Assembly (NCBI GenBank): GCA_963814675.1
Contig: CAWFDT010000015.1
Location: 321,950 to 385,949, forward strand
Source: an uncultured Pseudomonadota bacterium
GTDB taxonomy: Bacteria; Pseudomonadota; Gammaproteobacteria; Steroidobacterales; Steroidobacteraceae
DNA: 64,000 bases
Direction of reading: 5' to 3'
Part shown: positions 1 to 64,000 of the stretch, in pieces
How the letters are laid out: the number at the start of each line of letters is the position of its first letter
How positions within the stretch are numbered: the first letter of the stretch is position 1
Translations under genes and position numbers: made by a program
The notes under the pieces: model-generated
Databases searched by the model: none
What the model was told of the DNA's origin: nothing
What the model saw: only the letters and a program-made list of their open reading frames with translations

Positions 1-478
1 GCTGCTGTTCGCAGCCCGTCACGAAGTCATCGTCACGACCCCGTACTACGTCCCCAACGAGTCACTGCACAGTGCGCTGTGCACGACTGCCTACCGCGGG
101 GTCGAAACGACGATCGTCCTCCCGGCCCGCAACGACTCGTGGATCGTCGGGGCAGCCAGTCGCAGCTACTATGCGGACCTGCTCGGGGCCGGGGTCAGGA
201 TCCATGAGTACCAGGGCGGCCTGCTGCACGCTAAATCGCTGACCTTGGATGGCGAGGTGACTTTGATCGGCTCAGCGAACATGGACCGGCGCAGCTTCGA
301 CCTCAATTACGAGAACAACATCCTGTTCTACGACCCTGCACTGACCGACACCGTACGCACGCGCCAGTACGATTACATTGCGCGCTCGCATCCGGTCACG
401 AAGCAGGCGGTGGCGGCGTGGCCGAGATCACGACGGCTCTGGAACAACCTCATCGCAACGCTTGGACCCCTGCTCTGA
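1..478 (+). CDS. cls: cardiolipin synthase (phospholipase D family), C-terminal part; 5' end outside the window
   Basis: Frame 2 is open from the window edge (LLFAARHEVIVTTPYYVPNE...). It contains a PLD HKD motif, HAKSLTLDGEVTLIGSANMDRRS. Stop at 476-478. Confidence 0.85.
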   Translation, partial: LLFAARHEVIVTTPYYVPNESLHSALCTTAYRGVETTIVLPARNDSWIVGAASRSYYADLLGAGVRIHEYQGGLLHAKSLTLDGEVTLIGSANMDRRSFDLNYENNILFYDPALTDTVRTRQYDYIARSHPVTKQAVAAWPRSRRLWNNLIATLGPLL

Positions 479-3101
479 CGGCGCCCGGTGTCGGTGGCGC
501 GGAGGATCCCCGCGCGGCCATCCAGCGATCGATGTCCGGAAGTACGCTCTGCGCGATACGCTCATTGGTGCGAATGTCCGCGACCGCGCCGAGGAAGGGT
601 TTGCGAGCCTCGGGCGGAACGCTGTGCGCTTCATAGGCCTCCAGATCCGCGATGCGCTGGGGCGTGGAAGAATAGGCGGCAATGCTGGCGGCCAGTTCCC
701 AACGCTGCGATTTTGAGTACGGCAGTTTCGGGTCATCGAGCTGCGGAGCGAGCACTTCCCAGACCATGTCGGGGTGCTCGCGCGCCAGCGCGTCGATGAG
801 GCCCGGACTGGTGCCGGCCGGCACTTGATCCCCGAGCGCGATGTCGAGCATGCGCCGCGCCAGGGCGGGATCGGCCACGCCGGCGAGCGCTCGAAACAGA
901 TGGAGTTTCTCCAGCGGGTCACCGATTTTTTGGGCACGCGCGAGCACTGCGTCGAACGTCGGGGCGTCGGCTTGCGCGGCGACAATGTTCATGGCGGCGC
1001 GCAGCTCGGCGGTGGTGCCGTCGCCGGAGTCGAGGCGCCTGCGGGCCGCCGCGATCACCGCCGCATCCCCGAAGCGCGCCTGGGCCTGCTGCAGCTGACT
1101 GCGCAGGATCTCAGTGTTGGCGGGCTCTTGTTCGGCAGTGTGAGAGCCGAGCCGCACCGCCAAAGGCCTGAGAACCCCGAGCGCGAACTGACGAAACGCG
1201 GCACGTTGCGGCGTGCTGGCGTAGTGCCGGTCCAGATCAGTGAATACGTCCAGTACGCGGCCCCAGACGACGGGATTGGCCTGGGCCGGGAGCTGCGCCG
1301 CGAGCCGCACCACGTTGCTCGCGGGGAAATAACCTGCCACCCCGAGCGCCCATGCATCATTGAAGATACCCAGCTGGTCTGCGGCGGGGAGTGCGCTCAG
1401 GTGCTGCGTCAGGGCGTCGAAGCTCTCGGCGTCGTAAAGCACGCGTGCGTAGCCCAACTGTCCCGCGTTGACGAGCAGCGGCGGGGGCTTCGGGATCTCT
1501 GCCGTCCCCCGCAACAGCAGGTACGGTTTGGAACCCTCGATCGGTCCCGCCGCAAGGGGCAGCCGCCAGTGCTGCGGCGCCAACTGGCTGATCGTGGAGC
1601 GGTCATCGGCGAAGCGCGCCTGCGCCAGGTTCACGCCGCTCGCCGTGGGGGTCACGCGCACCAGTGGTAACCCCGCCTGGCGCGTGAAGTCTCGCTCGAT
1701 CTCGATGATGGGGCGGCCGGCGGCTTGCTGTATCGGAAGCCACAGATCCGTGTCGACTGTGTTACCAAAGGCATGCGTGCGCATGTAGCGACGCACGCCG
1801 TCACGAAACTTCTCCCGGCCGGCATAGGCGTTGATCATGGTGATGATTGCCGCGCCCTTGTCGTAAGTAATAGCGTCAAATGACTCCTGCGCCTGATCGG
1901 CGGTGTCCACTTCCTGGACTACCGGATGCGTGGAAGGAACAGAGTCCGCCTGCTTACCGGCCTCGAAGATCGCAGCCGCCTGCAGGCCCGTATCCCACTC
2001 AGGATGCAGATCGTCGGCCGCGTACGTTTGCATCCATCTCGCGAAGCCCTCGTTCAACCACAGGTTGTCCCACCATGCCATCGTCACCAGGTCACCGAAC
2101 CACTGATGCGCCATCTCGTGGGCGACCACCTCGAAAACGACCTGGCGATCGTATTCGGTGGAGATCTGTGGGTCGAACAGCAGGTGATTCTGCGAGTAAA
2201 ATATCGCGCCCCAGTTCTCCATCGAGCCGCCTTCGATCTGACCCGGGGCGGCGATCAGATCCAGTTTCGGCAGCGGGTACGGCACGCCGAAATATTCGTT
2301 GTAGTAGTGCATAAGTTTGCCGGCCTGTTCGAGCGCATACGCGGCCTTGGCGGTGTCCCCCCGCTTGACCACGACGCCCACGTCCACACCGTCCACGCGC
2401 TGTTGGATACGTTCAAAGTCTCCAACGCCGACAAACAGCAGGTACGTCGACATCTTGGGACTTTGCTGGAAGCGCACGCGCTGTAGCGAGGAGGACAGCG
2501 GCGTCACCTCTGCGATGGGCATGTTCGAGAGCGCCATGCGGTCTTTGGGGGCGTCGACGGAAACGGTAAAGGTGGCCTTGCGACCCGGCTCGTCCCAGCA
2601 GGGCAGCAAATCGCGAGCGTCTGCCGGTTCGAAGTTGGTGGCGAGTGTTCGACGCGGCCCGTCGGGTGCACGGTAGTCCATCGCGAAGAAACCCAGCGTC
2701 GATCGTCCGATGCTACCGTGATAATCGATCGATAGAGTGTGTTGCCCGCTGGGGATCACCTTGCCGAAGTCTAAAGTGGCACGACCGAGTTTCTCATCGA
2801 GAGCCACCTTGGCATCCGAAGTCCCGTCCAGCGTGCTGCGCTCGAAGGTCAGCCCCGCGGCGTTCAGCGTGATGCTGCGGGTGGGTGAAACGACCCGGAT
2901 GGTGATCGATACCTTGCCGCTGAAGGTAAGAGCGTCGGCATCGGGGGCCAGCGCGAGGTCGTAATGCACCGGCACGACGTCGCTCGGCAGGATTTGGCGC
3001 CGCGGGTCGTGGGGCGGGCCGGCCGCAGCCGGCCAGGCGGCGCCAGTGATGCAGAGGCCGCAGACGACGCCGATAACCCGAATCAACGGCAAACCCACCA
3101 T
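450..3101 (-). CDS. secreted M1-family zinc aminopeptidase (aminopeptidase N-like)
   Basis: 896-aa ORF with GAMEN-like GSMENWG and HEMAHQWFGD...WLNEGFA (HEXXH-18-E). ATG at 3101 gives the signal-like N-terminus MVGLPLIRVIGVVCGLCITGAAWPAAA. The GTG at 3140 is the ORF-track start. Confidence 0.9.
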   Translation of the reverse strand: MVGLPLIRVIGVVCGLCITGAAWPAAAGPPHDPRRQILPSDVVPVHYDLALAPDADALTFSGKVSITIRVVSPTRSITLNAAGLTFERSTLDGTSDAKVALDEKLGRATLDFGKVIPSGQHTLSIDYHGSIGRSTLGFFAMDYRAPDGPRRTLATNFEPADARDLLPCWDEPGRKATFTVSVDAPKDRMALSNMPIAEVTPLSSSLQRVRFQQSPKMSTYLLFVGVGDFERIQQRVDGVDVGVVVKRGDTAKAAYALEQAGKLMHYYNEYFGVPYPLPKLDLIAAPGQIEGGSMENWGAIFYSQNHLLFDPQISTEYDRQVVFEVVAHEMAHQWFGDLVTMAWWDNLWLNEGFARWMQTYAADDLHPEWDTGLQAAAIFEAGKQADSVPSTHPVVQEVDTADQAQESFDAITYDKGAAIITMINAYAGREKFRDGVRRYMRTHAFGNTVDTDLWLPIQQAAGRPIIEIERDFTRQAGLPLVRVTPTASGVNLAQARFADDRSTISQLAPQHWRLPLAAGPIEGSKPYLLLRGTAEIPKPPPLLVNAGQLGYARVLYDAESFDALTQHLSALPAADQLGIFNDAWALGVAGYFPASNVVRLAAQLPAQANPVVWGRVLDVFTDLDRHYASTPQRAAFRQFALGVLRPLAVRLGSHTAEQEPANTEILRSQLQQAQARFGDAAVIAAARRRLDSGDGTTAELRAAMNIVAAQADAPTFDAVLARAQKIGDPLEKLHLFRALAGVADPALARRMLDIALGDQVPAGTSPGLIDALAREHPDMVWEVLAPQLDDPKLPYSKSQRWELAASIAAYSSTPQRIADLEAYEAHSVPPEARKPFLGAVADIRTNERIAQSVLPDIDRWMAARGSSAPPTPGAVRAGVQALR

Positions 3102-3500
3102 GATGGAACCCTTGTGAATGCGACGGCCAGACCGGAACACGCCTGTCTTAGGCGCTGCATAGGAGCAGAGTCGTTAGGCGCGTGCAACCACGCGCCACTG
3201 TGGCGTCTGCGGTCTGCGGCGGCGGGCAGGGTACTTGCCTGGATCTGCGTAGGCCCCCGAGCCAGTCGCAGTTAACGCGGGCCAGGAGCGGTCACACCCG
3301 GCGCGCCTCGGGCCGCCGTCAAGCTCAAAACGCAGGTAGAAGCCGCAGTGGCGAACGCCGCTGGATTTGTAATAAACGTAGCCCAGAGCTGATATTTGGC
3401 ATACGAGTTGAGATTGTTGATGATTGGCACAACCTTGGAACGCGCGTTCGTGGGCTCGTCACGAAACGCTGATCTCTATCCTGGCTAGGGAGTTTGCAGC

Positions 3501-4193
3501 ATGGGAACCATGATCCCATTTAAGCGTCCGGACGGCGGGGCCGTGCAGGGCTACTTGGCCGAACCACTACAGGCGGCGGGTGCTCCCGGAATTGTCGTCA
3601 TTCAGGAATGGTGGGGAGTCAACGGACAAATCCGCGGCGTCGCGGACCGATTGGCCAGCGCGGGTTACGTCGCCCTCGTGCCCGACCTTTTCCGCGGCAA
3701 GTCCACCGTGGAGGCGGAAGAGGCGCACCACCTCATGACGGCTCTGAACTTCGGCGATGCGGCCGCGCAGGACGTGCGCGGCGCAGTGCAATTCCTGAAA
3801 CCACGCTGCGGTAAGGTGGGCGTAACCGGCTTTTGCATGGGAGGCGCATTGACGCTTCTGGCCGCTTGCAACATTCCTGAGATCGACGCTGCCGTGGTCT
3901 GGTACGGCTGCCCGCCGCTGGAATACATTGACGCAACCAAGATCAAGGTGCCGCTGCAGGGACATTGGGCTACCCAGGACAAGTTCTTCCCCACCGCCAC
4001 CGTGGATTCGCTGGAGAAGAAGCTGCACGAAGCCGCGGTGACTTTTGACTTCCACTGCTACCTGGCCGCCCATGCGTTCGCCAACGAGACGGCCGTCGGC
4101 CCGGGACGTATCCCGGCCACCCAGTACGACCCCGTCTGGTCGCAGCACGCATGGGACCGCACCTTCCGGTTCTTTGGCCGCTGGCTCGGCTAA
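3501..4193 (+). CDS. dienelactone hydrolase family protein
   Basis: 230 aa with GIVVIQEWWGVN and the nucleophile elbow GVTGFCMGG. AGGGAG lies 8 nt upstream of the ATG. Confidence 0.85.
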   Translation: MGTMIPFKRPDGGAVQGYLAEPLQAAGAPGIVVIQEWWGVNGQIRGVADRLASAGYVALVPDLFRGKSTVEAEEAHHLMTALNFGDAAAQDVRGAVQFLKPRCGKVGVTGFCMGGALTLLAACNIPEIDAAVVWYGCPPLEYIDATKIKVPLQGHWATQDKFFPTATVDSLEKKLHEAAVTFDFHCYLAAHAFANETAVGPGRIPATQYDPVWSQHAWDRTFRFFGRWLG

Positions 4194-4222
4194 CGACGCA
4201 ACCCACGGGAATCTCGAAAGCG

Positions 4223-4861
4223 TCAGGTCTTCGCGGCCGCGGCTCCTTTGAAGCCCTTCGCTACCACATACACCTCCCGAGATCTGGGCCGCGACGCGGC
4301 CGGCTTGCGAATGGCCAGTTTCTGGAAGGAAGCGCGCAGCTCCTTCAGATAAGCGTCCGAGCCTGCGCCCTGAAATACCTTGGCCACGAAATCGCCTTTG
4401 GGTTTGAGCACCTGCCGGGCCATGTCGAGTGCGAGTTCGACCAGATAAATGGAAGACGCCTGGTCGGCAACGTCGACGCCTGAGATATTCGGGGCGATGT
4501 CGCAGAGGATGAGATCGGGCTTCCTGCTCTCGAGGCGCGCGAGAATCTGGTTAAGCACGGCCTCTTCCCTGAAGTCACCCAGAATGAAATCGACGTTTTT
4601 CACCGGTTCCATCGGCAGGATATCGGTGGCGACAACCTTGCCGTTGGCGCCGACGAGCTTTCCGGCGACTTGCGACCAGCCGCCAGGGGCAGAGCCCAGG
4701 TCCACGATCAGCATGCCCGGGCGAATCAGCTTGTCCTTCTCATTCAACTGAATCAGTTTGTAGCTGGCGCGCGAGCGGTAACCATCCTGCCGCGCCTGTT
4801 TGACGTAGGGGTCGTTGACGTGCTCTTGCAGCCAGCTGCCGCTGCTCTTGGATCGTGCCAT
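4223..4861 (-). CDS. rlmE: 23S rRNA (uridine2552-2'-O)-methyltransferase RlmE/FtsJ
   Basis: 212 aa. N-terminus SSGSWLQEHVNDPYVKQARQDGYRSRASYKL, SAM motif VDLGSAPGGWSQV and DLILCDIAPNISG. Confidence 0.92.
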   Translation of the reverse strand: MARSKSSGSWLQEHVNDPYVKQARQDGYRSRASYKLIQLNEKDKLIRPGMLIVDLGSAPGGWSQVAGKLVGANGKVVATDILPMEPVKNVDFILGDFREEAVLNQILARLESRKPDLILCDIAPNISGVDVADQASSIYLVELALDMARQVLKPKGDFVAKVFQGAGSDAYLKELRASFQKLAIRKPAASRPRSREVYVVAKGFKGAAAAKT

Positions 4862-4966
4862 TGAAATCCCGGAAGGGTGGATCGGACCGGAGGGCGAACC
4901 CGTAGCGGCACTATAATCTGCACCGTACTATAACTTCTCCTCCTTTGCCGGGAGTCACCGGCCAGG

Positions 4967-6613
4967 ATGACCCTCGTGATCCGCATCACCGATTTGTCGC
5001 TGCCGCTCGATTCCGACACGCACGCCCTGCGTCGCGCAATCCTCAGACGCCTAAAATTAAGCGACGCGGATCTGCTGGATTTCACCGTCTTTAAGCGCAG
5101 CTACGATGCGCGTAAAAAGAACAGCAGCATCGTTTTTGTATACATCATCGATCTGGTGGCGCGCGACGAAGCAACGATTCTGCACCGCCTGGCCGGCGAC
5201 CCCAATGTGCGCCGGGCGCCCGACACCAACTATCATCCCGTGGCACGTGCGCCGACGAATCTGAGCGAGCGGCCCGTGATCGTGGGATTCGGGCCGTGCG
5301 GATTATTTGCGGCGTTATTGTTGGCGCAAATGGGATTCAACCCCATCGTGCTGGAGCGTGGTCGGGAGGTGCGCCGCCGCACCGCGGATACCTGGGCTCT
5401 GTGGCGCGGAAAAACGCTGACGCCGGAATCGAACGTGCAGTTTGGCGAAGGCGGCGCTGGGCTGTTTTCGGATGGGAAACTCTACAGCCAGATCAAGGAC
5501 CCTCATTTCTACGGCCGCAAAGTAATACACGAGTTTGTTCGCGCCGGGGCTCCGGAAGAAATTACGTACGTCAGCAAACCGCACATCGGCACCTTCCGGC
5601 TCACCGGGGTCGTCGCTAAAATACGCAACGAAATCATCGCCCTCGGCGGCGAAGTGCGATTCGAAAGCCGAGTAGACGACCTGCTGCTCGACGAGGGCCG
5701 CCTTGAGGGCGTGGTGCTCGCGGGTGGCGAGGCGATTCGCAGCCGGCACGTGGTGCTGGCGCCCGGTCACAGCGCCCGCGATACCTTTCGCATGCTTCAT
5801 CGCCGCGGCGTGTTCATCGAGTCGAAGCCCTTTTCCGTCGGGTTCCGTATCGAGCACCCGCAGTCGCTGATCGACCGGGCACGCCTGGGAAAATATGCCG
5901 GGCATCCGCAGCTGGGTGCCGCCGACTACAAGCTGGTGCATCACGCCAAAAACGGCCGCGCTGTCTACAGCTTCTGCATGTGCCCCGGCGGCACCGTTGT
6001 CGCCGCCACCTCCGAGCCGATGCGCGTGGTCACTAACGGCATGAGTCAGTACTCGCGCAAGGAGCGCAATGCGAATGCCGGCATCGTCGTAGGGATCAGC
6101 CCGCAAGAGGACTTTCCAGGCGGCCCGCTGGCAGGCATGGAATTGCAGGAGGGGCTCGAGTCGCGCGCCTACGGATTGGGCGGGGGTGATTATTGCGCGC
6201 CGAGCCAGTTGGTGGGCGATTTCGTGCGTGGCGTGCCGTCCAGCGAGTTCGGCGAGGTCGAGCCATCGTACAAACCTGGGGTCCGTCTGGGCGATCTGAC
6301 GACTTCGTTGCCGGACTACGCGATCGAGGCGATTCGCGAAGCGCTGCCCGCGTTCGGCAGACAGATTCGTGGATTCGATCGCCACGACGCGGTACTGACG
6401 GGCATCGAAACCCGCACTTCCTCGCCGGTGCGTGTGACGCGCAACCATGAGACATTGCAAAGCCTCAACGCGCGCGGTTTGTATCCCGCCGGCGAAGGTG
6501 CCGGATATGCGGGCGGCATTCTGTCGGCGGCAGTCGATGGGATCAGAGTTGCCGAAGCGGTAGCAAAATCCATGCTGACCGGTCCAACGTACAGCGGCGT
6601 GACGGATCAATGA
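4967..6613 (+). CDS. FAD-dependent protein (COG2509-type NAD(FAD)-utilising dehydrogenase)
   Basis: 548 aa. Rossmann motif VIVGFGPCGLFAALLL, then FGEGGAGLFSDGKL and a C-terminal YPAGEGAGYAGGI. Confidence 0.8.
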   Translation: MTLVIRITDLSLPLDSDTHALRRAILRRLKLSDADLLDFTVFKRSYDARKKNSSIVFVYIIDLVARDEATILHRLAGDPNVRRAPDTNYHPVARAPTNLSERPVIVGFGPCGLFAALLLAQMGFNPIVLERGREVRRRTADTWALWRGKTLTPESNVQFGEGGAGLFSDGKLYSQIKDPHFYGRKVIHEFVRAGAPEEITYVSKPHIGTFRLTGVVAKIRNEIIALGGEVRFESRVDDLLLDEGRLEGVVLAGGEAIRSRHVVLAPGHSARDTFRMLHRRGVFIESKPFSVGFRIEHPQSLIDRARLGKYAGHPQLGAADYKLVHHAKNGRAVYSFCMCPGGTVVAATSEPMRVVTNGMSQYSRKERNANAGIVVGISPQEDFPGGPLAGMELQEGLESRAYGLGGGDYCAPSQLVGDFVRGVPSSEFGEVEPSYKPGVRLGDLTTSLPDYAIEAIREALPAFGRQIRGFDRHDAVLTGIETRTSSPVRVTRNHETLQSLNARGLYPAGEGAGYAGGILSAAVDGIRVAEAVAKSMLTGPTYSGVTDQ

Positions 6614-7329
6614 AGCTCGAGGACCTCAAGAAGCTGCATCAGAAGAGATACCGGGAGGAGTTCGGATATTTTTTGGTTGAAGGCGAACATCTCGTACTGG
6701 AGCTGCAAAAGGCGGCCCTTCGGAATCCTCAGTTACAGGGCTGTGAGCTGTATGTGACCCGTGGCCGGGAACAGTGGCGCAGTCAATTTGCAACTCACGT
6801 GATCAGCGAAGCCCAGATGGCGCGGATTGCAGACACCAAGACGCCGCAGGGAATAGTCGCGCTGGTGCCGCTGTTGCGGTCAGCGCCTCCAGACGCCGAC
6901 GAGCGCACAGTTTACCTGCACGAAATTCAGGACCCGGGAAATCTTGGGACGATTCTGCGCACGCTGGCGTGGTTCGGAAGACTCCGCTGCCTGCTCAGCC
7001 CGGGCAGCGTCGATCCGTACAACGCAAAAGTCGTGCGCGCCAGCATGGGTGCGATTTTTCATGTACCCATCGAACAGGATGTGGCATTGCTTTCCCTGCA
7101 CGAGCGTTTCGAACGCATCGCCTGTCTTGATATGAAGGGCGAGATGGTATCGTCCCCAGGGTTCAAGACGTTCAACTGCTACCTGTTCGGCAACGAAGCA
7201 CGCGGGCTGCCCCACGAGCAACTGGTTGCGCTCAGCGCAGAGTCCTTTACCCTCGCCGGTTGCGGCACCATCGAATCGCTGAATCTGGCATCGGCCGTCA
7301 ACATGTGTGTGTATGAACTGAACCGGTAA
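6610..7329 (+). CDS. TrmH/SpoU-family RNA 2'-O-methyltransferase
   Basis: 239 aa with SpoU motifs IQDPGNLGTILRTLAWFG, LFGNEARGL and IESLNLASAVNMCVYE. Its ATG overlaps the upstream stop (ATGA). Confidence 0.85.
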   Translation: MKLEDLKKLHQKRYREEFGYFLVEGEHLVLELQKAALRNPQLQGCELYVTRGREQWRSQFATHVISEAQMARIADTKTPQGIVALVPLLRSAPPDADERTVYLHEIQDPGNLGTILRTLAWFGRLRCLLSPGSVDPYNAKVVRASMGAIFHVPIEQDVALLSLHERFERIACLDMKGEMVSSPGFKTFNCYLFGNEARGLPHEQLVALSAESFTLAGCGTIESLNLASAVNMCVYELNR

Positions 7330-7798
7330 CGACTTAGCCGGCTGCTGAAAAAATGCGGGCAATGGATCACGGCTTTTTCGGCAATCCAGACCTACCTGAG
7401 TCGCGCGAGCGAATTGCGTCATCGCGAGCTTCTGCGAAAAGCGTCTCGGTACGACGCGAACGCACTGATTAACGCTCAACCAGAGCCAGTCTCAGCTGCC
7501 CGACCTCGTGTAGTCAGGCGAGCTTGCGCGATACGGCATCGGGTCGTGGCAAACGTGAGGTTCGTCTATGGGCCCTTCATAAGACCCAAAGAGTCCATAG
7601 GCGCCTGATAGCAGGCCGCATCGGTAATACGCAGCCGCAACGCTGAGGCCAACAGCGCCGCGACCCCATGTCCCTTTCAGGAGAATCGCTTCTCTTGCGA
7701 TAGACACGAGTGTGCGCGACTATAGTCGAGCACTATATGCCCGCCTGCCGCTCAAGTGACGCAGCGCGCGCATACCAGCAAGAGGGAGTTGACCCGGG

Positions 7799-8440
7799 AT
7801 GACGCGCAAGAGCACGACGCTGGGAGGCCTGATCCGGGCCTTGCGAGGCCAGAAGAACTGGACCCTCCGGCAGATGAGCGAGAAGGTGGGCATTCCACTG
7901 TCGACGCTCGCGAAGGTCGAGCAGGACAAACTCTCGCTGAGCTACGACAAGCTGCAGCAATTCACCTCGCGGCTGGGACTGACGATGGCCGAGTTCCTGG
8001 CGCAGGCCGATCCGCCAGCGGCGGATGCACCGCGGGTCGTGACCGCTCGCCGCAGCCTCACGCGGGATAACAACTCGATCCAAATCTCGACGCCCAACTA
8101 CGACTACGAGTACCTGTGCGCAGACCTGCGCGAGAAGCGCATGGTCCCCATCCTTACGCGCATCAGGGCGCACGACATCGCGGAGTTTGGTGAGCCGGTG
8201 CGCCACCAGGGCGAGGAATTTGTGTTCGTGCTCGAGGGGACTGTCGAGGTGCACCTGCAGTTCTACACCTCGGTCGTGCTGAAGGCAGGCCAGGGTATCT
8301 ACCTCGACAGCACCATGGGACACGCTTACGTCGCCAAGGACTGCGAGAGCGCCTTGGTGTTGGGCGTGTGTTCGGGCGAGGACCGAAACCTTGCCGGCGA
8401 ATTGATCAGCCTCGCCGAGAAGGCGGAGAAAGTCGCCTAG
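7799..8440 (+). CDS. XRE-family HTH transcriptional regulator with C-terminal cupin domain
   Basis: 213 aa. N-terminal HTH LIRALRGQKNWTLRQMSEKVGIPLSTLAKVEQDK and a C-terminal cupin-like GEEFVFVLEGTVEVH. AGAGGGAG precedes the ATG. Confidence 0.85.
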   Translation: MTRKSTTLGGLIRALRGQKNWTLRQMSEKVGIPLSTLAKVEQDKLSLSYDKLQQFTSRLGLTMAEFLAQADPPAADAPRVVTARRSLTRDNNSIQISTPNYDYEYLCADLREKRMVPILTRIRAHDIAEFGEPVRHQGEEFVFVLEGTVEVHLQFYTSVVLKAGQGIYLDSTMGHAYVAKDCESALVLGVCSGEDRNLAGELISLAEKAEKVA

Positions 8441-8571
8441 GCAGCAGCGGCCCGCTGTTGCCGGGCTGATCCCTCGCTCGCCGCGCGGGCTCGCCCCGCG
8501 CGGACACCCCGGCGCCCTACTGTGCCCTACCCCTGGTCAGAAAACCGGCGATGAGCCGGATCAGAAACAAA

Positions 8572-8625
8572 TTGACACAAAATTCTCTGTACAGGATCAT
8601 TGTCTTGTATTAGACAAATTGTGTC
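8572..8625 (+). promoter_or_regulatory. candidate promoter plus operator upstream of the TonB-dependent receptor gene
   Basis: AT-rich patch in a GC-rich genome. TTGACA at 8572-8577, a 17-nt spacer, then GATCAT. Nested inverted repeats GACACAAAATT / AAATTGTGTC and TTGTCT / AGACAA. Confidence 0.35.
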
Positions 8626-8698
8626 TCATAACCCTGGCGCCCCGTAGATCGAGGCGCCGGGTGTCCGGCGTAGAAACAGTGGTTTGGGGGCAAAATCC

Positions 8699-11113
8699 AT
8701 GAATTTGACGGTCAGAGCGACAGTGTCTGCAGTGCCGGGGATTGCCGGAATCGGATGGCGAGGTATTTCAGTCCTGGGTCTGATGGCGTTTGGCGTGGCG
8801 CTCACGGCGGGTTCCGGCGCGTGGGCACAGCAGGCCATCGACAGCGGGACCAGTGCGGTCGTGCTGCAGGAGGTCGTCGTCACCGCACAGAAGCGGGAAG
8901 AGAAACTGCACGATGTACCGATGGGGGTGACCGCAATCACCTCGGATGAGCTGCAGAAGCAGCAGCTCGTCAGCCTCGAGGACCTGCAATCCAAAGTGCC
9001 GGGCTTATCGCTGACGGCGGTTCAACCCGGCGAGACACGGCTTACCCTTCGCGGCCAGAACGTGGGCGGCATCGGCTCGACGGTGACCACCTACATCGAC
9101 GATACGCCCTTCGGCTCGAGCAACGCGCTCGCCAACGGCTTCTTTTTCACCGGTGATTTCGACACCTGGGACCTGCAGCGTGTGGAGGTGCTGCGCGGGC
9201 CCCAGGGAACGTTGTACGGCGCCGGCAGTGAGGGCGGTCTTCTTAAATATGTGACTAATCCGCCCGACCCGACGAAGTTTGCCGCGGCTGTCCAGGGTGG
9301 CGGCGAGGATGTCGCGCACGGTGAGGCTGCCGGGTCGGGCAAGGGCATGATCAACCTGCCGATCGGTGATCGCGCCGCATTTCGCCTCAGCGGCTACTAC
9401 GAGGGGTTACCCGGTTACGTCAATGATCCGTCGCTCGGCGAGAAGGACATCAATCGCGGCTATCGCGATGGCGTGCGTGCAGCTTTACTGGTCAACTTTA
9501 CCGACGACCTTTCAATACGACTGAACGCCTTCGGGCAGGACCTGCACACCGACGGGACGCCCAACACCGATGTGGTCGGAGCAGGAAATCTCCAGTTCAC
9601 GCCGCCCGCCAATCAGCTCGAGCCGCAGAACGGCAACTTCAACCAGCAACGCTTCATCAACGAGCCGGACACCTTCAAGTACCGTATCTACAGTGGCAAG
9701 CTCAACTGGAACAGCGGCTGGGGAACCTTCACCTCGATTACGAGCTACGGGACCACAGAGCAGAACGGGATTTCTGACGTAACTTCGACCGCGGTCGCGC
9801 CGGGGACCGGGCCAACGGGTACGTACGGCGATGTCGCTACGAGCCTTCTCGGACTCGTGGCCCCGCCGCCTCCCGGCGCGACCGCCGTCGCTGGGCTCGC
9901 CGAGCCCGCGTCGACCGAGATCAAGAAGTGGACCCAGGAGTTTCGTCTTGCCTCCTCGGCCGCGCAGACTCTCGAGTGGCAGCTCGGTGCGTTCTACACG
10001 CACGAGTCCTCGACGCTCGACGAGACGCTACCGCTCTTCTACATCCCGACGCAGGCGTACGCCCCTCTTCCGGATGCCCTGGGCGGTCCGTCGCTCGAGA
10101 ACTCTTCCCTCGACGCCCTGTATCGCGAGTGGGCCGGCTTTGCCGAAGTGACCTATCACTTCAGCCCGCAATTTGATCTCGGCCTCGGCGGCCGCTGGTC
10201 CGAGAACAAGCAGTCCGCCAGCCAGGTGACCAGCGGTGCGCTGCTCACGCTCAACCAGCAGCCTTCCCCGCAGGTGACTTCCGGCGACTCGACCGGCACC
10301 GACTGGACCTACTCGATTGCGCCACGCTGGCACGTGAGCAGCGACACCATGGTGTACGGGCGGATCGCGACCGGCTATCGGCCGGGCGGCCCGAACGACC
10401 TGCCTCCGAGCGCGCCAGCAAGCATCCAGCGACAGTACCAGCCTGACAAGACGACGAACTACGAGGTCGGCGTACGCACGGACCTGCTCGACAAGCGTCT
10501 GTCCGTCGATGTCGCCGCGTTCCTCGTCGACTGGACGAAGATTCAGCTGTTCGAAGAGGTCCAGCTGCCGGGACAACCTCCATTCGGCATCAACGCCAAC
10601 GGCGGCACCGCGCGCAGCAAGGGTGTCGAATGGACGTTCGGTTACACGCCGGTGACTGGCCTGACTTTCACGCTTGTGGGTGCGTACGTCGACGCCTACC
10701 TGACTTCGCCGGCGCCCGAAACCGGCGGCAACGAGGGCGATCCTTTGCCGTACGTGCCGAAATGGAGCACGTCGCTGGACGGGGCCTACACGTGGCATGC
10801 GTTTGGCGACTACAGCGCGTTCGCCGGGGCAACTTGGAGTTACATCGGTTCGCGCTTCAACGATTTCTCCGCCATTCCCGGTGCCACGGGCGCGCTCGAG
10901 CCGGAACCGCGCCCGGACCTGTCGAGCTACAACACGGTCAACCTGCGCGCCGGGCTGGAGAACGGTCGCTGGACGTTCGAGCTATACGGCAAGAACGTCG
11001 GCGACACCCGCGGCATAGCCTACTACACCAACTCGGGTAGCCCGAACTACGGAGGCACGGTTGGCTACGTTCAGCCGCGCACGGTCGGCGCGTTGGTGAC
11101 TGCCCGATTCTGA
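8699..11113 (+). CDS. TonB-dependent receptor
   Basis: ATG at 8699 follows GGGGG at 8-nt spacing. Signal peptide ends AWAQQ. Plug motifs VVVTAQKREEKLHDVPMGVTAI and RGQNVGG are present, and the sequence ends in the typical aromatic residue (TARF). Confidence 0.9.
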   Translation: MNLTVRATVSAVPGIAGIGWRGISVLGLMAFGVALTAGSGAWAQQAIDSGTSAVVLQEVVVTAQKREEKLHDVPMGVTAITSDELQKQQLVSLEDLQSKVPGLSLTAVQPGETRLTLRGQNVGGIGSTVTTYIDDTPFGSSNALANGFFFTGDFDTWDLQRVEVLRGPQGTLYGAGSEGGLLKYVTNPPDPTKFAAAVQGGGEDVAHGEAAGSGKGMINLPIGDRAAFRLSGYYEGLPGYVNDPSLGEKDINRGYRDGVRAALLVNFTDDLSIRLNAFGQDLHTDGTPNTDVVGAGNLQFTPPANQLEPQNGNFNQQRFINEPDTFKYRIYSGKLNWNSGWGTFTSITSYGTTEQNGISDVTSTAVAPGTGPTGTYGDVATSLLGLVAPPPPGATAVAGLAEPASTEIKKWTQEFRLASSAAQTLEWQLGAFYTHESSTLDETLPLFYIPTQAYAPLPDALGGPSLENSSLDALYREWAGFAEVTYHFSPQFDLGLGGRWSENKQSASQVTSGALLTLNQQPSPQVTSGDSTGTDWTYSIAPRWHVSSDTMVYGRIATGYRPGGPNDLPPSAPASIQRQYQPDKTTNYEVGVRTDLLDKRLSVDVAAFLVDWTKIQLFEEVQLPGQPPFGINANGGTARSKGVEWTFGYTPVTGLTFTLVGAYVDAYLTSPAPETGGNEGDPLPYVPKWSTSLDGAYTWHAFGDYSAFAGATWSYIGSRFNDFSAIPGATGALEPEPRPDLSSYNTVNLRAGLENGRWTFELYGKNVGDTRGIAYYTNSGSPNYGGTVGYVQPRTVGALVTARF

Positions 11114-11262
11114 CGGCATGAGAGGCGGCCGCGGTCAGGAAGGGGCTTATGAGTTCGAGGCGACTGGCTTGCCTCTCGCAACACGTCGTGGCTGGGGTTC
11201 TTCCACCCCGCCGACGGCTACTTCGAGCAGCACCTTAAGAGGCGTGCCATGGTGAAGCCGCA

Positions 11263-12315
11263 ATGAATGCAGCCCATGACGGTGGCGGTTCCGCGCAGTC
11301 GAACGTCCTGGAACTGCCATATCCGTATCTGCTGTTCCTCGGTGACACGACCGAGCCGGCGTACGCCAAGACCGCCTTCGGGCTGCGCGACTGGGCTCCG
11401 GAGCGCTGTCTCGCCGAATGGGGCTGCGATACCGCCACCGTCTCCACCGGTCTGCCGCGTCTTTCCCCGAAAGAGGCGCGCGTTCGCGGTGCGCGCGGGC
11501 TGGTGATCGGTGTCGCGAACACGGGCGGGATCATCGGCGAGAGCTGGGTGCCGCTGCTGGTCGAGGCACTGGAGGCAGGACTCGATATCGTCAGCGGCCT
11601 GCACGTGAAGCTCGGCTCCGTGCCGGCCCTGAAGGCCGCCGCGCACCGTTGCGGTCGGCGGTTGATCGACATACGCACGCCGCCGCCGAACATCCCCTGT
11701 GCAAGCGGATCCAAGCGTCCCGGGAAGCGCCTGCTGACCGTCGGCACCGACTGCGCGCTCGGCAAGAAATACAGCGCGCTGGCGATCGCTCGGGCTTTCA
11801 AGGCACGCGGCCACGCTGTCGACTTTCGCGCGACCGGACAGACCGGGATCCTCATCTCCGGCGGTGGCATGCCGATGGATGCGGTGGTCGCAGACTTTGA
11901 GGCCGGAGCCGCGGAATTGCTCAGCCCCGCTGCCGACCCTGCGCACTGGGACGTCATCGAAGGGCAGGGGTCCTTGTTCCACCCGGCCTATGCGGCGGTT
12001 TCCTTAGGTCTGCTGCACGGCAGCCAGCCGGATGTGATCGTGGTATGTCACCAGCCGGGACGCGAATGCGTGCTCGGCCATCCGGACTTCGCGCTGCCGA
12101 GCATCAGCGAGACGATAGACCTGAACCTGCGGCTCGGGAGGCTCACCAATCCTGCGATTCGCTGTGGCGGCGTCAGCCTCAATACCTCGCACCTGGATTT
12201 GGGCGCCGCGCGCGCGCTGATGGCGCAGCAGAGTGCCCAGCTCGGACTGCCGGTGGCGGATCCGATGCGTCCGGGAGCGGAATTCGAACGACTCATCGAC
12301 TGGTGCCTGGGCTGA
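11263..12315 (+). CDS. DUF1611-family protein (DgcN-like D-glutamate N-acetyltransferase family)
   Basis: 350 aa. PYPYLLFLGDTTEPAYAKTAFGLRDW, LTVGTDCALGKKYSA and EGQGSLFHPAY are as I recall for DUF1611. Confidence 0.75.
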   Translation: MNAAHDGGGSAQSNVLELPYPYLLFLGDTTEPAYAKTAFGLRDWAPERCLAEWGCDTATVSTGLPRLSPKEARVRGARGLVIGVANTGGIIGESWVPLLVEALEAGLDIVSGLHVKLGSVPALKAAAHRCGRRLIDIRTPPPNIPCASGSKRPGKRLLTVGTDCALGKKYSALAIARAFKARGHAVDFRATGQTGILISGGGMPMDAVVADFEAGAAELLSPAADPAHWDVIEGQGSLFHPAYAAVSLGLLHGSQPDVIVVCHQPGRECVLGHPDFALPSISETIDLNLRLGRLTNPAIRCGGVSLNTSHLDLGAARALMAQQSAQLGLPVADPMRPGAEFERLIDWCLG

Positions 12316-12339
12316 CCCGGGCGAGTGGGAATTAAGAAC

Positions 12340-14302
12340 ATGAGCATACAAAGACTGATCGCTTCCACCCTGATCGCCGGCGTTCTCGCGCTGGCGGGCA
12401 CGCTCGTCCTGGCGCAGGAGAGTCCGCCGGCACCGGTGGTTGCCGCAGCTACCGCCGCCCCGCTGACCGGCGCGGATGTAAACGCGTGGCTCGATGGCTA
12501 CATGCCGTACGCGCTCAAGAGCGGCGACATCGCCGGCGCCGTCGTGGTCGTCGTCAAGGACGGGCAGGTGCTGACCGAGCGTGGCTACGGTTACTCGGAC
12601 GTGGAGAAGCGCACGCCGGTGGATCCGGCCCTCACACTCTTCCGGCCCGGGTCGGTGTCGAAGCTGCTTCACCTGGACCGCGGTCATGCAACTGGTGGAG
12701 CAAGGCAAGATCAATCTCGACGCCGATATCAACCAGTACCTGGACTTCAAGATTCCCGAACGTGATGGCAAGCCCATCACCATGCGCAACCTGATGCAGC
12801 ACACGGCCGGATTCGAGGAACAGGCCAAGGGCATCATCTCCGAGGATCCGAAGGCTCCCGGATTCGACACGTTGCTGAAGGCTTGGGTACCGATGCGCGT
12901 GTTCGCACCCGGGACGACGCCCGCGTATTCGAACTACGGCGCCTCACTGGCCGGCTACATCGTCCAGCGCCTGTCTGGGGAGTCCTTCGACGGCTACATC
13001 GAGAAGCACATATTCGCCCCGCTCGACATGAAGCACTCCAGCTTCCGGCAGCCGCTGCCGGCCGAGCTCGTGCCGCTGATGTCCAAGGGCTATCCGGCCG
13101 CGTCCGAGGAGCCACGGCCGTTTGAGATCATAGGTCCCGCGCCGGCCGGCTCACTCGCCTCCAGCGGTGAGGACATGGCGCATTTCATGATCGCGCACCT
13201 GCAGGGCGGCGAATACCACGGCAACCGCATACTCACGGCCGAGACTGCCGAGACGATGCACAACAGTCCCCTGACGATGCTGCCGCCGCTGAACCGGATG
13301 GAACTCGGCTTCTTCGAGACCAACATCAACGGGCGCGAGGTGATCGGTCACCTGGGCGATACCGACTATTTCCACACCTCGCTGCATCTGTTCCTGAAGG
13401 AGAACGTGGGCTTCTACGTCTCGTTCAACAGTCTCGGGAAAGACGGTGCCGCCGGCGAACTGCGCGGCGCGCTATTCCAGGATTTCGCCGACCGTTACTT
13501 CCCCGCCACCCCGCCAAAGGCAGGCGTCGATGCGAAGACGGCCGCAGCGCACGCTGCGCTCATGCGTGGCGCCTGGGCGGTGTCGCGCGGCTCCCAGTCG
13601 AACTTTCTGGCCGGCGTCGGCTTCATCAGCCAGACCAAGGTCGGGGTCGGCAAGAAGGGCGAACTCGTGTTGCCGTTCCCGGGCCTCAACGGCAAGCCGC
13701 GCCACTGGATCGAGATTGCACCCTTCGTGTGGGCTGACGAGGACGGCCACGACCGGGCTGCCGCGCAGGTCATCGATGGTAAGCCGGTGCGCTTCAGCTT
13801 CGACCTGCTCTCGCCGTTCATGGTGTTCGAGCGCGTCCCCTGGTACGCCGCGAGCACCTGGCTGGTGCCGCTGTTCGGAATCGGGGTGGCGGCGTTGCTG
13901 CTGACCGCGCTGGTGTGGCCGGTGGCGGTGCTGGTGCGACGGCGCTACCGGGCACCGCTGACGCTGGCGCCTGCCTCACTGCGGGCCTACCGCTGGAGCC
14001 GAATCGCCGCGGTTGCGGTGCTGGCCGAGCTTGCTCTCTGGCTGCTGATCCTTACCCTCATAATCAAGGACACGAACAGCCTGAACGGACGGCTGGATCC
14101 GCTGTTGTGGTTCGCGCAGCTCTTCGGTGCTCTCGCCTTCTGGGGCGGCCTCGCGCTGATGCTGTGGAACCTGAAGGCGGTGTGGGGCGGCCAGCGTCGC
14201 TGGCCCGCGAAAGTCTGGAGTGTTGTGCTCGTGATCTCAGCCGGTGCGGTACTGTGGGTGGCGCTGGTATGCAAGCTGCTCAGCTTCGGAACCCACTATT
14301 GA
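12340..14302 (+). pseudogene. S12-family serine hydrolase (beta-lactamase / D-aminopeptidase fold) with C-terminal 4-TM anchor, interrupted by one +1 frameshift
   Basis: Frame 1 reads ...FRPGSVSKL up to 12666. Frame 2 continues FTWTAVMQLVEQGK from 12668, so one extra C sits at 12667 inside the SxxK motif. A YSN motif and four hydrophobic helices follow. Confidence 0.75.
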
Positions 14303-15312
14303 TGGCTGCCCTCAAGCTCACCGTCGAGAAGGTGAACCTGGCGTTCTCCGCGCCCTTTCGCATCTCCGGGTTCGTGTTCGACAGTCAGGACGCCGTCGTG
14401 GTGAGCGTGGACGACGGCACGCATCGGGGTCGCGGCGAGGCCGCCGGTGTCTACTACCTCAATGACAATGCGGCGCACATCGTTACCACGCTCGAGTCCA
14501 GGCGCGCGGCGATCGAGGCCGGCATCGACCGCGAGAAGCTGCAGTCGCTGCTCCCGGCGGGTGGCGCGCGCAACGCGCTTGACTGCGCACTGTGGGAGCT
14601 GGATTCCCGGCGCACCGGCAAGGCGGTGTGGGAACTTGCAGGACTGGACCCACCCAAGCCGCTGCTCACCACCTTCACGCTCGGCGCCGAGAGCCCGGCC
14701 CACATGGCCGAGGGTGCGCGGCGCTACGCGAGCGCCCGGGCCCTGAAACTCAAGCTCACCGGGGAAGCGGCGCTGGACCTGGAGCGCGTGAGAGCGGTCC
14801 GGGCCGCGCGACCGGACGCGTGGATCGGCGTCGATGCTAACCAGGGCTACACCATCGAGGGGCTGAAGCCCCTGATCGCCGGGCTCGTGGAGGCGCGGGT
14901 CATGCAGCTCGAGCAGCCCCTCAAGCGTGGCGCTGAGGCGCAACTGCAGGGCTTTGCGTCGCCGATCCCACTGATCGCGGATGAGAGCGCGCTCACCCTC
15001 GCCGATGTACCTTCACTGGTGGGCCGCTTCAGCATGGTGAACATCAAGCTCGATAAGTGCGGCGGCCTCACCGAGGGCCTTGCCATGGCGCGCGAGGCCC
15101 GTCGTCTGGGATTGGGCGTGATGGTCGGCAACATGGTGGGCACCAGTCTTGCCATGGCACCCTCGTTCGTCCTCGGGCAGCTGTGCGATGTCGTCGACCT
15201 GGATGGGCCCACCTTCCTCAAGCACGACCCCGCGCCGACCATCACCTATTCCGACGGCATGATCTGGTGCGACGAACAGGTGTGGGGGAGGCGGAGCAGG
15301 CAGCCCGCGTGA
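14302..15312 (+). CDS. enolase-superfamily dipeptide epimerase / N-acetyl-D-Glu racemase-like (DgcA-like)
   Basis: Internal ATG at 14302 (MAALKLTVEKVNLAFSAPFRISG) overlaps the upstream TGA. KLKL, DANQGY, LEQP and DES metal/catalytic motifs are present. Confidence 0.8.
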   Translation: MAALKLTVEKVNLAFSAPFRISGFVFDSQDAVVVSVDDGTHRGRGEAAGVYYLNDNAAHIVTTLESRRAAIEAGIDREKLQSLLPAGGARNALDCALWELDSRRTGKAVWELAGLDPPKPLLTTFTLGAESPAHMAEGARRYASARALKLKLTGEAALDLERVRAVRAARPDAWIGVDANQGYTIEGLKPLIAGLVEARVMQLEQPLKRGAEAQLQGFASPIPLIADESALTLADVPSLVGRFSMVNIKLDKCGGLTEGLAMAREARRLGLGVMVGNMVGTSLAMAPSFVLGQLCDVVDLDGPTFLKHDPAPTITYSDGMIWCDEQVWGRRSRQPA

Positions 15313-15366
15313 GTCCGCGCCGCGCCGTCCTCACGCCCGCGCACCGCATCTTCTGAGCGTGCGGCG

Positions 15367-16467
15367 ATGTCATCCCGGTTCCAGCGCTTCCTGCTACCCG
15401 CCTTTGCCTTCAAGGCGGTCGTGATCGGGGGTGGCTATGCCACCGGACGCGAGCTGGCCGAATTCTTCCTGCCCAGCGGGCCCTGGGGCGGTGTCGCCGC
15501 GATGTTGCTCGCGACCCTCATCTGGAGCGGCGTGTGTATTGCCACTTTTCGCTTCGCCCGCGCCGCCGGTGCGCGTGACTACCAGACCTTTGTGCGCGCG
15601 CTGCTCGGCCCGGGATGGATAGCCTTCGAGGCCGCCTACGTGCTGTTCGTGATCCTGATCCTGGCGGTATTCGGCGCGGCCGCGGGCGCCATTGCCGCAA
15701 GCCTGGGATTGCCCGCGATGGTCGGCACGCTGGCCCTAATGACGTCGATTGCCCTCGTGGTCGCCTACGGGAACGCGTCCGTCGAGCGCCTGTTCACGTA
15801 CGTCTCGTTCCTGCTGTACGGGGTCTACGCGCTGTTCTTGCTGCTCGCACTCACCCACTTCGGCGGACTGATCGTTGCGGGATTCTCCCGGCACGTACCC
15901 ATGGAGGGCTGGGTGACCGGTGGGGTGACCTATGCCAGCTACAACATCATCGGGGCGGTGGTGATCCTGCCGGTATTGCGTCACCTCACCAGTGACCGTG
16001 ATGCGGTCGTCGCAGGTCTCATCGCAGGTCCTCTGGCGATGCTGCCGGCGTTGCTGTTCTTCTGCTGCATGATGGCCTACTACCCCCAGATCGGCGCGGT
16101 CACGCTGCCGTCTGACTTCCTGCTGCAGCGCCTCGATCTGCCGCTGTTCCGCCTGCTGTTCCAGCTGATGATCTTCGCCGCGCTCTTGGAAAGTGGCACG
16201 GGCTCCGTGCATGCCATCAACGAGCGCATCGGCAACGCGTGGCGTCGTCGCCAGGGGCACTCGCTCGGGCACCGCGCACGTCTTGCGATCGCGCTCGTGA
16301 TCCTCACCGGGTGCATGTTCCTGGCGGCACGCTTTGGCCTGGTGGCGCTGATCGCCAATGGCTACCGGCTGCTCGCGGCGATATTCCTGCTCGTCTACGT
16401 ACTACCCGTTCTCACGATCGGCATCTTCAAACTGCGGCGCGGCCCCGCGCGCCAGGAAACGACATGA
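15367..16467 (+). CDS. YkvI-like polytopic membrane protein (putative amino-acid/peptide permease)
   Basis: 366 aa and about 11 hydrophobic segments. The N-terminal GGGYATGRELAEFF resembles the YkvI signature GAGFASGQEI..FF. Confidence 0.6.
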   Translation: MSSRFQRFLLPAFAFKAVVIGGGYATGRELAEFFLPSGPWGGVAAMLLATLIWSGVCIATFRFARAAGARDYQTFVRALLGPGWIAFEAAYVLFVILILAVFGAAAGAIAASLGLPAMVGTLALMTSIALVVAYGNASVERLFTYVSFLLYGVYALFLLLALTHFGGLIVAGFSRHVPMEGWVTGGVTYASYNIIGAVVILPVLRHLTSDRDAVVAGLIAGPLAMLPALLFFCCMMAYYPQIGAVTLPSDFLLQRLDLPLFRLLFQLMIFAALLESGTGSVHAINERIGNAWRRRQGHSLGHRARLAIALVILTGCMFLAARFGLVALIANGYRLLAAIFLLVYVLPVLTIGIFKLRRGPARQETT

Positions 16468-18038
16468 AGAAAATCATTCTCGCGGCGGTGTTTGCCGTCG
16501 GCTGTCCGGTGGTGTTCGGCGCCCCGCCCAAGGACTTCGCGCAGCGCGTGGAACGCGCCCGCACGGCCGTCGGGGTCCCCGGCATGGCGGTCACCATCGT
16601 CGAGGGCGATACGGTGACCTTCGCCAGGGGATTCGGCGTGAAGGCCATCGGCAGGAGCGAGGCGGTGGATACCGATACGATCTTCCCGACCGGCTCGACC
16701 GGCAAGGCGGTCACCGTGGCGGCCCTTGGCATCCTCGTGGACCAGGGCCGGATCGGCTGGGACGACAAGGTGATCGACCGACTGCCCGGGTTCCAGATGT
16801 ACGACCCCTGGGTCACGCGCGAGATCACGATCCGAGACCTCCTGGTCCACAGAAGCGGGCTCGGCCTGGGTGCCGGGGACCTGCTGTTCGTGCCGCGCAC
16901 CAATCTCAGCCGCGCGGAGTCGGTGCGCCGGCTGCGCTATATCAAACCTGCGACCAGTTTCCGCAGCGGCTTCGCCTACGACAACGTGCTCTACATGGTG
17001 GCGGGCCAGCTCATCGAGTCGGTGACCGGGGAGACCTGGGAGCACTTCACGGCGGAGCACGTCCTCAAGCCTGCCGGCATGCTGCACTCGACCAGCGACT
17101 CGGAGTCACGGTTCGCGGCGGTCAACCGCGCGCAGCCGCACGCGCGTATGGACGGCGGCTTCCGCGGGACCGGCACTCAGGAACTGTTGGATGAGCGCGA
17201 CGAACTCGGCCGCACCGCAGCCCCAGCCGGTGGACTTGCAGTCAGTGCCAACGACATGGGGCGGTGGCTCTCCATCCAGCTGCACGCCGGAGAGTTGCCA
17301 GGGCACGCCGGGCGCCTGTTCTCCGAAAAGGCGCACGAGCAGATGTGGACTCCGGTCGTACCGCAGCCGATCAGCCCGCTCCCCGAGGCCCTGAAAGCTA
17401 CGCAGCCGAGCTTCAACACTTATGCACTCGGCTGGGACGTCATGGACTACCGCGGCACGAAGGTCGTTTGGCACGGCGGTGCGGTGTTCGGTTTCCTGAC
17501 CGCGGTGGTGCTCATCCCGGACCGCCACGTCGGCTTTTCCATCCAGATCAACAGCGAGGACGGTGAGATCATCCGTGGGCTCATGTACGAGCTGCTGGAT
17601 CACTACCTCGCTCTGCCGCACACCGATTGGGTCGCCCGCTACCAGGCCGAGAAAAAGCGCCGGGTCGCTGAGGCGCTCGCGACCCTCAAGGCACAGACCG
17701 CCAAACCTGCCGCCGTTGGCCCCTCGCTCCCTCTCGAGCGCTACACCGGCAGCTTCGCCGATGCCTGGTACGGCAACATCGAAGTCACCCAGGCGGACGG
17801 CAAGCTCAGGATCGACTTCAAGTCGACGCCGCGCATGGCCGGCACCCTCGAGCACTGGCAGTACGACACCTTCGTCACGCACCTCGATGACAAGAGCATC
17901 GAGCCGGCCTACGTGACGTTCGGCCTGGGGCCCGATGGCGGCGTCGAGCGCGTGACTCTTAAGCCGGTCTCACCGCTGGCGGATTTCTCCTACGACTACC
18001 AGGACCTGATGTTCGTGCCCGTAACCAAGGCGCCATGA
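16464..18038 (+). CDS. S12-family serine hydrolase (beta-lactamase-related, D-aminopeptidase/DD-carboxypeptidase-like), secreted
   Basis: ATG at 16464 overlaps the upstream stop (ATGA). Signal peptide MKKIILAAVFAVGCPVVFG. SxxK motif FPTGSTGKAVT and YDN motif are present. Confidence 0.85.
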   Translation: MKKIILAAVFAVGCPVVFGAPPKDFAQRVERARTAVGVPGMAVTIVEGDTVTFARGFGVKAIGRSEAVDTDTIFPTGSTGKAVTVAALGILVDQGRIGWDDKVIDRLPGFQMYDPWVTREITIRDLLVHRSGLGLGAGDLLFVPRTNLSRAESVRRLRYIKPATSFRSGFAYDNVLYMVAGQLIESVTGETWEHFTAEHVLKPAGMLHSTSDSESRFAAVNRAQPHARMDGGFRGTGTQELLDERDELGRTAAPAGGLAVSANDMGRWLSIQLHAGELPGHAGRLFSEKAHEQMWTPVVPQPISPLPEALKATQPSFNTYALGWDVMDYRGTKVVWHGGAVFGFLTAVVLIPDRHVGFSIQINSEDGEIIRGLMYELLDHYLALPHTDWVARYQAEKKRRVAEALATLKAQTAKPAAVGPSLPLERYTGSFADAWYGNIEVTQADGKLRIDFKSTPRMAGTLEHWQYDTFVTHLDDKSIEPAYVTFGLGPDGGVERVTLKPVSPLADFSYDYQDLMFVPVTKAP

Positions 18039-18112
18039 ACCGGCGCCTGCGGCGGATGGCTGCAGGCGTACCCTTCTTAGCGCAATCACCGACTACTGTT
18101 TTGGGGAATCGC

Positions 18113-19429
18113 ATGCTAAAGAGACTCACCTGGATTTTTGTGGCGTTGCTGGCGGCGCCGCTGGTGTGCGTGGCTGCCCCGGCCGGGCAGGACTACGCAG
18201 CGCGCGTGGCGCAGATCCTCAAGAAGACCCCGCTAATCGACGGCCACAATGACCTGCCATGGGAGATCCGCGAGCGCTTCCACAGCAAGGTCTCGACGAT
18301 CAACCTCAGCGCTGACACCTCCGTATTGCCGGTCCCGGCAGGCGGCATTGCCCTGATGACCGACATCACCCGCCTGCGCCGCGGTGGCGTGGGCGGCCAG
18401 TTCTGGTCGGTGTTTGTACCGGTGCAGATGCAGGGGGCCGCGGCCGTCCAGGCAACGCTTGAGCAGATCGACATCGTGCGCCAGATGGCGGAGCGGTATC
18501 CGCAGGACTTCGAGCTCGCGTATACCGCCGCCGACGTACGCCGCATCCATAAGTCCGGGCGGATCGCCTCCCTGATCGGCATTGAGGGCGGGCACCAGAT
18601 CAACGATTCCTTGGCGGTGCTTCGTGAGATGTACGCAGCGGGCGCGCGCTACATGACCCTCACGCACTCCTCCAACACCGACTGGGCGGACTCGGCGACC
18701 GACGCCCCCAAACACCACGGCCTTACGGCCTTCGGCCGCGAGATCGTGCACGAGATGAACCGCCTGGGCATGTTGGTGGACATCAGCCACGTGTCGGCCG
18801 AGACCATGCACGCGGTGCTCGATACCGCGGAAGCCCCGGTGATATTCTCCCATTCCTCCGCGCGGGCAATCGTCGATCACCCGCGCGACGTACCGGACGA
18901 TGTGCTGCGCCTGCTTGAGCGAAACGGCGGCGTCGTGATGGTCAACTTCTATCCCGGCTACGTCTCCGCCGCCCGCAACCGCTGGGATGCGGACTACGCC
19001 GCCGAGCAGGCACGCTATGACAGCCCGCCGTTTGCGGGCCTCTACATCGGCCAGCCCGATCGTGCCAAGGCCGCCCTCGAGGAATGGGTGAAGGCGCACC
19101 CGGCACCGAAGGTCACCCTCGCCGAAGTTGCCGACCACATTGAGCATGTGCGCCGCGTCGCTGGCATCGACCACGTGGGACTGGGTTCGGACTTCGACGG
19201 CATCCCCGTGACCCCGGTGGGGCTGGAAGGGGTTGATAGGTACCCGGACCTTCTGGCGGAACTCATGCGTCGCGGCTGGACGGACGATGAAGTCGCCAAG
19301 CTCGCCGGCGAGAACATCCTGCGCGTCCTTGCCAGCGCGGAGAGTGTCGGTGCGCGCCTGCGCGCGAACCGCAAGGCCTCGGAGGCCACCATCGAGGAAC
19401 TGGATGGGCTGTCGAGGGCGAAGAACTGA
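18113..19429 (+). CDS. membrane (renal-type) dipeptidase, peptidase family M19
   Basis: IDGHNDLPWEIRERF, IGIEGGHQI and DISHVS motifs. ATG at 18113 gives the signal peptide MLKRLTWIFVALLAAPLVCVAA. The ORF-track start at 18035 overlaps the upstream stop and cannot be excluded. Confidence 0.88.
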   Translation: MLKRLTWIFVALLAAPLVCVAAPAGQDYAARVAQILKKTPLIDGHNDLPWEIRERFHSKVSTINLSADTSVLPVPAGGIALMTDITRLRRGGVGGQFWSVFVPVQMQGAAAVQATLEQIDIVRQMAERYPQDFELAYTAADVRRIHKSGRIASLIGIEGGHQINDSLAVLREMYAAGARYMTLTHSSNTDWADSATDAPKHHGLTAFGREIVHEMNRLGMLVDISHVSAETMHAVLDTAEAPVIFSHSSARAIVDHPRDVPDDVLRLLERNGGVVMVNFYPGYVSAARNRWDADYAAEQARYDSPPFAGLYIGQPDRAKAALEEWVKAHPAPKVTLAEVADHIEHVRRVAGIDHVGLGSDFDGIPVTPVGLEGVDRYPDLLAELMRRGWTDDEVAKLAGENILRVLASAESVGARLRANRKASEATIEELDGLSRAKN

Positions 19430-19705
19430 TAATAGTTGAGGGGGGCGCCCCTGGCCGAACCCATCGCCTGGCCCCTCGACCGGCCGAGGCATCACGCTGT
19501 ACGGCAGGCCGAAAAGCGCCAGCGGCGCCAGATCGATCGGCAGTGGCGGAGCGGGCAGCCGTCACCTTACCCCTCGATGTAGAGTCAGCGGGGGCTAAGT
19601 GGCCCTCAATTGAGCCGGCTGGTAATTAGGCGCATTGTTTCGGGTCTGCTGACATGCACTCGGTGTCAGTCCTAACAAAAAATACCAGAATCTGAGGAGA
19701 AACCT

Positions 19706-20167
19706 ATGCGAAGAATTCTCGCAATCATTCTTTTCGCCGCGACCTTCTTCGGGGGAATTGCGATGGCCAAGGATCCGGTCGTCGGCACCTGGACATTGGA
19801 TGTCGCGAAGTCAAAGTTCAGTCCGGGACCTGCACTTAAGAGCGCGACGCGCACGTACACGGAGTCAGCGGATGGACTCGCGCTTGAAGGCAAGACGGTC
19901 GCAGCTGACGGCAAGGAAGCATCAATGCACGTAGCCTACAAGGCCGACGGTAAGAGTTACCCTGTTACCGGCAACCCGGACGCAAATAGCGTGACGCCAA
20001 AGTCTGTCGATGCCAGGACATGGGACTTTACCCTCACGAAGGATGGGAAGGTCGTTGGCACGGTACATCGGGTGGTCTCGGCGGATGGCAAGACGCTGAC
20101 CGTGCACAACAAGGGTACGCACAACGGGCTGCCATATGACGACACTCTTGTTTTCACGCGCCAGTAA
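19706..20167 (+). CDS. small secreted protein of unknown function (lipocalin-like beta-rich)
   Basis: 153 aa. GAGGAGA lies 6 nt upstream of the ATG. Signal peptide MRRILAIILFAATFFGGIAMA. Alternating beta-strand-like sequence. Confidence 0.6.
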   Translation: MRRILAIILFAATFFGGIAMAKDPVVGTWTLDVAKSKFSPGPALKSATRTYTESADGLALEGKTVAADGKEASMHVAYKADGKSYPVTGNPDANSVTPKSVDARTWDFTLTKDGKVVGTVHRVVSADGKTLTVHNKGTHNGLPYDDTLVFTRQ

Positions 20168-20288
20168 ATGACGGCGCAGCACGTGGTGCGAGGCGCCACG
20201 TGCTGCAGGCCGTCATCGCTCCTCGGTAGCATCAGGCTATCGTGCCGGGAATCCGAAGACGCCCTGCGCATGTCATAGTGAAATTCCC

Positions 20289-20313
20289 CTTACGGCCCAG
20301 GAGAGGCCGTAAG
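20289..20313 (+). terminator. perfect 9-bp GC-rich hairpin downstream of 19706-20167
   Basis: CTTACGGCC-caggaga-GGCCGTAAG, followed by cggatgaTTTCT. There is no long U-tract. Confidence 0.4.
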
Positions 20314-20331
20314 CGGATGATTTCTCAACAC

Positions 20332-20367
20332 CCGACCAATGAACAAGTTCGATCGTCGAATTTCCGT
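20332..20367 (+). repeat. fragment (core) of the H2 repeat unit seen at 51.6 and 56.0 kb
   Basis: CCGACCAATGAACAAGTTCGATCGTCGAATTTCCGT matches GCGACTAACGAACAAGTTGGATCGTCGAATTTCCGT (51675-51710) and the 56.0 kb copy. Confidence 0.7.
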
Positions 20368-20417
20368 AACCGCAAACTCGGCGCTGTCCCAGGAAGTGGA
20401 TACACCGGCCGAAGACG

Positions 20418-20903
20418 CTACTGCAATCCCCCGCGAACGGCTGTGATTCGCTGCGTGTTGAAGCCGAGCCAATGCATCCGTCCGGCGTAGCGGGCGTGCT
20501 CGACCTTGAGGCAGCGATCCATGACGACGGCCATGCCGCCATTCTCTGCGATGCGTGCGCCGTCCTCGTTGATCACCGTGAATTGACACCACAGGCACTT
20601 GGCGCCGATGGCGACGGCGTCCCTCGCGATCTCGGGCAGCGCAGATGGGGCGCGAAACACATCGACGATATCGATGGGCACCGGCACATCGCGAAGGCTA
20701 GCAAAACTCCGTTCGCCGAGGATTTCCGGCTCGCGCGGATTTACGGGAATCACGCGGTAGCCGCGGCGCTGCAGGTATAAGCCGACGAAATGACTGGCGC
20801 GCAGCGGGTTGCCTGACAGGCCAACGATCGCAACGGTTTTGGAATCCAAGAGCACGCGCTGGATCGTGAGCGCATCCTGGTAGCAGGAAAGGTTGGACGT
20901 CAT
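20418..20903 (-). CDS. CoA-binding domain protein (YccU/YneT-like)
   Basis: Only the last 161 aa of ORF 20418-21818 look real (MTSNLSCYQDALTIQRVLLDSKTVAIVGLSGNPLRASHFV...). The ATG overlaps the metY stop (ATGA). Confidence 0.85.
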   Translation of the reverse strand: MTSNLSCYQDALTIQRVLLDSKTVAIVGLSGNPLRASHFVGLYLQRRGYRVIPVNPREPEILGERSFASLRDVPVPIDIVDVFRAPSALPEIARDAVAIGAKCLWCQFTVINEDGARIAENGGMAVVMDRCLKVEHARYAGRMHWLGFNTQRITAVRGGLQ

Positions 20904-22252
20904 GGCGCACTCTCCCCGGATCCCGCTGCGCGGGCGCGTGCAAAGCCTTGATCGAGGTCCCAGATGAGATCGTCGGCATTCTCGATACCGACGGAGAGCC
21001 GAATCGTCCCCGGGCCGACGCCGGCCGCCCTGAGCTCCTCCTCGTTGAGCTGGCGATGCGTCGTGCTCCCCGGATGAATCACGAGGCTCTTCGCATCGCC
21101 GACGTTCGCGAGGTGCGACCAGAGGGTGAGAGCGCGTATGAACTCCTGTCCCGCCTCGCGGCCGCCGCGGATATCGAACGAGAACACCGAGCCCGCGCCA
21201 CGCGGCAGGTACTTCTCGGCAAGTGAATGGTAGGGACTCGTGCGCAGGCCGGGGTACCTCACGTTCGATGCGAGCTCGTGCGACTCGAGATAGTTCGCGA
21301 TGGTGATGGCGTTCTCGACGTGACGCGTCATCCGCAAGGAGAGCGTCTCGAGGCCCTGCAGGAACAGGAACGCATTGAAGGGGCTCAGACAAGCGCCGAG
21401 ATCGCGTAGCGTCTCGGCGCGCAGCTTCATCAAGTAACCGTAGGTGCCGAAGGTCTCGTGGAACTGGAGCCCGTGGTATGCCGGCGATGGCTCGGCAATT
21501 ACCGGGAAGCGCCCGTTTGACCAGTTGAACTCGCCCGAATCCACGACCACGCCGCCGATGCTGGTGCCGTGACCGCCGATGAATTTGGTCGCCGAGTGCA
21601 GCACGATGTCGGCGCCCCACTCGGTCGGACGGCACAGATAAGGTGTCGCGAACGTATTGTCGACGAGGAGCGGCAGCCCGTGCTCGTGCGCGACGGCTGC
21701 GACAGCCTCGATATCGAGCACGTTCCCACCGGGGTTCCCGATCGTCTCTCCGAAGAAAGCCTTGGTGTTGCCGCGAACCGCGGCCTTCCAGGCGCCGAGA
21801 TCGTCCGGATCGACCCAAGTCAGCTCCACATTCATCTTGCGCAGCACGTGCTTGAACTGATTTACCGTGCCGCCGTACAGCGCCGCCGACGAGACGATAT
21901 GGTCACCCGGTGTGAGGAGCGTGAAGAGCGCCGCCGCCTGTGCCGCCAGTCCGCTGGCGAACGCTACCGCGCCGCAGCCACCCTCGAGACTCGCGACACG
22001 CTCTTCGAACACCGCGAGCGTCGGGTTCATGATCCTCGTGTAGGTGTTGCCATACTCCTGGAGATTGAAGTAGGCGGCAGCGGCTTCCGGGTCCTCGAAG
22101 ACGTAGCTCGTGGTCTGAAAAATCGGCACCGCGCGCGCACCGGTATTCGGATCCGGACGTTGACCGGCATGAAGCTGGCGGGTCTCGAACCCGAAGCGGC
22201 GTGACTGTTCCACGAACGCGGCCCCCGGTGACTTGATGCAATGCGGAATCAT
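20900..22252 (-). CDS. metY: O-acetylhomoserine sulfhydrylase (aminocarboxypropyltransferase)
   Basis: FETRQLHAGQ..., NPT and the PLP-lysine context HSATKFIGGHG. Internal ATG at 22252 (MIPHCIK...) gives a typical length of about 450 aa. Confidence 0.9.
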   Translation of the reverse strand: MIPHCIKSPGAAFVEQSRRFGFETRQLHAGQRPDPNTGARAVPIFQTTSYVFEDPEAAAAYFNLQEYGNTYTRIMNPTLAVFEERVASLEGGCGAVAFASGLAAQAAALFTLLTPGDHIVSSAALYGGTVNQFKHVLRKMNVELTWVDPDDLGAWKAAVRGNTKAFFGETIGNPGGNVLDIEAVAAVAHEHGLPLLVDNTFATPYLCRPTEWGADIVLHSATKFIGGHGTSIGGVVVDSGEFNWSNGRFPVIAEPSPAYHGLQFHETFGTYGYLMKLRAETLRDLGACLSPFNAFLFLQGLETLSLRMTRHVENAITIANYLESHELASNVRYPGLRTSPYHSLAEKYLPRGAGSVFSFDIRGGREAGQEFIRALTLWSHLANVGDAKSLVIHPGSTTHRQLNEEELRAAGVGPGTIRLSVGIENADDLIWDLDQGFARARAAGSGESAP

Positions 22253-22431
22253 AGGCTTCTGTTGCGCCGCCGCCAATCGCACCAAGCGCGAGCTTATATT
22301 CGTATAACCGATAGGTTGCCGTGGACGACCGTTTCCGGCTTGTACGCCCGTCGAGCCAGGCGTAATGTCCTTTGTTTCCCAGCGTGCGAGGGCTCTAACA
22401 AGACCTTCCACATCCTCGAGGAGACACGAAA

Positions 22432-22986
22432 ATGGGTCAGGAAGGTATCAACAACGGCGTCAACATCGACGCACTGCTGGCCGCCCGCGAAGCGTTGAAG
22501 GGCGCGCCCGAGGCCGCAAAGTTCACGTGGCGTGCATCCTGTAAGTGGCAGAGCGGTACCCACGCCACTTCCACCGTCCAGGGATTCCATGGACTCGGTG
22601 ACGAGCAGAGGCATAAGACCGAGTTCTCCTTCGAGACCGACCACCCGGAGGTTTTCGCCTCCGAGGACCAGGGTGCGACCCCCGTTGAGCTGGTGCTCGT
22701 GGGTCTTGCGAGCTGCCTGACGGCGGGCGTGGCGACCGTAGCGCAGAACCGTGGCATACAGCTGCGCTCGGTCGAGGCGAAGCTTGAGGGCAAGATGAAT
22801 CTATACGGCATCCTCGGGATCGACAGCGACGTACGTAATGGCTACGACGACATCAAGGTCACCTTCCATATCGACGCCGACGCTTCGAAGCAGGACATCG
22901 AGGCGCTCGTCGCGCAGTCGCAAAAACGCTCGGCCGTGTACGACATCGTGACCAATCCGACCAACGTGACGGTCGAGGTTATCTAG
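22432..22986 (+). CDS. OsmC-family peroxiredoxin-like protein
   Basis: 184 aa. GAGGAGA precedes the ATG. OsmC-like GATPVELVLVGLASCLT and C-terminal SAVYDIV. Confidence 0.85.
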   Translation: MGQEGINNGVNIDALLAAREALKGAPEAAKFTWRASCKWQSGTHATSTVQGFHGLGDEQRHKTEFSFETDHPEVFASEDQGATPVELVLVGLASCLTAGVATVAQNRGIQLRSVEAKLEGKMNLYGILGIDSDVRNGYDDIKVTFHIDADASKQDIEALVAQSQKRSAVYDIVTNPTNVTVEVI

Positions 22987-23017
22987 CGGGAGTCCGGTAC
23001 CCGCCGCGGGACTCGCC

Positions 23018-24274
23018 ATCGAACACGTCACGACGGTCGTAATTGGTGCCGGTCACGCCGGCCTGGCGATCAGCCACTTCCTCAGCGAACACTCGATCGA
23101 CCATGTCGTCCTCGAGCGGGGCGAGGTGGCGAACTCCTGGCGGCGCGAGCGGTGGCAGTCACTGCGTCTGCTGACGCCAAACTGGCAGAGTAGGCTGCCG
23201 GGCTACCCCTATCACGGCAGCGACCCTGACGGCTTCATGACGATGCCCGAGGTGGTGGAGCGCATCTCGGGGTATGCCGCGGCGATTTCGGCCCCTGTGC
23301 GCACACACACGACCGTGAGGTCGGTGAGGCGCGTCGATGGCGGTTATCAGGTGGCGACGGATCGCGGCGAAATCCGCAGCCGTAGCGTGGTGCTTGCCAG
23401 CGGCGCCGCGAACACCCCGCATGTGCCCCAGCTGCGCCGGGCAGTGCCAGAGGGCATCGAGTGCCTCACGACCTTCGACTATTACAATCCCGAGCGGCTG
23501 CCTCAGGGCGGGGTGCTCATTGTCGGTGCCTCAGCCACCGGCGTACAGCTCGCTGACGAGATTCGCCGCTCCGGGCGACCTGTGACGCTCTCGGTCGGGG
23601 AGCACGTGCGGCTGCCGCGCACCTACCGTGGGCGCGACGTGCTGTGGTGGATGGAGACTTCGGGAGTCTGGAACCAGCGTTACGACGAAATCGACGATCT
23701 CGAGCGCGCTCGCGGTCTGCCGTCGCCGCAGCTTATCGGCACGCCCGAGCGCGCGACGCTCGACCTCAACGTTCTGAGAGCCGCGGGAGTGGAGATCGTC
23801 GGCCGGCTCGCCGCTATCCGTGAGGGGCGCGCGCTCTTCTCGGGAGGACTTCGCAATCAGTTCGCGCTGGCCGACCTCAAGATGCAGCGGCTACTCGATA
23901 CGTTCGACGACTGGGCGCGCAAAACCGCGCTCGAAGTCGAGTTTGGTCTCCCGGAGCGATTCGAGCCAACCTGTGCACCCGCATCGGCACGGCTTTCGAT
24001 CGATTTGCTGCGTGGGGAGATCCGCGCGATCGTCTGGGCCACCGGATTTCGTCCCGACTATCGCTGGCTGGAGGTGCCGATCCTTAATCGCAAGGGGGAA
24101 CTACGCCACGACGGTGGAGTCGTGGTTGATGCCCCGGGGATGTACGCGATCGGGTTGCCGGTGTTACGCCGGCGAAAGTCGACGTTCATACTCGGTGCCG
24201 AGGATGACGCACGCGATCTCGTCGGGCATCTCGCGCAATATCTCGCTACTGTCGTCCGGACCGCTCACACGTAA
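23018..24274 (+). CDS. NAD(P)/FAD-dependent oxidoreductase (flavin monooxygenase / CzcO-like); start codon non-canonical or lost
   Basis: The open frame begins after TGA 22967-22969. VVIGAGHAGLA (GxGxxG) is encoded at 23036-23068, but the first ATG/GTG/TTG is 23126. ATC at 23018 is one nt away from ATG. A second dinucleotide motif is VLIVGASATG. Confidence 0.7.
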   Translation: MEHVTTVVIGAGHAGLAISHFLSEHSIDHVVLERGEVANSWRRERWQSLRLLTPNWQSRLPGYPYHGSDPDGFMTMPEVVERISGYAAAISAPVRTHTTVRSVRRVDGGYQVATDRGEIRSRSVVLASGAANTPHVPQLRRAVPEGIECLTTFDYYNPERLPQGGVLIVGASATGVQLADEIRRSGRPVTLSVGEHVRLPRTYRGRDVLWWMETSGVWNQRYDEIDDLERARGLPSPQLIGTPERATLDLNVLRAAGVEIVGRLAAIREGRALFSGGLRNQFALADLKMQRLLDTFDDWARKTALEVEFGLPERFEPTCAPASARLSIDLLRGEIRAIVWATGFRPDYRWLEVPILNRKGELRHDGGVVVDAPGMYAIGLPVLRRRKSTFILGAEDDARDLVGHLAQYLATVVRTAHT

Positions 24275-24740
24275 CCCGATACGTCACGTCGCGGAGAGCG
24301 GAATGACAGTGATCGTCGGCGGGGCTTCATCCAGGCTCCTTCTCTCGCAGGCGGGACTGGCAAGCGACGCGGCACACGATGGCGCAACGAAGGGGACGAC
24401 CGCGCTGCGCTTTTTTCAGTAATGATCGGACCTAGATCCTAAAACGGGGAGCACCTCACTGCCGGTCCACAACCCAGAGGGTCTGCGGTCGCAGCGAGTG
24501 AGGCGCGCATTACGGCTGAGCTTGGTCTGACGCGTGTTAGGTGGCAGGAACGTAAGCGTGGCTGGAAAAGTCGTGTTAGGTGACTCCCTGGTCGCGGGCT
24601 GCCTGCGCGCGGGGCGCCGACTTGTAGCGTTGTGCAGCACGCTCCGCGCGTACACTTAGAGCGGTTGCTCCGGAAGGATGTCCATCCGGATGTCTGGATC
24701 GAGTGTCGTACAACGTTGTTGCATCGTGGAGAGTCAGTCA

Positions 24741-25298
24741 ATGGATAGGAAACCGTTCGCGTTACGCGTATCAGCGATAGCTGTCACCGCAGTTGCTGCC
24801 TTGATCGCCACCGCCGCTCTGGCAGTGGACACCGCCGCCATCGATACACAGGTATCCGCTACGCTGGATCGCTTCTATGCGCTGAACGACAGAAACAAGT
24901 ACCTCGCAGACAATGCAGCCGCGGTGTTGGTATTTCCGACCGTCACAAAGGTTGGCGCCGGCGTAGGTGGTGAGCACGGGGACGGAGCACTGCTGCAGGG
25001 CGGCAAGACCGTCGGTTACTACTCGGTTTCCGGTGTCTCGATCGGCGTGACGCTCGGTGTGTCGCGTCACAGCGAAGTGATTTTGTTGCAAACGCCGCAG
25101 GCCCGGGACAAGTTCCTCAACAGCAAGGACTGGTCGATCGGTGCGGACACCTCGGTCGCAGTTGCGAAGATGGGTGCCGGCGGTCATTACGACACCCAGA
25201 CGCTCAGCAAGCCGGTCCTGGCTTTCGTTTTTGCTGAGAAGGGGCTGATGGGCGACGCTTCCCTGCAAGGCGCCAAGATCAGCAAGATCGCCAAATAA
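24741..25298 (+). CDS. SYLF (Ysc84/DUF500) lipid-binding domain protein, secreted
   Basis: GGAGAG lies 7 nt upstream of ATG 24741. Signal peptide is present. VLVFPTVTKVGAGVGGEHGDGALL...SIGADTSVAV is typical of SYLF. Confidence 0.75.
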   Translation: MDRKPFALRVSAIAVTAVAALIATAALAVDTAAIDTQVSATLDRFYALNDRNKYLADNAAAVLVFPTVTKVGAGVGGEHGDGALLQGGKTVGYYSVSGVSIGVTLGVSRHSEVILLQTPQARDKFLNSKDWSIGADTSVAVAKMGAGGHYDTQTLSKPVLAFVFAEKGLMGDASLQGAKISKIAK

Positions 25299-25305
25299 CC
25301 GACCG

Positions 25306-25332
25306 CCGGTCCGCCGCCCAGCGGCGGGCCGG
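25306..25332 (+). terminator. 12-bp GC hairpin just after the SYLF stop
   Basis: CCGGTCCGCCGC-cca-GCGGCGGGCCGG (one G.U pair). No U-tract. Confidence 0.35.
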
Positions 25333-25574
25333 CGCGAGCGGTAGGAGGCTGCACAGGGACAGAGCAGCTTGCTTGATGGCTCGCTCACCACCCCGCGGGC
25401 GAGGTTCGATCGATCACGGCGTACCTGCGAACCCGATCCGAGGCCGAGCACGCGCGATCGGGCTTGACGGCGCGGTTCTAGCGCGCTTCGACGGCGGCGC
25501 GCTGACTCTTGCTGACAGGTGTAAGCCGACGCCTATTGAAGGCGGTTCCGCGAAGGACTTTCTAGATCAATGGC

Positions 25575-27527
25575 TTAGGGTGCTCCGTTGGTACCATTTC
25601 GCCCGTCCGAACCGCGAGCAGGGGTTGCAGGGCCGTCCTGTCCGAGGCACAGGTGTACTGCCGCTTCAAAAGAGCTCACACCATTTTCTGCGACGGACGC
25701 TTGCAACGAGAGATCGGTGGGGATTAAGACGCCCGGAAGAAATACGGCTACGACACGGCCGTTCGAAAAGTGCTGTTGGATTCGATCGATCGCGTTGTGG
25801 GCCTTGTCGCGCTCCAGGCTCGGAAAGGCGCTGACAAGATATACGACACCTACAGATGCCGGGTTTGCGTCTGGCGGTCGTTCGCGGGCATCGAGATCGT
25901 CCATCAAGACGTGGCGAGCATCAAGCTCCTGCTCGCGCAGCGCACGCACCAAGAGTTCGGCAGCGATAGTGTCGGCCCGCGAAGCCAACCCGATACAAAG
26001 CAAAATCGAGCCGGCGGGTACAACCACCGGTCCCTGCCATCTCCCAAGCAGTTGTTCGCGGTGCTGACGCAGGATGAGCCCTGGGTTCTGGTCGTCCAAA
26101 ACGGAGAAACGACGTCGGCGTAAGCGTCGGGGCTCATGACCCAGATCGGATACGACCTGCACGAGCACGTCGCGCAACTTGGCTTGCTGCTCCGGGCTGA
26201 TCGCCCCGTTTTCGCGATCCAGAGAGGCGAGGTGCAAAGCCGGCATTAAGACGAGATCGCAGTACGCTGCGAACGAATTTCGCTTCAGAAAGCCTCTTGC
26301 GAGAGTAAGGATCTCATCGGCATCGCCGGAGAGGGCCCGCTGATAGAACTTTTGCGCCAGTGTCAGCGCCTGAGACTCTCCTAGCAGGAGGTCAAGGAAG
26401 TTCAGCGCACGGATATGACGACCTACGACCAGTAGGCACAGGGTGAGTGGCGTCGACAGCACCAAGCCAATCGGACCCCAGATTGCGCTCCAGAAAATTG
26501 CCGCGACCACGACGGAGAGCGGCGACAATCCGGTGGTGTGACCGTAGAGATTGGGTTCAACGGCCTGACCCGCAATGAGTTCGACAACCACAAATAGGAC
26601 GAGTGTGCTTATAGCAAGGGACCACCCTGGGTCGACGGCGATTGCCAATGCCGTCGCCAATAGGGCAGCGAGCCAGACCCCGATATAGGGAACGAAGCGC
26701 AGAAGAGTAGCGAGTGCACCCCAAAGAAACGCCTGGGGAACGCCCAGAAGCGCCAAGCCCAGAGCGATTGTTACACCGACGCCAAGGTTGACCGCGAACT
26801 GCGATACGAAAAATTTCGAAAGCCGTTCGCCGGCGTCATTGAGGGCTGCCGTCGTCAGTCGGATATTAGTTCCCCCGACCACACGGATGAATCGATCGCG
26901 CAGCGTCTCGTGCTCGAGGAGCACGAACACCAATACGACCAGTACGATCCCGGTCGACGCGATGGGCTGCCAAATGGAGGCCAACACTCGTGCAATGACT
27001 TGCAATGGCGGCGATCGGGGTTGGTGTAACTCAACGGGAATCGGAGCCGTACCCGACGAGGCCGCGCTTGTTCCGACGCTTGTACTTGCCGCGCTTGAGG
27101 AGTGGTTCTCGACAAGTCGACTGGCTTCGCTCGTTAAAGCGTCGACCCGGCCCAGGGTGATCTGGTCCAGATAGCTCAGCTTTTGCTGAATCGTTCTTTC
27201 GTATTGGGGGAGCCCGCCCGCCATACGTAAGACCTGCGTCCCCAACACCGCGGCGGCTGCTGAGAGCACGACAGCCACGGCCAGTACCGCGAGAAGTACT
27301 GCGGGTGTTTGGCTTAATCCCAAGCGCCTCAGTCTGCGGACCAAGGGGGCAATCAGCAGGCTGAGCATCAGCGCAACGGTAATCGGGATTAAGACGTCAC
27401 GGCCGGCATAAAGAAGACCCAGCACGGTTGCGAAGGCAATTACGCCTAAAGCGCGGTCACGTAGCGGTCCTGCGCCCGGCGGATCAATCGTAGGACCGCG
27501 GAGGAGGTTTTGGTTGTCTTGATCCAT
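25575..27527 (-). CDS. AI-2E family transporter (PerM/UPF0118) with a roughly 290-aa C-terminal cytoplasmic extension
   Basis: 650 aa. The N-terminal half has about 8 TM segments and FVPYIGVWLAA...IWGPIGLVLSTPLT. The C-terminal half is soluble. Confidence 0.8.
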   Translation of the reverse strand: MDQDNQNLLRGPTIDPPGAGPLRDRALGVIAFATVLGLLYAGRDVLIPITVALMLSLLIAPLVRRLRRLGLSQTPAVLLAVLAVAVVLSAAAAVLGTQVLRMAGGLPQYERTIQQKLSYLDQITLGRVDALTSEASRLVENHSSSAASTSVGTSAASSGTAPIPVELHQPRSPPLQVIARVLASIWQPIASTGIVLVVLVFVLLEHETLRDRFIRVVGGTNIRLTTAALNDAGERLSKFFVSQFAVNLGVGVTIALGLALLGVPQAFLWGALATLLRFVPYIGVWLAALLATALAIAVDPGWSLAISTLVLFVVVELIAGQAVEPNLYGHTTGLSPLSVVVAAIFWSAIWGPIGLVLSTPLTLCLLVVGRHIRALNFLDLLLGESQALTLAQKFYQRALSGDADEILTLARGFLKRNSFAAYCDLVLMPALHLASLDRENGAISPEQQAKLRDVLVQVVSDLGHEPRRLRRRRFSVLDDQNPGLILRQHREQLLGRWQGPVVVPAGSILLCIGLASRADTIAAELLVRALREQELDARHVLMDDLDARERPPDANPASVGVVYLVSAFPSLERDKAHNAIDRIQQHFSNGRVVAVFLPGVLIPTDLSLQASVAENGVSSFEAAVHLCLGQDGPATPARGSDGRNGTNGAP

Positions 27528-28047
27528 GCATCCCCCAAAGATTCCACCTGGGCAATTGTTGGCTTAAGAAGCACCAGTATCAAACGTTGGAAGTTCTTGT
27601 CCCGGGTGCTCGTGGGGCTGGCTGCATTCTAAACCGCACTTACGCCGACGACACTCCTGCGCTACATCTTTGGGATTCCGATCCGAGGGCTCGTGCGCCG
27701 GCCCCGTTTAACCGAGGTTCGAGTCCCTATCCTTCGCTGGTCGATTCCGCACTGGCTTCGGTCCTGCGGACGGCACACGGTGCGCAGCTAGTTGGAGACC
27801 CGGATACCAGTAAAAGACATTTTTGCGAGCTGTTGAAAGGTTTGTGCTGACACCGACAAGCCTGGAAAAATTGAGCTCAAAGAAGCGCGCGAAGCATTGG
27901 CGGGCCGGAAGCGCTAATTTAGACTGCCCCGAAGCAGACGCTCACGGGCGGCAGCGTAGGGTGCAGGATCTGCCCTCAGCGGGGCGTGCCAGCCTAAGCT
28001 CAGGCCGGGTACCTGCGAACGGACATTGATTCGTGGAGAACTGGTAA

Positions 28048-28719
28048 ATGCATATTGGCCTTATCGGAGGGATTGGCCCTGCGGCGACTGATTTTTACTA
28101 TCGGCGGCTGATTTCAACGTTTGCCAGCAAGAAGGCGGCGCTTGAGCTGACGATCGTGCATGCCGACGCACCAACGCTTCTTGGGAATCTCGCGAGTAAT
28201 GACGCCGCTACCCAAGTCACCATCTATATGAAGCTGACCGACCGCTTGGCTGCGGCGGGAGCCGAGTGCGTCGCTATCACGTCCGTGGCTGGCCACTTCT
28301 GTATCGATGCGTTCAAGGCGTCGTCCGTGCTACCGGTTGTTGACATGATTTCCGAAGTCAACCGAGCCATTGAGCGTCGAGCCTTCGAACGGATCGGAAT
28401 CCTCGGAACCCGCACGGTGATGAAGACGCGCCTTTATGGAGGCGTTTCCTGTGTGGAAATCGTCCCGCCCAGCGGCCAGGATCTGGAAGATGTGCACCAG
28501 GCCTATGTTGCGATGGCAGCGTCCGGCATCGTTACAGCAGCTCAGCGCGCGGTCTTATCCGCGGTCAGCAAAAAGTTGCTCAAGGAATCTGGCGTCGAGG
28601 CAATCATGCTTGGAGGCACCGATCTCGTACTGGCCTTCAACGAACGAGACACAGAATTTCCGCTCATCGACTGCGCCGGCATCCATGCGGACGCCATCGC
28701 GAAATTGGCCACCACCTGA
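28048..28719 (+). CDS. aspartate/glutamate racemase family protein
   Basis: 223 aa with MHIGLIGGIGPAATDFYYRRL and two conserved Cys contexts (AITSVAGH / GGTDL). Confidence 0.85.
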   Translation: MHIGLIGGIGPAATDFYYRRLISTFASKKAALELTIVHADAPTLLGNLASNDAATQVTIYMKLTDRLAAAGAECVAITSVAGHFCIDAFKASSVLPVVDMISEVNRAIERRAFERIGILGTRTVMKTRLYGGVSCVEIVPPSGQDLEDVHQAYVAMAASGIVTAAQRAVLSAVSKKLLKESGVEAIMLGGTDLVLAFNERDTEFPLIDCAGIHADAIAKLATT

Positions 28720-28995
28720 GATTGTCGTGAGGTCGGCACCCCGCTGCGGAGAGGTCCTGCCGTCGAGAGACCTGCAGTAACCACTTCCGCACCCGACACG
28801 GTATGAACGCCGCGCCGGCAATCTGGCTCGACTCGCTCGGCGCAAAGAAGAGCTTCTATATAGGTCTGGTAACCAAAAGCTTCGCCGGATGTCCCCGAAT
28901 GGACAACTCTTCAGCCAGGAATAACGTCCTGAGACTTCACAGCTAGCGCAGCACTGAGCTGCGATTAAACAAGCATATTGGAAGGAGAACGCCAC

Positions 28996-29523
28996 ATGAG
29001 AGGGATCAGCTACCTGTTGAGTGCAGTCCTTGCGATGACCTGTGTGATTGTCTACATGGCACGGGCATCTGAACAGGCCGATGGAAAAGCGCCCCCGATC
29101 TTCGGAGTCCAGATTCCCCCGGGATACCGCGACTGGAAGTTGATCTCCGTGGCCCACGAAGAAGGCAACAACAACGATATTCGCGCCATTCTGGGCAACG
29201 ATATTGCGATCAAGGCTTATCGGGAGGAGAAACTGCCGTTCCCGGACGGCACAATTATTGCCCGACTGGCCTGGAGTTACGTCGCGTCCGAGGAAAACAA
29301 CAAAGTCTTTGGGCGTGCCCAATCTTTCGTTGCCGGTGCTCCCACAAATGTTCAGTTCATGGTCAAGGACTCAAAAAAATACGCGGCAACGGGCGGCTGG
29401 GGATTCGCTCAATTCAAAGACGGCAAACCTGTCGAGGAGGCGCTGCTCAAACCTTGCTTTCCTTGTCACGTGCCGATTGAATCTCGCGACTTTGTCTTCA
29501 CTCGTTACTCGCCCTCACCCTGA
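28996..29523 (+). CDS. cytochrome P460 family protein
   Basis: AAGGAG lies 8 nt upstream of ATG 28996. Signal peptide is present. C-terminal haem motif CFPCH and WGFAQFKDGK. Confidence 0.85.
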   Translation: MRGISYLLSAVLAMTCVIVYMARASEQADGKAPPIFGVQIPPGYRDWKLISVAHEEGNNNDIRAILGNDIAIKAYREEKLPFPDGTIIARLAWSYVASEENNKVFGRAQSFVAGAPTNVQFMVKDSKKYAATGGWGFAQFKDGKPVEEALLKPCFPCHVPIESRDFVFTRYSPSP

Positions 29524-29599
29524 TCCGAAGATCAGGGGACGTTCGGTTTTCAATGGCGAGAACAGGCCGAACCATATCGGCCTGCCGTTTCGGAGTTAG

Positions 29600-29675
29600 G
29601 ACTTTGGCCGAGATTCGCAACTTCAAAACGCCCTGGATGGATGCTCCAGGGTGGGGACGATTGAATAAAGCGCTA
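29600..29675 (+). repeat. fragment of the H1 repeat unit (3' module)
   Basis: CAACTTCAAAACGCCCTGGATGGATGC (29618-29644) recurs at 51535-51563 (+) and 55650-55680 (-). The following GGACGATTGAATAAAGCGCT matches the H1/H2 junction. Confidence 0.7.
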
Positions 29676-29691
29676 TGGGTCGGCTTTTCCC

Positions 29692-30798
29692 TCACCCGAA
29701 TGTAAAGTCAAAGGCGGCGACGCCGGGCTCAAGAAACTGAATCTCGAACTCCCGATCTGTGATGGGTCCGCGTGATTGCCGAATGAGCTGATACATCCGC
29801 GGCTCGGTAACCGCGCCGCTGCCTTGGTCATCGGTATCGGAACCGTGCGCGGCACCGGGCGGCCGACCATCGATAAGGACACGAAAGTTCACCGACCCTC
29901 CACCGGCCGGGGGACTCAGAATCAAATTTACGTCACGGGCGTTAAAGCGGTACACAAGCCGCCCGCCGTCTGCGTTCAGGACCGCGGAATCAATGGTCAC
30001 GGTCCAATCGCCCGTAAGCGCCCACTCGTTGAGTTCAAGCTTCGCGGGTAACTCGTAGACGTGACGCTTTCCCAACAACGCCCCGCCGCTGGAGGCGAAG
30101 GTATCGCTGCGTTTGTAACCCAGGTAGGTTTCGGGGGACTTCAGAGTCGTCCAGTCCGCGGCAGCTTCTACCCCAGCGGGTATCACCGATACCAGAGCCT
30201 GACCGGCGCCCCTGTGTCCAGCCTCCGCCAATAACCGTTGAATGACCTCCTCCGACTGCGCGTAGTCGCCCTCCCCAAATTGGTGGTGCCGAATCCGACC
30301 CCGGGCATCAACGAAATACAGTGCTGGCCAGTACTGGTTCTTGAAGGCGCCCCATATTGCGTACTCACTGTCGACTGCGACTGGGAAGGTAATGCCGATC
30401 TCCTTGACCGCGCGCTGCACGTTATGGATGTTTTTCTCGAATTCAAACTCGGGTGTATGCACGCCGATGACCACGAGTCCTTGATCCCGGTACTTCTCCG
30501 CCCACGCACGAACGTAGGGGAGGGTGCGTCGCCAGTTGATACACGTGTAGGTCCAGAACTCCACGACCACGACTTTGCTGCGCAGCTGAGCCAAAGTCAG
30601 TGGTGGCGTGTTGATCCACTCCATTGCGCCTTCGAGGGAAGGTGCTGAGCCTTCGATCGGCAACGGGCCTGCTGAGAATGTCAAGGTATGCTCCTCGCTC
30701 TTGCGCTCAGCCGGGACAGCCCCGCACCAGAGTCCAATCACGCAGACCACTAGTGCGAGAGGCAGGCGGCGAACTGGTTGCACGACGGGCCTTCTCAT
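29692..30798 (-). CDS. thioredoxin-fold redoxin, DipZ C-terminal-domain-like, secreted
   Basis: VVVVEFWTYTCINWRRTLPYVRAWAEKYRDQGLVVIGVHTPEFEFEK...YWPALYFVD. ATG at 30798 gives MRRPVVQPVRRLPLALVVCVIGLW. The upstream 91 codons look non-coding. Confidence 0.75.
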   Translation of the reverse strand: MRRPVVQPVRRLPLALVVCVIGLWCGAVPAERKSEEHTLTFSAGPLPIEGSAPSLEGAMEWINTPPLTLAQLRSKVVVVEFWTYTCINWRRTLPYVRAWAEKYRDQGLVVIGVHTPEFEFEKNIHNVQRAVKEIGITFPVAVDSEYAIWGAFKNQYWPALYFVDARGRIRHHQFGEGDYAQSEEVIQRLLAEAGHRGAGQALVSVIPAGVEAAADWTTLKSPETYLGYKRSDTFASSGGALLGKRHVYELPAKLELNEWALTGDWTVTIDSAVLNADGGRLVYRFNARDVNLILSPPAGGGSVNFRVLIDGRPPGAAHGSDTDDQGSGAVTEPRMYQLIRQSRGPITDREFEIQFLEPGVAAFDFTFG

Positions 30799-31279
30799 GG
30801 CTTCGGTGTGGCGGCAGGCGCATCGGCGGCTCCGGCCTCGGCGTACCCGATGTTCAAGGGTCCGGCGTCGATCTGTTTCACCGACGAAAAGGGCGTCTGA
30901 GGAGTCGGCGGCTTCGCTGGGCTGCTCAGACGAAGGCTCGGTGGCCATTGTGTTTGCTAGGGCGATCAGACCGAGCCGGGCGGAGGGCGCGGTCGCGGCG
31001 GCAGGCCCCAGAAGCTGCCGGCGGCTGAGGTTGACTTCACATGACACTGTGCATCTCCTGGCGGCAAGCACTCGCGCTGCGAGCAGTTTGAGTGTAAGGC
31101 GGCCTGTGCGCTATAGGGTTGGGAACCGCCGTGAGTCTCGCTCGTTCTACTCGGCGGATGGGGGCTCCGAAAGTCACTTCGCGCGGTTCGCCGACCGCGC
31201 AATACATTGGCGCACAGCCACATTGACGAGACGCCCCGCTTTCGCCCCAAGATCCCGTCAATTCAACTGAGTGCCCTTG

Positions 31280-31468
31280 TCAGTCGTCGTGGAGCAATGT
31301 CAGTGCTTCTTCGACGCGGTCCTCGGGGACGAGCAGTCGGACGCCCGCATCACCGCCCTCCATTCCGACGCTGATTCCGATAACGACGGCGGGGATGCCG
31401 GCCGCGTCTAGAGTGAGCCTCGCCAAATCGGCCTCAACAGTCGTAGGGTACGTCTTGATACTCTTCAT
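31280..31468 (-). CDS. DUF2007-like small protein
   Basis: 62 aa from the internal ATG: MKSIKTYPTTVEADLARLTLDAAGIPAVV.... Confidence 0.55.
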   Translation of the reverse strand: MKSIKTYPTTVEADLARLTLDAAGIPAVVIGISVGMEGGDAGVRLLVPEDRVEEALTLLHDD

Positions 31469-31694
31469 GGATGGCTGCCTCGTGCGGATACGCCTGTAGT
31501 GTGCACCGCTGTCATTGAACTGCCGGAATGTCCTGAGCGTGATACGAACAGCCATGCAGCACAATTTTCTAGATACCGGACCTTCCTGAGTCCGCGGCAG
31601 AGTGGCCACACTGCCTTAATGGGACCAAAGCTAGACGCAACCCAGTATGAATGGCCCTCAACAGTAAGCGGCGGTCGTCGCGGTCGTCGGTGCG

Positions 31695-32186
31695 TTACGC
31701 ACCGCCCGCTGCCTGCAGGACTGTCTCCAGTTCGGTATCCAATTCCCGCCCGACCTCCGTGATCCGTTCATCGCCAAACTGTATGAAAAGCGAAGATGGA
31801 AGGTCGTACTCAAAGATCGCCTTCCCCGACTCGTCTTCGTAAAGCATGACGCGCAAGGGTGCATAGAGCCCCGCCGCTAAAGCGTGTCGCGTCATCCGTT
31901 CGGCGGTGAGGGGATTGCCGATCTCATATTGCATCCCCTTGGAAGTCTGACCATCCGCGCCAGTAAGCTCGCCATGGTTCCGTACGAGGAAGAGCCAGAG
32001 TTTCGGCCAGTCGCGTCGTGCGATGGCAACCTTCTCCTTGTCCCCTCGCACCAGGATCTCGGACACTTCAGGCTTCAGTGCCGGTACAGAGTCGATCAAT
32101 GCCCTATGAACCTCGTCAAAAGGACGAGCACATGGCAAGGCGCGATGCTCTACCGACAATGTTCGCAATAACCGGGGAGCCGCCAT
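31695..32186 (-). CDS. DUF302 domain protein
   Basis: 163 aa. YEIGNPLTAERMTRHALAAGLYAPLRVMLYED is typical of DUF302. Confidence 0.75.
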   Translation of the reverse strand: MAAPRLLRTLSVEHRALPCARPFDEVHRALIDSVPALKPEVSEILVRGDKEKVAIARRDWPKLWLFLVRNHGELTGADGQTSKGMQYEIGNPLTAERMTRHALAAGLYAPLRVMLYEDESGKAIFEYDLPSSLFIQFGDERITEVGRELDTELETVLQAAGGA

Positions 32187-32397
32187 ATGGACCTCCGTTG
32201 TACTGACGTGCAGGGATACTAATCATGCAACCTCGACGGTTGCCTTTCTATGGCGCGCGTCTGATTGGTTCCAAACGGGCGCACTCGAGCCAGAAACGAC
32301 AAAACAGGCTAGATCGCTCAAGACGGCTTGCGCTGGCCGCCGCCTCAACCTCTCCTTGCGCTGACCCCCAAACCTGCGTTCGAAGAGGAACTTCAAT

Positions 32398-32866
32398 ATG
32401 AACTCCAAGCAAGCCAAACCGAGCATCGTGTTTGCTCACGGACTCTGGGCCGATGGCTCGTGCTTCAGCAAACTGATCCCCACGCTTCAGGCCGAGGGGC
32501 ACGAGGTGGTCGCGGCTCAGAACAGCCTCGACACGTTCAAAGGAGACGTGGCTGCGGTTACTCGCGCGCTCGGGCGGGTCAGGAGTCCCGCTATCCTCGT
32601 CGGCCACTCGTACGGCGGAACCGTGATAACCGCCGCGGGAACCGATGATCGAGTTTCCGCTCTGGTCTACATCGCCGCACTCGCCCCGGACGCCACCGAG
32701 ACCTCGCAAAGCCAGCAAAATCAGTTTCCTACCACGGACGTCTTCGCCCACATCGAAGTTGCAGACGGGCGCGTCTGGCTGAAACCGGATGGCATCGAGT
32801 GCTTCGCGGGAGACCTTTCCGAGCAGGAGCAGAAGCTCGTCTGGGCGACCCAGGGCGTGCCAGATG
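32398..32866 (+). pseudogene. alpha/beta hydrolase, 3'-truncated (about 156 of about 235 codons remain)
   Basis: SIVFAHGLWADGSCF and the nucleophile elbow LVGHSYGG are good up to ...LVWATQGVPDA. After that the frame reads through antisense AraC sequence. Confidence 0.7.
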
Positions 32867-32867
32867 C

Positions 32868-33740
32868 CCGAAGCTTTTGCCAAGCCTGCAGGCCGCGCCC
32901 GGCGGATTTGCCGACCTGTGGAGCCCCACAATATCGCTGCAAAACGTGCGCACCCAAGAGCATTGCAATCTGGTCAAGGGTCAGCTTATCCAGGGGTTCG
33001 CCCTGCGTCACGGGAGAAAGGATCGATCGTGTGAGTTGCGCGACAACCAGATCCTCGATGAAGAACGCTTCCCGAAGCTCGTACGATGGCGCAACACCAT
33101 TATCGAGTGCGATTCTCTTCAACAGCGGGGCGGAAAGGTAATAATGAAGATAGTCGAATGGTCCGCGAACCCACATCTCCATGGAGCAAAGCAAATCGAG
33201 CACTGTTGTTGCAAAGGGAATCGCTCGTGTCACTCCTACTTCCCGCCCCTTGTAACGCGCGCGCCACTGGCCAATTGCCGTCGGCGTGAGTGAGACGCAG
33301 ACGAGGAGGGCGTCATCCGCCGGATAAGCTGGAGCCTTCTCTGCCGGCCTTGGACCTGAGCGAAGGCGTGTCACGGCAAAGTCGGGCTTCTCGTGCGAGC
33401 CCTCCAACCTGCAGTCGTAGTCCGGTGCGCTAAAAATCTCCGCCAACGACGATCCGAACAGGCGCGGGGCGGAGTCTGGGTGTCCGGTTGGTTGTGCGCC
33501 AGACTCAGTCTGGGGCCGCTTGAGGGGCTGCGCGACGATCCGCTTCAGTGCTTTGGATTCAGGACCGCCTTTGTCCAGAGCGTTGGCTTCCTTGCGCCGC
33601 GAAACGGCAGATGGGCTCATTTCAGTACGCTCATCCGATCCAACGATGGGCATCATAGTACCGCTGGCAGCGCGGTCGGCGCGATGTGCTGCATTCCCGA
33701 GGGCGTAAGACGCGTTCGCGTCTCCTTCCAGCCCAGCCAA
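32868..33740 (-). pseudogene. AraC-family regulator lacking its C-terminal HTH domain; true start uncertain
   Basis: The effector-domain part ends ...GRGLQAWQKLRA, where AraC proteins begin the roughly 100-aa HTH domain. The remaining 45 codons are antisense of the hydrolase gene. Confidence 0.6.
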
Positions 33741-34559
33741 GGCCAGAGAGGACCGCTTAGCCGAGCCGGTCTCCTTCCCCGCGACCGCGCTCCGCAGCTT
33801 CTAATTTCTTGGCAGCGCGTCGATTGCGCCAGCGCTGTCGCCGGTCCATCGTCATGGGCCACAAGAGGATAAGGACGATCGCCATAAGGCAGCCGACCAC
33901 AACTCCATCGACAAGGTGGCGCGAGAGCAAGTCCACGGCCGGATGCTAGCGCGGGGGAACCATGATTCAAAGGACCGCCCCGCGAGCAGATCACGATTGC
34001 CCTCGAGACTGGATATCAAATCATGGAGCTGATCTTGAGCGAGCTAGACCGCTCCAAACGTCCACAACCAAGGAACTAAGTAGCAACGCAAACGTTGCGC
34101 CAATATCAAACAGAATGAATTCCATAAGTCACCAGAGTCTTCGCGTCATTTGCGGTAGAGCAGTGTAGGGACCGGCAGGGCAATGCACAGTCACCGGGCG
34201 AGAGGGCGGGAACGGCTATTCCTGGGAGTTGTAGAACCGGAAGTTCTTCGCCCCGTCCAACGAAGTCGGCGCTCGCCGGGCTCCAGACATCGCCACGATC
34301 GACCGGCGGTGCGGTCAATGTCCGCTCAATTGCTCTTGAACGGCTGGTAACGCAGGAGTCGTCAGATCGCTCAGGGTCGGTAGCCCAGGCCGATCTGGTG
34401 GCCGGCGGCCCAAAACCTTCCCGTTCGGCCCTCGTCACCGGACGGGCTGGAAGTCGCCGGAACCAGTCACTCCTTGTTGGCCAATCAATGAGCCCTTCTT
34501 GATCAGGTCAAGGACACAGGGGCTCAAGCTCAACTGGAAAACACTTCTGGTCGCATAGA

Positions 34560-34687
34560 AGCTAGCGGTCCATTCGACAGATCAACGGGCCGCCCGCGTT
34601 TTACCACCAGTACGCCTTTCTTGAACTTGGCCGCGCGCCGCCCGCCGCGCCGGGGCCAATGACGATAAGGTCAAAATGCTGCGACAT
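34560..34687 (-). pseudogene. N-terminal relic of a pyridine-nucleotide-disulfide (FAD) oxidoreductase
   Basis: ATG at 34687 gives MSQHFDLIVIGPGAAGGA (GxGxxG), and a shifted frame gives AAKFKKGVLVVKRG. No further homology-like sequence follows. Confidence 0.35.
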
Positions 34688-34799
34688 GCGCCGCCTTGCG
34701 TGAACCGCACCGCTTCCCAAGACGTTAATGTCGGAACATGTCGAATCCGAAGCGGTCCGTTCGTCCTAGGTTCATACAAGGCAAGGAGAGTGCTGACCC

Positions 34800-34871
34800 A
34801 TGCGGAAGATCATCGTCGGCGCCATGGTTTCCATGGATGGCATCATGCAATCACCCGGAGCCTTTCAATGA
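34800..34871 (+). pseudogene. 23-codon N-terminal relic of a dihydrofolate-reductase-family (RibD C-terminal domain) gene
   Basis: AAGGAGAG lies 10 nt upstream. MRKIIVGAMVSMDGIMQSPGAFQ* matches the usual MRKxIVxxFVSLDGVMQAPGG N-terminus. Its TGA overlaps the GST ATG (ATGA). Confidence 0.5.
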
Positions 34872-35521
34872 CCCCCACCATTACCGCCTTTGAACGGTCG
34901 CCCGATCGCGGCAAGGGACTGGCGCGTGACATGCGCGTTCGCTGGGCGCTTGAAGAAGTGGGCCAACCTTACGACGTTCGTCTTGTGTCGTTCGGTGCGA
35001 TGAAGGAACCCGCGCATCGAGCGCTTCATCCTTTCGGGCAGATTCCGACCTACGAAGAAGGCGATCTTGCCCTGTTCGAGTCGGGCGCGATCGTGCTCCA
35101 TATCGCAGAGCGTTATGCAGGCCTGCTGCCTGACGACGCGAAGGCACGGGCGCGCGCAATCACATGGATGTTTGCCGCGCTCAACACGGTTGAGCCGCCG
35201 ATCCTTGATCGCGAAATCACTAGGCTCCTGGAGGGTGACAAGACCTGGTACGAGCAGCGCCTGCCCCTCGTCGAGGATCGCATCCGTGGCCGGTTGGGCG
35301 AACTCTCCGGTCGCATTGGCGATGCCGAGTGGCTCGATGGTGCGTTCAGCGCGGGCGACCTGATGATGGTGGCGGTGCTTCTCAGGTTGAAAACATCGGA
35401 TATGCTGGATCAGTATCCGAACTTATGCGCCTATGTCGCCCGCGGCGCAGCGCGGCCCGCCTACAAGCGTGCTTTCGACGCTCAATTGGCGGTCTTCACT
35501 GGCAAGCCACCGACCGGTTGA
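34868..35521 (+). CDS. glutathione S-transferase
   Basis: 217 aa from the internal ATG, with HPFGQIPTYEEGDLALFESGAIVLHI and a C-terminal alpha domain. Confidence 0.88.
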   Translation: MTPTITAFERSPDRGKGLARDMRVRWALEEVGQPYDVRLVSFGAMKEPAHRALHPFGQIPTYEEGDLALFESGAIVLHIAERYAGLLPDDAKARARAITWMFAALNTVEPPILDREITRLLEGDKTWYEQRLPLVEDRIRGRLGELSGRIGDAEWLDGAFSAGDLMMVAVLLRLKTSDMLDQYPNLCAYVARGAARPAYKRAFDAQLAVFTGKPPTG

Positions 35522-35793
35522 TGAAGGGCAGCTCTGGGCTCGCTTGAGCCTTTCATGGCCTGACCTATAGACGGCAACAACGGGTCAACAGCCAGTCCTA
35601 GACTCCGCGCCCATGCGGCCTGGTGGCTCAGACACCGTGAGAATAGTGAGGCCTCTGCGAGCGCATGTCATCAGGGCCCGCGTCGACGGACGCCTCGAGA
35701 GGCCGGATATATTGTTTGCAGTCCGATCCTGGATCCTGAAATGAAGACGCGCTAGCAACGCAGGGGGAGTCCATATATCCGCACTAGCGAGTA

Positions 35794-35982
35794 TCAGCCC
35801 GCCTGGCGCCTGTGCTCGAGAGGCGTGTCCGGCACTGTGCCGGGTGCCACTTCGAGATGGTGCGCCAGCCTGTCGTAGCGATCTGCGAGCAAGCGGAGGT
35901 CTGCGACAGCCTCCGCGTGCAATAGCAAGGGGATCAGGTCCCGAATCTCGCTGGCCATCGCACGGTAGTCGGCTTCGGTCAT
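35794..35982 (-). CDS. small hypothetical protein (62 aa)
   Basis: GGGAGG lies 6 nt upstream of ATG 35982. MTEADYRAMASEIRDLIPLLLHAEAVADLRLLADRYDRLAHHLE is helical. Confidence 0.45.
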   Translation of the reverse strand: MTEADYRAMASEIRDLIPLLLHAEAVADLRLLADRYDRLAHHLEVAPGTVPDTPLEHRRQAG

Positions 35983-36377
35983 GGGGCTGCCTCCCTGTGA
36001 GTCTGCAAGCAAAGTGTAGCTGCCGCGCAATCCCTAGCCCGTCAGTGACTTCCTTGCGCGTTGTCGGAGGGAACTTACATGCGCGTGCAAAGCTGGGCAG
36101 TTCCCAAAGAAACATCAAGCGGGCACGAGGCGCCCCCATTTGCCTCGCGTGGACCGGCGCTCAGGCGTTGTGCGTCAGTGCGAATGAACGACCGTAGAGT
36201 GGCTGCAGTAGCGCTCTGCCCAGGTGTCGGCGCGCTGCAGCCCAGAATCGTGGGCTCGACGTACTTTAGAAATTCTGAAGAGTCGTTAACCAAGACTGGC
36301 GGCCCGAGGTGCGGGCCTCTCTTAGAGTTACGTGCAGGTCGCCGAGGGTGCGCAGCATGTCTCTAGGAGAAAGATCC

Positions 36378-37223
36378 ATGAACAATCTGGTTGACGCCGA
36401 CGTACGGGACGACGTCGTCCGTGCTCAAATTGAGTTCTTGAGGCCTACAGAAGGTCGAGCATTTAGCTATGGCTACGAGCCGGCGGTTCATGAGCCACGA
36501 CCAACAGCGCGATTCGTTCCACACCCGGTAGATATCCACGATGCGCGCAAGGAACAGCCACTGCTCTCCCTGAATCAGCATGGCGCGACCTTGGTCAATC
36601 ACCGAAGCAGCGTTAGGGATTTCTATGACGACAGTCGGCTGATCAAGGTCTACTACCCGGAGGCCGCAGCCGTCATACAGGCGGCCACCGGGGCGAGACG
36701 AGTAATGGTGTTCGATCACAACGTTCGCCGCGGGCTTTCCATTCCACTGCGGACCGACCGGTACGCCCAGGGCCGGCCCGTGTTGCACGCCCATACGGAC
36801 TTCACCGAAGGTTCGGCTGTGCGCCGTCTCCGCGACCAGCTCGGCACGGAGGCAACCTTACTTCTGCGTCGTCGGTTCATTCAGGTCAACATGTGGTGTC
36901 CGATCACCGGTCCACTACGCGACGCACCGCTCGCAATCTGTGACTCCAGCAGCATCGCACCGCACCAACTCGTCCCGGTGGACCTTCTGTACCCGGAGCG
37001 CCGAGGGGAGATTTACTACCTGACCTACGATCCGAATCAGCGCTGGTATTACGCGCCAGACATGCAGCCCGATGAGGCGTGGCTTCTCAAGAACTATGAT
37101 TCCGCGCTGGTAGGGACGGGTCGCTTCGGTGCGCACTGCGCATTCGACGATCCGACGCCATGGAGCTACGTGCCGGCACGAGAGAGTATCGAGGTTCGTG
37201 CATTTGCGTTCTTCGACGGCTGA
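36378..37223 (+). CDS. CmcJ/NvfI-family oxidoreductase-like protein
   Basis: AGGAGA lies 7 nt upstream of the ATG. VMVFDHNVR, HAHTDFT, VNMWCPI and the YYAPDM pattern are as recalled for this family. Confidence 0.65.
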   Translation: MNNLVDADVRDDVVRAQIEFLRPTEGRAFSYGYEPAVHEPRPTARFVPHPVDIHDARKEQPLLSLNQHGATLVNHRSSVRDFYDDSRLIKVYYPEAAAVIQAATGARRVMVFDHNVRRGLSIPLRTDRYAQGRPVLHAHTDFTEGSAVRRLRDQLGTEATLLLRRRFIQVNMWCPITGPLRDAPLAICDSSSIAPHQLVPVDLLYPERRGEIYYLTYDPNQRWYYAPDMQPDEAWLLKNYDSALVGTGRFGAHCAFDDPTPWSYVPARESIEVRAFAFFDG

Positions 37224-37301
37224 CGAGCTGGCAGCTCGGGGTCGGTTGTTGCCACTGCGCGCAGCGGGGTTCAGTTCGGCCAAGACAGAATCCCGGACGG
37301 A

Positions 37302-38420
37302 TCAGGGATAGATATGCACCATGTTCGACGACGTGGCGCCGAAACGGACACGTTTCCAACGGCCCGACGAGTGCTCTTGCACCTCGACTCGCAGGTGGCG
37401 CACGCCGCTTTCGCTCAGTAAGTCGGGGTCAGTCGACATTTCCCGCTCGGCAAGTGGCTCGGCGCCTCGGGAGACGCGGCGCGGTGCGTCACTCAAGGGC
37501 TTTGATTGTGTCGACGATCCTGGCGTGCCGTTGGAATCGATCCCCCGATCGACTCCTTGCTCCACGAGATACGGGATTGCAGAGGTGCCGATACCGGCTT
37601 CGCGTGCACGCGTGACCTCCTGCTCGACAACGGGCACCACAGCCGCGGAGGCGAAGGTCGAGCGCACTTGGACAGCGACTTGCTTCGCAGAGCTCGGATC
37701 TGCGAAGAACCCCAGCCGCAGAAAATTGCGGGAACGCCCCTTGCGGCGACTTTCTGTCGCGTAGAGCGTATATGCCTTGAATATAGCGAGCGACGGCACG
37801 CGGTTGAGCTCGATCGGCTGCGCCGACCAGTGGAGCTGCACGGCAAAGGAAACCGGTGCACCCTGAACGACAGCCTCCTTCAAAGCCTGCCGAGTAGTTG
37901 TGTCGTCGGGGCGGAGCAACGCGATCTGATCGCAATTCCTCTCCTCCACGTCGTCCTGAACTGCGGAAACACGGCGCGCTTCCAGAATCTTTAGGACCTG
38001 TGTGTCGGTCAACGATTCATCTTTGACCGGTGCAGGGTCGCTGCTTTGGGGAACTACCGCCTGAGAAGCAGCGGGCGGCAGCGAAAGCGCCTCGGAATTT
38101 TCCGGCCGCAAAAACGCGACCGGTGCGATGGTTGCGAACGCGTTGGGATAATGGCGACGTACGGCCTCTACCCATCTCTCGGCATCCGCCAGCGTCTCGA
38201 AGTACCCCATGTGGAGGTACAACCGCTCACTGCCATCCGGCTGACGCGCACGACTCATGAAGAATGTGAAAGGCTTTAGCCGCGGTGATTGGGGCGGTCG
38301 AATGGACACCGGTGCAGCCAGCGGGCACAGCGTGAGCATGAAATGGCCAGTACCAACCTGCGCCCGATGCACTGGATTGGGGTTCGATGACCCAGTGGGC
38401 CTTGCCGATGTTGGTGTCAT
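37302..38420 (-). CDS. hypothetical protein with two SPOR-like repeats
   Basis: GGGAGAG precedes ATG 38420. Two segments (HFMLTL...LYLHMGYFETLADAERW and FAVQLHWS...FLRLGFFADPSSAKQV) fit the SPOR beta-alpha-beta pattern. Confidence 0.5.
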   Translation of the reverse strand: MTPTSARPTGSSNPNPVHRAQVGTGHFMLTLCPLAAPVSIRPPQSPRLKPFTFFMSRARQPDGSERLYLHMGYFETLADAERWVEAVRRHYPNAFATIAPVAFLRPENSEALSLPPAASQAVVPQSSDPAPVKDESLTDTQVLKILEARRVSAVQDDVEERNCDQIALLRPDDTTTRQALKEAVVQGAPVSFAVQLHWSAQPIELNRVPSLAIFKAYTLYATESRRKGRSRNFLRLGFFADPSSAKQVAVQVRSTFASAAVVPVVEQEVTRAREAGIGTSAIPYLVEQGVDRGIDSNGTPGSSTQSKPLSDAPRRVSRGAEPLAEREMSTDPDLLSESGVRHLRVEVQEHSSGRWKRVRFGATSSNMVHIYP

Positions 38421-38855
38421 AAGCTCTCCCTGAAACGAACGTTCGAGTCACGGTCGGGAGAGCGTCAGATCTAAGGCAGGCGAGCTTGCACGCTCACACC
38501 CGGGAGTGGAGTGGCAACCCCGCTGTCTTAGGCTGTCACGCCCGTAGACCGGTAGCTTTGCGTCCCCGCCTTTCGAACGGGTTTGCCCTTTTCGGTGCCT
38601 AGCTCGGTCTCAGGACGTGTCCGACTCGAGTCTAGTCAAGACTCGCAGAATGGATCGCATCTCAAGATCGGCTGTCATAAGGATGGCCGCTTGAGGACGA
38701 TATGTCTAGTGGTATGGCACCTCAGGTAGTGCCCCGGAGCTCCTGAACCGAGTCCGCGCTCCGCTCCCGAGTCTGAGCGAACGCCGTTTGCACCTACCGG
38801 GGGCGACCAGCCACGGGGCGGCTCGATCCGGACGCTGCCGCTGGTGCCGTGTGGG

Positions 38856-39160
38856 ATGACCGGTTGCGACCAGGCTGACCGCACGACGACCATTCGCGAG
38901 CCGTGGAACAAAGGAAAGCTCGTGGGTTAGAAGGCAGGCTCGAAGCTGGTGCCGTTTGAAATCACCGAGCGGACCCGTGAAGCGGTCGGTGCCTGGATTG
39001 GGCACGCCGGGATGATCCCAGAGGACCCAGTGTCAGACCGCGACCCTCATTCGCATTACATAACACTGGCTCACGACCCCGGCGCGCACCGCTGAGCACG
39101 ACTGCGGCAAGCCAAGGGCTACGTTGTGGGTCACCCTACGTCCCCAAGAGAATATTGCTT
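38856..39160 (+). pseudogene. relic of a tyrosine recombinase (phage-type integrase)
   Basis: MTGCDQADRTTTIREPWNKGKLVG, TAG at 38928-38930, then KAGSKL VPFEITERTREAVGAWIGHAG. A large internal deletion follows, with further frame-shifted GH-box-like remnants (VVGHPT). Confidence 0.55.
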
Positions 39161-39189
39161 GACAACCATGTATTATCGTATAACGATAA
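39159..39189 (+). promoter_or_regulatory. -35-like TTGACA plus perfect palindrome upstream of the DUF2975/HTH pair
   Basis: TTGACA at 39159-39164. TTATCGT-ata-ACGATAA at 39173-39189. ATG of the next gene at 39196. Confidence 0.35.
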
Positions 39190-39195
39190 CTATAC

Positions 39196-39765
39196 ATGAA
39201 AAGAAGATCAGATCGCTCCGCATCACCCGGCCGCATTCCGCCGGTCAATTCACGTCTGTGTCGTCGCGTAGGCACCGCCGCGGCGCTCAGCGGTATCGCG
39301 CTTGTCAGCATCAACGCGACGATGTGGCTGGTGCCCGAGATGGCCCCCTACGCCGCGCGCGGTGGCGCGAATTTGCAGGACGACCCAATCACTCTCACGC
39401 CGGTGATCCGCGCGATCGGTCTGGCAGGCTCGACACTGCATCTCGTGATTCTTGCCTGGGGGCTGTTCGTCGCGCGCGCGCTGCTGAGACGCCTGGCCGA
39501 CGGGCTGGTGTTTGAGCCCGAGACTGGCCAGCTGCTGCGTCGCTTCGGCATGTCCCTCGTCGTGTACGCGGCACTCCAGCCGCCAGTTGCCACGGGCATG
39601 GCGTGGCTGGTTACGAAGCTCAATCCGCCGGGCGAGCGGCTTCTTCGATTCGGACTCACGGACCACGAGATCGTTCTCGCGATCGTCGGCGTGCTCATCC
39701 TCACAACCGGTTCCGTACTGGCTGAGGCGACACGAATAGCGGAAGAGAATCGGCAGATCGTCTAA
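39196..39765 (+). CDS. DUF2975-like membrane protein
   Basis: 189 aa and 4 hydrophobic segments. It lies immediately upstream of a YozG-type HTH gene, which is the classical DUF2975 pairing. Confidence 0.65.
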   Translation: MKRRSDRSASPGRIPPVNSRLCRRVGTAAALSGIALVSINATMWLVPEMAPYAARGGANLQDDPITLTPVIRAIGLAGSTLHLVILAWGLFVARALLRRLADGLVFEPETGQLLRRFGMSLVVYAALQPPVATGMAWLVTKLNPPGERLLRFGLTDHEIVLAIVGVLILTTGSVLAEATRIAEENRQIV

Positions 39766-39767
39766 GC

Positions 39768-39983
39768 ATGCCGATCATCGTCACTCTCGACATCATGCTT
39801 GCCAAACGAAAGATGCGCTCGAAAGAGCTCGCCGAGAAGATCGGGATCACCGAAGTGAACGTGTCGCTGCTGAAAAGCGGACGCGTCAAAGGCGTGCGAT
39901 TCGAGACGCTGGCTAAGATCTGCGAGGTCCTGGATTGCCAGCCCGCCGATCTCCTTGAATACAGGAAGGACGCTGACTCATGA
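39768..39983 (+). CDS. small Cro/C1-type HTH transcriptional regulator (YozG-like)
   Basis: MPIIVTLDIMLAKRKMRSKELAEKIGITEVNVSLLKSGRVKGVRFETLAKICEVLDCQPADLLEY. Confidence 0.85.
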   Translation: MPIIVTLDIMLAKRKMRSKELAEKIGITEVNVSLLKSGRVKGVRFETLAKICEVLDCQPADLLEYRKDADS

Positions 39984-40103
39984 GCTGCGTCCGCTTCGTT
40001 CGCTTGACTCCCCCGTGAGCAGTTCTCGCGGGGACGGCTTACACGGTGGCAGCGAGATCAGAGTTCCACGGGCCCCCACATAACAAGAAACGAGATAGCA
40101 ATC

Positions 40104-40643
40104 ATGCCAGCAAGTCCGCCGCCGAGCCCGATGCCGGAATCGAAGCAGGTACTAGTGGAGCCGATATTCGAGGAGCAACTGATCGCTCTGCGCGCCGTCT
40201 TCTTCCGCCGCGTCCGCAGCCAGCCACAAGCCGCTGACCTCGCCCAGGAGGTCTACGTCCGCATGCTGCAGGTTAAGGACATAGGCGCAATTCGCGACCC
40301 ACACGCATACCTGTTTACAGTCGCACGCAATCTTGCCGACGAGCACGCATTCCAGCGCCGTGCACAGTTTGCGGTTGATGTCGAAGAGTCGAGTGTCCAA
40401 GCGGAACTGGCTGAGGTGCCAAACTTTGGTACGCAGATCGCCACCGCACGGCGCTCCAAGAAACTGCGGAACGTGTTGTGCAAGCTTCCGGCGAAGCAAC
40501 GGGCCGCGGTCGAGATGGCGTATTGGCACGGCCTGAGCTACGAGCAAATCGCGCAACGACTGAGCGTCTCGACCCATATGGTCAAGAAATACCTGAGTCA
40601 GGCGCTCGTGATCTGCCGGCTTCGCATGGCGCGATTGAGATGA
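40104..40643 (+). CDS. ECF (FecI-type) RNA polymerase sigma-70 factor, no adjacent anti-sigma gene
   Basis: Region 2 is ADLAQEVYVRML...YLFTVARNL. Region 4 is LPAKQRAAVEMAYWHGLSYEQIAQRLSVSTHMVKKYL. Confidence 0.85.
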   Translation: MPASPPPSPMPESKQVLVEPIFEEQLIALRAVFFRRVRSQPQAADLAQEVYVRMLQVKDIGAIRDPHAYLFTVARNLADEHAFQRRAQFAVDVEESSVQAELAEVPNFGTQIATARRSKKLRNVLCKLPAKQRAAVEMAYWHGLSYEQIAQRLSVSTHMVKKYLSQALVICRLRMARLR

Positions 40644-40801
40644 ACGGATGAACAGGGGCGAAGAAGCTGCGCGGTCCTGTTAGGTCAGCCGACTGGCATG
40701 AATCTGACTGGCAAATGAAGGCGGCTGCTTGAGAGTGGTTGACTGTCTGAAGAGTCCAACCTTTCGCGCGGGCGAATGGCAGGGCTCAGAACGTCTTGTC
40801 G

Positions 40802-41302
40802 ATGAACATCAAGATCAGAGGTGAGACTTCGGTTGACTTACCGGCGATCGAGGCCCTGACGACCGCCGCGTTCTTGAATGTGCCGCACACAAGCCACACC
40901 GAGCAGCGCATCGTCGACGCGTTGCGCACAGCCGGGAAACTCGCCATCTCGCTCGTCGCAGAATCGGATGGCAGCGCAATCGGCCACGTCGCGATATCCC
41001 CGGTATCCATATCAGACGGCGCGTCAGGTTGGTTCGGACTTGGCCCTATTTCGGTGATGCCGGAACAGCAACGTCGTGGCGTCGGCTCCCAGCTCATGCG
41101 CGAAGCTCTGCGCCTGCTTCGCGAGCGTGGCGCTTCTGGCTGTGTTGTGCTTGGCGAGCCAGCGTACTACGGCAGATTTGGCTTCAAAGCCGATCCCAAC
41201 CTCGTGCTGCGCGGCGTTCCGACAGAATACTTCCAAGCTATTGCATTCGGCTCTTCGCGGCCGAAGGGCATCGTTACCTACGATGAGGCGTTCAACGCAT
41301 AG
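40802..41302 (+). CDS. GNAT-family N-acetyltransferase
   Basis: 166 aa from ATG 40802, with the acetyl-CoA motif QRRGVGSQLMREAL. Confidence 0.85.
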   Translation: MNIKIRGETSVDLPAIEALTTAAFLNVPHTSHTEQRIVDALRTAGKLAISLVAESDGSAIGHVAISPVSISDGASGWFGLGPISVMPEQQRRGVGSQLMREALRLLRERGASGCVVLGEPAYYGRFGFKADPNLVLRGVPTEYFQAIAFGSSRPKGIVTYDEAFNA

Positions 41303-41705
41303 AGCTGACGTCGTAAATCAGAGTATCCCTAACGGAATGGGCAGAAGACCGCTTTGGGTCAACTCCGGAGGCGCCGGCCAAGCCGTCGGCAGCCAACCAA
41401 AAGCACTCATTCTAGAATGGCCCAGTTCGGTCAGGACCGGGAGTCTGGGCCACTTCGGAAGCAGGCGGCCAGAAGCGGGCGCCCGGCCGGTGCACTGCAG
41501 CTGCGCGCCATGAGGGCGCTGCGCTATCTTGCGCTCATGGCGCGCATCAAACGCATGTGTCCGGCCGCTAAAGCGCGACGTTAGAAGTCATGCCTGGCGT
41601 CAGCGTTGAGAGTCCAGAAGCGGTATTGTCTTCTCCTGGAAACGCCAGCTCGAGCTTGCTGCCGTTCATTTGTTACGCAGGTTCCAGAACATAAAGGAGT
41701 CGCTC

Positions 41706-42608
41706 TTGAACGGCTCAATCCGCAGAGCCTTTAGGACGTTATTTGTTCCGGCTATGCTGACTACATTGGCGGTCGCGCGCGATGAACCGCCGGGTACGTG
41801 CAAGGATTGTGCTGTATGGAATGAGACTCAAAAGCCGTTTCGGGTGTACGGCAACACCTACTACGTCGGCGTCCGCGGACTGAGCTCGATTCTCATCACG
41901 TCCGATCGAGGCCACGTCCTTATCGACGGCGACCTGGCGGAATCCGCGCCCAAGATCGCTGCGGGCGTCCTGGAGCTGGGATTCCGGATGGAGGACGTGA
42001 AGTTCATTCTTAATTCCCACGTGCACTTTGATCATGCCGGCGGCATCGCCGAGCTGCAGCGTCTGAGTGGGGCGAAAGTAGTGGCGAGCCAGTCCAGCGC
42101 AAAGGTACTGCAAGAGGGGCACTCTGGGGTGGATGACCCTCAGTTCGGCAGTATTCGCGGCATACCGCCCGTCGCGCACGTGAAAGTCGTGAAAGACGGC
42201 GAGACGCTGAGGGTGGGGCCGCTTCAGCTCACAGCTCACTTGACGCCCGGGCATACGCCCGGCGGCACAACCTGGACATGGAAATCGTGCGAGAGCGAAC
42301 GATGCCTCAACGTGGTGTACGCGGATAGCCTCACGCCGGTATCGGCGGATGACTTTCTATTCACGAGAAATTCCACCTACCCCAATGTACTTAAGGACTT
42401 CGAGAACAGTTTCAATAAGCTCGACATGCTGCCATGCGATATTCTCCTGACGCCGCATCCGGAGGTGTCAGATTTGTGGACAAGGCTCGAGAAGCACGAT
42501 CGCGGCGCTGGGGCCGACGCCTTCGTCGACCCGACGGCGTGCCGCCGTCTCGTGGCTGCGGCCCGGGAGCGGCTCCAGGCGCGCGTGGTGGCTGAGCGAA
42601 GGGGTTAG
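41706..42608 (+). CDS. subclass B3 metallo-beta-lactamase
   Basis: AAGGAG lies 6 nt upstream of TTG 41706. Signal peptide is present. HVHFDH (H116-x-H118-x-D120-H121), TPGHTPGG (H196) and TPHPE (H263) are all intact. Confidence 0.85.
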   Translation: MNGSIRRAFRTLFVPAMLTTLAVARDEPPGTCKDCAVWNETQKPFRVYGNTYYVGVRGLSSILITSDRGHVLIDGDLAESAPKIAAGVLELGFRMEDVKFILNSHVHFDHAGGIAELQRLSGAKVVASQSSAKVLQEGHSGVDDPQFGSIRGIPPVAHVKVVKDGETLRVGPLQLTAHLTPGHTPGGTTWTWKSCESERCLNVVYADSLTPVSADDFLFTRNSTYPNVLKDFENSFNKLDMLPCDILLTPHPEVSDLWTRLEKHDRGAGADAFVDPTACRRLVAAARERLQARVVAERRG

Positions 42609-42698
42609 CGTGCAGTCAACCGAACTTCGCCGTTAAACTTCACATACCATGCAGTTCGCAACGATTCGTGTCACGGACTTCCCAGGGCATATCGCGCC

Positions 42699-43037
42699 AT
42701 GACGCACAGTGATCCGAGATCAATGAGACGCGAATTTGTCGTTGGATTGTTCGTCGGACTTAGGGTGGTATGGCCGGTCCTCTCGGGGCTTCTGGTAGCG
42801 ATAGTTGGGCTTGGCCTCCTGATCGGGTTTATCGAAGGCTGGTCGGTATCAGACTCAATCTATTTTGCGTTTGTATCGGGCCTCACAATTGGCTACGGCG
42901 ACCTTGCTCCGAAGACGCTGGTCACACGTGTGCTCGCCATCATGATCGGCATCTGTGGCGTTCTGTTGACCGGCCTGGTGGCTGCGGTCGCTGTCAAAGC
43001 GTTGAGCGCGGTGAGGGCCGGAGGAAGTCGGGAGTGA
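42699..43037 (+). CDS. minimal two-TM potassium-channel-like protein
   Basis: 112 aa. TM1, then pore helix plus filter FVSGLTIGYGDLAP, then TM2. Confidence 0.7.
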   Translation: MTHSDPRSMRREFVVGLFVGLRVVWPVLSGLLVAIVGLGLLIGFIEGWSVSDSIYFAFVSGLTIGYGDLAPKTLVTRVLAIMIGICGVLLTGLVAAVAVKALSAVRAGGSRE

Positions 43038-43221
43038 CCGGCCGTGACAGCCACGCTGCTATTGCGCTGAGCTTGGCCGCTGGGCTGAGACACATGTGGA
43101 TGATAAGTCCCACGCGGCTGGGTCATGCGCAGGGCAGTCCCAAAAAGCACTCGCGCCTCTTTGCCAGAAAGAGCCAAAGTCGCCGCCCACCTTGGGTCAG
43201 CGCGATAGACTCGTTCGCGGG

Positions 43222-44067
43222 TTATCTTGTCGGGGAGAGCCTCGATAGATAATCCATTTCCAGCTCGCCTTCATAGGTTTCGGCGCCGACCTTCAATGCT
43301 TCCTTCACGCGCGCTTGCGTCACCTCGCTAGCGACACTCAAGTCGGACTCATGGGCTTCAACGAGAAGCCCCTCTGCCATGGAACTAAATGCTCCAGCAT
43401 CCACGGCTGTCTTGGCGTGAGCGATGGCATGCGCAGGAAATGAGGCGATGCGGTGAGCCAGATTCTCGACAAATGGCGTCAGCTCGTCCGCTGGCAACGC
43501 TCGATTGATATAGCCATAACGTTCTGCCAGCTGTGCCGAGAGATCATTGCAGCCCAGGAGCACCTCCAAGGCGCGTCCCCGCCCGATGAGCCGTGGCAAT
43601 CTCTGCGTGCCGCCGCCGCCCGGAACCAGTCCAACCGCCACCTCTGGATGGCCGAAGATCGCTTTGCCAACGGCAGCGAAACACATATCCATGGCCAGCG
43701 CGATCTCGCTCCCCCCGCCCCGGGCCCGGCCCTCGATTTTGGCAATGGTCACCTTGGGCATGTTCCTGAACCGCTCGCCGATCGTCTGCGTAAGACGAAA
43801 GCTGCGCGTAACGGATACCATTTTGGACGCGGCTCCAACCCTGCCCAAACCAGAGTGGGCGATAAAGAAATCGGGAAGCGCGCTCTGTAAGACCACGACC
43901 CGCACACTCTCATCGGTCTCGAGTTCCCTGCCGAGTTTGTCGAATTCCTGCGAGAGAACTTCATCAAGAAGATTTATCGGCGGGTGATTGATGCTGATGA
44001 ATGCGATTCCAGAATCAAACCCGAACCGGAAACATTTGTAATCAGAATACTCATAGAGTGACTTCAT
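43222..44067 (-). CDS. enoyl-CoA hydratase/isomerase (crotonase) family protein
   Basis: 281 aa with FIAHSG and GRARGGGSEIALAMDMCFA..HPEVAVGLVPGGGGTQRLPRLIG. Confidence 0.85.
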   Translation of the reverse strand: MKSLYEYSDYKCFRFGFDSGIAFISINHPPINLLDEVLSQEFDKLGRELETDESVRVVVLQSALPDFFIAHSGLGRVGAASKMVSVTRSFRLTQTIGERFRNMPKVTIAKIEGRARGGGSEIALAMDMCFAAVGKAIFGHPEVAVGLVPGGGGTQRLPRLIGRGRALEVLLGCNDLSAQLAERYGYINRALPADELTPFVENLAHRIASFPAHAIAHAKTAVDAGAFSSMAEGLLVEAHESDLSVASEVTQARVKEALKVGAETYEGELEMDYLSRLSPTR

Positions 44068-44521
44068 GTCGGTGACCGTTAGCCCGCCTCCGGACGACTC
44101 AGTCCCTCGAACAGGAAAATAGACGACTCATCGCCTGTTGGTGGCCCGTCGAACCGTGCTAGGCGCGCAGGAGTCGCGGAAAATAGCTTTGCAATCAAGG
44201 TAGGCCCTCGTATACAGACCGCAGCAAAGTCTGATGGCGGCACGGCAGCTCGATATATCCCCCGAATAGGGGGCAAACGAGGAGACCTTGAATGTTGTTC
44301 ATGACGAGCTGGGCGAGATAACGCTCACACACGAGCGTCAACGTCGGAGTGAACTTTGGTATCAGAAACGCGGCTAACTGACCGGGCCGCGAATGGACAC
44401 GCTTTCTGGCGCGTCAGTTTGTACACTCAAAAATTAACGACCACCATCGAGCACCAATGCTCGTTAATGGAAAAATGGCCTCATTTTTGGGTCCCGATGC
44501 TATGAGTGGGCCGCGAACCGT

Positions 44522-45109
<588 letters not shown>

Positions 45110-45116
45110 TTATCAA

Positions 45117-46142
45117 TCACAGGGGTGACGCCTCGACGATGCTGAAGGCGCCGGCCGTGGGTAACACTCGGCTGAACTGGAATCGCGTCGAATCGAACAA
45201 CTTCGTGTATTCCTCCACTGTGCGCTGCCGCGCTTCGCCGAAGTACATCAACATGATCATGTCGATGAGGCCGACTCGCGCGTTCGGCTCACAGGGAATG
45301 GTCAGCATCTCGATCACGAGCAACCGGTCTGTCAGGCGCATGGCCTCGCGGCACCGTCGCAGGATCTCAAGGCACTTCGCGTCGGGCCAATCGTGTAGGA
45401 CTTGGCTCAACGTCCACACCTCGCCGGTGGCAGGGATAGTGTTGAAGAAATTCCGAGCCAGAAGTTGGCACCGATCTCGGACGCCCCGATCCTTCAATAC
45501 GCGATCGGCATCGGGGAGGAGTTCGGGCTGTTCGACGAGCATCCCATGGATTTTGGGGCGGCTTGCCATGATGGCCGCGAGCAAAGACCCTATTCCGCCA
45601 CCGACGTCTAAAACGGTATTCGTCCCGGTCCAATCGTAGGCGTCGGCGATCTGTTGGTGCTCGTCTCCGCGGAGCTCAGCGAGTGCGCGATTAAAAGTAT
45701 CGTTCTCTTCGGGATGCCGCCGTGCATAGTCCCAAAAGGATTCGCCGAATACATGCTGCGTCGCGGATTGGCCACTCGCAACGCTATGACCCAGGGCTGC
45801 CGCCGACCTAATGTAGTGCTCCGAGGTCTGGTAGAGCGCGAAGTTGCAGAGTCCACCGGGCTGATGGCGAAACAGCTTAGAGACCGAGTAATTGGCGAAC
45901 ACGCCGGGAGATACCTCATTAAACGCGCCAAGTGCCCCAAGTGCCCGAAGCGCGCGTGTGAGGGCGAGGACATTCATCCCGGACCGATGCGCAAGATCCG
46001 CAACGGAGAGCGGGCCAGGCTCAAGATGGTCTGCGACGTCATGGCGAACGAGAGCTCCAATGATGGGGTTGAAGTGCAGGTGATTCAGTAACGATATCGC
46101 AGCCTGGAAGTCCGCGAACGAAGTGGTTGCACTCTTTGCCAA
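45117..46142 (-). CDS. class I SAM-dependent O-methyltransferase (family 2, with dimerisation domain)
   Basis: 341 aa, TTG start. SAM motif VLDVGGGIGSLLAAI. The LSQVLHDWPD motif is typical of plant/bacterial OMT family 2. Confidence 0.85.
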   Translation of the reverse strand: MAKSATTSFADFQAAISLLNHLHFNPIIGALVRHDVADHLEPGPLSVADLAHRSGMNVLALTRALRALGALGAFNEVSPGVFANYSVSKLFRHQPGGLCNFALYQTSEHYIRSAAALGHSVASGQSATQHVFGESFWDYARRHPEENDTFNRALAELRGDEHQQIADAYDWTGTNTVLDVGGGIGSLLAAIMASRPKIHGMLVEQPELLPDADRVLKDRGVRDRCQLLARNFFNTIPATGEVWTLSQVLHDWPDAKCLEILRRCREAMRLTDRLLVIEMLTIPCEPNARVGLIDMIMLMYFGEARQRTVEEYTKLFDSTRFQFSRVLPTAGAFSIVEASPL

Positions 46143-46706
46143 ATGTCCTATCGAGGAGGCCGAAGCGATTATCGTGCTGCTCCGTCGTTCTGATCAATCG
46201 GATCGGTCACTGGCGACGGCCACGGAGAAACTGCAGATGCACCCTGCTAAAAGCGAGCCGCTCGGAAGAGGCCGGGCAACGCCCAGCTACGGTCTCTCGC
46301 TGGCTACGCATAAAAAAATGGCAACGGGGTCGTCCACTCCTGGGTCGCGGGTATAGCAGCCATTCGCCGCAGGCTCCCTCGGGTCAGCACCGGCAGTTCA
46401 ATCCGACAGGCCGGACACGGCCAGGACCCGCCGGTCGCTCTAATTAAATGCCTACCCAGAAGCGGTCGCTCACACTGCAACCAAGGGGGTAGCGGGGCAG
46501 GATTTGGGGCCTATTGGGCAGTGCGCTTGGGCTGATTTCAGGCGACCGTCACCCACAACCGCGCAGTTTTCCGAGATGTCGATGCGACCCAACACGAGCG
46601 GCGCTTGAAGTGATCGTGCAACACACCGCCGCATCATGCGCGCTAGGATTGGGAAGGCCGGTTTTTTTCAACTGGCACGGCACTTCACTGCGGCGGGGCG
46701 CAACAA

Positions 46707-46735
46707 GAAGCCCGCAGATGGCGTCTGCGGGCTTC
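46707..46735 (-). terminator. intrinsic-terminator-like hairpin downstream of the epoxide hydrolase gene
   Basis: GAAGCCCGCAGA-cgcca-TCTGCGGGCTTC, followed on the minus strand by TTGTTG. Confidence 0.5.
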
Positions 46736-46836
46736 TAGTGAGTCTGTTGGCGGATTGTTGAACGTCACGCGCCAACGCGAATCAGTGGTTTTTGTTCAAG
46801 TCAAACGTATAAGGCATCAGAACATCCTCTGCTCCA

Positions 46837-48057
46837 CTATGCGCGCAGTGATCTGAAGCCCGCGCGAACCTCTTCTGAAAAGAGTTTCGGCTGTTCCCAG
46901 GCCGCAAAGTGTCCGCCTTTGTCGAGCTTGTTGTAGTGGATCAGTTTGGGATACGCCCGCTCCGCCCAACTGCGCGGGCACAGATCGATCTCGTCCGGAA
47001 AGGCGCTTACGGCAACCGGGATGGAAACGCCTTTGACATTGAAATACCCGAGTTTGCCGATTCTCCCAGTAGAGGCGGGCTCCGGAAATCGCCGTGTTCG
47101 TCAACCAGGTGATCGTGATGTTGTCGAGGATGTCGTCGCGCGTGAGACCGTCGGTTTCTCCGGCAAAGACGCGTGAGATCAGCGCGTAGCTCCACGCATC
47201 GTGGTCCAGAAAATAGGCGGCCAGGCCGACGGGGGAGTCCGCAATTCCGTACAACGTCTGCGGGCGCAACCCCATCTGGTAGCCGTAGGCGATGCCTTTG
47301 CTGTAGACGAATGTCAGCCGCTCGAACGCGAGTTTCTCTTCGGGTGAGAGACCGTCGGGCATTGGCGCACCGGTGAATGCCGCCTTGTCAATGTCGGCCG
47401 GAACCGCGCCAGGCATATTGGTGTGAATGCCGAGCAATTCCGGAGCCGCCTGCACACCCATTTGTTCGGTGATGACCGCACCCCAATCGCCGCCTTGCGC
47501 CACAAATTTTGTGTAGCCAAGGCGCTTCATGAGCGCGACCCATGCTCGCGCGATGTGCGCGGGGTCCCAGCCTGTGGTGGTCGGCTTGCCTGAATACCCG
47601 TAGCCTGGTATCGACGGAATCACCAGGTGGAAAGCGTCCGATGCGCTCGCGCCATGTGCCGTGGGATTGGTCAACGGATCGATAATCTTCATCTGCTCGA
47701 TGATCGAGCCGGGCCATCCGTGCGTGACGATGAGCGGCAACGCATTTTCGTGCTTCGAACGAACGTGAATGAAATGAATGTCCAGCCCATCGATCTCGGT
47801 GATGAACTGCGGCAGGGCGTTCAGTTTCGCCTCGACGCTTGCGCCAGTCGTATTCTGTCGCCCAATAGCGCGCGAGGTGCCTGAATCGTCGCGAGCTGCA
47901 CGCCTTGCGACGCATCCGGAACCGTTTCTCGGTCAGGCCACCTTGTTGCCTCTATGCGCCTGCGCAAATCGGTAAGTTCCGCTTCTGGAACATTATTCAC
48001 ATGAAACGGACGAATAGCGGTCTTATCACTGCCTGTCTGTGGTGAAACTGCATTCAT
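46837..48057 (-). pseudogene. epoxide hydrolase (alpha/beta fold with EH N-terminal domain) carrying three +1 frameshifts
   Basis: AAGGAG then ATG 48057. MNAVS...VQLATIQA, shift near 47877; [14 protein letters not shown], shift at 47834; [10 protein letters not shown]...HGWPGS...GGDWG...LYWEN, shift at 47059; [10 protein letters not shown]...[10 protein letters not shown]...SLRA, TAG at 46837-46839. Confidence 0.8.
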
Positions 48058-48645
48058 CGTTTTACTCCTTAAAAAAAGCGGAACGAGCGTGCTCGCAGCA
48101 ACCGTTGTCGCCGCGAACGGGATCACACCAGGGCGCAGAGGTCCGCGGTATTGCACCGCGGTGTTGGTAGGGCCCGGACTCGCCGGGTTTGCTCACTTGC
48201 AGACAGGTGGATAGTACTGCGAGCGCTTCAATCGCCAAAGCGAAACTCGCTTCGTGCACCGCGACATGACGCGACCGCAAGCCGTGCGGTTGTCACAGCG
48301 CGCCCTTTCCTTCGAGTGTCAGCGTAAGGCCCAGCTCTCGGCAGCGGATCTGATAAGCCGCGTGCGACTCGTAGCGCTCGCTGAGCATGAACAGAATCTG
48401 CCGGTCATCGCCGCGCACCAAAGCCGCCATTCGCGACAGGCGGCTTCGGGTCAAGAGCCGTCCCAAACCCGTTGCGTTGAGGTTTGCGCGATGAACGACG
48501 GGTAACGGGCGCCAGATCGGGCAGCAGGCGGCCAAGAGCAATGATCGGCGAGGGCCCACCAAAACAAAAGGCCCGTCGAAGCGGGCCACGTCGGGGACGA
48601 CTGCTCAGCCCCACTTGCCGGTGCGGGCATCACAGCGCGTGCGTC

Positions 48646-49125
48646 CTATAGAGCCTCGGCGCGAACGGCGAGTGCCTGCATTCCCTTGTTGAGTTCTGAC
48701 GCCAGCAGCCCCTTCATCAGATCCAAGAGCGGATGGACCATCCCCGCGGGATCGAGATAGACAGTGTACGTAACTCGTGCTCCGCCCTGCACGGCCTCGA
48801 TACGGCAGTCGTCCAAGAGCGCGTGCACGATCGCCGGGTGAACAGCGGTGGCGGTGAATGCATAACGCCGGCCAATATTCCAAGCCAAGATAAGTTCTTC
48901 GATGCTACCGCCCGGAATGTTGGTCAAGCGCCGGGTGCCTACCCCCTCTCGCTGCTCACCCAACACCACGGTTTTCGTGATAACTGGGAACCACTCGGGC
49001 TAGCGTTCGTGGTCTGCCAGGACGGCAAACACCGCGTCGGGTGAAGCCTTCGTCATCGCCGATCCCAAGAACGAAAACGGTGCCTGATCAATCCAGTCGA
49101 GAGTCTTTTGCTCTGCCGTTCCCAT
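48646..49125 (-). pseudogene. SRPBCC (START/polyketide-cyclase-like) protein with an in-frame TAG
   Basis: GGGAGG then ATG 49125. ...AVFAVLADHER, TAG at 49000-49002, then PEWFPVITKTVVLGEQ... in the same frame. The stop sits where homologues have Trp (ERWPEWFP). Confidence 0.7.
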
Positions 49126-49539
49126 GACACCTCCCATTCGTCCCGAACGGAGGTAAATTGCACGCGAACCACGCGTTGTACAATTAGACTTTGGTCCAGC
49201 TGGCGAGTTTGGCATTGTGGCAATGCTCCTGAATCTTTGCGCGATAGGAGAGAGAGAGAAAGCGGAAGCGGAAGCCGCGGTGATCGAGTTGACCCCCGTC
49301 GGACCCGTTCCCCTCGCAAAAGATACGCATAAGGGGCCCGAAGTGTCCTGACGAGCCTTTCGACAAGCCCTGACCGCGAAACCTCTGCTTCGGGTCAGGA
49401 AGCGACTGTCGGCGCGTTGGTACCAATCGACAGGCGCTCGCCGGCCAACTTCGGTCAGTGACCAAGCGAAAATGACAGCCCCGCAGCGGCCGTCCGCGCT
49501 ATGCCGTAGTATCGGGCGGGGGGTTCGGGAGGGCGGCGA

Positions 49540-50243
49540 ATGCCAGGGGGGCAAGTGATCGGAATCCACCGGCACAAATACGCCGTGCTGCTGGCGCTGT
49601 TGGTCGTCGGGCTGGCAGTTGCAACGTTCACCGCCCAGTCGGGCTTAGAGCGGTTGCGTTCCGACGCTGTGCGTACGGTACTGGGTGTTGCGATATGGAT
49701 CGTTGTTTTCGAGCGCCCGCGCGAGCGGCGCATCATGGCGGCCGTGCTTTTCGCGTTCCTGGCGCTGAACTTGGGGCCGGTACTTCGCCGCGGCAAGCCT
49801 CGCTCACGCAATAACGCTCGCGCACCAGGTGATGCTGGCGTTGCTTCTCTGGAGTGCGGTTTACGTTATCTTGCGGGACCTGTTCCGCTCTCCGGCAGCC
49901 GGTGCTGAGAGCGTGCTCGGCGCAATCTGCGGCTATCTTATCGCGGGCAACGCGTGGGCGCAGATGAATGAGATCGCGTACTTACTGGTGCCTTCGGCCT
50001 ACAGTATCAACCCCGAGTTAGCCGGCCTTCTCCACGATTGGTACGGTCGGGTGGCGCTCTTCACATACTACGGTTTTGCACAAGTTATGACGATCGGTTA
50101 TTCGGACGAAACACAGGTAACCCGCCCCGTCGACGTTGAGCCTATTCGCGGCCTTGTTCGGAGTGTTCTATACAGCTGTAGTCATATCGCAGTTCGTCGG
50201 GTTGGCGCAGAAACCCAAGCGCGAAACGTCGACGGACCAATGA
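49540..50243 (+). pseudogene. potassium-channel-like membrane protein with two +1 frameshifts and a GYSD filter
   Basis: ...FLALNLG, extra C at 49777; RYFAAASLAHAITLAHQVMLALLLW...FAQVMTIGYSDETQVTRPVD, shift near 50135; LSLFAALFGVFYTAVVISQFVGL...* (TGA 50241-50243). Confidence 0.6.
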
Positions 50244-50472
50244 GAGGCTGCGGACTGTGCGGTTGCAGCGATCCACGCGTCATTTTCTCCCAGTCTGCGC
50301 GTGAGCGAACCTTGGAGAGCCTGCCGGCGAGCGTCGCCCGTGGTTCGCTTCCTCAAAGCCGCCGTTCGCGAGTGGCAACTCCGGGTCAACACCGGCTGAT
50401 CAGCGGACCAGATCGCGGCTCAGAGCACGGCTAACTCGCCGTTGTCCCAGCGATCCCAGGTCAACGAATTGG

Positions 50473-51270
50473 CTAGCGTACGGTGAAAGCTTCCGTCGTT
50501 GTTGGCGCCCTGACACCTTTGACTAGGAACCACAAGCCAAGCGGCACTTCGTAGAAGAACATAGGAACCATATAGGTCATCGAGGCAGCCCCGAACCATG
50601 GGAAGAGAATCATCACGAGCGAGCCAATCGCTAACGCCAACGACGCAAAGATCCCCCAGCCAGCCAATGCTCTTGGCACATAGCCGGACTTGAACAACAA
50701 ATACGCAAAAACTGTGGACCCTAGGCCCAGGAACACGAACCCGACCTCGAAGCCTAGTCCTCGGGCGCTCACGAACAGCCTCGCGAGGCTCTGCAATTGA
50801 CGCGCGTCAAATACTCGCAGGTAGTCAACGCCGCTCAATAACCGCAGAGTAATGAGCCCGCTGAACGTCGTGACGGCAAGAATGGCCCCATCCGCAATCC
50901 TTAAGAACGCGCCAAGCAACGCAAGACTCTTGTCCACGGACTTGAGTAATTCGTAAAACGCCCACGCTATGACTACGTCGCTCACAAACGTGATGACGTC
51001 GACCGCGATCCCGAGCCGAAAAAGGCCTTCAAAAGCCAAAATATTGTTCGCGGTCGCCGCAGCATCGCCGGGCACGACCATCCTGCCGAGAACAAACACC
51101 TGCGAGAAGATCCCAAGGGCCATCGCAAATAGGTAGATGAACCCTGCAACCCGCGCATAGAAAAGCGGTGGTCTTGCAAAATCCTCTGTAGCCACTCTCC
51201 CTCCCTCCTCCTGGTTGGTGCCCGCGTAGCTGTTGCTGCTTAATGGACGAGGCGAACTGAATGGTTCCAC
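50473..51270 (-). CDS. DUF4386-family membrane protein
   Basis: 265 aa, 6-7 TM segments. YARVAGFIYLFAMALGIF...YVPRALAGWGIFASL is the pattern I associate with DUF4386. The exact start is uncertain. Confidence 0.75.
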   Translation of the reverse strand: MEPFSSPRPLSSNSYAGTNQEEGGRVATEDFARPPLFYARVAGFIYLFAMALGIFSQVFVLGRMVVPGDAAATANNILAFEGLFRLGIAVDVITFVSDVVIAWAFYELLKSVDKSLALLGAFLRIADGAILAVTTFSGLITLRLLSGVDYLRVFDARQLQSLARLFVSARGLGFEVGFVFLGLGSTVFAYLLFKSGYVPRALAGWGIFASLALAIGSLVMILFPWFGAASMTYMVPMFFYEVPLGLWFLVKGVRAPTTTEAFTVR

Positions 51271-51370
51271 GTTCAGACCACCCGATAACTGACTGTCGGG
51301 ATGATCGCCTTGGGGTTAATTGCGGGCGCTCGTCGAAGCCTGAGAGACACGATCAAAGGCATAACTCACT

Positions 51371-51827
51371 CGGCCGAGAACTTTCTGAGTCTATCGCTAG
51401 ACAACCAAGTGGCTCGAACGGAATGCCAGGCCGCTCAGGTCTCTTCTCAGCAGCTGTGGGCATCAAGTCCGGCCCCAGGGGATCCGATCAGACGATGAGG
51501 CTACCGGATTTCTCGTGGCCTTTACGTAGTCCCCTCGACTTGAAAACGCTCTGGATGGATGCGCTCGCAGGTCAAGGACGATGAGGAAAGCCCGCTAAAA
51601 CTAGATGATCCACTGAAACCACTGTGATCGGTCTGTCCATTGGTTGACCGGACCGACATTCCTCGAAAATATGGCGACTAACGAACAAGTTGGATCGTCG
51701 AATTTCCGTGGCCCCGATGATGGATTGGACCGAGAATTAGATATTGCATGATAGATCAATTGGTTGCGAGGTTCTGAAAAGCTCGTCGCCTTTACGTCGC
51801 CTCAACTTTTAAATTTCTGGGGCTCAT
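51371..51827 (+). repeat. full-length composite non-coding repeat (units H1 51371-51595 and H2 51580-51827)
   Basis: About 80 % identical to 55852-55620 (H1, inverted) and 55911-56154 (H2, direct). No frame is conserved between copies; indels are not multiples of 3. Confidence 0.85.
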
Positions 51828-52194
51828 GATTTGGCGTAAGCGCGACGGGGCCGTTCGGCTGGGTTGAAGAGACGGTTGGTATCCCTCGCACCTTGCGCTG
51901 CGTCGATATGCGTCACGACGCGTAGAGACGTCATTGGCCTTTCGATGGCGGTTGTTCCTTGTTTCCTAGGGGTGCCAGTTGCCAAGCCCGAAAGCATCCG
52001 CGACGATGCCGTACAAGTCGCGGGGGACACCCGAAATGGTCGACGGTGTCGGTGAGCGGAAGCGGGGCGTCGGTGCGCCTGATGTCGTTATCAGCCATGC
52101 ATCGCAGCGTGCCGCCGTTGCGAACACGGTATGGTTGTCGCCCCGGACGGGGGCCAGGCTCGCTTGGATCGGCGCAACACGATTCAGGCGTGAG

Positions 52195-52788
52195 TTGCAA
52201 CTCACGTTCCGAAAGGGCATCACATACCTCGTGCCACTTGTGATTGCCGCCGGCGCTACTGTGGCACTAGCGGCATCGAACGAACCTCTTGAGTATCTGG
52301 ACGAAGAAACGGGCGCGACTGTCACGGTCGTGGGTCGGCCGCTTGTCTTTGTCCATGACCGTTCAGGTTTCCTAGGTCACGCAGGGGACTACGTCACTCT
52401 CGCTGCCGCCGCCGTGAATCAAAGCGGGAAGATCACCTACGTACTTATCGGGTATTTCTGGTGGTCGGGTGTTCCTCCGAAAGCTGAGCTCGCACCGGCT
52501 GCTATCCAACCACTAGCCCTGCAGGCCGACGACCGGAACATACAGCTTGTTTTGCGCGCCGCGTCGGCCCGCGAGGCCGGCATCGGCGTGCCGGTGCATC
52601 GACCGCCGTTTGGCACTGCGACGCCCCATGCGTATGCCATCGACCTATCTACGATGGGGTTCATCGCCGAATCGCACCACCTCGCACTTCACATTCAGAG
52701 CGAGGACACGTCAGTGAACTACGCGCTCTTTGAGGATCGGCGTGCTGCGCTGCGGGAGTTCGTGCACCGCTTTAACGGCATTGACTGA
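52195..52788 (+). CDS. hypothetical secreted/membrane-anchored protein
   Basis: The C-terminal roughly 197 codons of ORF 51979-52788. A hydrophobic segment YLVPLVIAAGATVALAAS is present. The start (TTG 52195 or GTG 52231) is unresolved. Confidence 0.4.
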   Translation: MQLTFRKGITYLVPLVIAAGATVALAASNEPLEYLDEETGATVTVVGRPLVFVHDRSGFLGHAGDYVTLAAAAVNQSGKITYVLIGYFWWSGVPPKAELAPAAIQPLALQADDRNIQLVLRAASAREAGIGVPVHRPPFGTATPHAYAIDLSTMGFIAESHHLALHIQSEDTSVNYALFEDRRAALREFVHRFNGID

Positions 52789-52930
52789 GAGCGGCCAAAT
52801 CCGCTCGTACGATGAGGCAAAATGATAGCTCCAAAGCTGACGTTCGCGGGATCCTGCCCATAAGCGCAATGCCCTAAGCGCGCATAACCGTGAAAACCAA
52901 GAGTCAATCCCCTTCGTGCTGTTTGGCGGT

Positions 52931-53080
52931 ATGGCGCTCGCGCTGATGACAATCGCCGGCTGCGGCAATCGAGCGGCACCACCGGCTGGCACGGTGAAGC
53001 CGCCCATTCCCGTGGCGCAAGGGTTCCCGGAAAGGGTTGGAACGTTCTCTTACCCCTCTACGGCCCGCTTCAGGCGATAA
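52931..53080 (+). CDS. possible very small lipoprotein (49 aa)
   Basis: MALALMTIAGC has a lipobox-like IAGC. It is below the ORF-track length cutoff. Alternative GTG start at 52916. Confidence 0.3.
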   Translation: MALALMTIAGCGNRAAPPAGTVKPPIPVAQGFPERVGTFSYPSTARFRR

Positions 53081-53264
53081 GACATGGAAACCCGGTGAGT
53101 TCGAGCTGGTGAACTGAAACAGAAAACGGTCGCCTGCCTTAAAACCGCCATTTTGCAACCGGCAGCTATGGGTCAAGACAATGTAAAAACGCTGGTTCCG
53201 AGTGAGTCTCCGATGACGTCAGCGCCATTGGCGAGAGGGCGGCGGTTAGATAGGGGCGGGGGCG

Positions 53265-53411
53265 TTAAGCCCGGATTGCAGCCATCAGAGGGCGGATTTC
53301 GATGAGCTGCATCGCACGTTTCAGGTTGTAGCCAGAACCTGCAGGCTCATCTTGGTACTGACGCTGCCATCCGTTAGATGGCCTTACGACACTCCCTCGA
53401 CATTCCCCTGT
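53265..53411 (-). mobile_element. possible 3'-terminal relic of an IS4/IS5/IS1182-type DDE transposase gene
   Basis: The frame reads ...GWQRQYQDEPAGSGYNLKRAMQLIEIRPLMAAIRA*. The xYNLKRxxxL ending is typical of these transposases. Only about 48 codons are open. Confidence 0.3.
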
Positions 53412-53461
53412 TCAACGCCTTACCCCGCGAGTGTCTTTGGTCCCGTGACATACTCGGTCCT

Positions 53462-53800
53462 ATGCATTTCCGCATAGCGAGCATAGCCGTCGTTCTGAGT
53501 GTCACTGCGTGCGTGAAGCAAAGCCCAGATGAGCCTTTCAGCGGGACCGCCACCCTCACTTGGACTCCCGTGAGAACGGACGTTAACGGCAAGGCATTGC
53601 AAGACCTTGCTGGATACCGGATCCGTTACGGAACATCGGCAAAAGCCATGTACACGATCGTGTCAGTGAAAGATCCGAGGCAGACGACCTATGTCGTCAA
53701 GGATCTCTACCCTGGAAAGTGGTATTTCGCAGTCAGTGCGTACACCACCAGCGGTGCCGAAAGTGCTCTTTCCGGCGTTGCCTCAAAGACTGTCAAATAG
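53462..53800 (+). CDS. lipoprotein with a fibronectin type III-like domain
   Basis: MHFRIASIAVVLSVTAC carries a lipobox. TLTWTPVRTDVNGKALQDLAGYRIRYGTS...YFAVSAYTTSGAES is an FN3 pattern. Confidence 0.6.
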   Translation: MHFRIASIAVVLSVTACVKQSPDEPFSGTATLTWTPVRTDVNGKALQDLAGYRIRYGTSAKAMYTIVSVKDPRQTTYVVKDLYPGKWYFAVSAYTTSGAESALSGVASKTVK

Positions 53801-54074
53801 CTCTGCTAACCTAGGGCTCGCGGACCGATCGACAATACCGCCAAGCGGGCTGTCTGAGAAGCTACAGGCGGCGCGAAAGCGACGAAGTAAGCGTTATGTC
53901 CCCTTGCGGCCCAAAAGAGGACATGCGTGCGCGATCATCGTCATCTGTTCGACAACGAACAGACCGCGTGCATGGAAGCGAGCAAGCTGCATCGGTCAAG
54001 TTTCAACCACGAGTTGCTAAGGAGTTGGTCATCCAAAAGACGTACGGCCTCAATCGCCGTCGCTTTTGCGCTTG

Positions 54075-54278
54075 ATGTCCAGCATGAGAATCACATCCAT
54101 CGTTGCGCTTGTTCTCCTGTTGGCATCCTGTGCCAGTTCGGGTCTGTACAACATGTCGGACAACTGGTGCGCCGCGCACTTGAATGCAAGCGCGGCGCGG
54201 TGTCTCCCGGATCAGCAGCGCGTTGCTGACAAGGAGCGGGAGCGCGTCGCCAACAACGTGGCTCAACGGAACGAATAG
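54075..54278 (+). CDS. small lipoprotein of unknown function
   Basis: MSSMRITSIVALVLLLASC carries a lipobox. The mature part has two Cys. Alternative ATG start at 54084. Confidence 0.45.
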   Translation: MSSMRITSIVALVLLLASCASSGLYNMSDNWCAAHLNASAARCLPDQQRVADKERERVANNVAQRNE

Positions 54279-54658
54279 AGATTCCCGATAATCTACTGTT
54301 TTTGTGCAGAAACAGGCGTTCGTAGGCGCCAATGACTCTGCTTCGCTTCGCGAGCGCCTTTGTGCCGCTACAGTTGGCTACGCAAAGCACTACGTGGCCA
54401 ATCCGGCAGCAGTCGGCTAAAAGCGGAAGTCGGCTGGTTCAATCTCTCTGCCGTAAAGCGGTCACGGAGGAACTCACCCCCGATAACCTTCTCATTTGCG
54501 CGACATCTTCCTGTCGTACGGCCACTACGATCTTTCGACGACAAGCTGGTTTGCGGAAGACTTTGAGCGCGGGATTACGGTCTGCTAGGGCGCCTCGCTG
54601 CGCTTGCTAAGTTACACATGAGGCGAAAAGTGAGGCCGGCGCACCGGACTGCGGATCG

Positions 54659-55315
54659 CTACTTCGGGCGTCCCGCTCTTTCCCGCATGTAGTGCACGAG
54701 CTGCTCGAGTCTAGTGCTCACCTGTCGGGCGGTGAGCGACTTGGTCTCAATGCCGGCATAGTCAACGCGCTTCGGTATCGACGCAGCCCCGTCTAGCTGG
54801 CCTCTCGGCTCGCGAAGGGCGGCGGCATCCGCGCCAGCCCGAAGTCCGTGACCCGGGGCGGCTGATGCGGGGGCGCCAGACTGCACCGCTCTAGGGATCG
54901 TCCCCCCGTCTAGCTGCCGTCCCGGCGCGCGAACGGCGGCGGTATCCGCGCCAGCCCGAAGCCCATGCCCCAGGGCGGCCGATGCGGGGGCGCGAGACTG
55001 CACCGCTTTAGTGATCGTCCCCCCGTCCAGCTGGCCTCCCGGCGCGCGAACGGCGGCGGCATCCGCGCCAGCGCGAAGCTCGTGCCCCAGGGCGGCCGAT
55101 GCGGGGGCGCGAGACTGCACCGCTTTAGGGATCGTCCGTTCGAGCTGGTCAAGTCGCGGCCGAAGGTTGGCGATGTCCCTGCTGAGCTCATTCAGGCGGT
55201 CGGGCTGCCGGGGCGTGACGGATCGCCTAAATGCCGCGATAGATACGACCAGGCTGCCAGCCGATACAAGCAGGCTGCCACAAGAAATCCAGATCGTCAG
55301 GGCGGCGTCGCTCAT
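54659..55315 (-). CDS. single-pass membrane protein with three 39-aa tandem repeats
   Basis: GAGGAAG lies 5 nt upstream of ATG 55315. TM segment LTIWISCGSLLVSAGSLVVSIAAF, a coiled segment, then 3 x (TIxKAVQSRAPASAALGHxLRAGADxAAVRAPGxQLDGG). Confidence 0.55.
   Translation of the reverse strand: MSDAALTIWISCGSLLVSAGSLVVSIAAFRRSVTPRQPDRLNELSRDIANLRPRLDQLERTIPKAVQSRAPASAALGHELRAGADAAAVRAPGGQLDGGTITKAVQSRAPASAALGHGLRAGADTAAVRAPGRQLDGGTIPRAVQSGAPASAAPGHGLRAGADAAALREPRGQLDGAASIPKRVDYAGIETKSLTARQVSTRLEQLVHYMRERAGRPK
54787..55137. repeat. 3.0 copies of a 117-bp tandem repeat, in frame within CDS 54659-55315
   Basis: Units start at 54787, 54904 and 55021 (CCCCGTCTAGCTGG...). About 90 % identity between units. 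Confidence 0.9.
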
Positions 55316-55619
55316 TGAGCTTCCTCGCCGAAGATGCTCGCGTCCACGCGAGGCATATGGCACCAAACCAGGTCAGCTTAGCGTCCCGACCGCCGGGCTT
55401 CCTCCGTGTTAGCCGTTTGTGTGATAGCTGTCACGCGGGCAGCGAACTTGGCAGGTAGGCGTCTGGAGGTACTCCTCAGCCAGGACGCAGGTGTTCCGGT
55501 TGGTTACGGCCCAACCCCGAGTGCCTACCACAATTCGGCCACACTAATGCGGTCGCCATCCTTCCGCATCACGAGTTCCGCCAAGGCCCGCGATGCTTTC
55601 TCGACGCGGCGCCCTCCAT

Positions 55620-55852
55620 GGCGACCTTTCTTATCGCCGCATTGCCTGTGAGCACATCCATCCAGGGCGTTTTGAAGTTACCGAGGCTACGTAACGGCCG
55701 CGAGATATCCGGTGGCCCTCATCGTCTAATGGGATCCAATAGGGCCGGAATTGATGCCCACAGCCACTGGAAAGAGACGCGAACCCCCTGGCACGTTCAT
55801 CCGTTCGAGCCACTTGGCCAACGAACGATAGACTCAGAAACTTCCCGGCCGG
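55620..55852 (-). repeat. H1 repeat unit, inverted relative to 51371-51595
   Basis: The minus strand reads CCGGCCGGGAAGTTTCTGAGTCTATCG...GGCTGTGGGCATCAATTCCGGCCC...CTTCAAAACGCCCTGGATGGATG...GATAAGAAAGGTCGCC, aligning end to end with copy A. Confidence 0.85.
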
Positions 55853-55910
55853 ATGCACACATGGCCATCGCTCGCTGAGCAGGAACGGAAGATGATTTCG
55901 GAGCGGCAGG

Positions 55911-56154
55911 GATGATAAAGAAAGCGCGCGAAAACTAGATGATCCACTGAGAGTCACCGTGATCAGGTCGGTCCAGTGGACCGACAATCCTCGAAAATAT
56001 GGCTGCTAATGAACAAGTTAGATCGTCGCGTTTCCCTTGCCTCGATGATGGATTGGACCGATAACCAAATTTAGTTTACTAGATCAATTGGTTACGACGT
56101 TCTAAAGGGCTCGTCGCCTTTAGTCGCCTCAGCTTTGGGATTCTGGGCGCTCAT
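55911..56154 (+). repeat. H2 repeat unit, direct relative to 51580-51827
   Basis: GATGATAAAGAAAGCGCGCGAAAACTAGATGATCCACTGA...CGATGATGGATTGGACCGA...CTAGATCAATTGGTT...GCTCGTCGCCTTTAGTCGCCTCA...GCGCTCAT. Confidence 0.85.
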
Positions 56155-56455
56155 GGGTAGCGGAACGGCACGAGCGACTTGCAGGCAATATCAATTTTCA
56201 GGGCAACCTGCTGAACGTGCTCCTCGCCCGGGAGCACACATAGGACGCGCCGCGAACCAATACGTTAACGATTCCTCCGAATCTACCGGGACCGGCAGTC
56301 ACCGCATCGACCTCAATCGACAATCTGCGGGCGTGGCGAGCGCGCTCGGTACATAGTCCGAACTTCGAACCGGCTGGTTCAGCACGGGATGGGACGTGAT
56401 ATTCGGCTGGCTGCCCCGGTCTATAGGCCATAGCTATTGCTGCGCAGGGTTTCCG

Positions 56456-57163
56456 ATGACACGCCCATTGCGACGATGCCTGGCCGCAGCGACGATGCTG
56501 TGCTGCGTTGGGGCTGCGGATGCCCAACCGCGTCCGGTGGTGATCGAGCTGTTTACCTCACAGGGCTGCAGCTCGTGTCCGCCTGCTGAGGCCTATGTCG
56601 GAAGACTGAGCGCGCGGTCAGATGTCCTGGCGTTATCGTTTCACGTGAACTACTGGAATGAGCTCGGCTGGCCTGATCGGTTTGCCTTGGCTCAGTCGGT
56701 TGAACGACAGAACGTTTACGCTATAAACCTCGGCCGATCTTCCGTCTACACACCGCAGCTTGTCGTGGACGGACGCGCCGATCAGGTCGGCTCGGACGGA
56801 CAGGCGATTGCGAGAGCCCTGAGCGAGAATCGCGATGGCGTATCGGTCAAAGTCTCGGTGCGCGAGGCCGAGGTGCTGGTGGAAATCAGTGCGCGTGCGG
56901 ATGCTAAACCGGGCGATGTGGTCCTCATTCCATACCTGCGCCATGCGGTTTCGGCGATCGGCCGCGGAGAAAACGCTGGCCGCACCCTTGAGGAGTTCAA
57001 CATCGTGCGCGCTATCCGCACTCTGGGACCATGGAAGGGTGAGGCGCAGAGCTTTCACGTACCTGTGTCCTCGCTGCCGCCGGATGCCACCGATGTGGCG
57101 GTTCTTGTTCAGGCGTCCGGACAAGCCTCGATCATGGGAGCGGCCGCTCACGCCCTGCGCTGA
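56456..57163 (+). CDS. DUF1223 domain protein (secreted thioredoxin-like)
   Basis: MTRPLRRCLAAATMLCCVGAADA is the signal peptide. VVIELFTSQGCSSCPPAE...LSFHVNYWNELGWPD. Confidence 0.85.
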   Translation: MTRPLRRCLAAATMLCCVGAADAQPRPVVIELFTSQGCSSCPPAEAYVGRLSARSDVLALSFHVNYWNELGWPDRFALAQSVERQNVYAINLGRSSVYTPQLVVDGRADQVGSDGQAIARALSENRDGVSVKVSVREAEVLVEISARADAKPGDVVLIPYLRHAVSAIGRGENAGRTLEEFNIVRAIRTLGPWKGEAQSFHVPVSSLPPDATDVAVLVQASGQASIMGAAAHALR

Positions 57164-57524
57164 ATGGTCGGGGAGCGGAATCTCGCCGGGCCGTCTTTTT
57201 GGGGCCACAGCCGCCGTTTGGATCATTGTTGTCCAACGGCCTTCCGCGGCTAGCCGTGATGATTGGCGCATTCGTAGCGTGCGCAGCGGCGGCACTGGGC
57301 GGACACGAGAGAGATCGGCACCCCTAGGGTGTGATCCGAGCATTTCCGGCGGCCCAGCCACCCTCTCGGTCGCGTTCGGGGGCTGAGCGACCGCGTTTGA
57401 CTGCCAGAAGGCGCCTACGTCGACTTCAACTTGTCCTCGTCCCCTGAGAGTCCACATCCCTACATCAGTTAGGCGCGTTCGGGCCCACGCTACAGTCTGA
57501 ACCGAGCCAATTGTGGAGAGACTT

Positions 57525-57839
57525 ATGATGACTCGAACCACGGCCCTTGTGGCCCTCGTGGTGCTGGGCGTAACGACGCTTGCCGCAGCGCAATCAACGC
57601 CCCCCGCGAATTCGATGACACCGTCTAATTCATCCTCACCGCAGGCCCCAAGCGGCGGTATGAATAACGATTCCTTCACCACTGCGACACCGTCCGGCAC
57701 AGGCGATAAGGTAGGGCAGGACCCGAAGATGAAGGCATGCATGACGTCGGAGAAGGCCAAGAACTCCGGCCTCTCTGATGATCAGGTAAAGCAGAAGTGC
57801 ATGATGCAAATTGCTAGCCACCAAGGCCAAAACAAGTAA
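57525..57839 (+). CDS. small secreted protein, PsiF-like C-terminus
   Basis: Signal peptide MMTRTTALVALVVLGVTTLAAAQ, a low-complexity S/T/P linker, and KMKACMTSEKAKNSGLSDDQVKQKCMMQ. Confidence 0.5.
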   Translation: MMTRTTALVALVVLGVTTLAAAQSTPPANSMTPSNSSSPQAPSGGMNNDSFTTATPSGTGDKVGQDPKMKACMTSEKAKNSGLSDDQVKQKCMMQIASHQGQNK

Positions 57840-57988
57840 ATCCCAGGTGAAATGCGGTCGCCGTGCACAAGGGTGGCGGCCGTTGGGAGACACCGACCGC
57901 GCCGTCCCGGCGCAGTTTCTGAGGCTAAGCCGTTCGCCCCGTCCAAGACCTGATTCTTATGAGGTGACGGGCATGCTAGAGGATCCGA

Positions 57989-58471
57989 ATGAGTGCAGTA
58001 ATGCTTGCGATATTTAACCGGGTTTGCGACGCGGAGAGCGTGCGCACAGAACTCGTTAAGGACGGGTTTCCGACCGATCGTGTCGAACTCACTGCTACGG
58101 GTGAGAAAGGGCGTGCGGGTCTGCAGCCGGCCGACTCATCTCACGGTCAGTTCACGCAATACTTTGGGACGCTGTTTGACCGAGAGGGTGACCGTACGTT
58201 CGTCGAGGAGCTCGCGAAGCGCGTGGCAAACGGTAGCGTCGCGACCGTAGCGGTGCATCCACGCGGTGACATTGAGACGTCGCGCGCCACCGAGATTTTT
58301 GAGAAGCAAGGTGCCCTGCAGGTCGTGCCCCACGATCTGGAGGATCAGGCTTTCGAGAGCGCTGCTTCCTCTGAGAGCAGCTCTTGGCTCGAACATCTGC
58401 TGCCGCAGTATGCAGGGGACTCGGGGCGCTTCTGTTTGCGTTCGCTCCCCGATGGGGACGGGAATAGTTAG
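57989..58471 (+). CDS. hypothetical protein (general-stress-protein-like)
   Basis: 160 aa. AGAGGA precedes the ATG. No motif that I can name. Confidence 0.45.
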   Translation: MSAVMLAIFNRVCDAESVRTELVKDGFPTDRVELTATGEKGRAGLQPADSSHGQFTQYFGTLFDREGDRTFVEELAKRVANGSVATVAVHPRGDIETSRATEIFEKQGALQVVPHDLEDQAFESAASSESSSWLEHLLPQYAGDSGRFCLRSLPDGDGNS

Positions 58472-58583
58472 CATTTATGCCCGGTCCGTTCTTGCTAACG
58501 GCACCGCTCGCTGTCGGCACCGGAGCGAGACAGGAGCTGCGTCACAGGCGAAGACATTGGTCGCAGTGTGAAATCTCGGCGCG

Positions 58584-59210
58584 CTAACTGGACTGATTGC
58601 TTCGGTCCACGGACGCGTTCTCTGAAGGCTTAGCGTTTTTTCCGGTGCTTGAGGGAGCGGCCTTGGAGGGCCCGGCTGCCGCGGGCTGGTCGTCGATCAG
58701 TCCGACCTGCTCAATGGCGGCAAGCACCTCCTCAGCATCGGTCGCTTCCCGCAGGACCTCGACATGTGGATCTTTGCGATCCTGCACCATCGGCAGGTCG
58801 TGGCGCAGCTCCTCAAGGAGGTGAATCAGCTTGGTAACCTTGTGCTCGCTCAACAGGCTCACCTGCAAAGCCAGGTGCGAGCGCTGTTGCTCAAGGAACG
58901 CTTGTCGATTCTGTGCGATCAGTATCACGGTAGTACTGACCAGAGCGGCAAGCGCCAGAACGCCGGCGAGTAGCGGAAACGGGAAGGGATCAAAGGGTTT
59001 CACAGCGAATTTGTTGTAAGTCACCCAAAAGGCCGCAAATCCGCAAAGACCGGCAAGGTAGCGGGCACTGCCAATGATCCCGGAGAGATATTCAACCCAA
59101 CGCTGCGCCGAAGTCCGCTTAAGCTCTTCCTGGCGCTGAATGGCAACTAGGCTTTCGAGATTCTGTTCGAGGGGCGCCGGGGGCGCGCGCTCGGGCTCGA
59201 TGGATGGCAT
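58584..59210 (-). CDS. DUF1003 domain membrane protein
   Basis: 208 aa with two TM segments and FPFPLLAGVLALAALVSTTVILIAQNRQ, typical of DUF1003. Confidence 0.8.
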   Translation of the reverse strand: MPSIEPERAPPAPLEQNLESLVAIQRQEELKRTSAQRWVEYLSGIIGSARYLAGLCGFAAFWVTYNKFAVKPFDPFPFPLLAGVLALAALVSTTVILIAQNRQAFLEQQRSHLALQVSLLSEHKVTKLIHLLEELRHDLPMVQDRKDPHVEVLREATDAEEVLAAIEQVGLIDDQPAAAGPSKAAPSSTGKNAKPSENASVDRSNQSS

Positions 59211-59221
59211 GAGGCTGGACG

Positions 59222-60049
59222 TTATCTATCCGCGGCCGGGCCGGAAAAGCGACCATCCTTGTCTGAGAAAACGATCTCGACGCGACGATTCTGCTGACGC
59301 CCCGCGGCGGTGGAATTGCTCGCCACCGGAAAGGCTTCGCCGCGCCCGACCGTCTGCAGCTGCGAAGCTGGCACGTCCTGATCGCGCAACGCGTGCGCGA
59401 CCGCATCCGCCCGGCGCTGGGACAGAAGCTCGTTGAACTCTTGGGAGCCCGAACTGTCGGTGAAGCCTTCGATGCGTACTCTTGTCTCGGGATTGCTCAC
59501 GAGAAACTTCGCGAGTCGCTCGACGGTGAGCTCAGCGCCCGGCTTCAAAGTCGCCTGGCCTGTGTCAAAAAGGACATCTCCCATGGTGACGACCATGCCC
59601 CGATCCGTTTGCTTTGCCTTGAGGTCCGCGAGCTGCTGTTGCGTCTCACTCAACTGGGCCTTGGCACTTTGCACTTGCTGCTCGCGCGCGGCGAGGAGGG
59701 TCTTCTCGCGGTCGCTTTGCGCCTGGGTGATCTGTTGGCGGGCCTGCGCTTCAGCCACCCGCGCCTTGCCCGCTTGGGCATCGCGCAGCGCGAGATAAGC
59801 GAGGCTGTTGACATCCTCGATGGGCTGTTTCTGTTGCTGCGCTGCCTCGGCCTGCTGCAGGGTGTTGCGTGCCGACTGCAAGTCAGGCCCCGCGGCCTGC
59901 TGGGCCAGCGGATCCGCCGCGAGCGCACTCACTTCGGTGCGCGCTTCATCGAGCACCGGGCTCTGCGGCGGCGTCGTGGCACACGCCGCCAGAAGCAAAA
60001 ATCCCGAACCCAGCGGGACCAAGCGAAGCAACGAGCGTAGGTGTTTCAA
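59222..60049 (-). CDS. OmpA-family lipoprotein with N-terminal DUF4398-like coiled region
   Basis: TTG start. Lipobox LLLAAC. C-terminal OmpA motif FDTGQATLKP...IEGFTDSSGSQEFNELLSQRRADAV...NRRVEIV. Confidence 0.88.
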   Translation of the reverse strand: MKHLRSLLRLVPLGSGFLLLAACATTPPQSPVLDEARTEVSALAADPLAQQAAGPDLQSARNTLQQAEAAQQQKQPIEDVNSLAYLALRDAQAGKARVAEAQARQQITQAQSDREKTLLAAREQQVQSAKAQLSETQQQLADLKAKQTDRGMVVTMGDVLFDTGQATLKPGAELTVERLAKFLVSNPETRVRIEGFTDSSGSQEFNELLSQRRADAVAHALRDQDVPASQLQTVGRGEAFPVASNSTAAGRQQNRRVEIVFSDKDGRFSGPAADR

Positions 60050-60438
60050 TTTTGTCCCTCGGGGCGATTCGCCTCCTGGCGTAGCGATTCATTACTCTTG
60101 GCCAACTCTTGAGCGGACGCTTGAGCCTCAGCGGCGGCACTCTGCGCCAAGGCCAAATTGGCGTCCGCGGCCGCTGCTTTCGCCGAGCGTCGGGCAGCGT
60201 CGTACTTATGTTCTCCATTCAGGCGTTCAGCGGTCTGCAACTCTTCGTGGGCCCGCTGCATGTCCGCGCCCGCGTAGCGCTGAGCGTTGGCTTTATCCGC
60301 CTGCTGGACCATGGCCTGCGCTTTGGCCAGATCCTCGGTAGCGGGGGGTCCTTCGGTGGCGCAAGCCCCTAGAGCGGTTGCGGTTAAAACTCCGACGGCC
60401 GCGATCGCGGCGCGGAGACCTCTCGCTGTGAAATACAT
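60046..60438 (-). CDS. DUF4398 domain lipoprotein
   Basis: MYFTARGLRAAIAAVGVLTATALGAC carries a lipobox, followed by helical A/Q-rich repeats. Its stop overlaps the downstream TTG start. Confidence 0.75.
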   Translation of the reverse strand: MYFTARGLRAAIAAVGVLTATALGACATEGPPATEDLAKAQAMVQQADKANAQRYAGADMQRAHEELQTAERLNGEHKYDAARRSAKAAAADANLALAQSAAAEAQASAQELAKSNESLRQEANRPEGQN

Positions 60439-60650
60439 GGCTTCAAGCACTCCCAAGTCATAACGTGGTTTGTGCAGCACATTAGGCGACCGCTGGGAAC
60501 ACGACCATCAGTTCGGGATGCGCGCGACCGTCAGGGAAAGCTGACCGTGTGCGCTTTCGTGCGCCGCGGCGCGCCCGCGAAGTCGCCAGAGTGCGGGGAG
60601 GGCGTTTCGCATGCTTCGAATGCTTCGAATGCGCCTGCTCGCATTACCTG

Positions 60651-61016
60651 TTACGCCTCATCGCGCAGGGCGAAGCGACGCGATCGAGCCCCCAGGAAGA
60701 GGCCGACGATCAATCCACTTGTTGCGGCGACGCCTACCAACTGCCACGGTTGCGCGTGCACGTAACGATCGCTTTGCTCGAGCGCGTGTTGAGCGCGAAT
60801 GCTCCATGCGACCTTGGTCGCCGCCACTGCGTTCGCCACGCGAGAACGAAGCAAACTGACTTTCGCATCGGCCACTTCCCGCAGTGCGGCGATCAACGCC
60901 TGAACGTCGGTGAGTAGCTGCTCGACCTGTGTGTCGACTTCTGCGCGAGCTGCGCGGGCTGCCTCGCGCGCTGCGCGCGCCGCGGCCCGGTCGAGTTCAC
61001 TTCCGTTCGTTGCCAT
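60651..61016 (-). CDS. DUF883 (ElaB/YqjD-like) membrane-anchored stress protein
   Basis: AAGGAGAG precedes ATG 61016. A helical N-terminus is followed by the C-terminal YVHAQPWQLVGVAATSGLIVGLFLG. Confidence 0.8.
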   Translation of the reverse strand: MATNGSELDRAAARAAREAARAARAEVDTQVEQLLTDVQALIAALREVADAKVSLLRSRVANAVAATKVAWSIRAQHALEQSDRYVHAQPWQLVGVAATSGLIVGLFLGARSRRFALRDEA

Positions 61017-61310
61017 CGGGTCTCTCCTTCGTTGCGTCTCTATGCGGCGGGCTACGGAGGAGCTCATAGTGCCCCCCTGCTTACTGTAGACACTCACTGG
61101 GCGTCCCGAATCCTCCTAGGCTGAGTCCGACAACGGGGCTTCGACGCCGTTTGCGCCCGCAGATTCGACGGGACCTCCGGGATCTCATAAGTCCACACAA
61201 GACTGGGCAGTATCGGGTAACTCCTACGCGCATTCGGGGCGCGCAGAGGCTAGTGGCGCGCGACGGTTCAGTTAGCCTGATCGTTGAAGCTATCTTCAGG
61301 AGTCACCGCT

Positions 61311-61508
61311 ATGAACGAAGACAAAATCAAAGGACAGTGGAAGCAAATAGCCGGCAAGGCGAAATCGAAGTGGGGAAAGCTCACCGACGATGACTTGAAG
61401 GTCGCGGAAGGTGATAGCGAATACCTGGCAGGAAAGGTGCAGGAGCGGTACGGAATTGCCCGTACTGAGGCAGAGAAACAGGTGAAGGAGTTTGGCTCTA
61501 GGCTCTGA
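61311..61508 (+). CDS. CsbD-family stress response protein
   Basis: AGGAG lies 7 nt upstream. MNEDKIKGQWKQIAGKAKSKWGKLTDDDL...GKVQERYG. Confidence 0.88.
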   Translation: MNEDKIKGQWKQIAGKAKSKWGKLTDDDLKVAEGDSEYLAGKVQERYGIARTEAEKQVKEFGSRL

Positions 61509-61567
61509 GTGCCTCGAGCGCTCACGCTGACGAACACACCTTTGGCCAGTGTCCTGCGAGATTTGCG

Positions 61568-61867
61568 ATGCGGCCCGACGACAACGGCCCGATAGCGAGA
61601 AACCCGTGGCACGCGGTGGAGATTGTTCCACCCCGGGCGAGCTGTATCGCAGCGCAGGCGGTCAAAGGAATACGCTTTCTGTCGGCGCAGGCGCCGCCTT
61701 TGCCGCTCGAGCAGTGTACCCAGCCGACGGCGTGTCGGTGCACCTATCGAAAGCATACTGACCGAAGGGAAGAAGCGCGTCGCGCGGAAGATGCGCTCGG
61801 CGTAAGTCGATGGTGTCCGGTACCGATGGAGCGCCGTCAGAACCGTGGCCGACGCAACTCGGATTGA
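61568..61867 (+). CDS. hypothetical Cys-containing small protein
   Basis: 99 aa. WHAVEIV...CIAAQAVKGIRFLSAQAPPLPLEQCTQPTACRCTYRKHTDRR is a pattern I recall from conserved hypotheticals. Confidence 0.4.
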   Translation: MRPDDNGPIARNPWHAVEIVPPRASCIAAQAVKGIRFLSAQAPPLPLEQCTQPTACRCTYRKHTDRREEARRAEDALGVSRWCPVPMERRQNRGRRNSD

Positions 61868-62156
61868 TAGGCCTCGGCTCTCGATGGCCGAAGAAGACGA
61901 AAGCGAGTCGCTCGAGACGGAAGTCGAGCAGGCTTTGGAAGAGGCGAAGCAGTCGCGTCGAGCGTGCGGTACCGGCGACTGACTTCCAGCTTCATCGGTG
62001 TCGGCCGCATCAACCTAATTGGGCGCAGGGAGTCGCTGCTCCACCTAGGCCGCCGACGCTCGTCGGCGGCGCAAGGTTGCAGCGCGCTCCACCCGCATTT
62101 CCGATAGCGCGACTCGGCGGGTGCCAGATTTAGCAGCGCGGGTAGCGCAGCCGTCA

Positions 62157-62549
62157 TCACTTCGCCGCCAGCTGCGCGGGCGCCTCGATTCCGTACGCCG
62201 CGGCTTGCCGAAGCGTATGCGTTCCAAGATAGACTTGCGTGAGCAGTGGCAAATTGACGGAACGGATCGCCGTTCCCAGCGCCTTCTCATGGCAAGCCAC
62301 TGGATCGCCGGAGGGTTTCAGGTCGACCCGGTTGCCATGCGTGCAGGCTACGTCTGCAGCATGCTTGAGGCGCCCATAGAACTCCTGAGCGCCGGCAGGA
62401 GTGTGCAGATCGAACCCCTGTGTGCTCACCTGAATGGCGACGGTGACGTCGTGGCCCTGGGCCGCAACATTGCCCGCGACAAGCGCGCCAGCAATCGCGA
62501 CGGCACCCAGCGTGAAGTGGCTACGCAAAAAAGCTGTTTTGATGGACAT
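62157..62549 (-). CDS. UrcA-family protein
   Basis: 130 aa, signal peptide present. VSTQGFDLHTPAGAQEFYGRLKHAADVAC...ACHEKAL. Confidence 0.8.
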   Translation of the reverse strand: MSIKTAFLRSHFTLGAVAIAGALVAGNVAAQGHDVTVAIQVSTQGFDLHTPAGAQEFYGRLKHAADVACTHGNRVDLKPSGDPVACHEKALGTAIRSVNLPLLTQVYLGTHTLRQAAAYGIEAPAQLAAK

Positions 62550-62738
62550 GTGAATCTCCTCATGAATCCGCGTTGATCGCCCGGTTCATGGATAACGAGT
62601 CCCCGGGTGACGAATTGGACACCTTTAACTCGGCACGACCGCGGGCGGGGGGTGATGGCGCGGATGCACCGAAAAGTTTTGGTTGCGAAATTCGAGCTGG
62701 GGGACTCATATACGAAGAAGGGGGGATTTTCATGCGTT

Positions 62739-63263
62739 GTGGTGGCCGTGGCTGACCCGAAGCCATCGCTGGTCGAGCGGCTGTTTACCGACCAACGGGC
62801 GGCCTTACAGGCGTTCTTGCGGCGGCGCATCCGTACGCAGGCCGATGCAGCGGACTTGGCGCAGGAGGTATATGTACGGATGCTGCGCATCAGCGACCAG
62901 GGGGCGATACGCAATCCCGTCCATTACCTCTACACGGTCGCCAACAATCTCGTGAAGGAGCATGCGGTGCTCGAGCGTCGGCAAGCCAGCGGCGGCGACA
63001 TCGACGAGGCTGAGATGCCGGAGCAGCTCCAGACGCTGCCCGCGTTCGACGGAGAACTCGATGCGGGACAGCGGGTTGCGCGGCTCAACGTTGTGCTAAA
63101 ACAGCTGCGTCCGAAATGCCGCACCGCTGTGGTCCTGCGCTTCACGCATGAACTGTCGTACCGGGAGATCGCGATCCATCTCGGGGTGTCGCCGCAGATG
63201 GCCAAGAAGTACGTGGCGCAGGGACTGAGTCACTGTCAACGCCGCATGGCGCGGCTGGGTTGA
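62739..63263 (+). CDS. ECF (FecI-type) RNA polymerase sigma-70 factor
   Basis: ADLAQEVYVRMLRI...YLYTVANNL; LRPKCRTAVVLRFTHELSYREIAIHLGVSPQMAKKYV. The start was chosen at the GTG cluster 62739-62748; the ORF-track start 62607 is probably too long. Confidence 0.85.
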   Translation: MVAVADPKPSLVERLFTDQRAALQAFLRRRIRTQADAADLAQEVYVRMLRISDQGAIRNPVHYLYTVANNLVKEHAVLERRQASGGDIDEAEMPEQLQTLPAFDGELDAGQRVARLNVVLKQLRPKCRTAVVLRFTHELSYREIAIHLGVSPQMAKKYVAQGLSHCQRRMARLG

Positions 63264-63267
63264 ATCC

Positions 63268-64000
63268 ATGACCTCCAAGGAAGAGCAGGTGCGTGACGCG
63301 ATCGCCGAACAGGCTGCCGACTGGCTCGTCGCGAATGACGAGGGGTTGGATGCGCGGGAATCCGCAGCTCTCGCCGCGTGGCTGAAGGCCTCGCCGGTTC
63401 ACGTCGAGGAGTTCCTCCGCGCTTCGGTGATCGCGCGTGATCTGCGGGAAGCCCGCACCGATCCTGAGTATTCCCTCGAGGCGGTTCTCGCACGCGCGCG
63501 GGCCGAGGACGACCCTCCGGTCCGCCTCCCTCTCTGGCCGCGCGTTATCGTCCCTGTCAGAAGCCTGCCCTCACGCGGCTGGCTGACGGCCGCGGTGGCC
63601 CTGACTGCGGTGGTCGGACTGAGTCTTGGCTTGCCCTCGTTGTGGAAAGTCCGCCCCGTCTCACCCGTCCCGGTGGGCGTCGGCACGACGGCCCTGCACG
63701 TTGAGACAGGTCACGGCGAGCAGCTAACCCGGCGCCTCGAGGATAATTCTGTGCTGCACCTGGATACGGACAGTGCTGTCACCATCCGCTTCAGCAAAAC
63801 GGAACGGCTCGTCACGCTCACCGCCGGCCAGGCAGAATTCGAAGTCACCCATGATCCGGCGCGCGCATTCCGGGTTCTCACCGGATCGGCTGAGGTTGTT
63901 GCGATCGGGACTCAATTCGATGTTCGTCTGGAGGAAGACTCGACCGTCGTAACCGTGGTCGAAGGACGAGTCGCTGTCGGGCCGTCCCCGACGTTGGGAA
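63268..64000 (+). CDS. FecR-family anti-sigma/transmembrane sensor, 3' end outside the window
   Basis: The ATG lies 4 nt after the sigma stop. EQAADWLV...AAWLKASPVHVEEF, TM segment WLTAAVALTAVVGLSL, then FecR domain LEDNSVLHLDTDSAV...AEFEVTHD...FRV. Confidence 0.85.
   Translation, partial: MTSKEEQVRDAIAEQAADWLVANDEGLDARESAALAAWLKASPVHVEEFLRASVIARDLREARTDPEYSLEAVLARARAEDDPPVRLPLWPRVIVPVRSLPSRGWLTAAVALTAVVGLSLGLPSLWKVRPVSPVPVGVGTTALHVETGHGEQLTRRLEDNSVLHLDTDSAVTIRFSKTERLVTLTAGQAEFEVTHDPARAFRVLTGSAEVVAIGTQFDVRLEEDSTVVTVVEGRVAVGPSPTLG

Follow-up and report, generated by a model that had tools for sequence, protein, structure and literature searches.

Described systems that bear on the locus analysed here are the DgcN/DgcA pair, in which a DUF1611 protein and an enolase-superfamily partner work by way of N-acetyl-D-Glu and N-acetyl-L-Glu, and the dipeptide epimerases YkfB and YcjG, whose DxD motif binds the N-terminal ammonium group of the peptide. 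Among S12 serine hydrolases, the motif set SxxK/YxN/HxG belongs to R61-type DD-peptidases and D-aminopeptidases, while KTG marks class C beta-lactamases. ClbP, which cleaves an N-acyl-D-Asn motif, joins a periplasmic S12 domain to C-terminal membrane helices, and the M19 enzyme Sco3058 is known for L-Xaa-D-Xaa dipeptides. Pab87 degrades D-amino-acid peptides, and its gene adjoins those of a D-aminoacylase and a peptide transporter (PMC2651629).

In the window, a 64,000-nt stretch of a Steroidobacteraceae contig, eight co-directional genes (g1–g8, Table 1) occupy positions 7799–19429 of the + strand, as the first-pass annotation had reported, and its family names hold for all eight, with Pfam and NCBIfam profile searches matching all but g6, a membrane protein that has no Pfam hit. 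Its boundaries are upheld because the neighbours on either side are housekeeping genes that have nothing to do with the locus: the gene of a SpoU methylase stops at 7329, and from 20418 onward come CoA-binding and PLP genes in convergent orientation. The junction motifs it listed (TGATG at 14300–14304, ATGA at 16464–16467 and ATGA at 18035–18038) are all there, but the last is probably not a g7/g8 overlap. In relatives, the M19 protein begins, with a signal peptide, at the Met that corresponds to ATG 18113 (MLKRLTWIF...), and a Shine-Dalgarno-like GGGGA precedes this ATG, so g8 most likely starts at 18113, not 18035, and is probably separated from g7 by 74 nt. Gaps of 25–150 nt had been claimed elsewhere; those of g2/g3, g3/g4 and g5/g6 measure 149, 24 and 54 nt, but g1/g2 lies outside this range, and its gap of 243–258 nt suggests at least two transcripts. 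The locus had been called "PUL-like"; as it lacks a SusD partner, it falls outside the strict definition of a PUL.

Table 1. Genes and candidate regulatory sites of the locus (window positions; Pfam E-values in brackets)
Feature	Position	Strand	Description	Pfam
g1	7799–8440	+	XRE-type HTH and cupin transcriptional regulator, 213 aa	HTH_3 (6.4e-09), Cupin_2 (6.7e-09)
Promoter-like TTGACA-17-GATCAT	8572–8600	+	Upstream of receptor gene	
Perfect palindrome TTGTCT-N6-AGACAA	8600–8617	+	Directly after promoter-like site	
g2	8699–11113	+	TonB-dependent outer-membrane receptor, predicted signal peptide, 804 aa from ATG 8699; ORF opens at TTG 8684	Plug (7.1e-19), TonB_dep_Rec_b-barrel (5.5e-35)
g3	11263–12315	+	DUF1611 protein, DgcN-like, 350 aa, predicted cytoplasmic	DUF1611_N, DUF1611
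g4	12340–14302	+	S12 serine hydrolase: signal peptide, periplasmic domain, four predicted C-terminal transmembrane helices; 653 aa once repaired	Beta-lactamase (4.9e-62, repaired), followed by a C-terminal hydrophobic domain
g5	14302–15312	+	Enolase-superfamily racemase/epimerase, DgcA-like, 336 aa, predicted cytoplasmic; start overlaps g4 stop (TGATG)	MR_MLE_N, MR_MLE_C
g6	15367–16467	+	YkvI-type (COG3949) inner-membrane permease, APC/LeuT fold, 366 aa	
g7	16464–18038	+	Secreted S12 serine hydrolase, predicted signal peptide, C-terminal DUF3471, 524 aa; start overlaps g6 stop (ATGA)	Beta-lactamase (1.1e-54), DUF3471 (1.2e-26)
g8	18113–19429	+	Secreted M19 dipeptidase, 438 aa from ATG 18113; in-frame ATG 18035 would yield 464 aa	Peptidase_M19 (2.3e-117)

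We read the locus as a conserved cross-phylum module that would scavenge D-amino-acid peptides, most plausibly D-Glu-bearing cell-wall fragments or similar, and assign this reading a probability of roughly 0.55. Conservation was counted in 52 related genome loci with full 10-kb flanks. Within 10 kb, the regulator gene has a homologue in 48 of them (mostly divergent from the operon), the receptor in 37, the anchored S12 enzyme in 46, the enolase in 48, the permease in 42 and the S12–DUF3471 protein in 38; all six occur together in 23. The hosts are soil Gamma- and Alphaproteobacteria and Verrucomicrobia (Steroidobacteraceae, Rhodanobacteraceae, Rudaea/Rhodanobacter/Pseudoxanthomonas, Woeseiaceae, Sphingomonadales, Caulobacteraceae, Acetobacteraceae and Chthoniobacterales). 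There are at least two gene orders, g3-g4-g5-g6-g7 (11 loci) and g2-g3-g6-g7 (16 loci, most also with g1(-)-g4-g5 upstream), and the genes flanking the module vary from locus to locus. The nearest relatives (L001, L002–L004 and one JGI contig) have the identical order and an intact g4. The arrangement thus recurs far beyond chance. Non-conservation in every relative, which had been named as evidence against the first-pass reading, is not what is found: these genes form a conserved functional module. Mere chance or inheritance as the reason why these eight genes lie together, as the gap after g1 might be taken to indicate, is effectively refuted by the synteny data, in which the set recurs in three classes or phyla with different orders and flanks and is missing altogether from the surroundings of the sister DgcN clade.

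The M19 dipeptidase is an accessory rather than a core part, present in 27 of the 52 loci and with complete zinc ligands in 20. An Amidohydro_3 protein (at least 50% query coverage) is found in 28 of 80 loci, in 15–17 with at least 40% identity, and the two copies examined (L002, L055) have signal peptides; S9 and M28 hydrolases, a third S12 protein and M19 proteins of three subtypes also vary among related loci. Such coming and going of periplasmic hydrolases is the pattern expected for a degradative locus.

The predicted locations fit a peptide-uptake pathway: the receptor in the outer membrane, signal peptides on the S12 pair and on the M19 dipeptidase, and none on the DUF1611 and enolase proteins. 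What the analysis shows is which genes are present, their catalytic motifs and predicted locations, and how far the set is conserved; every substrate and the direction of flow are what we infer in the steps that follow, and peptidoglycan stem peptides as the substrate, together with the fate of D-Ala, would be pure conjecture. First, the receptor would move an oligopeptide through the outer membrane. It reaches no NCBIfam equivalog cut-off (SusC model, 50 vs 368), and its top match there is a siderophore-receptor subfamily, also below cut-off (125 vs 223.5). This match is one of several hints that the same machinery might instead serve secondary metabolites that contain D-amino acids (lipopeptide antibiotics, peptide siderophores, cyanopeptides) or soil peptides that have racemised with age, which is possible but unlikely. 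The anchored S12 enzyme shares with ClbP its domain plan, ClbP is among the PDB matches of g7, and the locus encodes neither a gamma-D-Glu-specific peptidase nor any enzyme for the gamma-D-Glu–diamino-acid bond. Furthermore, in many related loci a ligand-less PvdM-like M19 homologue adjoins the receptor, and PvdM-like proteins have been associated with the way peptide metabolites and peptides containing D-amino acids are handled in the periplasm (PMC9305348). However, neither the locus nor its surroundings contain iron-related genes, biosynthetic genes or an ECF sigma/anti-sigma pair, the regulator is of the XRE/cupin type, the spread of the module through soil heterotrophs better suits an abundant substrate, and the top structural relatives of g4 are Flp, Pab87 and alkaline D-peptidase, with ClbP not among them.

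In the scavenging pathway, the peptide would next be cut in the periplasm by two S12 enzymes of the type represented by DD-peptidases and D-aminopeptidases; four helices would anchor one of them in the inner membrane, and the other would be soluble and carries DUF3471. The motifs S105VSK, Y196SN and H337LG of g4 are invariant across 41 homologues (named "CubicO group peptidase" by JGI), and S78TGK, Y172DN and H337GG of g7 are kept in at least 54 of 58 relatives. PDB sequence matches of g7 comprise IS11, ClbP, alkaline D-peptidase (4Y7P) and Pab87 (2QMI), and the solved relatives nearest to the S12 pair include D-stereospecific alkaline D-peptidase, Pab87, R61 and ClbP. The pair shares little sequence identity with characterised D-peptidases (E 1e-14 to 1e-27), and its stereospecificity for D-peptides is therefore putative. 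The Pfam family name (Beta-lactamase) and low-scoring hits on many class C models would also suit beta-lactam resistance or catabolism, with the S12 pair as class-C-like beta-lactamases and the M19 enzyme hydrolysing carbapenems as does the mammalian renal dipeptidase, an M19 enzyme that degrades imipenem. This is very improbable: the class C models all score 25–81 bits against cut-offs of 415–900, the third active-site motif is HxG and not KTG in both enzymes, resistance offers no role for the constant partners (DUF1611, enolase, permease, receptor, regulator), and roughly half of the related loci do without M19.

A single additional T at 12668/12669, two codons past the catalytic SVSK, shifts the reading frame of g4 by +1 and so interrupts the gene. 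The signal peptide and SVSK lie in frame 1 (12340–12669, with a stop reached at 12765) and the remainder in frame 2 (ORF 12581–14302). Alignment with more than 20 relatives reduces the difference to the single T (AAGCTGCTTCACC vs AAGCTGC-TCACC). Among the matches listed, 120 homologues are unbroken and 621–692 aa long, save two truncated entries, P0295 (538 aa) and P0302 (578 aa), and loci with called genes have one intact ORF of 652–674 aa. The frameshift may mean either that the step is lost here or that the assembly has a one-base error.

In this genome, a Sco3058-type zinc dipeptidase, g8, would complete the breakdown; its best PDB match is Sco3058 itself (3ID7, 1.9e-121), and five of five zinc ligands are present. 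The YkvI-type permease would then take a D-amino acid to the cytoplasm, the probable cargo being D-Glu or a closely related acidic amino acid. The permease sequence has no match in Pfam, NCBIfam or the PDB, and JGI names its homologues "uncharacterized membrane protein YkvI". Foldseek matches of its AlphaFold2 model (pLDDT 82, pTM 0.81) include AdiC, MhsT, BasC, LAX3 and Nramp (probability 1.00, TM 0.5–0.7), and the modelled fold is of the amino-acid-transporter type.

In the cytoplasm, the acetyltransferase-like DUF1611 protein and its enolase partner would convert the product via N-acetyl-D-Glu to N-acetyl-L-Glu by analogy with DgcN/DgcA; the locus encodes no N-acetyl-L-Glu deacetylase. The pair had been called "DgcN/DgcA-type", and DgcN and DgcA are indeed the top NCBIfam matches. 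Both scores fall under the equivalog cut-offs (g3, 441.9 bits vs 480; g5, 358.6 vs 400), so that outright naming is an extrapolation; a Sphingopyxis pair likewise stays under both. The g3 protein, 48% identical to PDB 7XRJ, has no hydrophobic segment. Motif search of g5 finds K149xK151, D178, E204, D227 and K249, and its D299xD301 is invariant in the 71 relatives tabulated.

This DxD would suit a different route, in which a dipeptide, for instance L-Ala-D-Glu, enters through the permease, g5 acts as a YcjG/YkfB-like L-Ala-D/L-Glu epimerase to yield an all-L dipeptide for ordinary peptidases, and the DUF1611 protein has another role that involves no N-acetylation. Exact-cluster relatives of g5 carry the JGI annotation "L-Ala-D/L-Glu epimerase", E. 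coli YcjG (1JPD) is the second-best PDB match of g5 (3.2e-59, 40% identity), and canonical DgcA is about as distant (38–49%). We nevertheless regard this route as distinctly unlikely. The DgcA score of g5 exceeds its YcjG score (235, cut-off 343), and cross-matching is normal in this family, since canonical DgcA itself scores 316 on the YcjG model. The enolase homologue lies near the DUF1611 gene in 48 of the 52 loci, as in the canonical pair. Moreover, a 366-residue APC-fold carrier resembles amino-acid carriers and not known peptide carriers, and a periplasmic L-Xaa-D-Xaa dipeptidase would render epimerisation needless.

Expression of the proposed scavenging module would be controlled by the HTH/cupin protein, probably from the promoter-like site at 8572–8600. 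This protein, likely the sensor and regulator of the locus, is only distantly related to the PuuR-like NCBIfam model (53 bits, cut-off 211). Positions 8572–8617 are a candidate promoter and operator. A copy of the palindrome with two mismatches lies 5' of g1 at 7690–7707; the statistics are weak (three matches were reached in 6 of 100 shuffles), and a search of related loci did not find the palindrome.

The first-pass annotation knew of no DgcN/DgcA pair described within a TonB-dependent locus, and our literature search agrees, having found no paper that places a DUF1611/enolase pair in such a setting. In the marine loci of the canonical DgcN clade, the enolase gene is no more than 10 kb away from the DUF1611 gene in 68 of 80, and none of the 80 has any other partner from the TonB locus nearby. 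The canonical clade is thus entirely devoid of the TonB-linked context in which the DUF1611/enolase pair of the present locus is embedded.

ORF listing and translation recover the eight co-directional genes described in the first-pass annotation (table below), and each family that it named for g1–g8 is confirmed by Pfam and NCBIfam. The overlapping junctions it reported (one TGATG, two ATGA) are all present in the sequence, but the last of them is probably not the real junction between g7 and g8, because the M19 genes of relatives begin at a methionine equivalent to ATG 18113. This start has GGGGA upstream and opens the signal peptide MLKRLTWIFVALLAAPLVCVAA. The gap between g1 and g2, given as at most 150 nt, measures 243–258 nt. 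The locus is bounded upstream by an unrelated SpoU-type methylase gene and downstream by convergent genes for CoA-binding and PLP enzymes, which are likewise unrelated to it. Outside the locus, the window contains no TonB/ExbBD, no N-acetyl-Glu deacetylase, no tRNA and nothing else related to the locus. The ORF directly 3' of the M19 gene encodes 153 residues that begin much like a signal peptide and match no Pfam family; none of the 84 related loci has it, and it was left out of the locus. A few kb upstream, an 896-residue aminopeptidase of the M1 family and a dienelactone hydrolase are encoded, separated from the locus by the genes of a FAD protein and the SpoU methylase; neither is kept beside the module in relatives.

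Genes and sites of the locus and its surroundings, with the number of loci carrying each partner gene among the 52 related loci that have full 10-kb flanks on both sides of the DUF1611 gene (tblastn of the window proteins)
Feature	Position (strand)	Families (Pfam) and remarks	Loci (of 52)
M1-family aminopeptidase	450–3140 (-)		
Dienelactone hydrolase	3501–4193 (+)		
SpoU-type methylase	ends at 7329		
Locus g1–g8	7799–19429 (+)		
Imperfect palindrome	7690–7707	two mismatches; 5' of regulator gene	
g1, regulator	(+)	HTH_3 + Cupin_2	48
Promoter-like site	8572–8600	TTGACA-17-GATCAT; inside g1–g2 gap	
Perfect palindrome	8600–8617	TTGTCT-N6-AGACAA; 5' of receptor gene	
g2, receptor	8699–11113 (+)	Plug + TonB-dependent barrel	37
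g3, DUF1611	(+)	DUF1611_N (3.6e-21) + DUF1611 (9.5e-69)	
g4, anchored S12	12340–14302 (+)	Beta-lactamase family (S12)	46
g4, frame 1	ATG 12340 to stop at 12765	signal peptide and catalytic SVSK	
g4, frame 2	ORF 12581–14302	remaining 540-odd residues	
g4, extra T	12668/12669	two codons past SVSK	
TGATG	14300–14304		
g5, enolase	(+)	MR_MLE_N + MR_MLE_C	48
ATGA	16464–16467		
g6, permease	(+)	membrane protein, no family match (Pfam, NCBIfam)	42
g7, S12+DUF3471	(+)	Beta-lactamase + DUF3471; reading frame intact	38
ATGA	18035–18038		
g8, M19	(+)	Peptidase_M19	
ORF 3' of M19 gene	19706–20167 (+)		
All six counted components			23

The gene set was compared with its relatives. The annotated neighbourhoods of three close homologues were retrieved by exact-product look-ups. 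The closest, L001 (g3 about 89% identical), has the gene order of the window, an intact 653-residue g4 and a third S12 gene before the M19 gene. In L002–L004 (79%), the M19 gene lies upstream, the regulator gene is divergent and an S9 peptidase gene stands between those of the receptor and DUF1611; the long contig of L002 has an Amidohydro_3 gene at the end, and L003 and L004 stop within the gene after g4. A JGI contig (78%) carries an M28 peptidase and no M19. The flanks differ among all these neighbourhoods. A one-genome-per-species scan with a DUF1611 alignment gave 80 loci (65–91% identity), whose hosts are Steroidobacteraceae, Rudaea, Rhodanobacter, Pseudoxanthomonas, Woeseiaceae, many Sphingomonadales, Caulobacteraceae, Acetobacteraceae and three Verrucomicrobiota (Chthoniobacterales). 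The gene order, whose absence from every relative the first-pass annotation had named as counting against its proposal, is conserved in this synteny scan: eleven loci have the window-like order g3-g4-g5-g6-g7 and 16 have g2-g3-g6-g7, most of the latter with g1(-)-g4-g5 upstream too, and in both of these arrangements g4 remains next to g5 and g6 next to g7. That one set of genes recurs in three classes or phyla, its order rearranged and its surroundings changed, argues strongly for a functional module and effectively excludes that the genes are neighbours by chance.

Some loci carry additional genes. An Amidohydro_3 protein of 565–584 residues is matched in 28 of the 80 loci (in 15–17 with at least 40% identity), and the two copies examined, in L002 and L055, have signal peptides; S9 peptidases are occasional. 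Within 20 kb, the loci L050, L054 and L056 (from Sphingobium and Sphingomonas) hold DUF1611 twice and the enolase two or three times, which suggests duplicated modules side by side, possibly with diverged substrates. In five other loci of the same DUF1611 clade (L025, L053, L074, L078, L082), the enolase is the sole partner nearby or no partner can be recognised; the DUF1611/enolase pair occurs outside the receptor and peptidase context as well. The G+C content of the locus core (10001–18000) is 0.654–0.666 compared to 0.56–0.64 in most of the window; this, together with the 65–72% DUF1611 identity in Verrucomicrobiota, is compatible with horizontal spread of the module.

The cytoplasmic end of the putative pathway is formed by g3 and g5, which lack hydrophobic segments and should, judging from this, be cytoplasmic. 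g3 has the two-domain DUF1611_N + DUF1611 architecture of DgcN, and its top match among solved structures is PDB 7XRJ (E 6.5e-96, 48% identity), which we take to be the characterised DgcN. DgcN and DgcA are the best NCBIfam matches of g3 and g5. Both proteins score below the cut-offs of these equivalog models: g3 reaches 441.9 bits on NF041892 (cut-off 480) and g5 358.6 bits on NF042940 (cut-off 400). A Sphingopyxis homologue and its enolase partner behave likewise (449.5 and 358.6), whereas the canonical marine pair of locus L085 passes both cut-offs (552 and 505). With 455 bits, g3's own clade nevertheless tops the DgcN model among the ten nearest full-length 50%-cluster DUF1611 representatives (341–420 for the others). 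The receptor-linked proteins are therefore regarded as a sister subfamily of the canonical DgcN/DgcA, closest to them of all yet beyond the curated equivalog boundary.

The canonical clade was sampled by a metagenome scan with the 7XRJ sequence, which gave 80 marine loci (76–88% identical). An enolase gene is found in 68 of them; among the 39 loci that are 9 kb or longer, it lies directly downstream in 37. For the receptor, the regulator, the permease, both S12 proteins, M19, Amidohydro_3 and S9, none of the 80 shows a match even at E 1e-4 with no coverage filter. In L085, the one marine locus examined by Pfam and NCBIfam, a D-amino-acid transaminase gene comes after the pair (9951–10919 of that locus; NCBIfam 375.8 bits, cut-off 320). 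The genomic context of the receptor-linked pair is entirely different. Here an enolase homologue lies no more than 10 kb from the DUF1611 gene in the 48 loci counted in the table, and in the window the two are one gene apart.

A motif search in g5 itself located the catalytic residues of the enolase fold: the KxK motif K149xK151, the three metal ligands D178, E204 and D227, and K249 as second catalytic lysine. The protein is about 40% identical to YcjG and equally far from YcjG and canonical DgcA; a dipeptide-epimerase route is a rival to the DgcA-like one. On the model of that L-Ala-D/L-Glu epimerase (NF011708), g5 scores 235 bits, below the cut-off of 343, though the DxD motif is present.

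The two S12 proteins have the SxxK/YxN/HxG set of the R61 DD-peptidase, D-aminopeptidase and alkaline D-peptidase, which places them in MEROPS S12: S105VSK, Y196SN and H337LG in g4, invariant in 41 homologues, and S78TGK, Y172DN and H337GG in g7. Among solved structures they have only distant relatives (Flp, Pab87, alkaline D-peptidase, R61, ClbP, IS11), and JGI labels the relatives of both 'CubicO group peptidase'. Judged by these motifs, they are putative peptidases that may be D-stereospecific. A function in beta-lactam resistance is effectively ruled out; HxG stands in place of the class C KTG, and every class C beta-lactamase model is missed by a wide margin (NCBIfam, 81 and 43 bits with a cut-off of 415). 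g4 begins with a signal peptide and ends in four membrane helices; the AlphaFold2 model of an intact homologue is poor (pLDDT 56), and only these four helices are confident and were used.

The membrane-anchored S12 hydrolase proposed earlier is thus upheld as to family, but g4 is split between two frames. Aligned at the nucleotide level with over 20 related loci, it shows exactly one extra base, a T missing from all relatives (AAGCTGCTTCACC versus AAGCTGC-TCACC), and removal of this T restores a 653-residue protein. Relatives are unbroken and 621–692 residues long apart from two truncated entries, the closest having 653 residues and 97% identity. The protein collection contains the products of g3, g5 and g7 and no full-length product of the window's own g4. 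Since the nearest genome (L009, metagenome-assembled) has broken genes in the locus as well, an assembly indel is as likely as a true pseudogene.

The M19 protein g8 retains DGHND, GIEGG, LTHSSN and DISH, which supply all five zinc ligands (HxD, bridging Glu, His, His), and can therefore be predicted to be of the active dipeptidase type and not a PvdM-like, non-hydrolytic M19. Its closest PDB match is 3ID7 (1.9e-121), the structure of Sco3058, which reportedly prefers L-Xaa-D-Xaa dipeptides. The related loci contain three M19 subtypes. In an alignment, the window protein and the lipoprotein subtype keep all five ligands, whereas a Tat-signal subtype (L055, 6590–7756 of that locus, and relatives) is without four of them. 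The latter is absent from the window, occurs in 26 of the 80 related loci (at least 40% identity to the L055 copy) and lies directly upstream of the receptor gene in sphingomonad-type loci. An M19 gene of any kind is present in 27 of the 52 full loci, and M19 is therefore an accessory, not a core, component.

The permease g6 carries the JGI label YkvI and matches no sequence family. Its AlphaFold2 model is confident (pLDDT 82), and a Foldseek search of the PDB returns the LeuT-fold proteins AdiC, MhsT, BasC, ApcT and LAX3 (probability 1.00, TM 0.5–0.7), some of them amino-acid transporters, so that g6 is, by its predicted structure, an APC-superfamily (LeuT-fold) secondary transporter. The receptor g2 is not of the Bacteroidetes PUL type: it scores 50.5 bits on the SusC/RagA model (cut-off 368), and Pfam assigns no SusD family to any of the eight genes. 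It is 45–47% identical to the receptors of L001 and L005 and 80–81% to those of L002, L018 and L023. The regulator and g3–g8 are closest to L001 and L005 (82–94%), the regulators of L002, L018 and L023 being only 38–42% identical. By these identities, the locus appears to be a mosaic in which the receptor is a swappable part.

The sole promoter-like site found lies in the g1–g2 gap and is immediately followed by a perfect palindrome. A copy with two mismatches lies upstream of the regulator gene. Both are candidate operators, of weak statistical support. No exact copy of the perfect palindrome occurs in the 84 loci, and crude counting of palindrome arms in 57 regions upstream of receptor genes yielded no dominant motif. 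A scan for intrinsic terminators found 9, with 7.8 expected.

The best-supported reading of this gene set begins with import of a D-amino-acid-containing oligopeptide by the receptor. The S12 peptidases would trim it in the periplasm, in the window with the aid of the predicted active M19 dipeptidase, and the released D-amino acid would enter through the APC-fold permease. By analogy with DgcN/DgcA, the cytoplasmic pair would then convert D-Glu to N-acetyl-D-Glu and on to N-acetyl-L-Glu, and the HTH/cupin regulator would control expression. Gene content, motifs, predicted locations and conservation are observed; the substrates and the direction of flow we infer. Pairing a periplasmic L-Xaa-D-Xaa dipeptidase with a cytoplasmic step specific for D-Glu would make a coherent alternative to the E. 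coli YcjG/PepD route. The mechanism is weakest where the equivalog scores fall below cut-off, in the equal distance of g5 from YcjG and DgcA, in the presumed stereospecificity of the S12 enzymes, and in a gene content that lacks both an enzyme for the gamma-D-Glu bond and an N-acetyl-Glu deacetylase. D-amino-acid secondary metabolites are a rival substrate to the cell-wall peptides of this reading.

Peptidoglycan D-amino acids make up a large, slowly turned-over share of soil and marine organic nitrogen. To our knowledge, DgcN/DgcA (2023) is the sole dedicated D-Glu catabolic route described so far, and it was reportedly studied as a free-amino-acid pathway in marine bacteria. We put at roughly one in three the probability of the following joint reading: a horizontally mobile 'D-peptide utilisation locus', made up of the TonB-dependent receptor, S12 peptidases with D-stereospecificity both membrane-anchored and soluble, a permease of the YkvI type for D-amino acids, the DgcN/DgcA-like pair and an HTH/cupin sensor, would serve soil Proteobacteria and Verrucomicrobia as a widespread route, not described until now, for mineralising the peptide fraction of bacterial necromass that contains D-Glu, and its DUF1611/enolase pair would be a separate subfamily whose evolution was coupled to that of the uptake machinery. 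Should the module act as in the best-supported reading, it would tie D-peptide uptake across the outer membrane to D-Glu recycling, give YkvI-type permeases (COG3949) and two 'CubicO group' S12 subfamilies their first functional context, and provide a gene marker for scavenging of cell-wall peptides in soil metagenomes. The hypothesis is directly testable, as the module occurs in cultured strains, among them Sphingopyxis terrae NBRC 15098, Rudaea cellulosilytica DSM 22992, Povalibacter uvarum DSM 26723, Steroidobacter gossypii, Sphingobium limneticum DSM 25076 and Sphingomonas sediminicola DSM 18106. Full-text literature searches turned up no account of DgcN/DgcA or DUF1611 within a TonB-dependent peptidase locus. 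The parts are all of known kinds; what looks new is that they are combined in a conserved way, that this combination is confined to one distinct DUF1611/enolase subfamily, and that it supplies a functional context for the YkvI-type permeases and the two S12 subfamilies.

Several known systems resemble parts of the locus. The dgcN-dgcA genes are said to be a D-glutamate catabolic pair and, as there, the DUF1611 gene g3 is linked to an enolase partner with its catalytic residues kept. Unlike the adjacent canonical genes, g3 and g5 are split by the anchored S12 gene g4. The murein-peptide recycling sets MpaA-YcjG-PepD of E. coli and ykfABCD of B. subtilis likewise join a YcjG-related enzyme, peptidases and a transporter for D-Glu-containing cell-wall peptides. 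[quoted passage not shown] The TonB-dependent nutrient-uptake loci, such as the Xanthomonas CUT loci, Bacteroidetes PULs and the RagAB peptide importer, share the overall plan of receptor, periplasmic hydrolases, inner-membrane carrier, cytoplasmic catabolic enzymes and dedicated regulator. In the window locus, the predicted substrate is a peptide, not a glycan, the receptor is not of the SusC/RagA type and is not paired with a SusD-like protein, and the hydrolases belong to types tied to D-amino-acid peptides.

Among S12 proteins, the design of g4 recalls ClbP, which also joins a periplasmic S12 domain to C-terminal membrane helices. Pab87 of Pyrococcus is D-stereospecific and, like g4 and g7, combines an SxxK/YxN/HxG catalytic domain with an extra C-terminal domain; its gene adjoins those of a D-aminoacylase and a peptide transporter (PMC2651629), just as loci related to the window often have an Amidohydro_3 gene. 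The similarity is low and confined to the catalytic domain (E 6e-14 to 6e-26), and Pab87 forms cytoplasmic cages, whereas g4 and g7 are predicted to be membrane-anchored or secreted.

The nearest published idea is a speculation on PvdM-like proteins and the periplasmic handling of D-amino-acid peptides, made for non-hydrolytic M19 homologues beside TonB-dependent receptors in Sphingomonas, Caulobacter and Steroidobacter (PMC9305348). These clusters centre on Tat-exported FAD oxidoreductases, the section covered mentions no DUF1611, enolase, S12 or YkvI partners, and the window M19, unlike its PvdM-like homologues, keeps all zinc ligands. The taxa nevertheless overlap with the carriers of the module (Sphingomonas, Sphingobium, Novosphingobium, Caulobacter, Steroidobacter), an M19-family gene stands beside the receptor gene as in the related loci, and the ligand-less M19 of the L055 type matches the PvdM-like family.

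Follow-up and report, generated by a model that had tools for sequence, protein, structure and literature searches.

The centre of H2, one of two modules of a repeat in a 64-kb stretch of DNA (the window) from an uncultured soil gammaproteobacterium, encodes the start of tRNA-dihydrouridine synthase A (DusA), reading ..RRISVAPMMDWT. The dusA-like stretch ends exactly at the crossover of DusA-specific integrases and is followed by non-dusA DNA. The core of H2 is a dusA junction, and we consider it probable that H2 is a fossil attachment-site junction of a dusA-targeting prophage or genomic island, dispersed in a rearrangement-prone region. Table 1 lists the features of the repeat and its surroundings.

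Table 1. Features of the H1-H2 repeat and adjacent DNA (positions in the window)
Feature	Position	Strand	Remarks
Isolated unit fragment, unit positions 362-396	20333-20367	+	91% over 35 nt
Isolated unit fragment, unit positions 223-279	29617-29671	+	84% to L007 over 58 nt
Full H1-H2 unit	51314-51847	+	535 bp, GC 0.52
H1 module, as first defined	51371-51575	+	Repeat confirmed
22-nt motif CTCGTNGCCTTTACGTNGCCTC, H1 copy	51512-51533	+	Candidate integrase arm-type site
Possible second, degenerate core CCATTGGTTGACCGGACCGACAT	51637-51659	+	Weak match in window copies
dusA 5' decoy LDRRISVAPMMDWTE	51690-51734	+	Ends at DusA-integrase crossover
Core 26-mer within left decoy	51709-51734	+	Exact at 5/5 proviral integrase-dusA junctions
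Non-dusA arm past crossover	51735-51812	+	TAGATCAA at 51752-51759, 22-nt motif at 51782-51803
Islet	51848-55619	.	Conserved 250-aa hypothetical protein, FN3 protein, small lipoprotein, tandem-repeat protein (Pfam, ORF lists)
Right-hand H1 copy, unit positions ~59-290	55620-55852	-	22-nt motif at 55683-55704
Segment inverted versus L022-L025	55648-55906	.	Shared flank ends at 55647
Right-hand H2 copy, unit positions ~246-535, GC 0.49	55907-56168	+	
Right-hand dusA decoy	56018-56062	+	Core 56043-56061
LCAT-family 3'-terminal remnant, ~43 codons, in-frame stop	56154-56282	+	Abuts H2 right edge

Using residues 14-28 of Pseudomonas aeruginosa DusA in tblastn, we found 73% identity to the left decoy. 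DusA matched the H2 copies only at residues 13-28, and attP controls behaved alike. When a phage database was searched with H2, the matches were confined to the 30- to 35-nt core and lay next to integrases. In all three phage records that were inspected (one dusA junction and two phage attP sites), the match was located about 200 nt from a divergent tyrosine integrase gene. The attP sites read HRFCVAPLMDWTD followed by KRNSS and RRFSVAPMMDWT followed by VNSLE; H2 reads RRISVAPMMDWT followed by EN*. The exact 26-mer of the left decoy was present in five of five proviral contigs as the start of a real dusA, 165 to 245 nt from a homologous integrase. The fusion point in H2 is a known site-specific recombination point. 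The original prediction had named degraded ends of one ordinary duplicated gene as a competing explanation, and half of this applies: H2 does hold a degraded 5' end, that of dusA, fused to foreign DNA. For the possible second core, the counterpart in metagenome contig L007 matched the main core at 19 of 24 positions (score 28; shuffle maximum, 20) and reads SVGPMVDWTD.

The repeat itself was largely as predicted. H1 recurs on the opposite strand and H2 (51573-51847) in direct orientation, each at about 80% identity. The H1 pair (51371-51571 and 55645-55851) aligned in three collinear blocks of 52, 77 and 73 nt at 81-85% identity, with 79% over 210 nt in blastn, and the alignment of H2 joined 51573-51828 to 55907-56155 at about 80%. 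Conserved 18- to 23-mers of H1 and H2 occurred exactly twice each in the window, while 0.00 to 0.09 matches were expected from dinucleotide shuffles. The units were also found to be non-coding and modular, with indels of 1, 5 and 7 nt between copies (not multiples of three) and stops in all frames. At the right-hand locus, H1 and H2 sit back to back between 54659-55366 on the minus strand and the DUF1223 gene at 56456-57163 on the plus strand, and the two (unit positions 59-285 and 246-535) share about 35 nt of unit sequence. The proposed size of 457 bp had to be revised, as the natural unit is longer (535 bp), with limits set by an 87%-identical copy in L007 and by the sister contigs. The L007 alignment (1875-1341) extended over 533 nt with unrelated flanks on both sides, and the copy in sister contigs L022-L025 was 86% identical. 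Copies and fragments of the unit are dispersed over 36 kb; the fragment at 20333-20367 reads MNKFDRRISV, the beginning of the dusA decoy. The unit had no match among 185,579 reference genomes, and only about ten related sequences were found in total. H1 showed no similarity to an integrase, protein, RNA or IS.

Elements specific for dusA, with a DusA-associated tyrosine integrase, enter the first codons of dusA and supply a replacement 5' end, leaving the displaced dusA 5' end stranded at the far junction of the element. In the circular form of the element, the replacement 5' end is instead joined to the far end of the element. H2 shows this anatomy, with about 18 dusA-like codons (MNKLDRRISVAPMMDWT), an interruption at the canonical crossover and some 80 nt of arm DNA of element type that closes with a conserved CCTTTACGTCNCCTC motif, present once more in H1. 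H1 and H2 together form the 535-bp unit, which has been copied, truncated and once inverted. The copies are presumably functionless scars by now, and the rearrangements described below may stem from earlier recombination at these sites, whether site-specific or illegitimate.

The DNA beyond the crossover appears to be element-derived. A 94-nt module, consisting of the core and the CCTTTACGTCNCCTC motif, is common to H2, L006 and L008; it is the only sequence that H2 shares with the other two, and also the only one that L006 and L008 share with each other. L006 and L008 are independent orphan junctions. The 22-nt motif forms an internal direct repeat of the unit (51512-51533 and 51782-51803) with a score of 30 (shuffle mean, 17.4; shuffle maximum, 28) and matches three places in the window (0.01 expected). 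The repeated motif is a putative integrase arm site.

The canonical context of such a junction is missing, because neither dusA nor an integrase is present in the 64 kb or on related contigs. Analyses by tblastn detected no dusA in the window or the related contigs, and the same was true of integrase when three DusA-type integrases were used as queries. Pfam searches of the ORFs around the repeats detected no integrase either, and H1 has stops in all frames. Both H2 copies represent one junction type, not an attL/attR pair.

We then compared the window with sister contigs that are 93-96% identical. The proposal of a coherent 4-kb islet bracketed by the repeat was not supported, since sister contigs carry the islet with different or missing repeats. 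L022-L025 contain the islet and the left unit, and on the right only two short H1 fragments and no H2; L026 contains the islet without the left unit; and L001-L004 contain the first islet gene and no repeat whatever. The islet is not a discrete element. Its lower GC content, also part of the original prediction, was a weak effect (0.604, or 0.582 when the tandem-repeat gene is excluded, versus 0.615 across the window), and the AT-rich portions are the repeat units themselves (GC 0.49 to 0.575). Pfam gave no support for a possible transposase relic and revealed no integration genes among the islet ORFs. An inverted version in sister strains, which the original prediction had suggested looking for, was found: the segment at 55648-55906 is inverted relative to the sister contigs, and a sister H1 fragment has the same 5-nt insertion as the right-hand copy of the window, in the opposite orientation.

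Since four independent sister contigs agree mutually but not with the window on the right-hand side of the islet, and the material is metagenomic, the arrangement could be an assembly artefact, a chimeric strain join at the repeats. We consider this very improbable. At about 80% identity the repeat copies differ too much to confuse an assembler, the repeats were seen independently in L007, L022-L026 and L005, and the LCAT remnant, a decayed gene fragment, is joined on cleanly through microhomology. The intact LCAT gene of L016 matched this remnant at 67% identity in tblastn (E=6e-13), with nucleotide homology beginning at about 56160.

The unit has decayed, and its copies coincide with truncated genes and breaks in synteny. 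Compared with the sister contig, identity was 86% in the unit and 92-94% at third codon positions of neighbouring genes, and in the sister core the codon TGG is changed to CGG. What adjoins the unit at its right edge varies: an LCAT or a VIT1 gene, both truncated, a GH63 gene, or the 250-aa gene. Synteny with L012/L013 breaks off at 29696, 24 nt from the fragment at 29617-29671, unit fragments sit at further synteny breaks, and the chromosome region around the copies is reshuffled in 1- to 5-kb blocks among close relatives. The breakpoints were located 115-135 nt past the core, not at the core, and therefore were not made by the canonical crossover.

A different reading of these rearrangements, which we regard as unlikely, is that the unit is a still-active non-autonomous recombination substrate (a portable decoy att site or CIME-like cassette boundary) on which a DusA-type integrase, its gene elsewhere in the genome, acts in trans. 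Exchange between copies at different places would then account for the excision, inversion and block shuffling among sister genomes. In favour of this reading, the cores of both H2 copies of the window are identical over 19 nt, directly oriented and separated by 4328 bp, and the unit has the same outer edges in different contexts, breakpoints that repeat at few unit positions and a patchwork gene order around its copies. The inverted segment (259 bp) is flanked by imperfect inverted copies, about 28 nt long, of unit positions 262-290. However, the integrase was looked for and not found, the core is mutated in sister contigs, and sequence change in the unit outpaces that at third codon positions. 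At 80% identity, two identical runs of 19-20 nt come as no surprise (an estimated ~0.7 expected per 250 nt), most breakpoints are away from the core, and the two cores are of the same att type. The evidence favours decay over recombination-competent copies. It appears less probable still that a resident DusA-type integrase continues to use the 535-bp unit as a portable decoy att site and that site-specific recombination between dispersed copies and pseudo-sites drives the cassette-like reshuffling among sister genomes, including the 259-bp inversion and the capture of 3'-terminal gene fragments.

Three copies have the same outer edges in differing genomic contexts, with no recognised transposition signature, and passive decay alone does not explain this. 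The defined edges with differing flanks could point to a MITE or other transposase-driven non-autonomous element, or to the terminus of a larger transposon or an IS91/ISCR-like rolling-circle element that causes adjacent deletions. The constant right edge beside truncated 3'-terminal gene fragments on the same strand does resemble one-ended transposition or adjacent deletion. We nevertheless hold this origin to be improbable. The original prediction had not recognised any IS end in the units, and alignment of two full copies with their flanks revealed neither terminal inverted repeats nor target duplications, and no transposase was found. The plasmid collection contained no match and the phage collection no IS-like match, and a genuine MITE in the sister contigs, with 18-bp terminal repeats, looks quite different.

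Every module lies upstream of, and co-oriented with, a gene, and perfectly identical blocks occur inside copies that are 80% identical. H1 and H2 could thus be functional, as small RNAs or cis-regulatory leaders placed in sense ahead of the 250-aa, tandem-repeat and DUF1223 genes, but the chance of this appears slight. No Rfam family was matched at the gathering threshold or even at E up to 10, in agreement with the original prediction, folding energy was no better than that of shuffles (MFE z = -1.4 and -0.1), and the alignment folds had positive covariation terms, giving no covariation support, and many broken pairs; a structured RNA was rejected on these grounds. Promoter-like or terminator-like sites were not above background, and the modules are absent upstream of orthologues of the downstream genes. 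Moreover, the truncated LCAT gene separates H2 from DUF1223, and the divergence of the modules exceeds that of third codon positions.

Read as fossil dusA-element junctions, an unrecognised modular repeat becomes interpretable. A widespread class of prophages and islands is documented to leave dusA 5' ends stranded as a by-product; here such ends are found away from dusA and in multiple copies. The sequence ..VAPMMDWTD followed by non-dusA DNA provides an annotation signature for such decoys, which mark earlier integration and regions prone to rearrangement. Were the copies still able to recombine, they would represent prophage att sites restructuring a chromosome, and if a resident integrase used the units, the result would be a system that shuffles the chromosome by means of prophage att sites.

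Compared with known systems, the unit resembles MITE, REP, BIME and ERIC sequences in being non-coding, repeated, intergenic and AT-richer than its surroundings. It differs from them in its length of 535 bp, in having no terminal inverted repeats, target duplication or palindromic units (self-comparison revealed only short internal repeats), and in containing a recognisable gene fragment. A REP/BIME/ERIC-type repeat was rejected because the unit is 535 bp long and non-palindromic.

CIMEs (cis-mobilizable elements) and the tandem accretion of integrative elements have been defined previously (PMC5704250). Like a CIME, the islet has no integrase or transfer genes and is enclosed by two att-type sites in direct repeat, and there are signs of serial integration here as in tandem accretion, including the possible second degenerate core upstream. 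Unlike a CIME, the islet has no target gene at either end, its sites are not attL and attR, and sister genomes hold the islet segment with different or missing flanking sites.

The closest comparison is with dusA-specific islands and prophages (Farrugia et al. 2015, PMC4482086) and the Vibrio dusA elements (PMC8409611). The dusA elements supply the gene with a fresh 5' end, the former one persisting as a "remnant dusA 5' end", and their att repeats are semi-conserved and 21 bp long (PMC4482086). In the window, the two identical 19-nt cores enclose 4328 bp and belong to the same junction type; sister contigs lack the right-hand core. At a dusA-element junction, the integrase 5' end adjoins the dusA 5' end, and an intact dusA lies at the other junction; in contrast, the H2 copies are away from dusA with no integrase nearby in the window, and no intact dusA is present in the window or related contigs. 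Also unlike dusA-element junctions, H2 occurs as several copies and fragments over 36 kb within a 535-bp unit that includes the H1 half, its copies are of one junction type, and the breakpoints are outside the core. Yet, as at dusA-element junctions, the dusA 5' fragment of H2 stops at the APMMDWTD crossover region, fused to non-dusA DNA, and its coding end falls in the APM(M/L)DWTD region. The host is a gammaproteobacterium whose nearest named matches are Steroidobacteraceae, within the known host range of dusA elements, and the H2 core is identical to that of real integrase-dusA junctions.

Two modules, H1 and H2, had been predicted to bracket an islet as inverted and direct repeats, respectively, and both arrangements were found. 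H1 at 51371-51571 aligned with the opposite strand of 55645-55851 in three collinear blocks of 81-85% identity (79% over 210 nt by blastn), and H2 at 51573-51828 aligned with 55907-56155 in the same orientation at about 80% identity. The conserved 18- to 23-mers of each module occurred exactly twice in the 64-kb window, against an expectation of 0.00-0.09 from shuffles. The copies differed by non-triplet indels (1, 5 and 7 nt) and had stops in all frames, as the original prediction stated. We found that a metagenome contig, L007, carried a full copy 87% identical to that of the window, and that homology to it was lost on both sides of a natural unit of 535 bp. The right-hand H1 and H2 are two pieces of this unit that overlap by about 35 nt.

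Coordinates of the repeat unit, its fragments and other features in the window
Feature	Coordinates	Unit positions	Remark
Natural unit	51314-51847		535 bp
H1, left	51371-51575
H2, left	51573-51847
Motif CTCGTNGCCTTTACGTNGCCTC, H1 copy	51512-51533
Core 26-mer	51709-51734		in H2
Motif TAGATCAA	51752-51759		in H2 arm
Motif CTCGTNGCCTTTACGTNGCCTC, H2 copy	51782-51803
Islet	51848-55619
H1, right	55620-55852	59-285	inverted
H2, right	55907-56168	246-535	direct
Further unit fragment	29617-29671	223-279
Further unit fragment	20333-20367	362-396
LCAT-family lipase remnant	56154-56282 (+)		decayed last ~43 codons, in-frame stop
c-di-GMP-I riboswitch	38510-38597 (-)		RF01051, 78.8 bits, E=8e-14
372-aa ORF	37302-38420 (-)		no Pfam assignment in related contigs

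Other features ascribed to the islet held up less well. It is only marginally AT-richer than the window (GC 0.604 versus 0.615), the AT-rich parts being the repeat units themselves (GC 0.49-0.575), and the supposed transposase relic had no Pfam support from any islet ORF. The 385-bp segment at 52797-53181 was also considered as another H1 copy; no resemblance between it and the repeat unit was detected, and its score of 25 (shuffle maximum, 30) was not significant.

When H2 was compared with a phage database by blastn, eight of the nine weak matches fell on the same 30 to 35 nt (51703-51738). In the three records that were opened, the match and the start of a divergently transcribed tyrosine integrase (Pfam Phage_integrase) were about 200 nt apart. 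In one of them the matching stretch opened an annotated dusA; in the other two, phages Gervaise and Haddon, it was the phage attP. The reading frames at these two attP sites are HRFCVAPLMDWTD followed by KRNSS and RRFSVAPMMDWT followed by VNSLE, and that at a real dusA gene is RRFSVAPMMDWTDRHCRFF; the left H2 reads RRISVAPMMDWT followed by EN and a stop, and the right H2 reads ..MMDWTD followed by NQI and a stop. Pseudomonas aeruginosa DusA matched the H2 copies at residues 13-28 only, as it did with the two attP controls. Five IMG/VR proviral contigs contained the exact core 26-mer, each time as the start of a genuine dusA with a homologous integrase 165-245 nt away. Neither the window nor any related contig has a full dusA.

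It has been reported that dusA-specific elements insert in the dusA 5' end and bring a new 5' end, that a "remnant dusA 5' end" stays at the far junction, and that there are 21-bp semi-conserved att repeats on the flanks (PMC4482086). The H2 pattern fits this biology. Together with the phage, DusA and proviral matches, it therefore identifies H2 as a dusA 5' end fused to non-dusA DNA at the canonical crossover, and because of this fusion H2 is an attL-type or attP-type junction.

One metagenome scan returned, besides L007, the contigs L006 and L008, whose only common sequence with H2 and with each other is a 94-nt module running from ..CC(C/T)ATGATGGATTGGACCGAC through TAGATCAA to CCTTTACGTCTCCTCG. 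Upstream of the module, we read different dusA-like codons in the two contigs, RRIAVAPMMDWTD in L006 and, with a 1-nt frameshift, RKISVA-MMDWTD in L008; downstream of it, L006 carries toxin-antitoxin-type cargo. Conservation of the core and arm with divergence of the rest is expected of the junctions of related elements in different hosts. One copy of the 22-nt motif CTCGTNGCCTTTACGTNGCCTC lies in H1 and another, in the same orientation, in the H2 arm; we propose this motif as a candidate integrase arm-type site. In L007, the main core is preceded at 65 nt by a degenerate second one (SVGPMVDWTD). This hints at serial integrations, although the copies in the window are too decayed for confirmation. 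A series of three or four cores along the unit, with GACGATGAGG at unit positions 178 and 264, was rejected, the evidence being short exact repeats that were too weak (E 0.2-3).

Other classes were also investigated. That the unit is a regulatory RNA or leader appears very improbable: Rfam gave no family in the region at the gathering threshold or at E values up to 10, as had been predicted, the folding energies of H1 and H2 were ordinary (z = -1.4 and -0.1), and no sigma-70 promoter or terminator sites above background were found in the units. Alignment folds (three H1, three H2 and six copies of the 94-nt module) gave positive covariation terms with many broken pairs, and a conserved hairpin between TAGATCAA and the arm motif was not supported after alignment of the copies. 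A transposon terminus is decidedly unlikely; the unit ends have neither terminal inverted repeats nor a target duplication, in agreement with the original prediction, which did not recognize the modules as any insertion sequence end. There was no match in a plasmid collection (blastn), in reference genomes scanned with an H2 20-mer and with the core plus TAGATCAA, or in viral contigs scanned for the 94-nt module, the arm motif, H1 and a degenerate decoy. For H1, a relic of an integrase N terminus was considered (tblastn gave noise only), as was a real protein from its longest ORF (107 aa), which had no homologue among 5.8 billion proteins.

Sister contigs carrying the islet (L022-L026), 93-96% identical to the window, were reached via cluster members of a 250-aa islet protein. 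L022-L025, which are four independent assemblies, have the order DUF4386, a 218-bp MITE next to the left edge of the unit, positions 1-471 of the unit, the islet, a short inverted fragment (unit positions 262-290), 44 nt, unit positions 75-109 in direct orientation, and an O-methyltransferase block that lies at 45063-46426 in the window. Their islet is without 51785-51931, 52797-53181 and 53849-54515, and the right-hand H2 is absent. An assembly artefact as the source of the arrangement in the window is scarcely plausible. The H1 fragment in these contigs carries a 5-nt insertion typical of the right-hand H1 of the window and points the other way; thus, compared with L022-L025, the window has 55648-55906 in inverted orientation, the kind of inverted version for which a sister comparison had been proposed. 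L026 has the islet without the left unit, followed by a permease, an interrupted unit and a GH63 gene, and an additional fragment of unit positions 204-289 inside the islet. In L001-L004, the 250-aa gene is present with no repeat at all. Since the repeats differ or are missing in these contigs, the islet is not a discrete element defined by them, contrary to the original prediction.

Several further features of these contigs and of the window were observed. The MITE (L023 9220-9439, L024 3387-3606), whose 18-bp terminal inverted repeats are perfect (ATTCTGTTGAAAAACTC core), is inserted in the sister contigs precisely where the unit begins on the left; the window lacks it, and the sequences of L022 and L025 begin within it. 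In L026, a 466-nt foreign stretch (14717-15182) replaces unit positions 110-350 and includes a called 85-aa gene (14724-14981), taken as a putative 3'-terminal gene fragment. The segments 52797-53181 and 53849-54515, the latter holding a small lipoprotein ORF (54066-54278), are missing or replaced in L005 as well as L022-L025. ORF 54659-55366(-) contains three in-frame 117-nt tandem repeats (54787-55137; 88-90% identical, GC ~0.68-0.71), to which L023-L026 align in several registers, suggesting that copy number varies. Across 27-57 kb, the window is 86-96% identical to L004, L012/L013, L016 and L022-L026, with the same genes in a different order, as a patchwork of 1- to 5-kb blocks; 38862-42494 is in L026 and not in L023. 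In the window, the 372-aa ORF has the c-di-GMP-I riboswitch immediately upstream.

The unit of L023 is 86% identical to that of the window, compared with 92-94% for the third codon positions of four neighboring genes and 87-94% for other intergenic DNA, and a core codon changes from TGG to CGG in L023. This divergence and the core change argue against the unit being under purifying selection. Its faster change than that of third codon positions may be due to gene conversion between copies or to non-orthologous replacement. Four different neighbors were seen at the right edge of the unit: the 250-aa gene, the LCAT remnant, half of a VIT1-family gene and, in L026, GH63. An intact LCAT-family gene precedes DUF1223 in L016 and in the contig of P0121. 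Of the VIT1-family gene of L007 (982-1326, minus strand), only the C-terminal half remains (Pfam positions 108-214 of 214), beginning 15 nt past the right edge of the unit. In L005, sequence like that at 44.3 kb is joined to unit position 371 via microhomology, and the unit fragment at 29.6 kb and a synteny break with L012/L013 are 24 nt apart. Unit positions ~109, 260-290, 350-371, 472 and 535 are recurrent breakpoints.

We consider it reasonably probable that the units are fossil att junctions of dusA-targeting elements, which would have been scattered and fragmented as this chromosomal region was reshuffled in small blocks. This reading does not account for H1, the arrival of a constant-edged unit in different contexts, and the three abutting same-strand 3'-terminal gene fragments. 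The main rival, in which an integrase encoded elsewhere still uses the copies as substrates, appears unlikely to us.

The unit is usefully instructive for annotation and marks genome plasticity; it represents no new kind of system. The unit resembles the junction of a dusA-specific element in its core and arm, but it lacks the context features of that family, namely an integrase, dusA and an attL/attR pair. Because of this, it was not filed as a canonical junction or as a CIME (definition from PMC5704250); we file it as a dispersed, decayed variant of the dusA-specific element junction.
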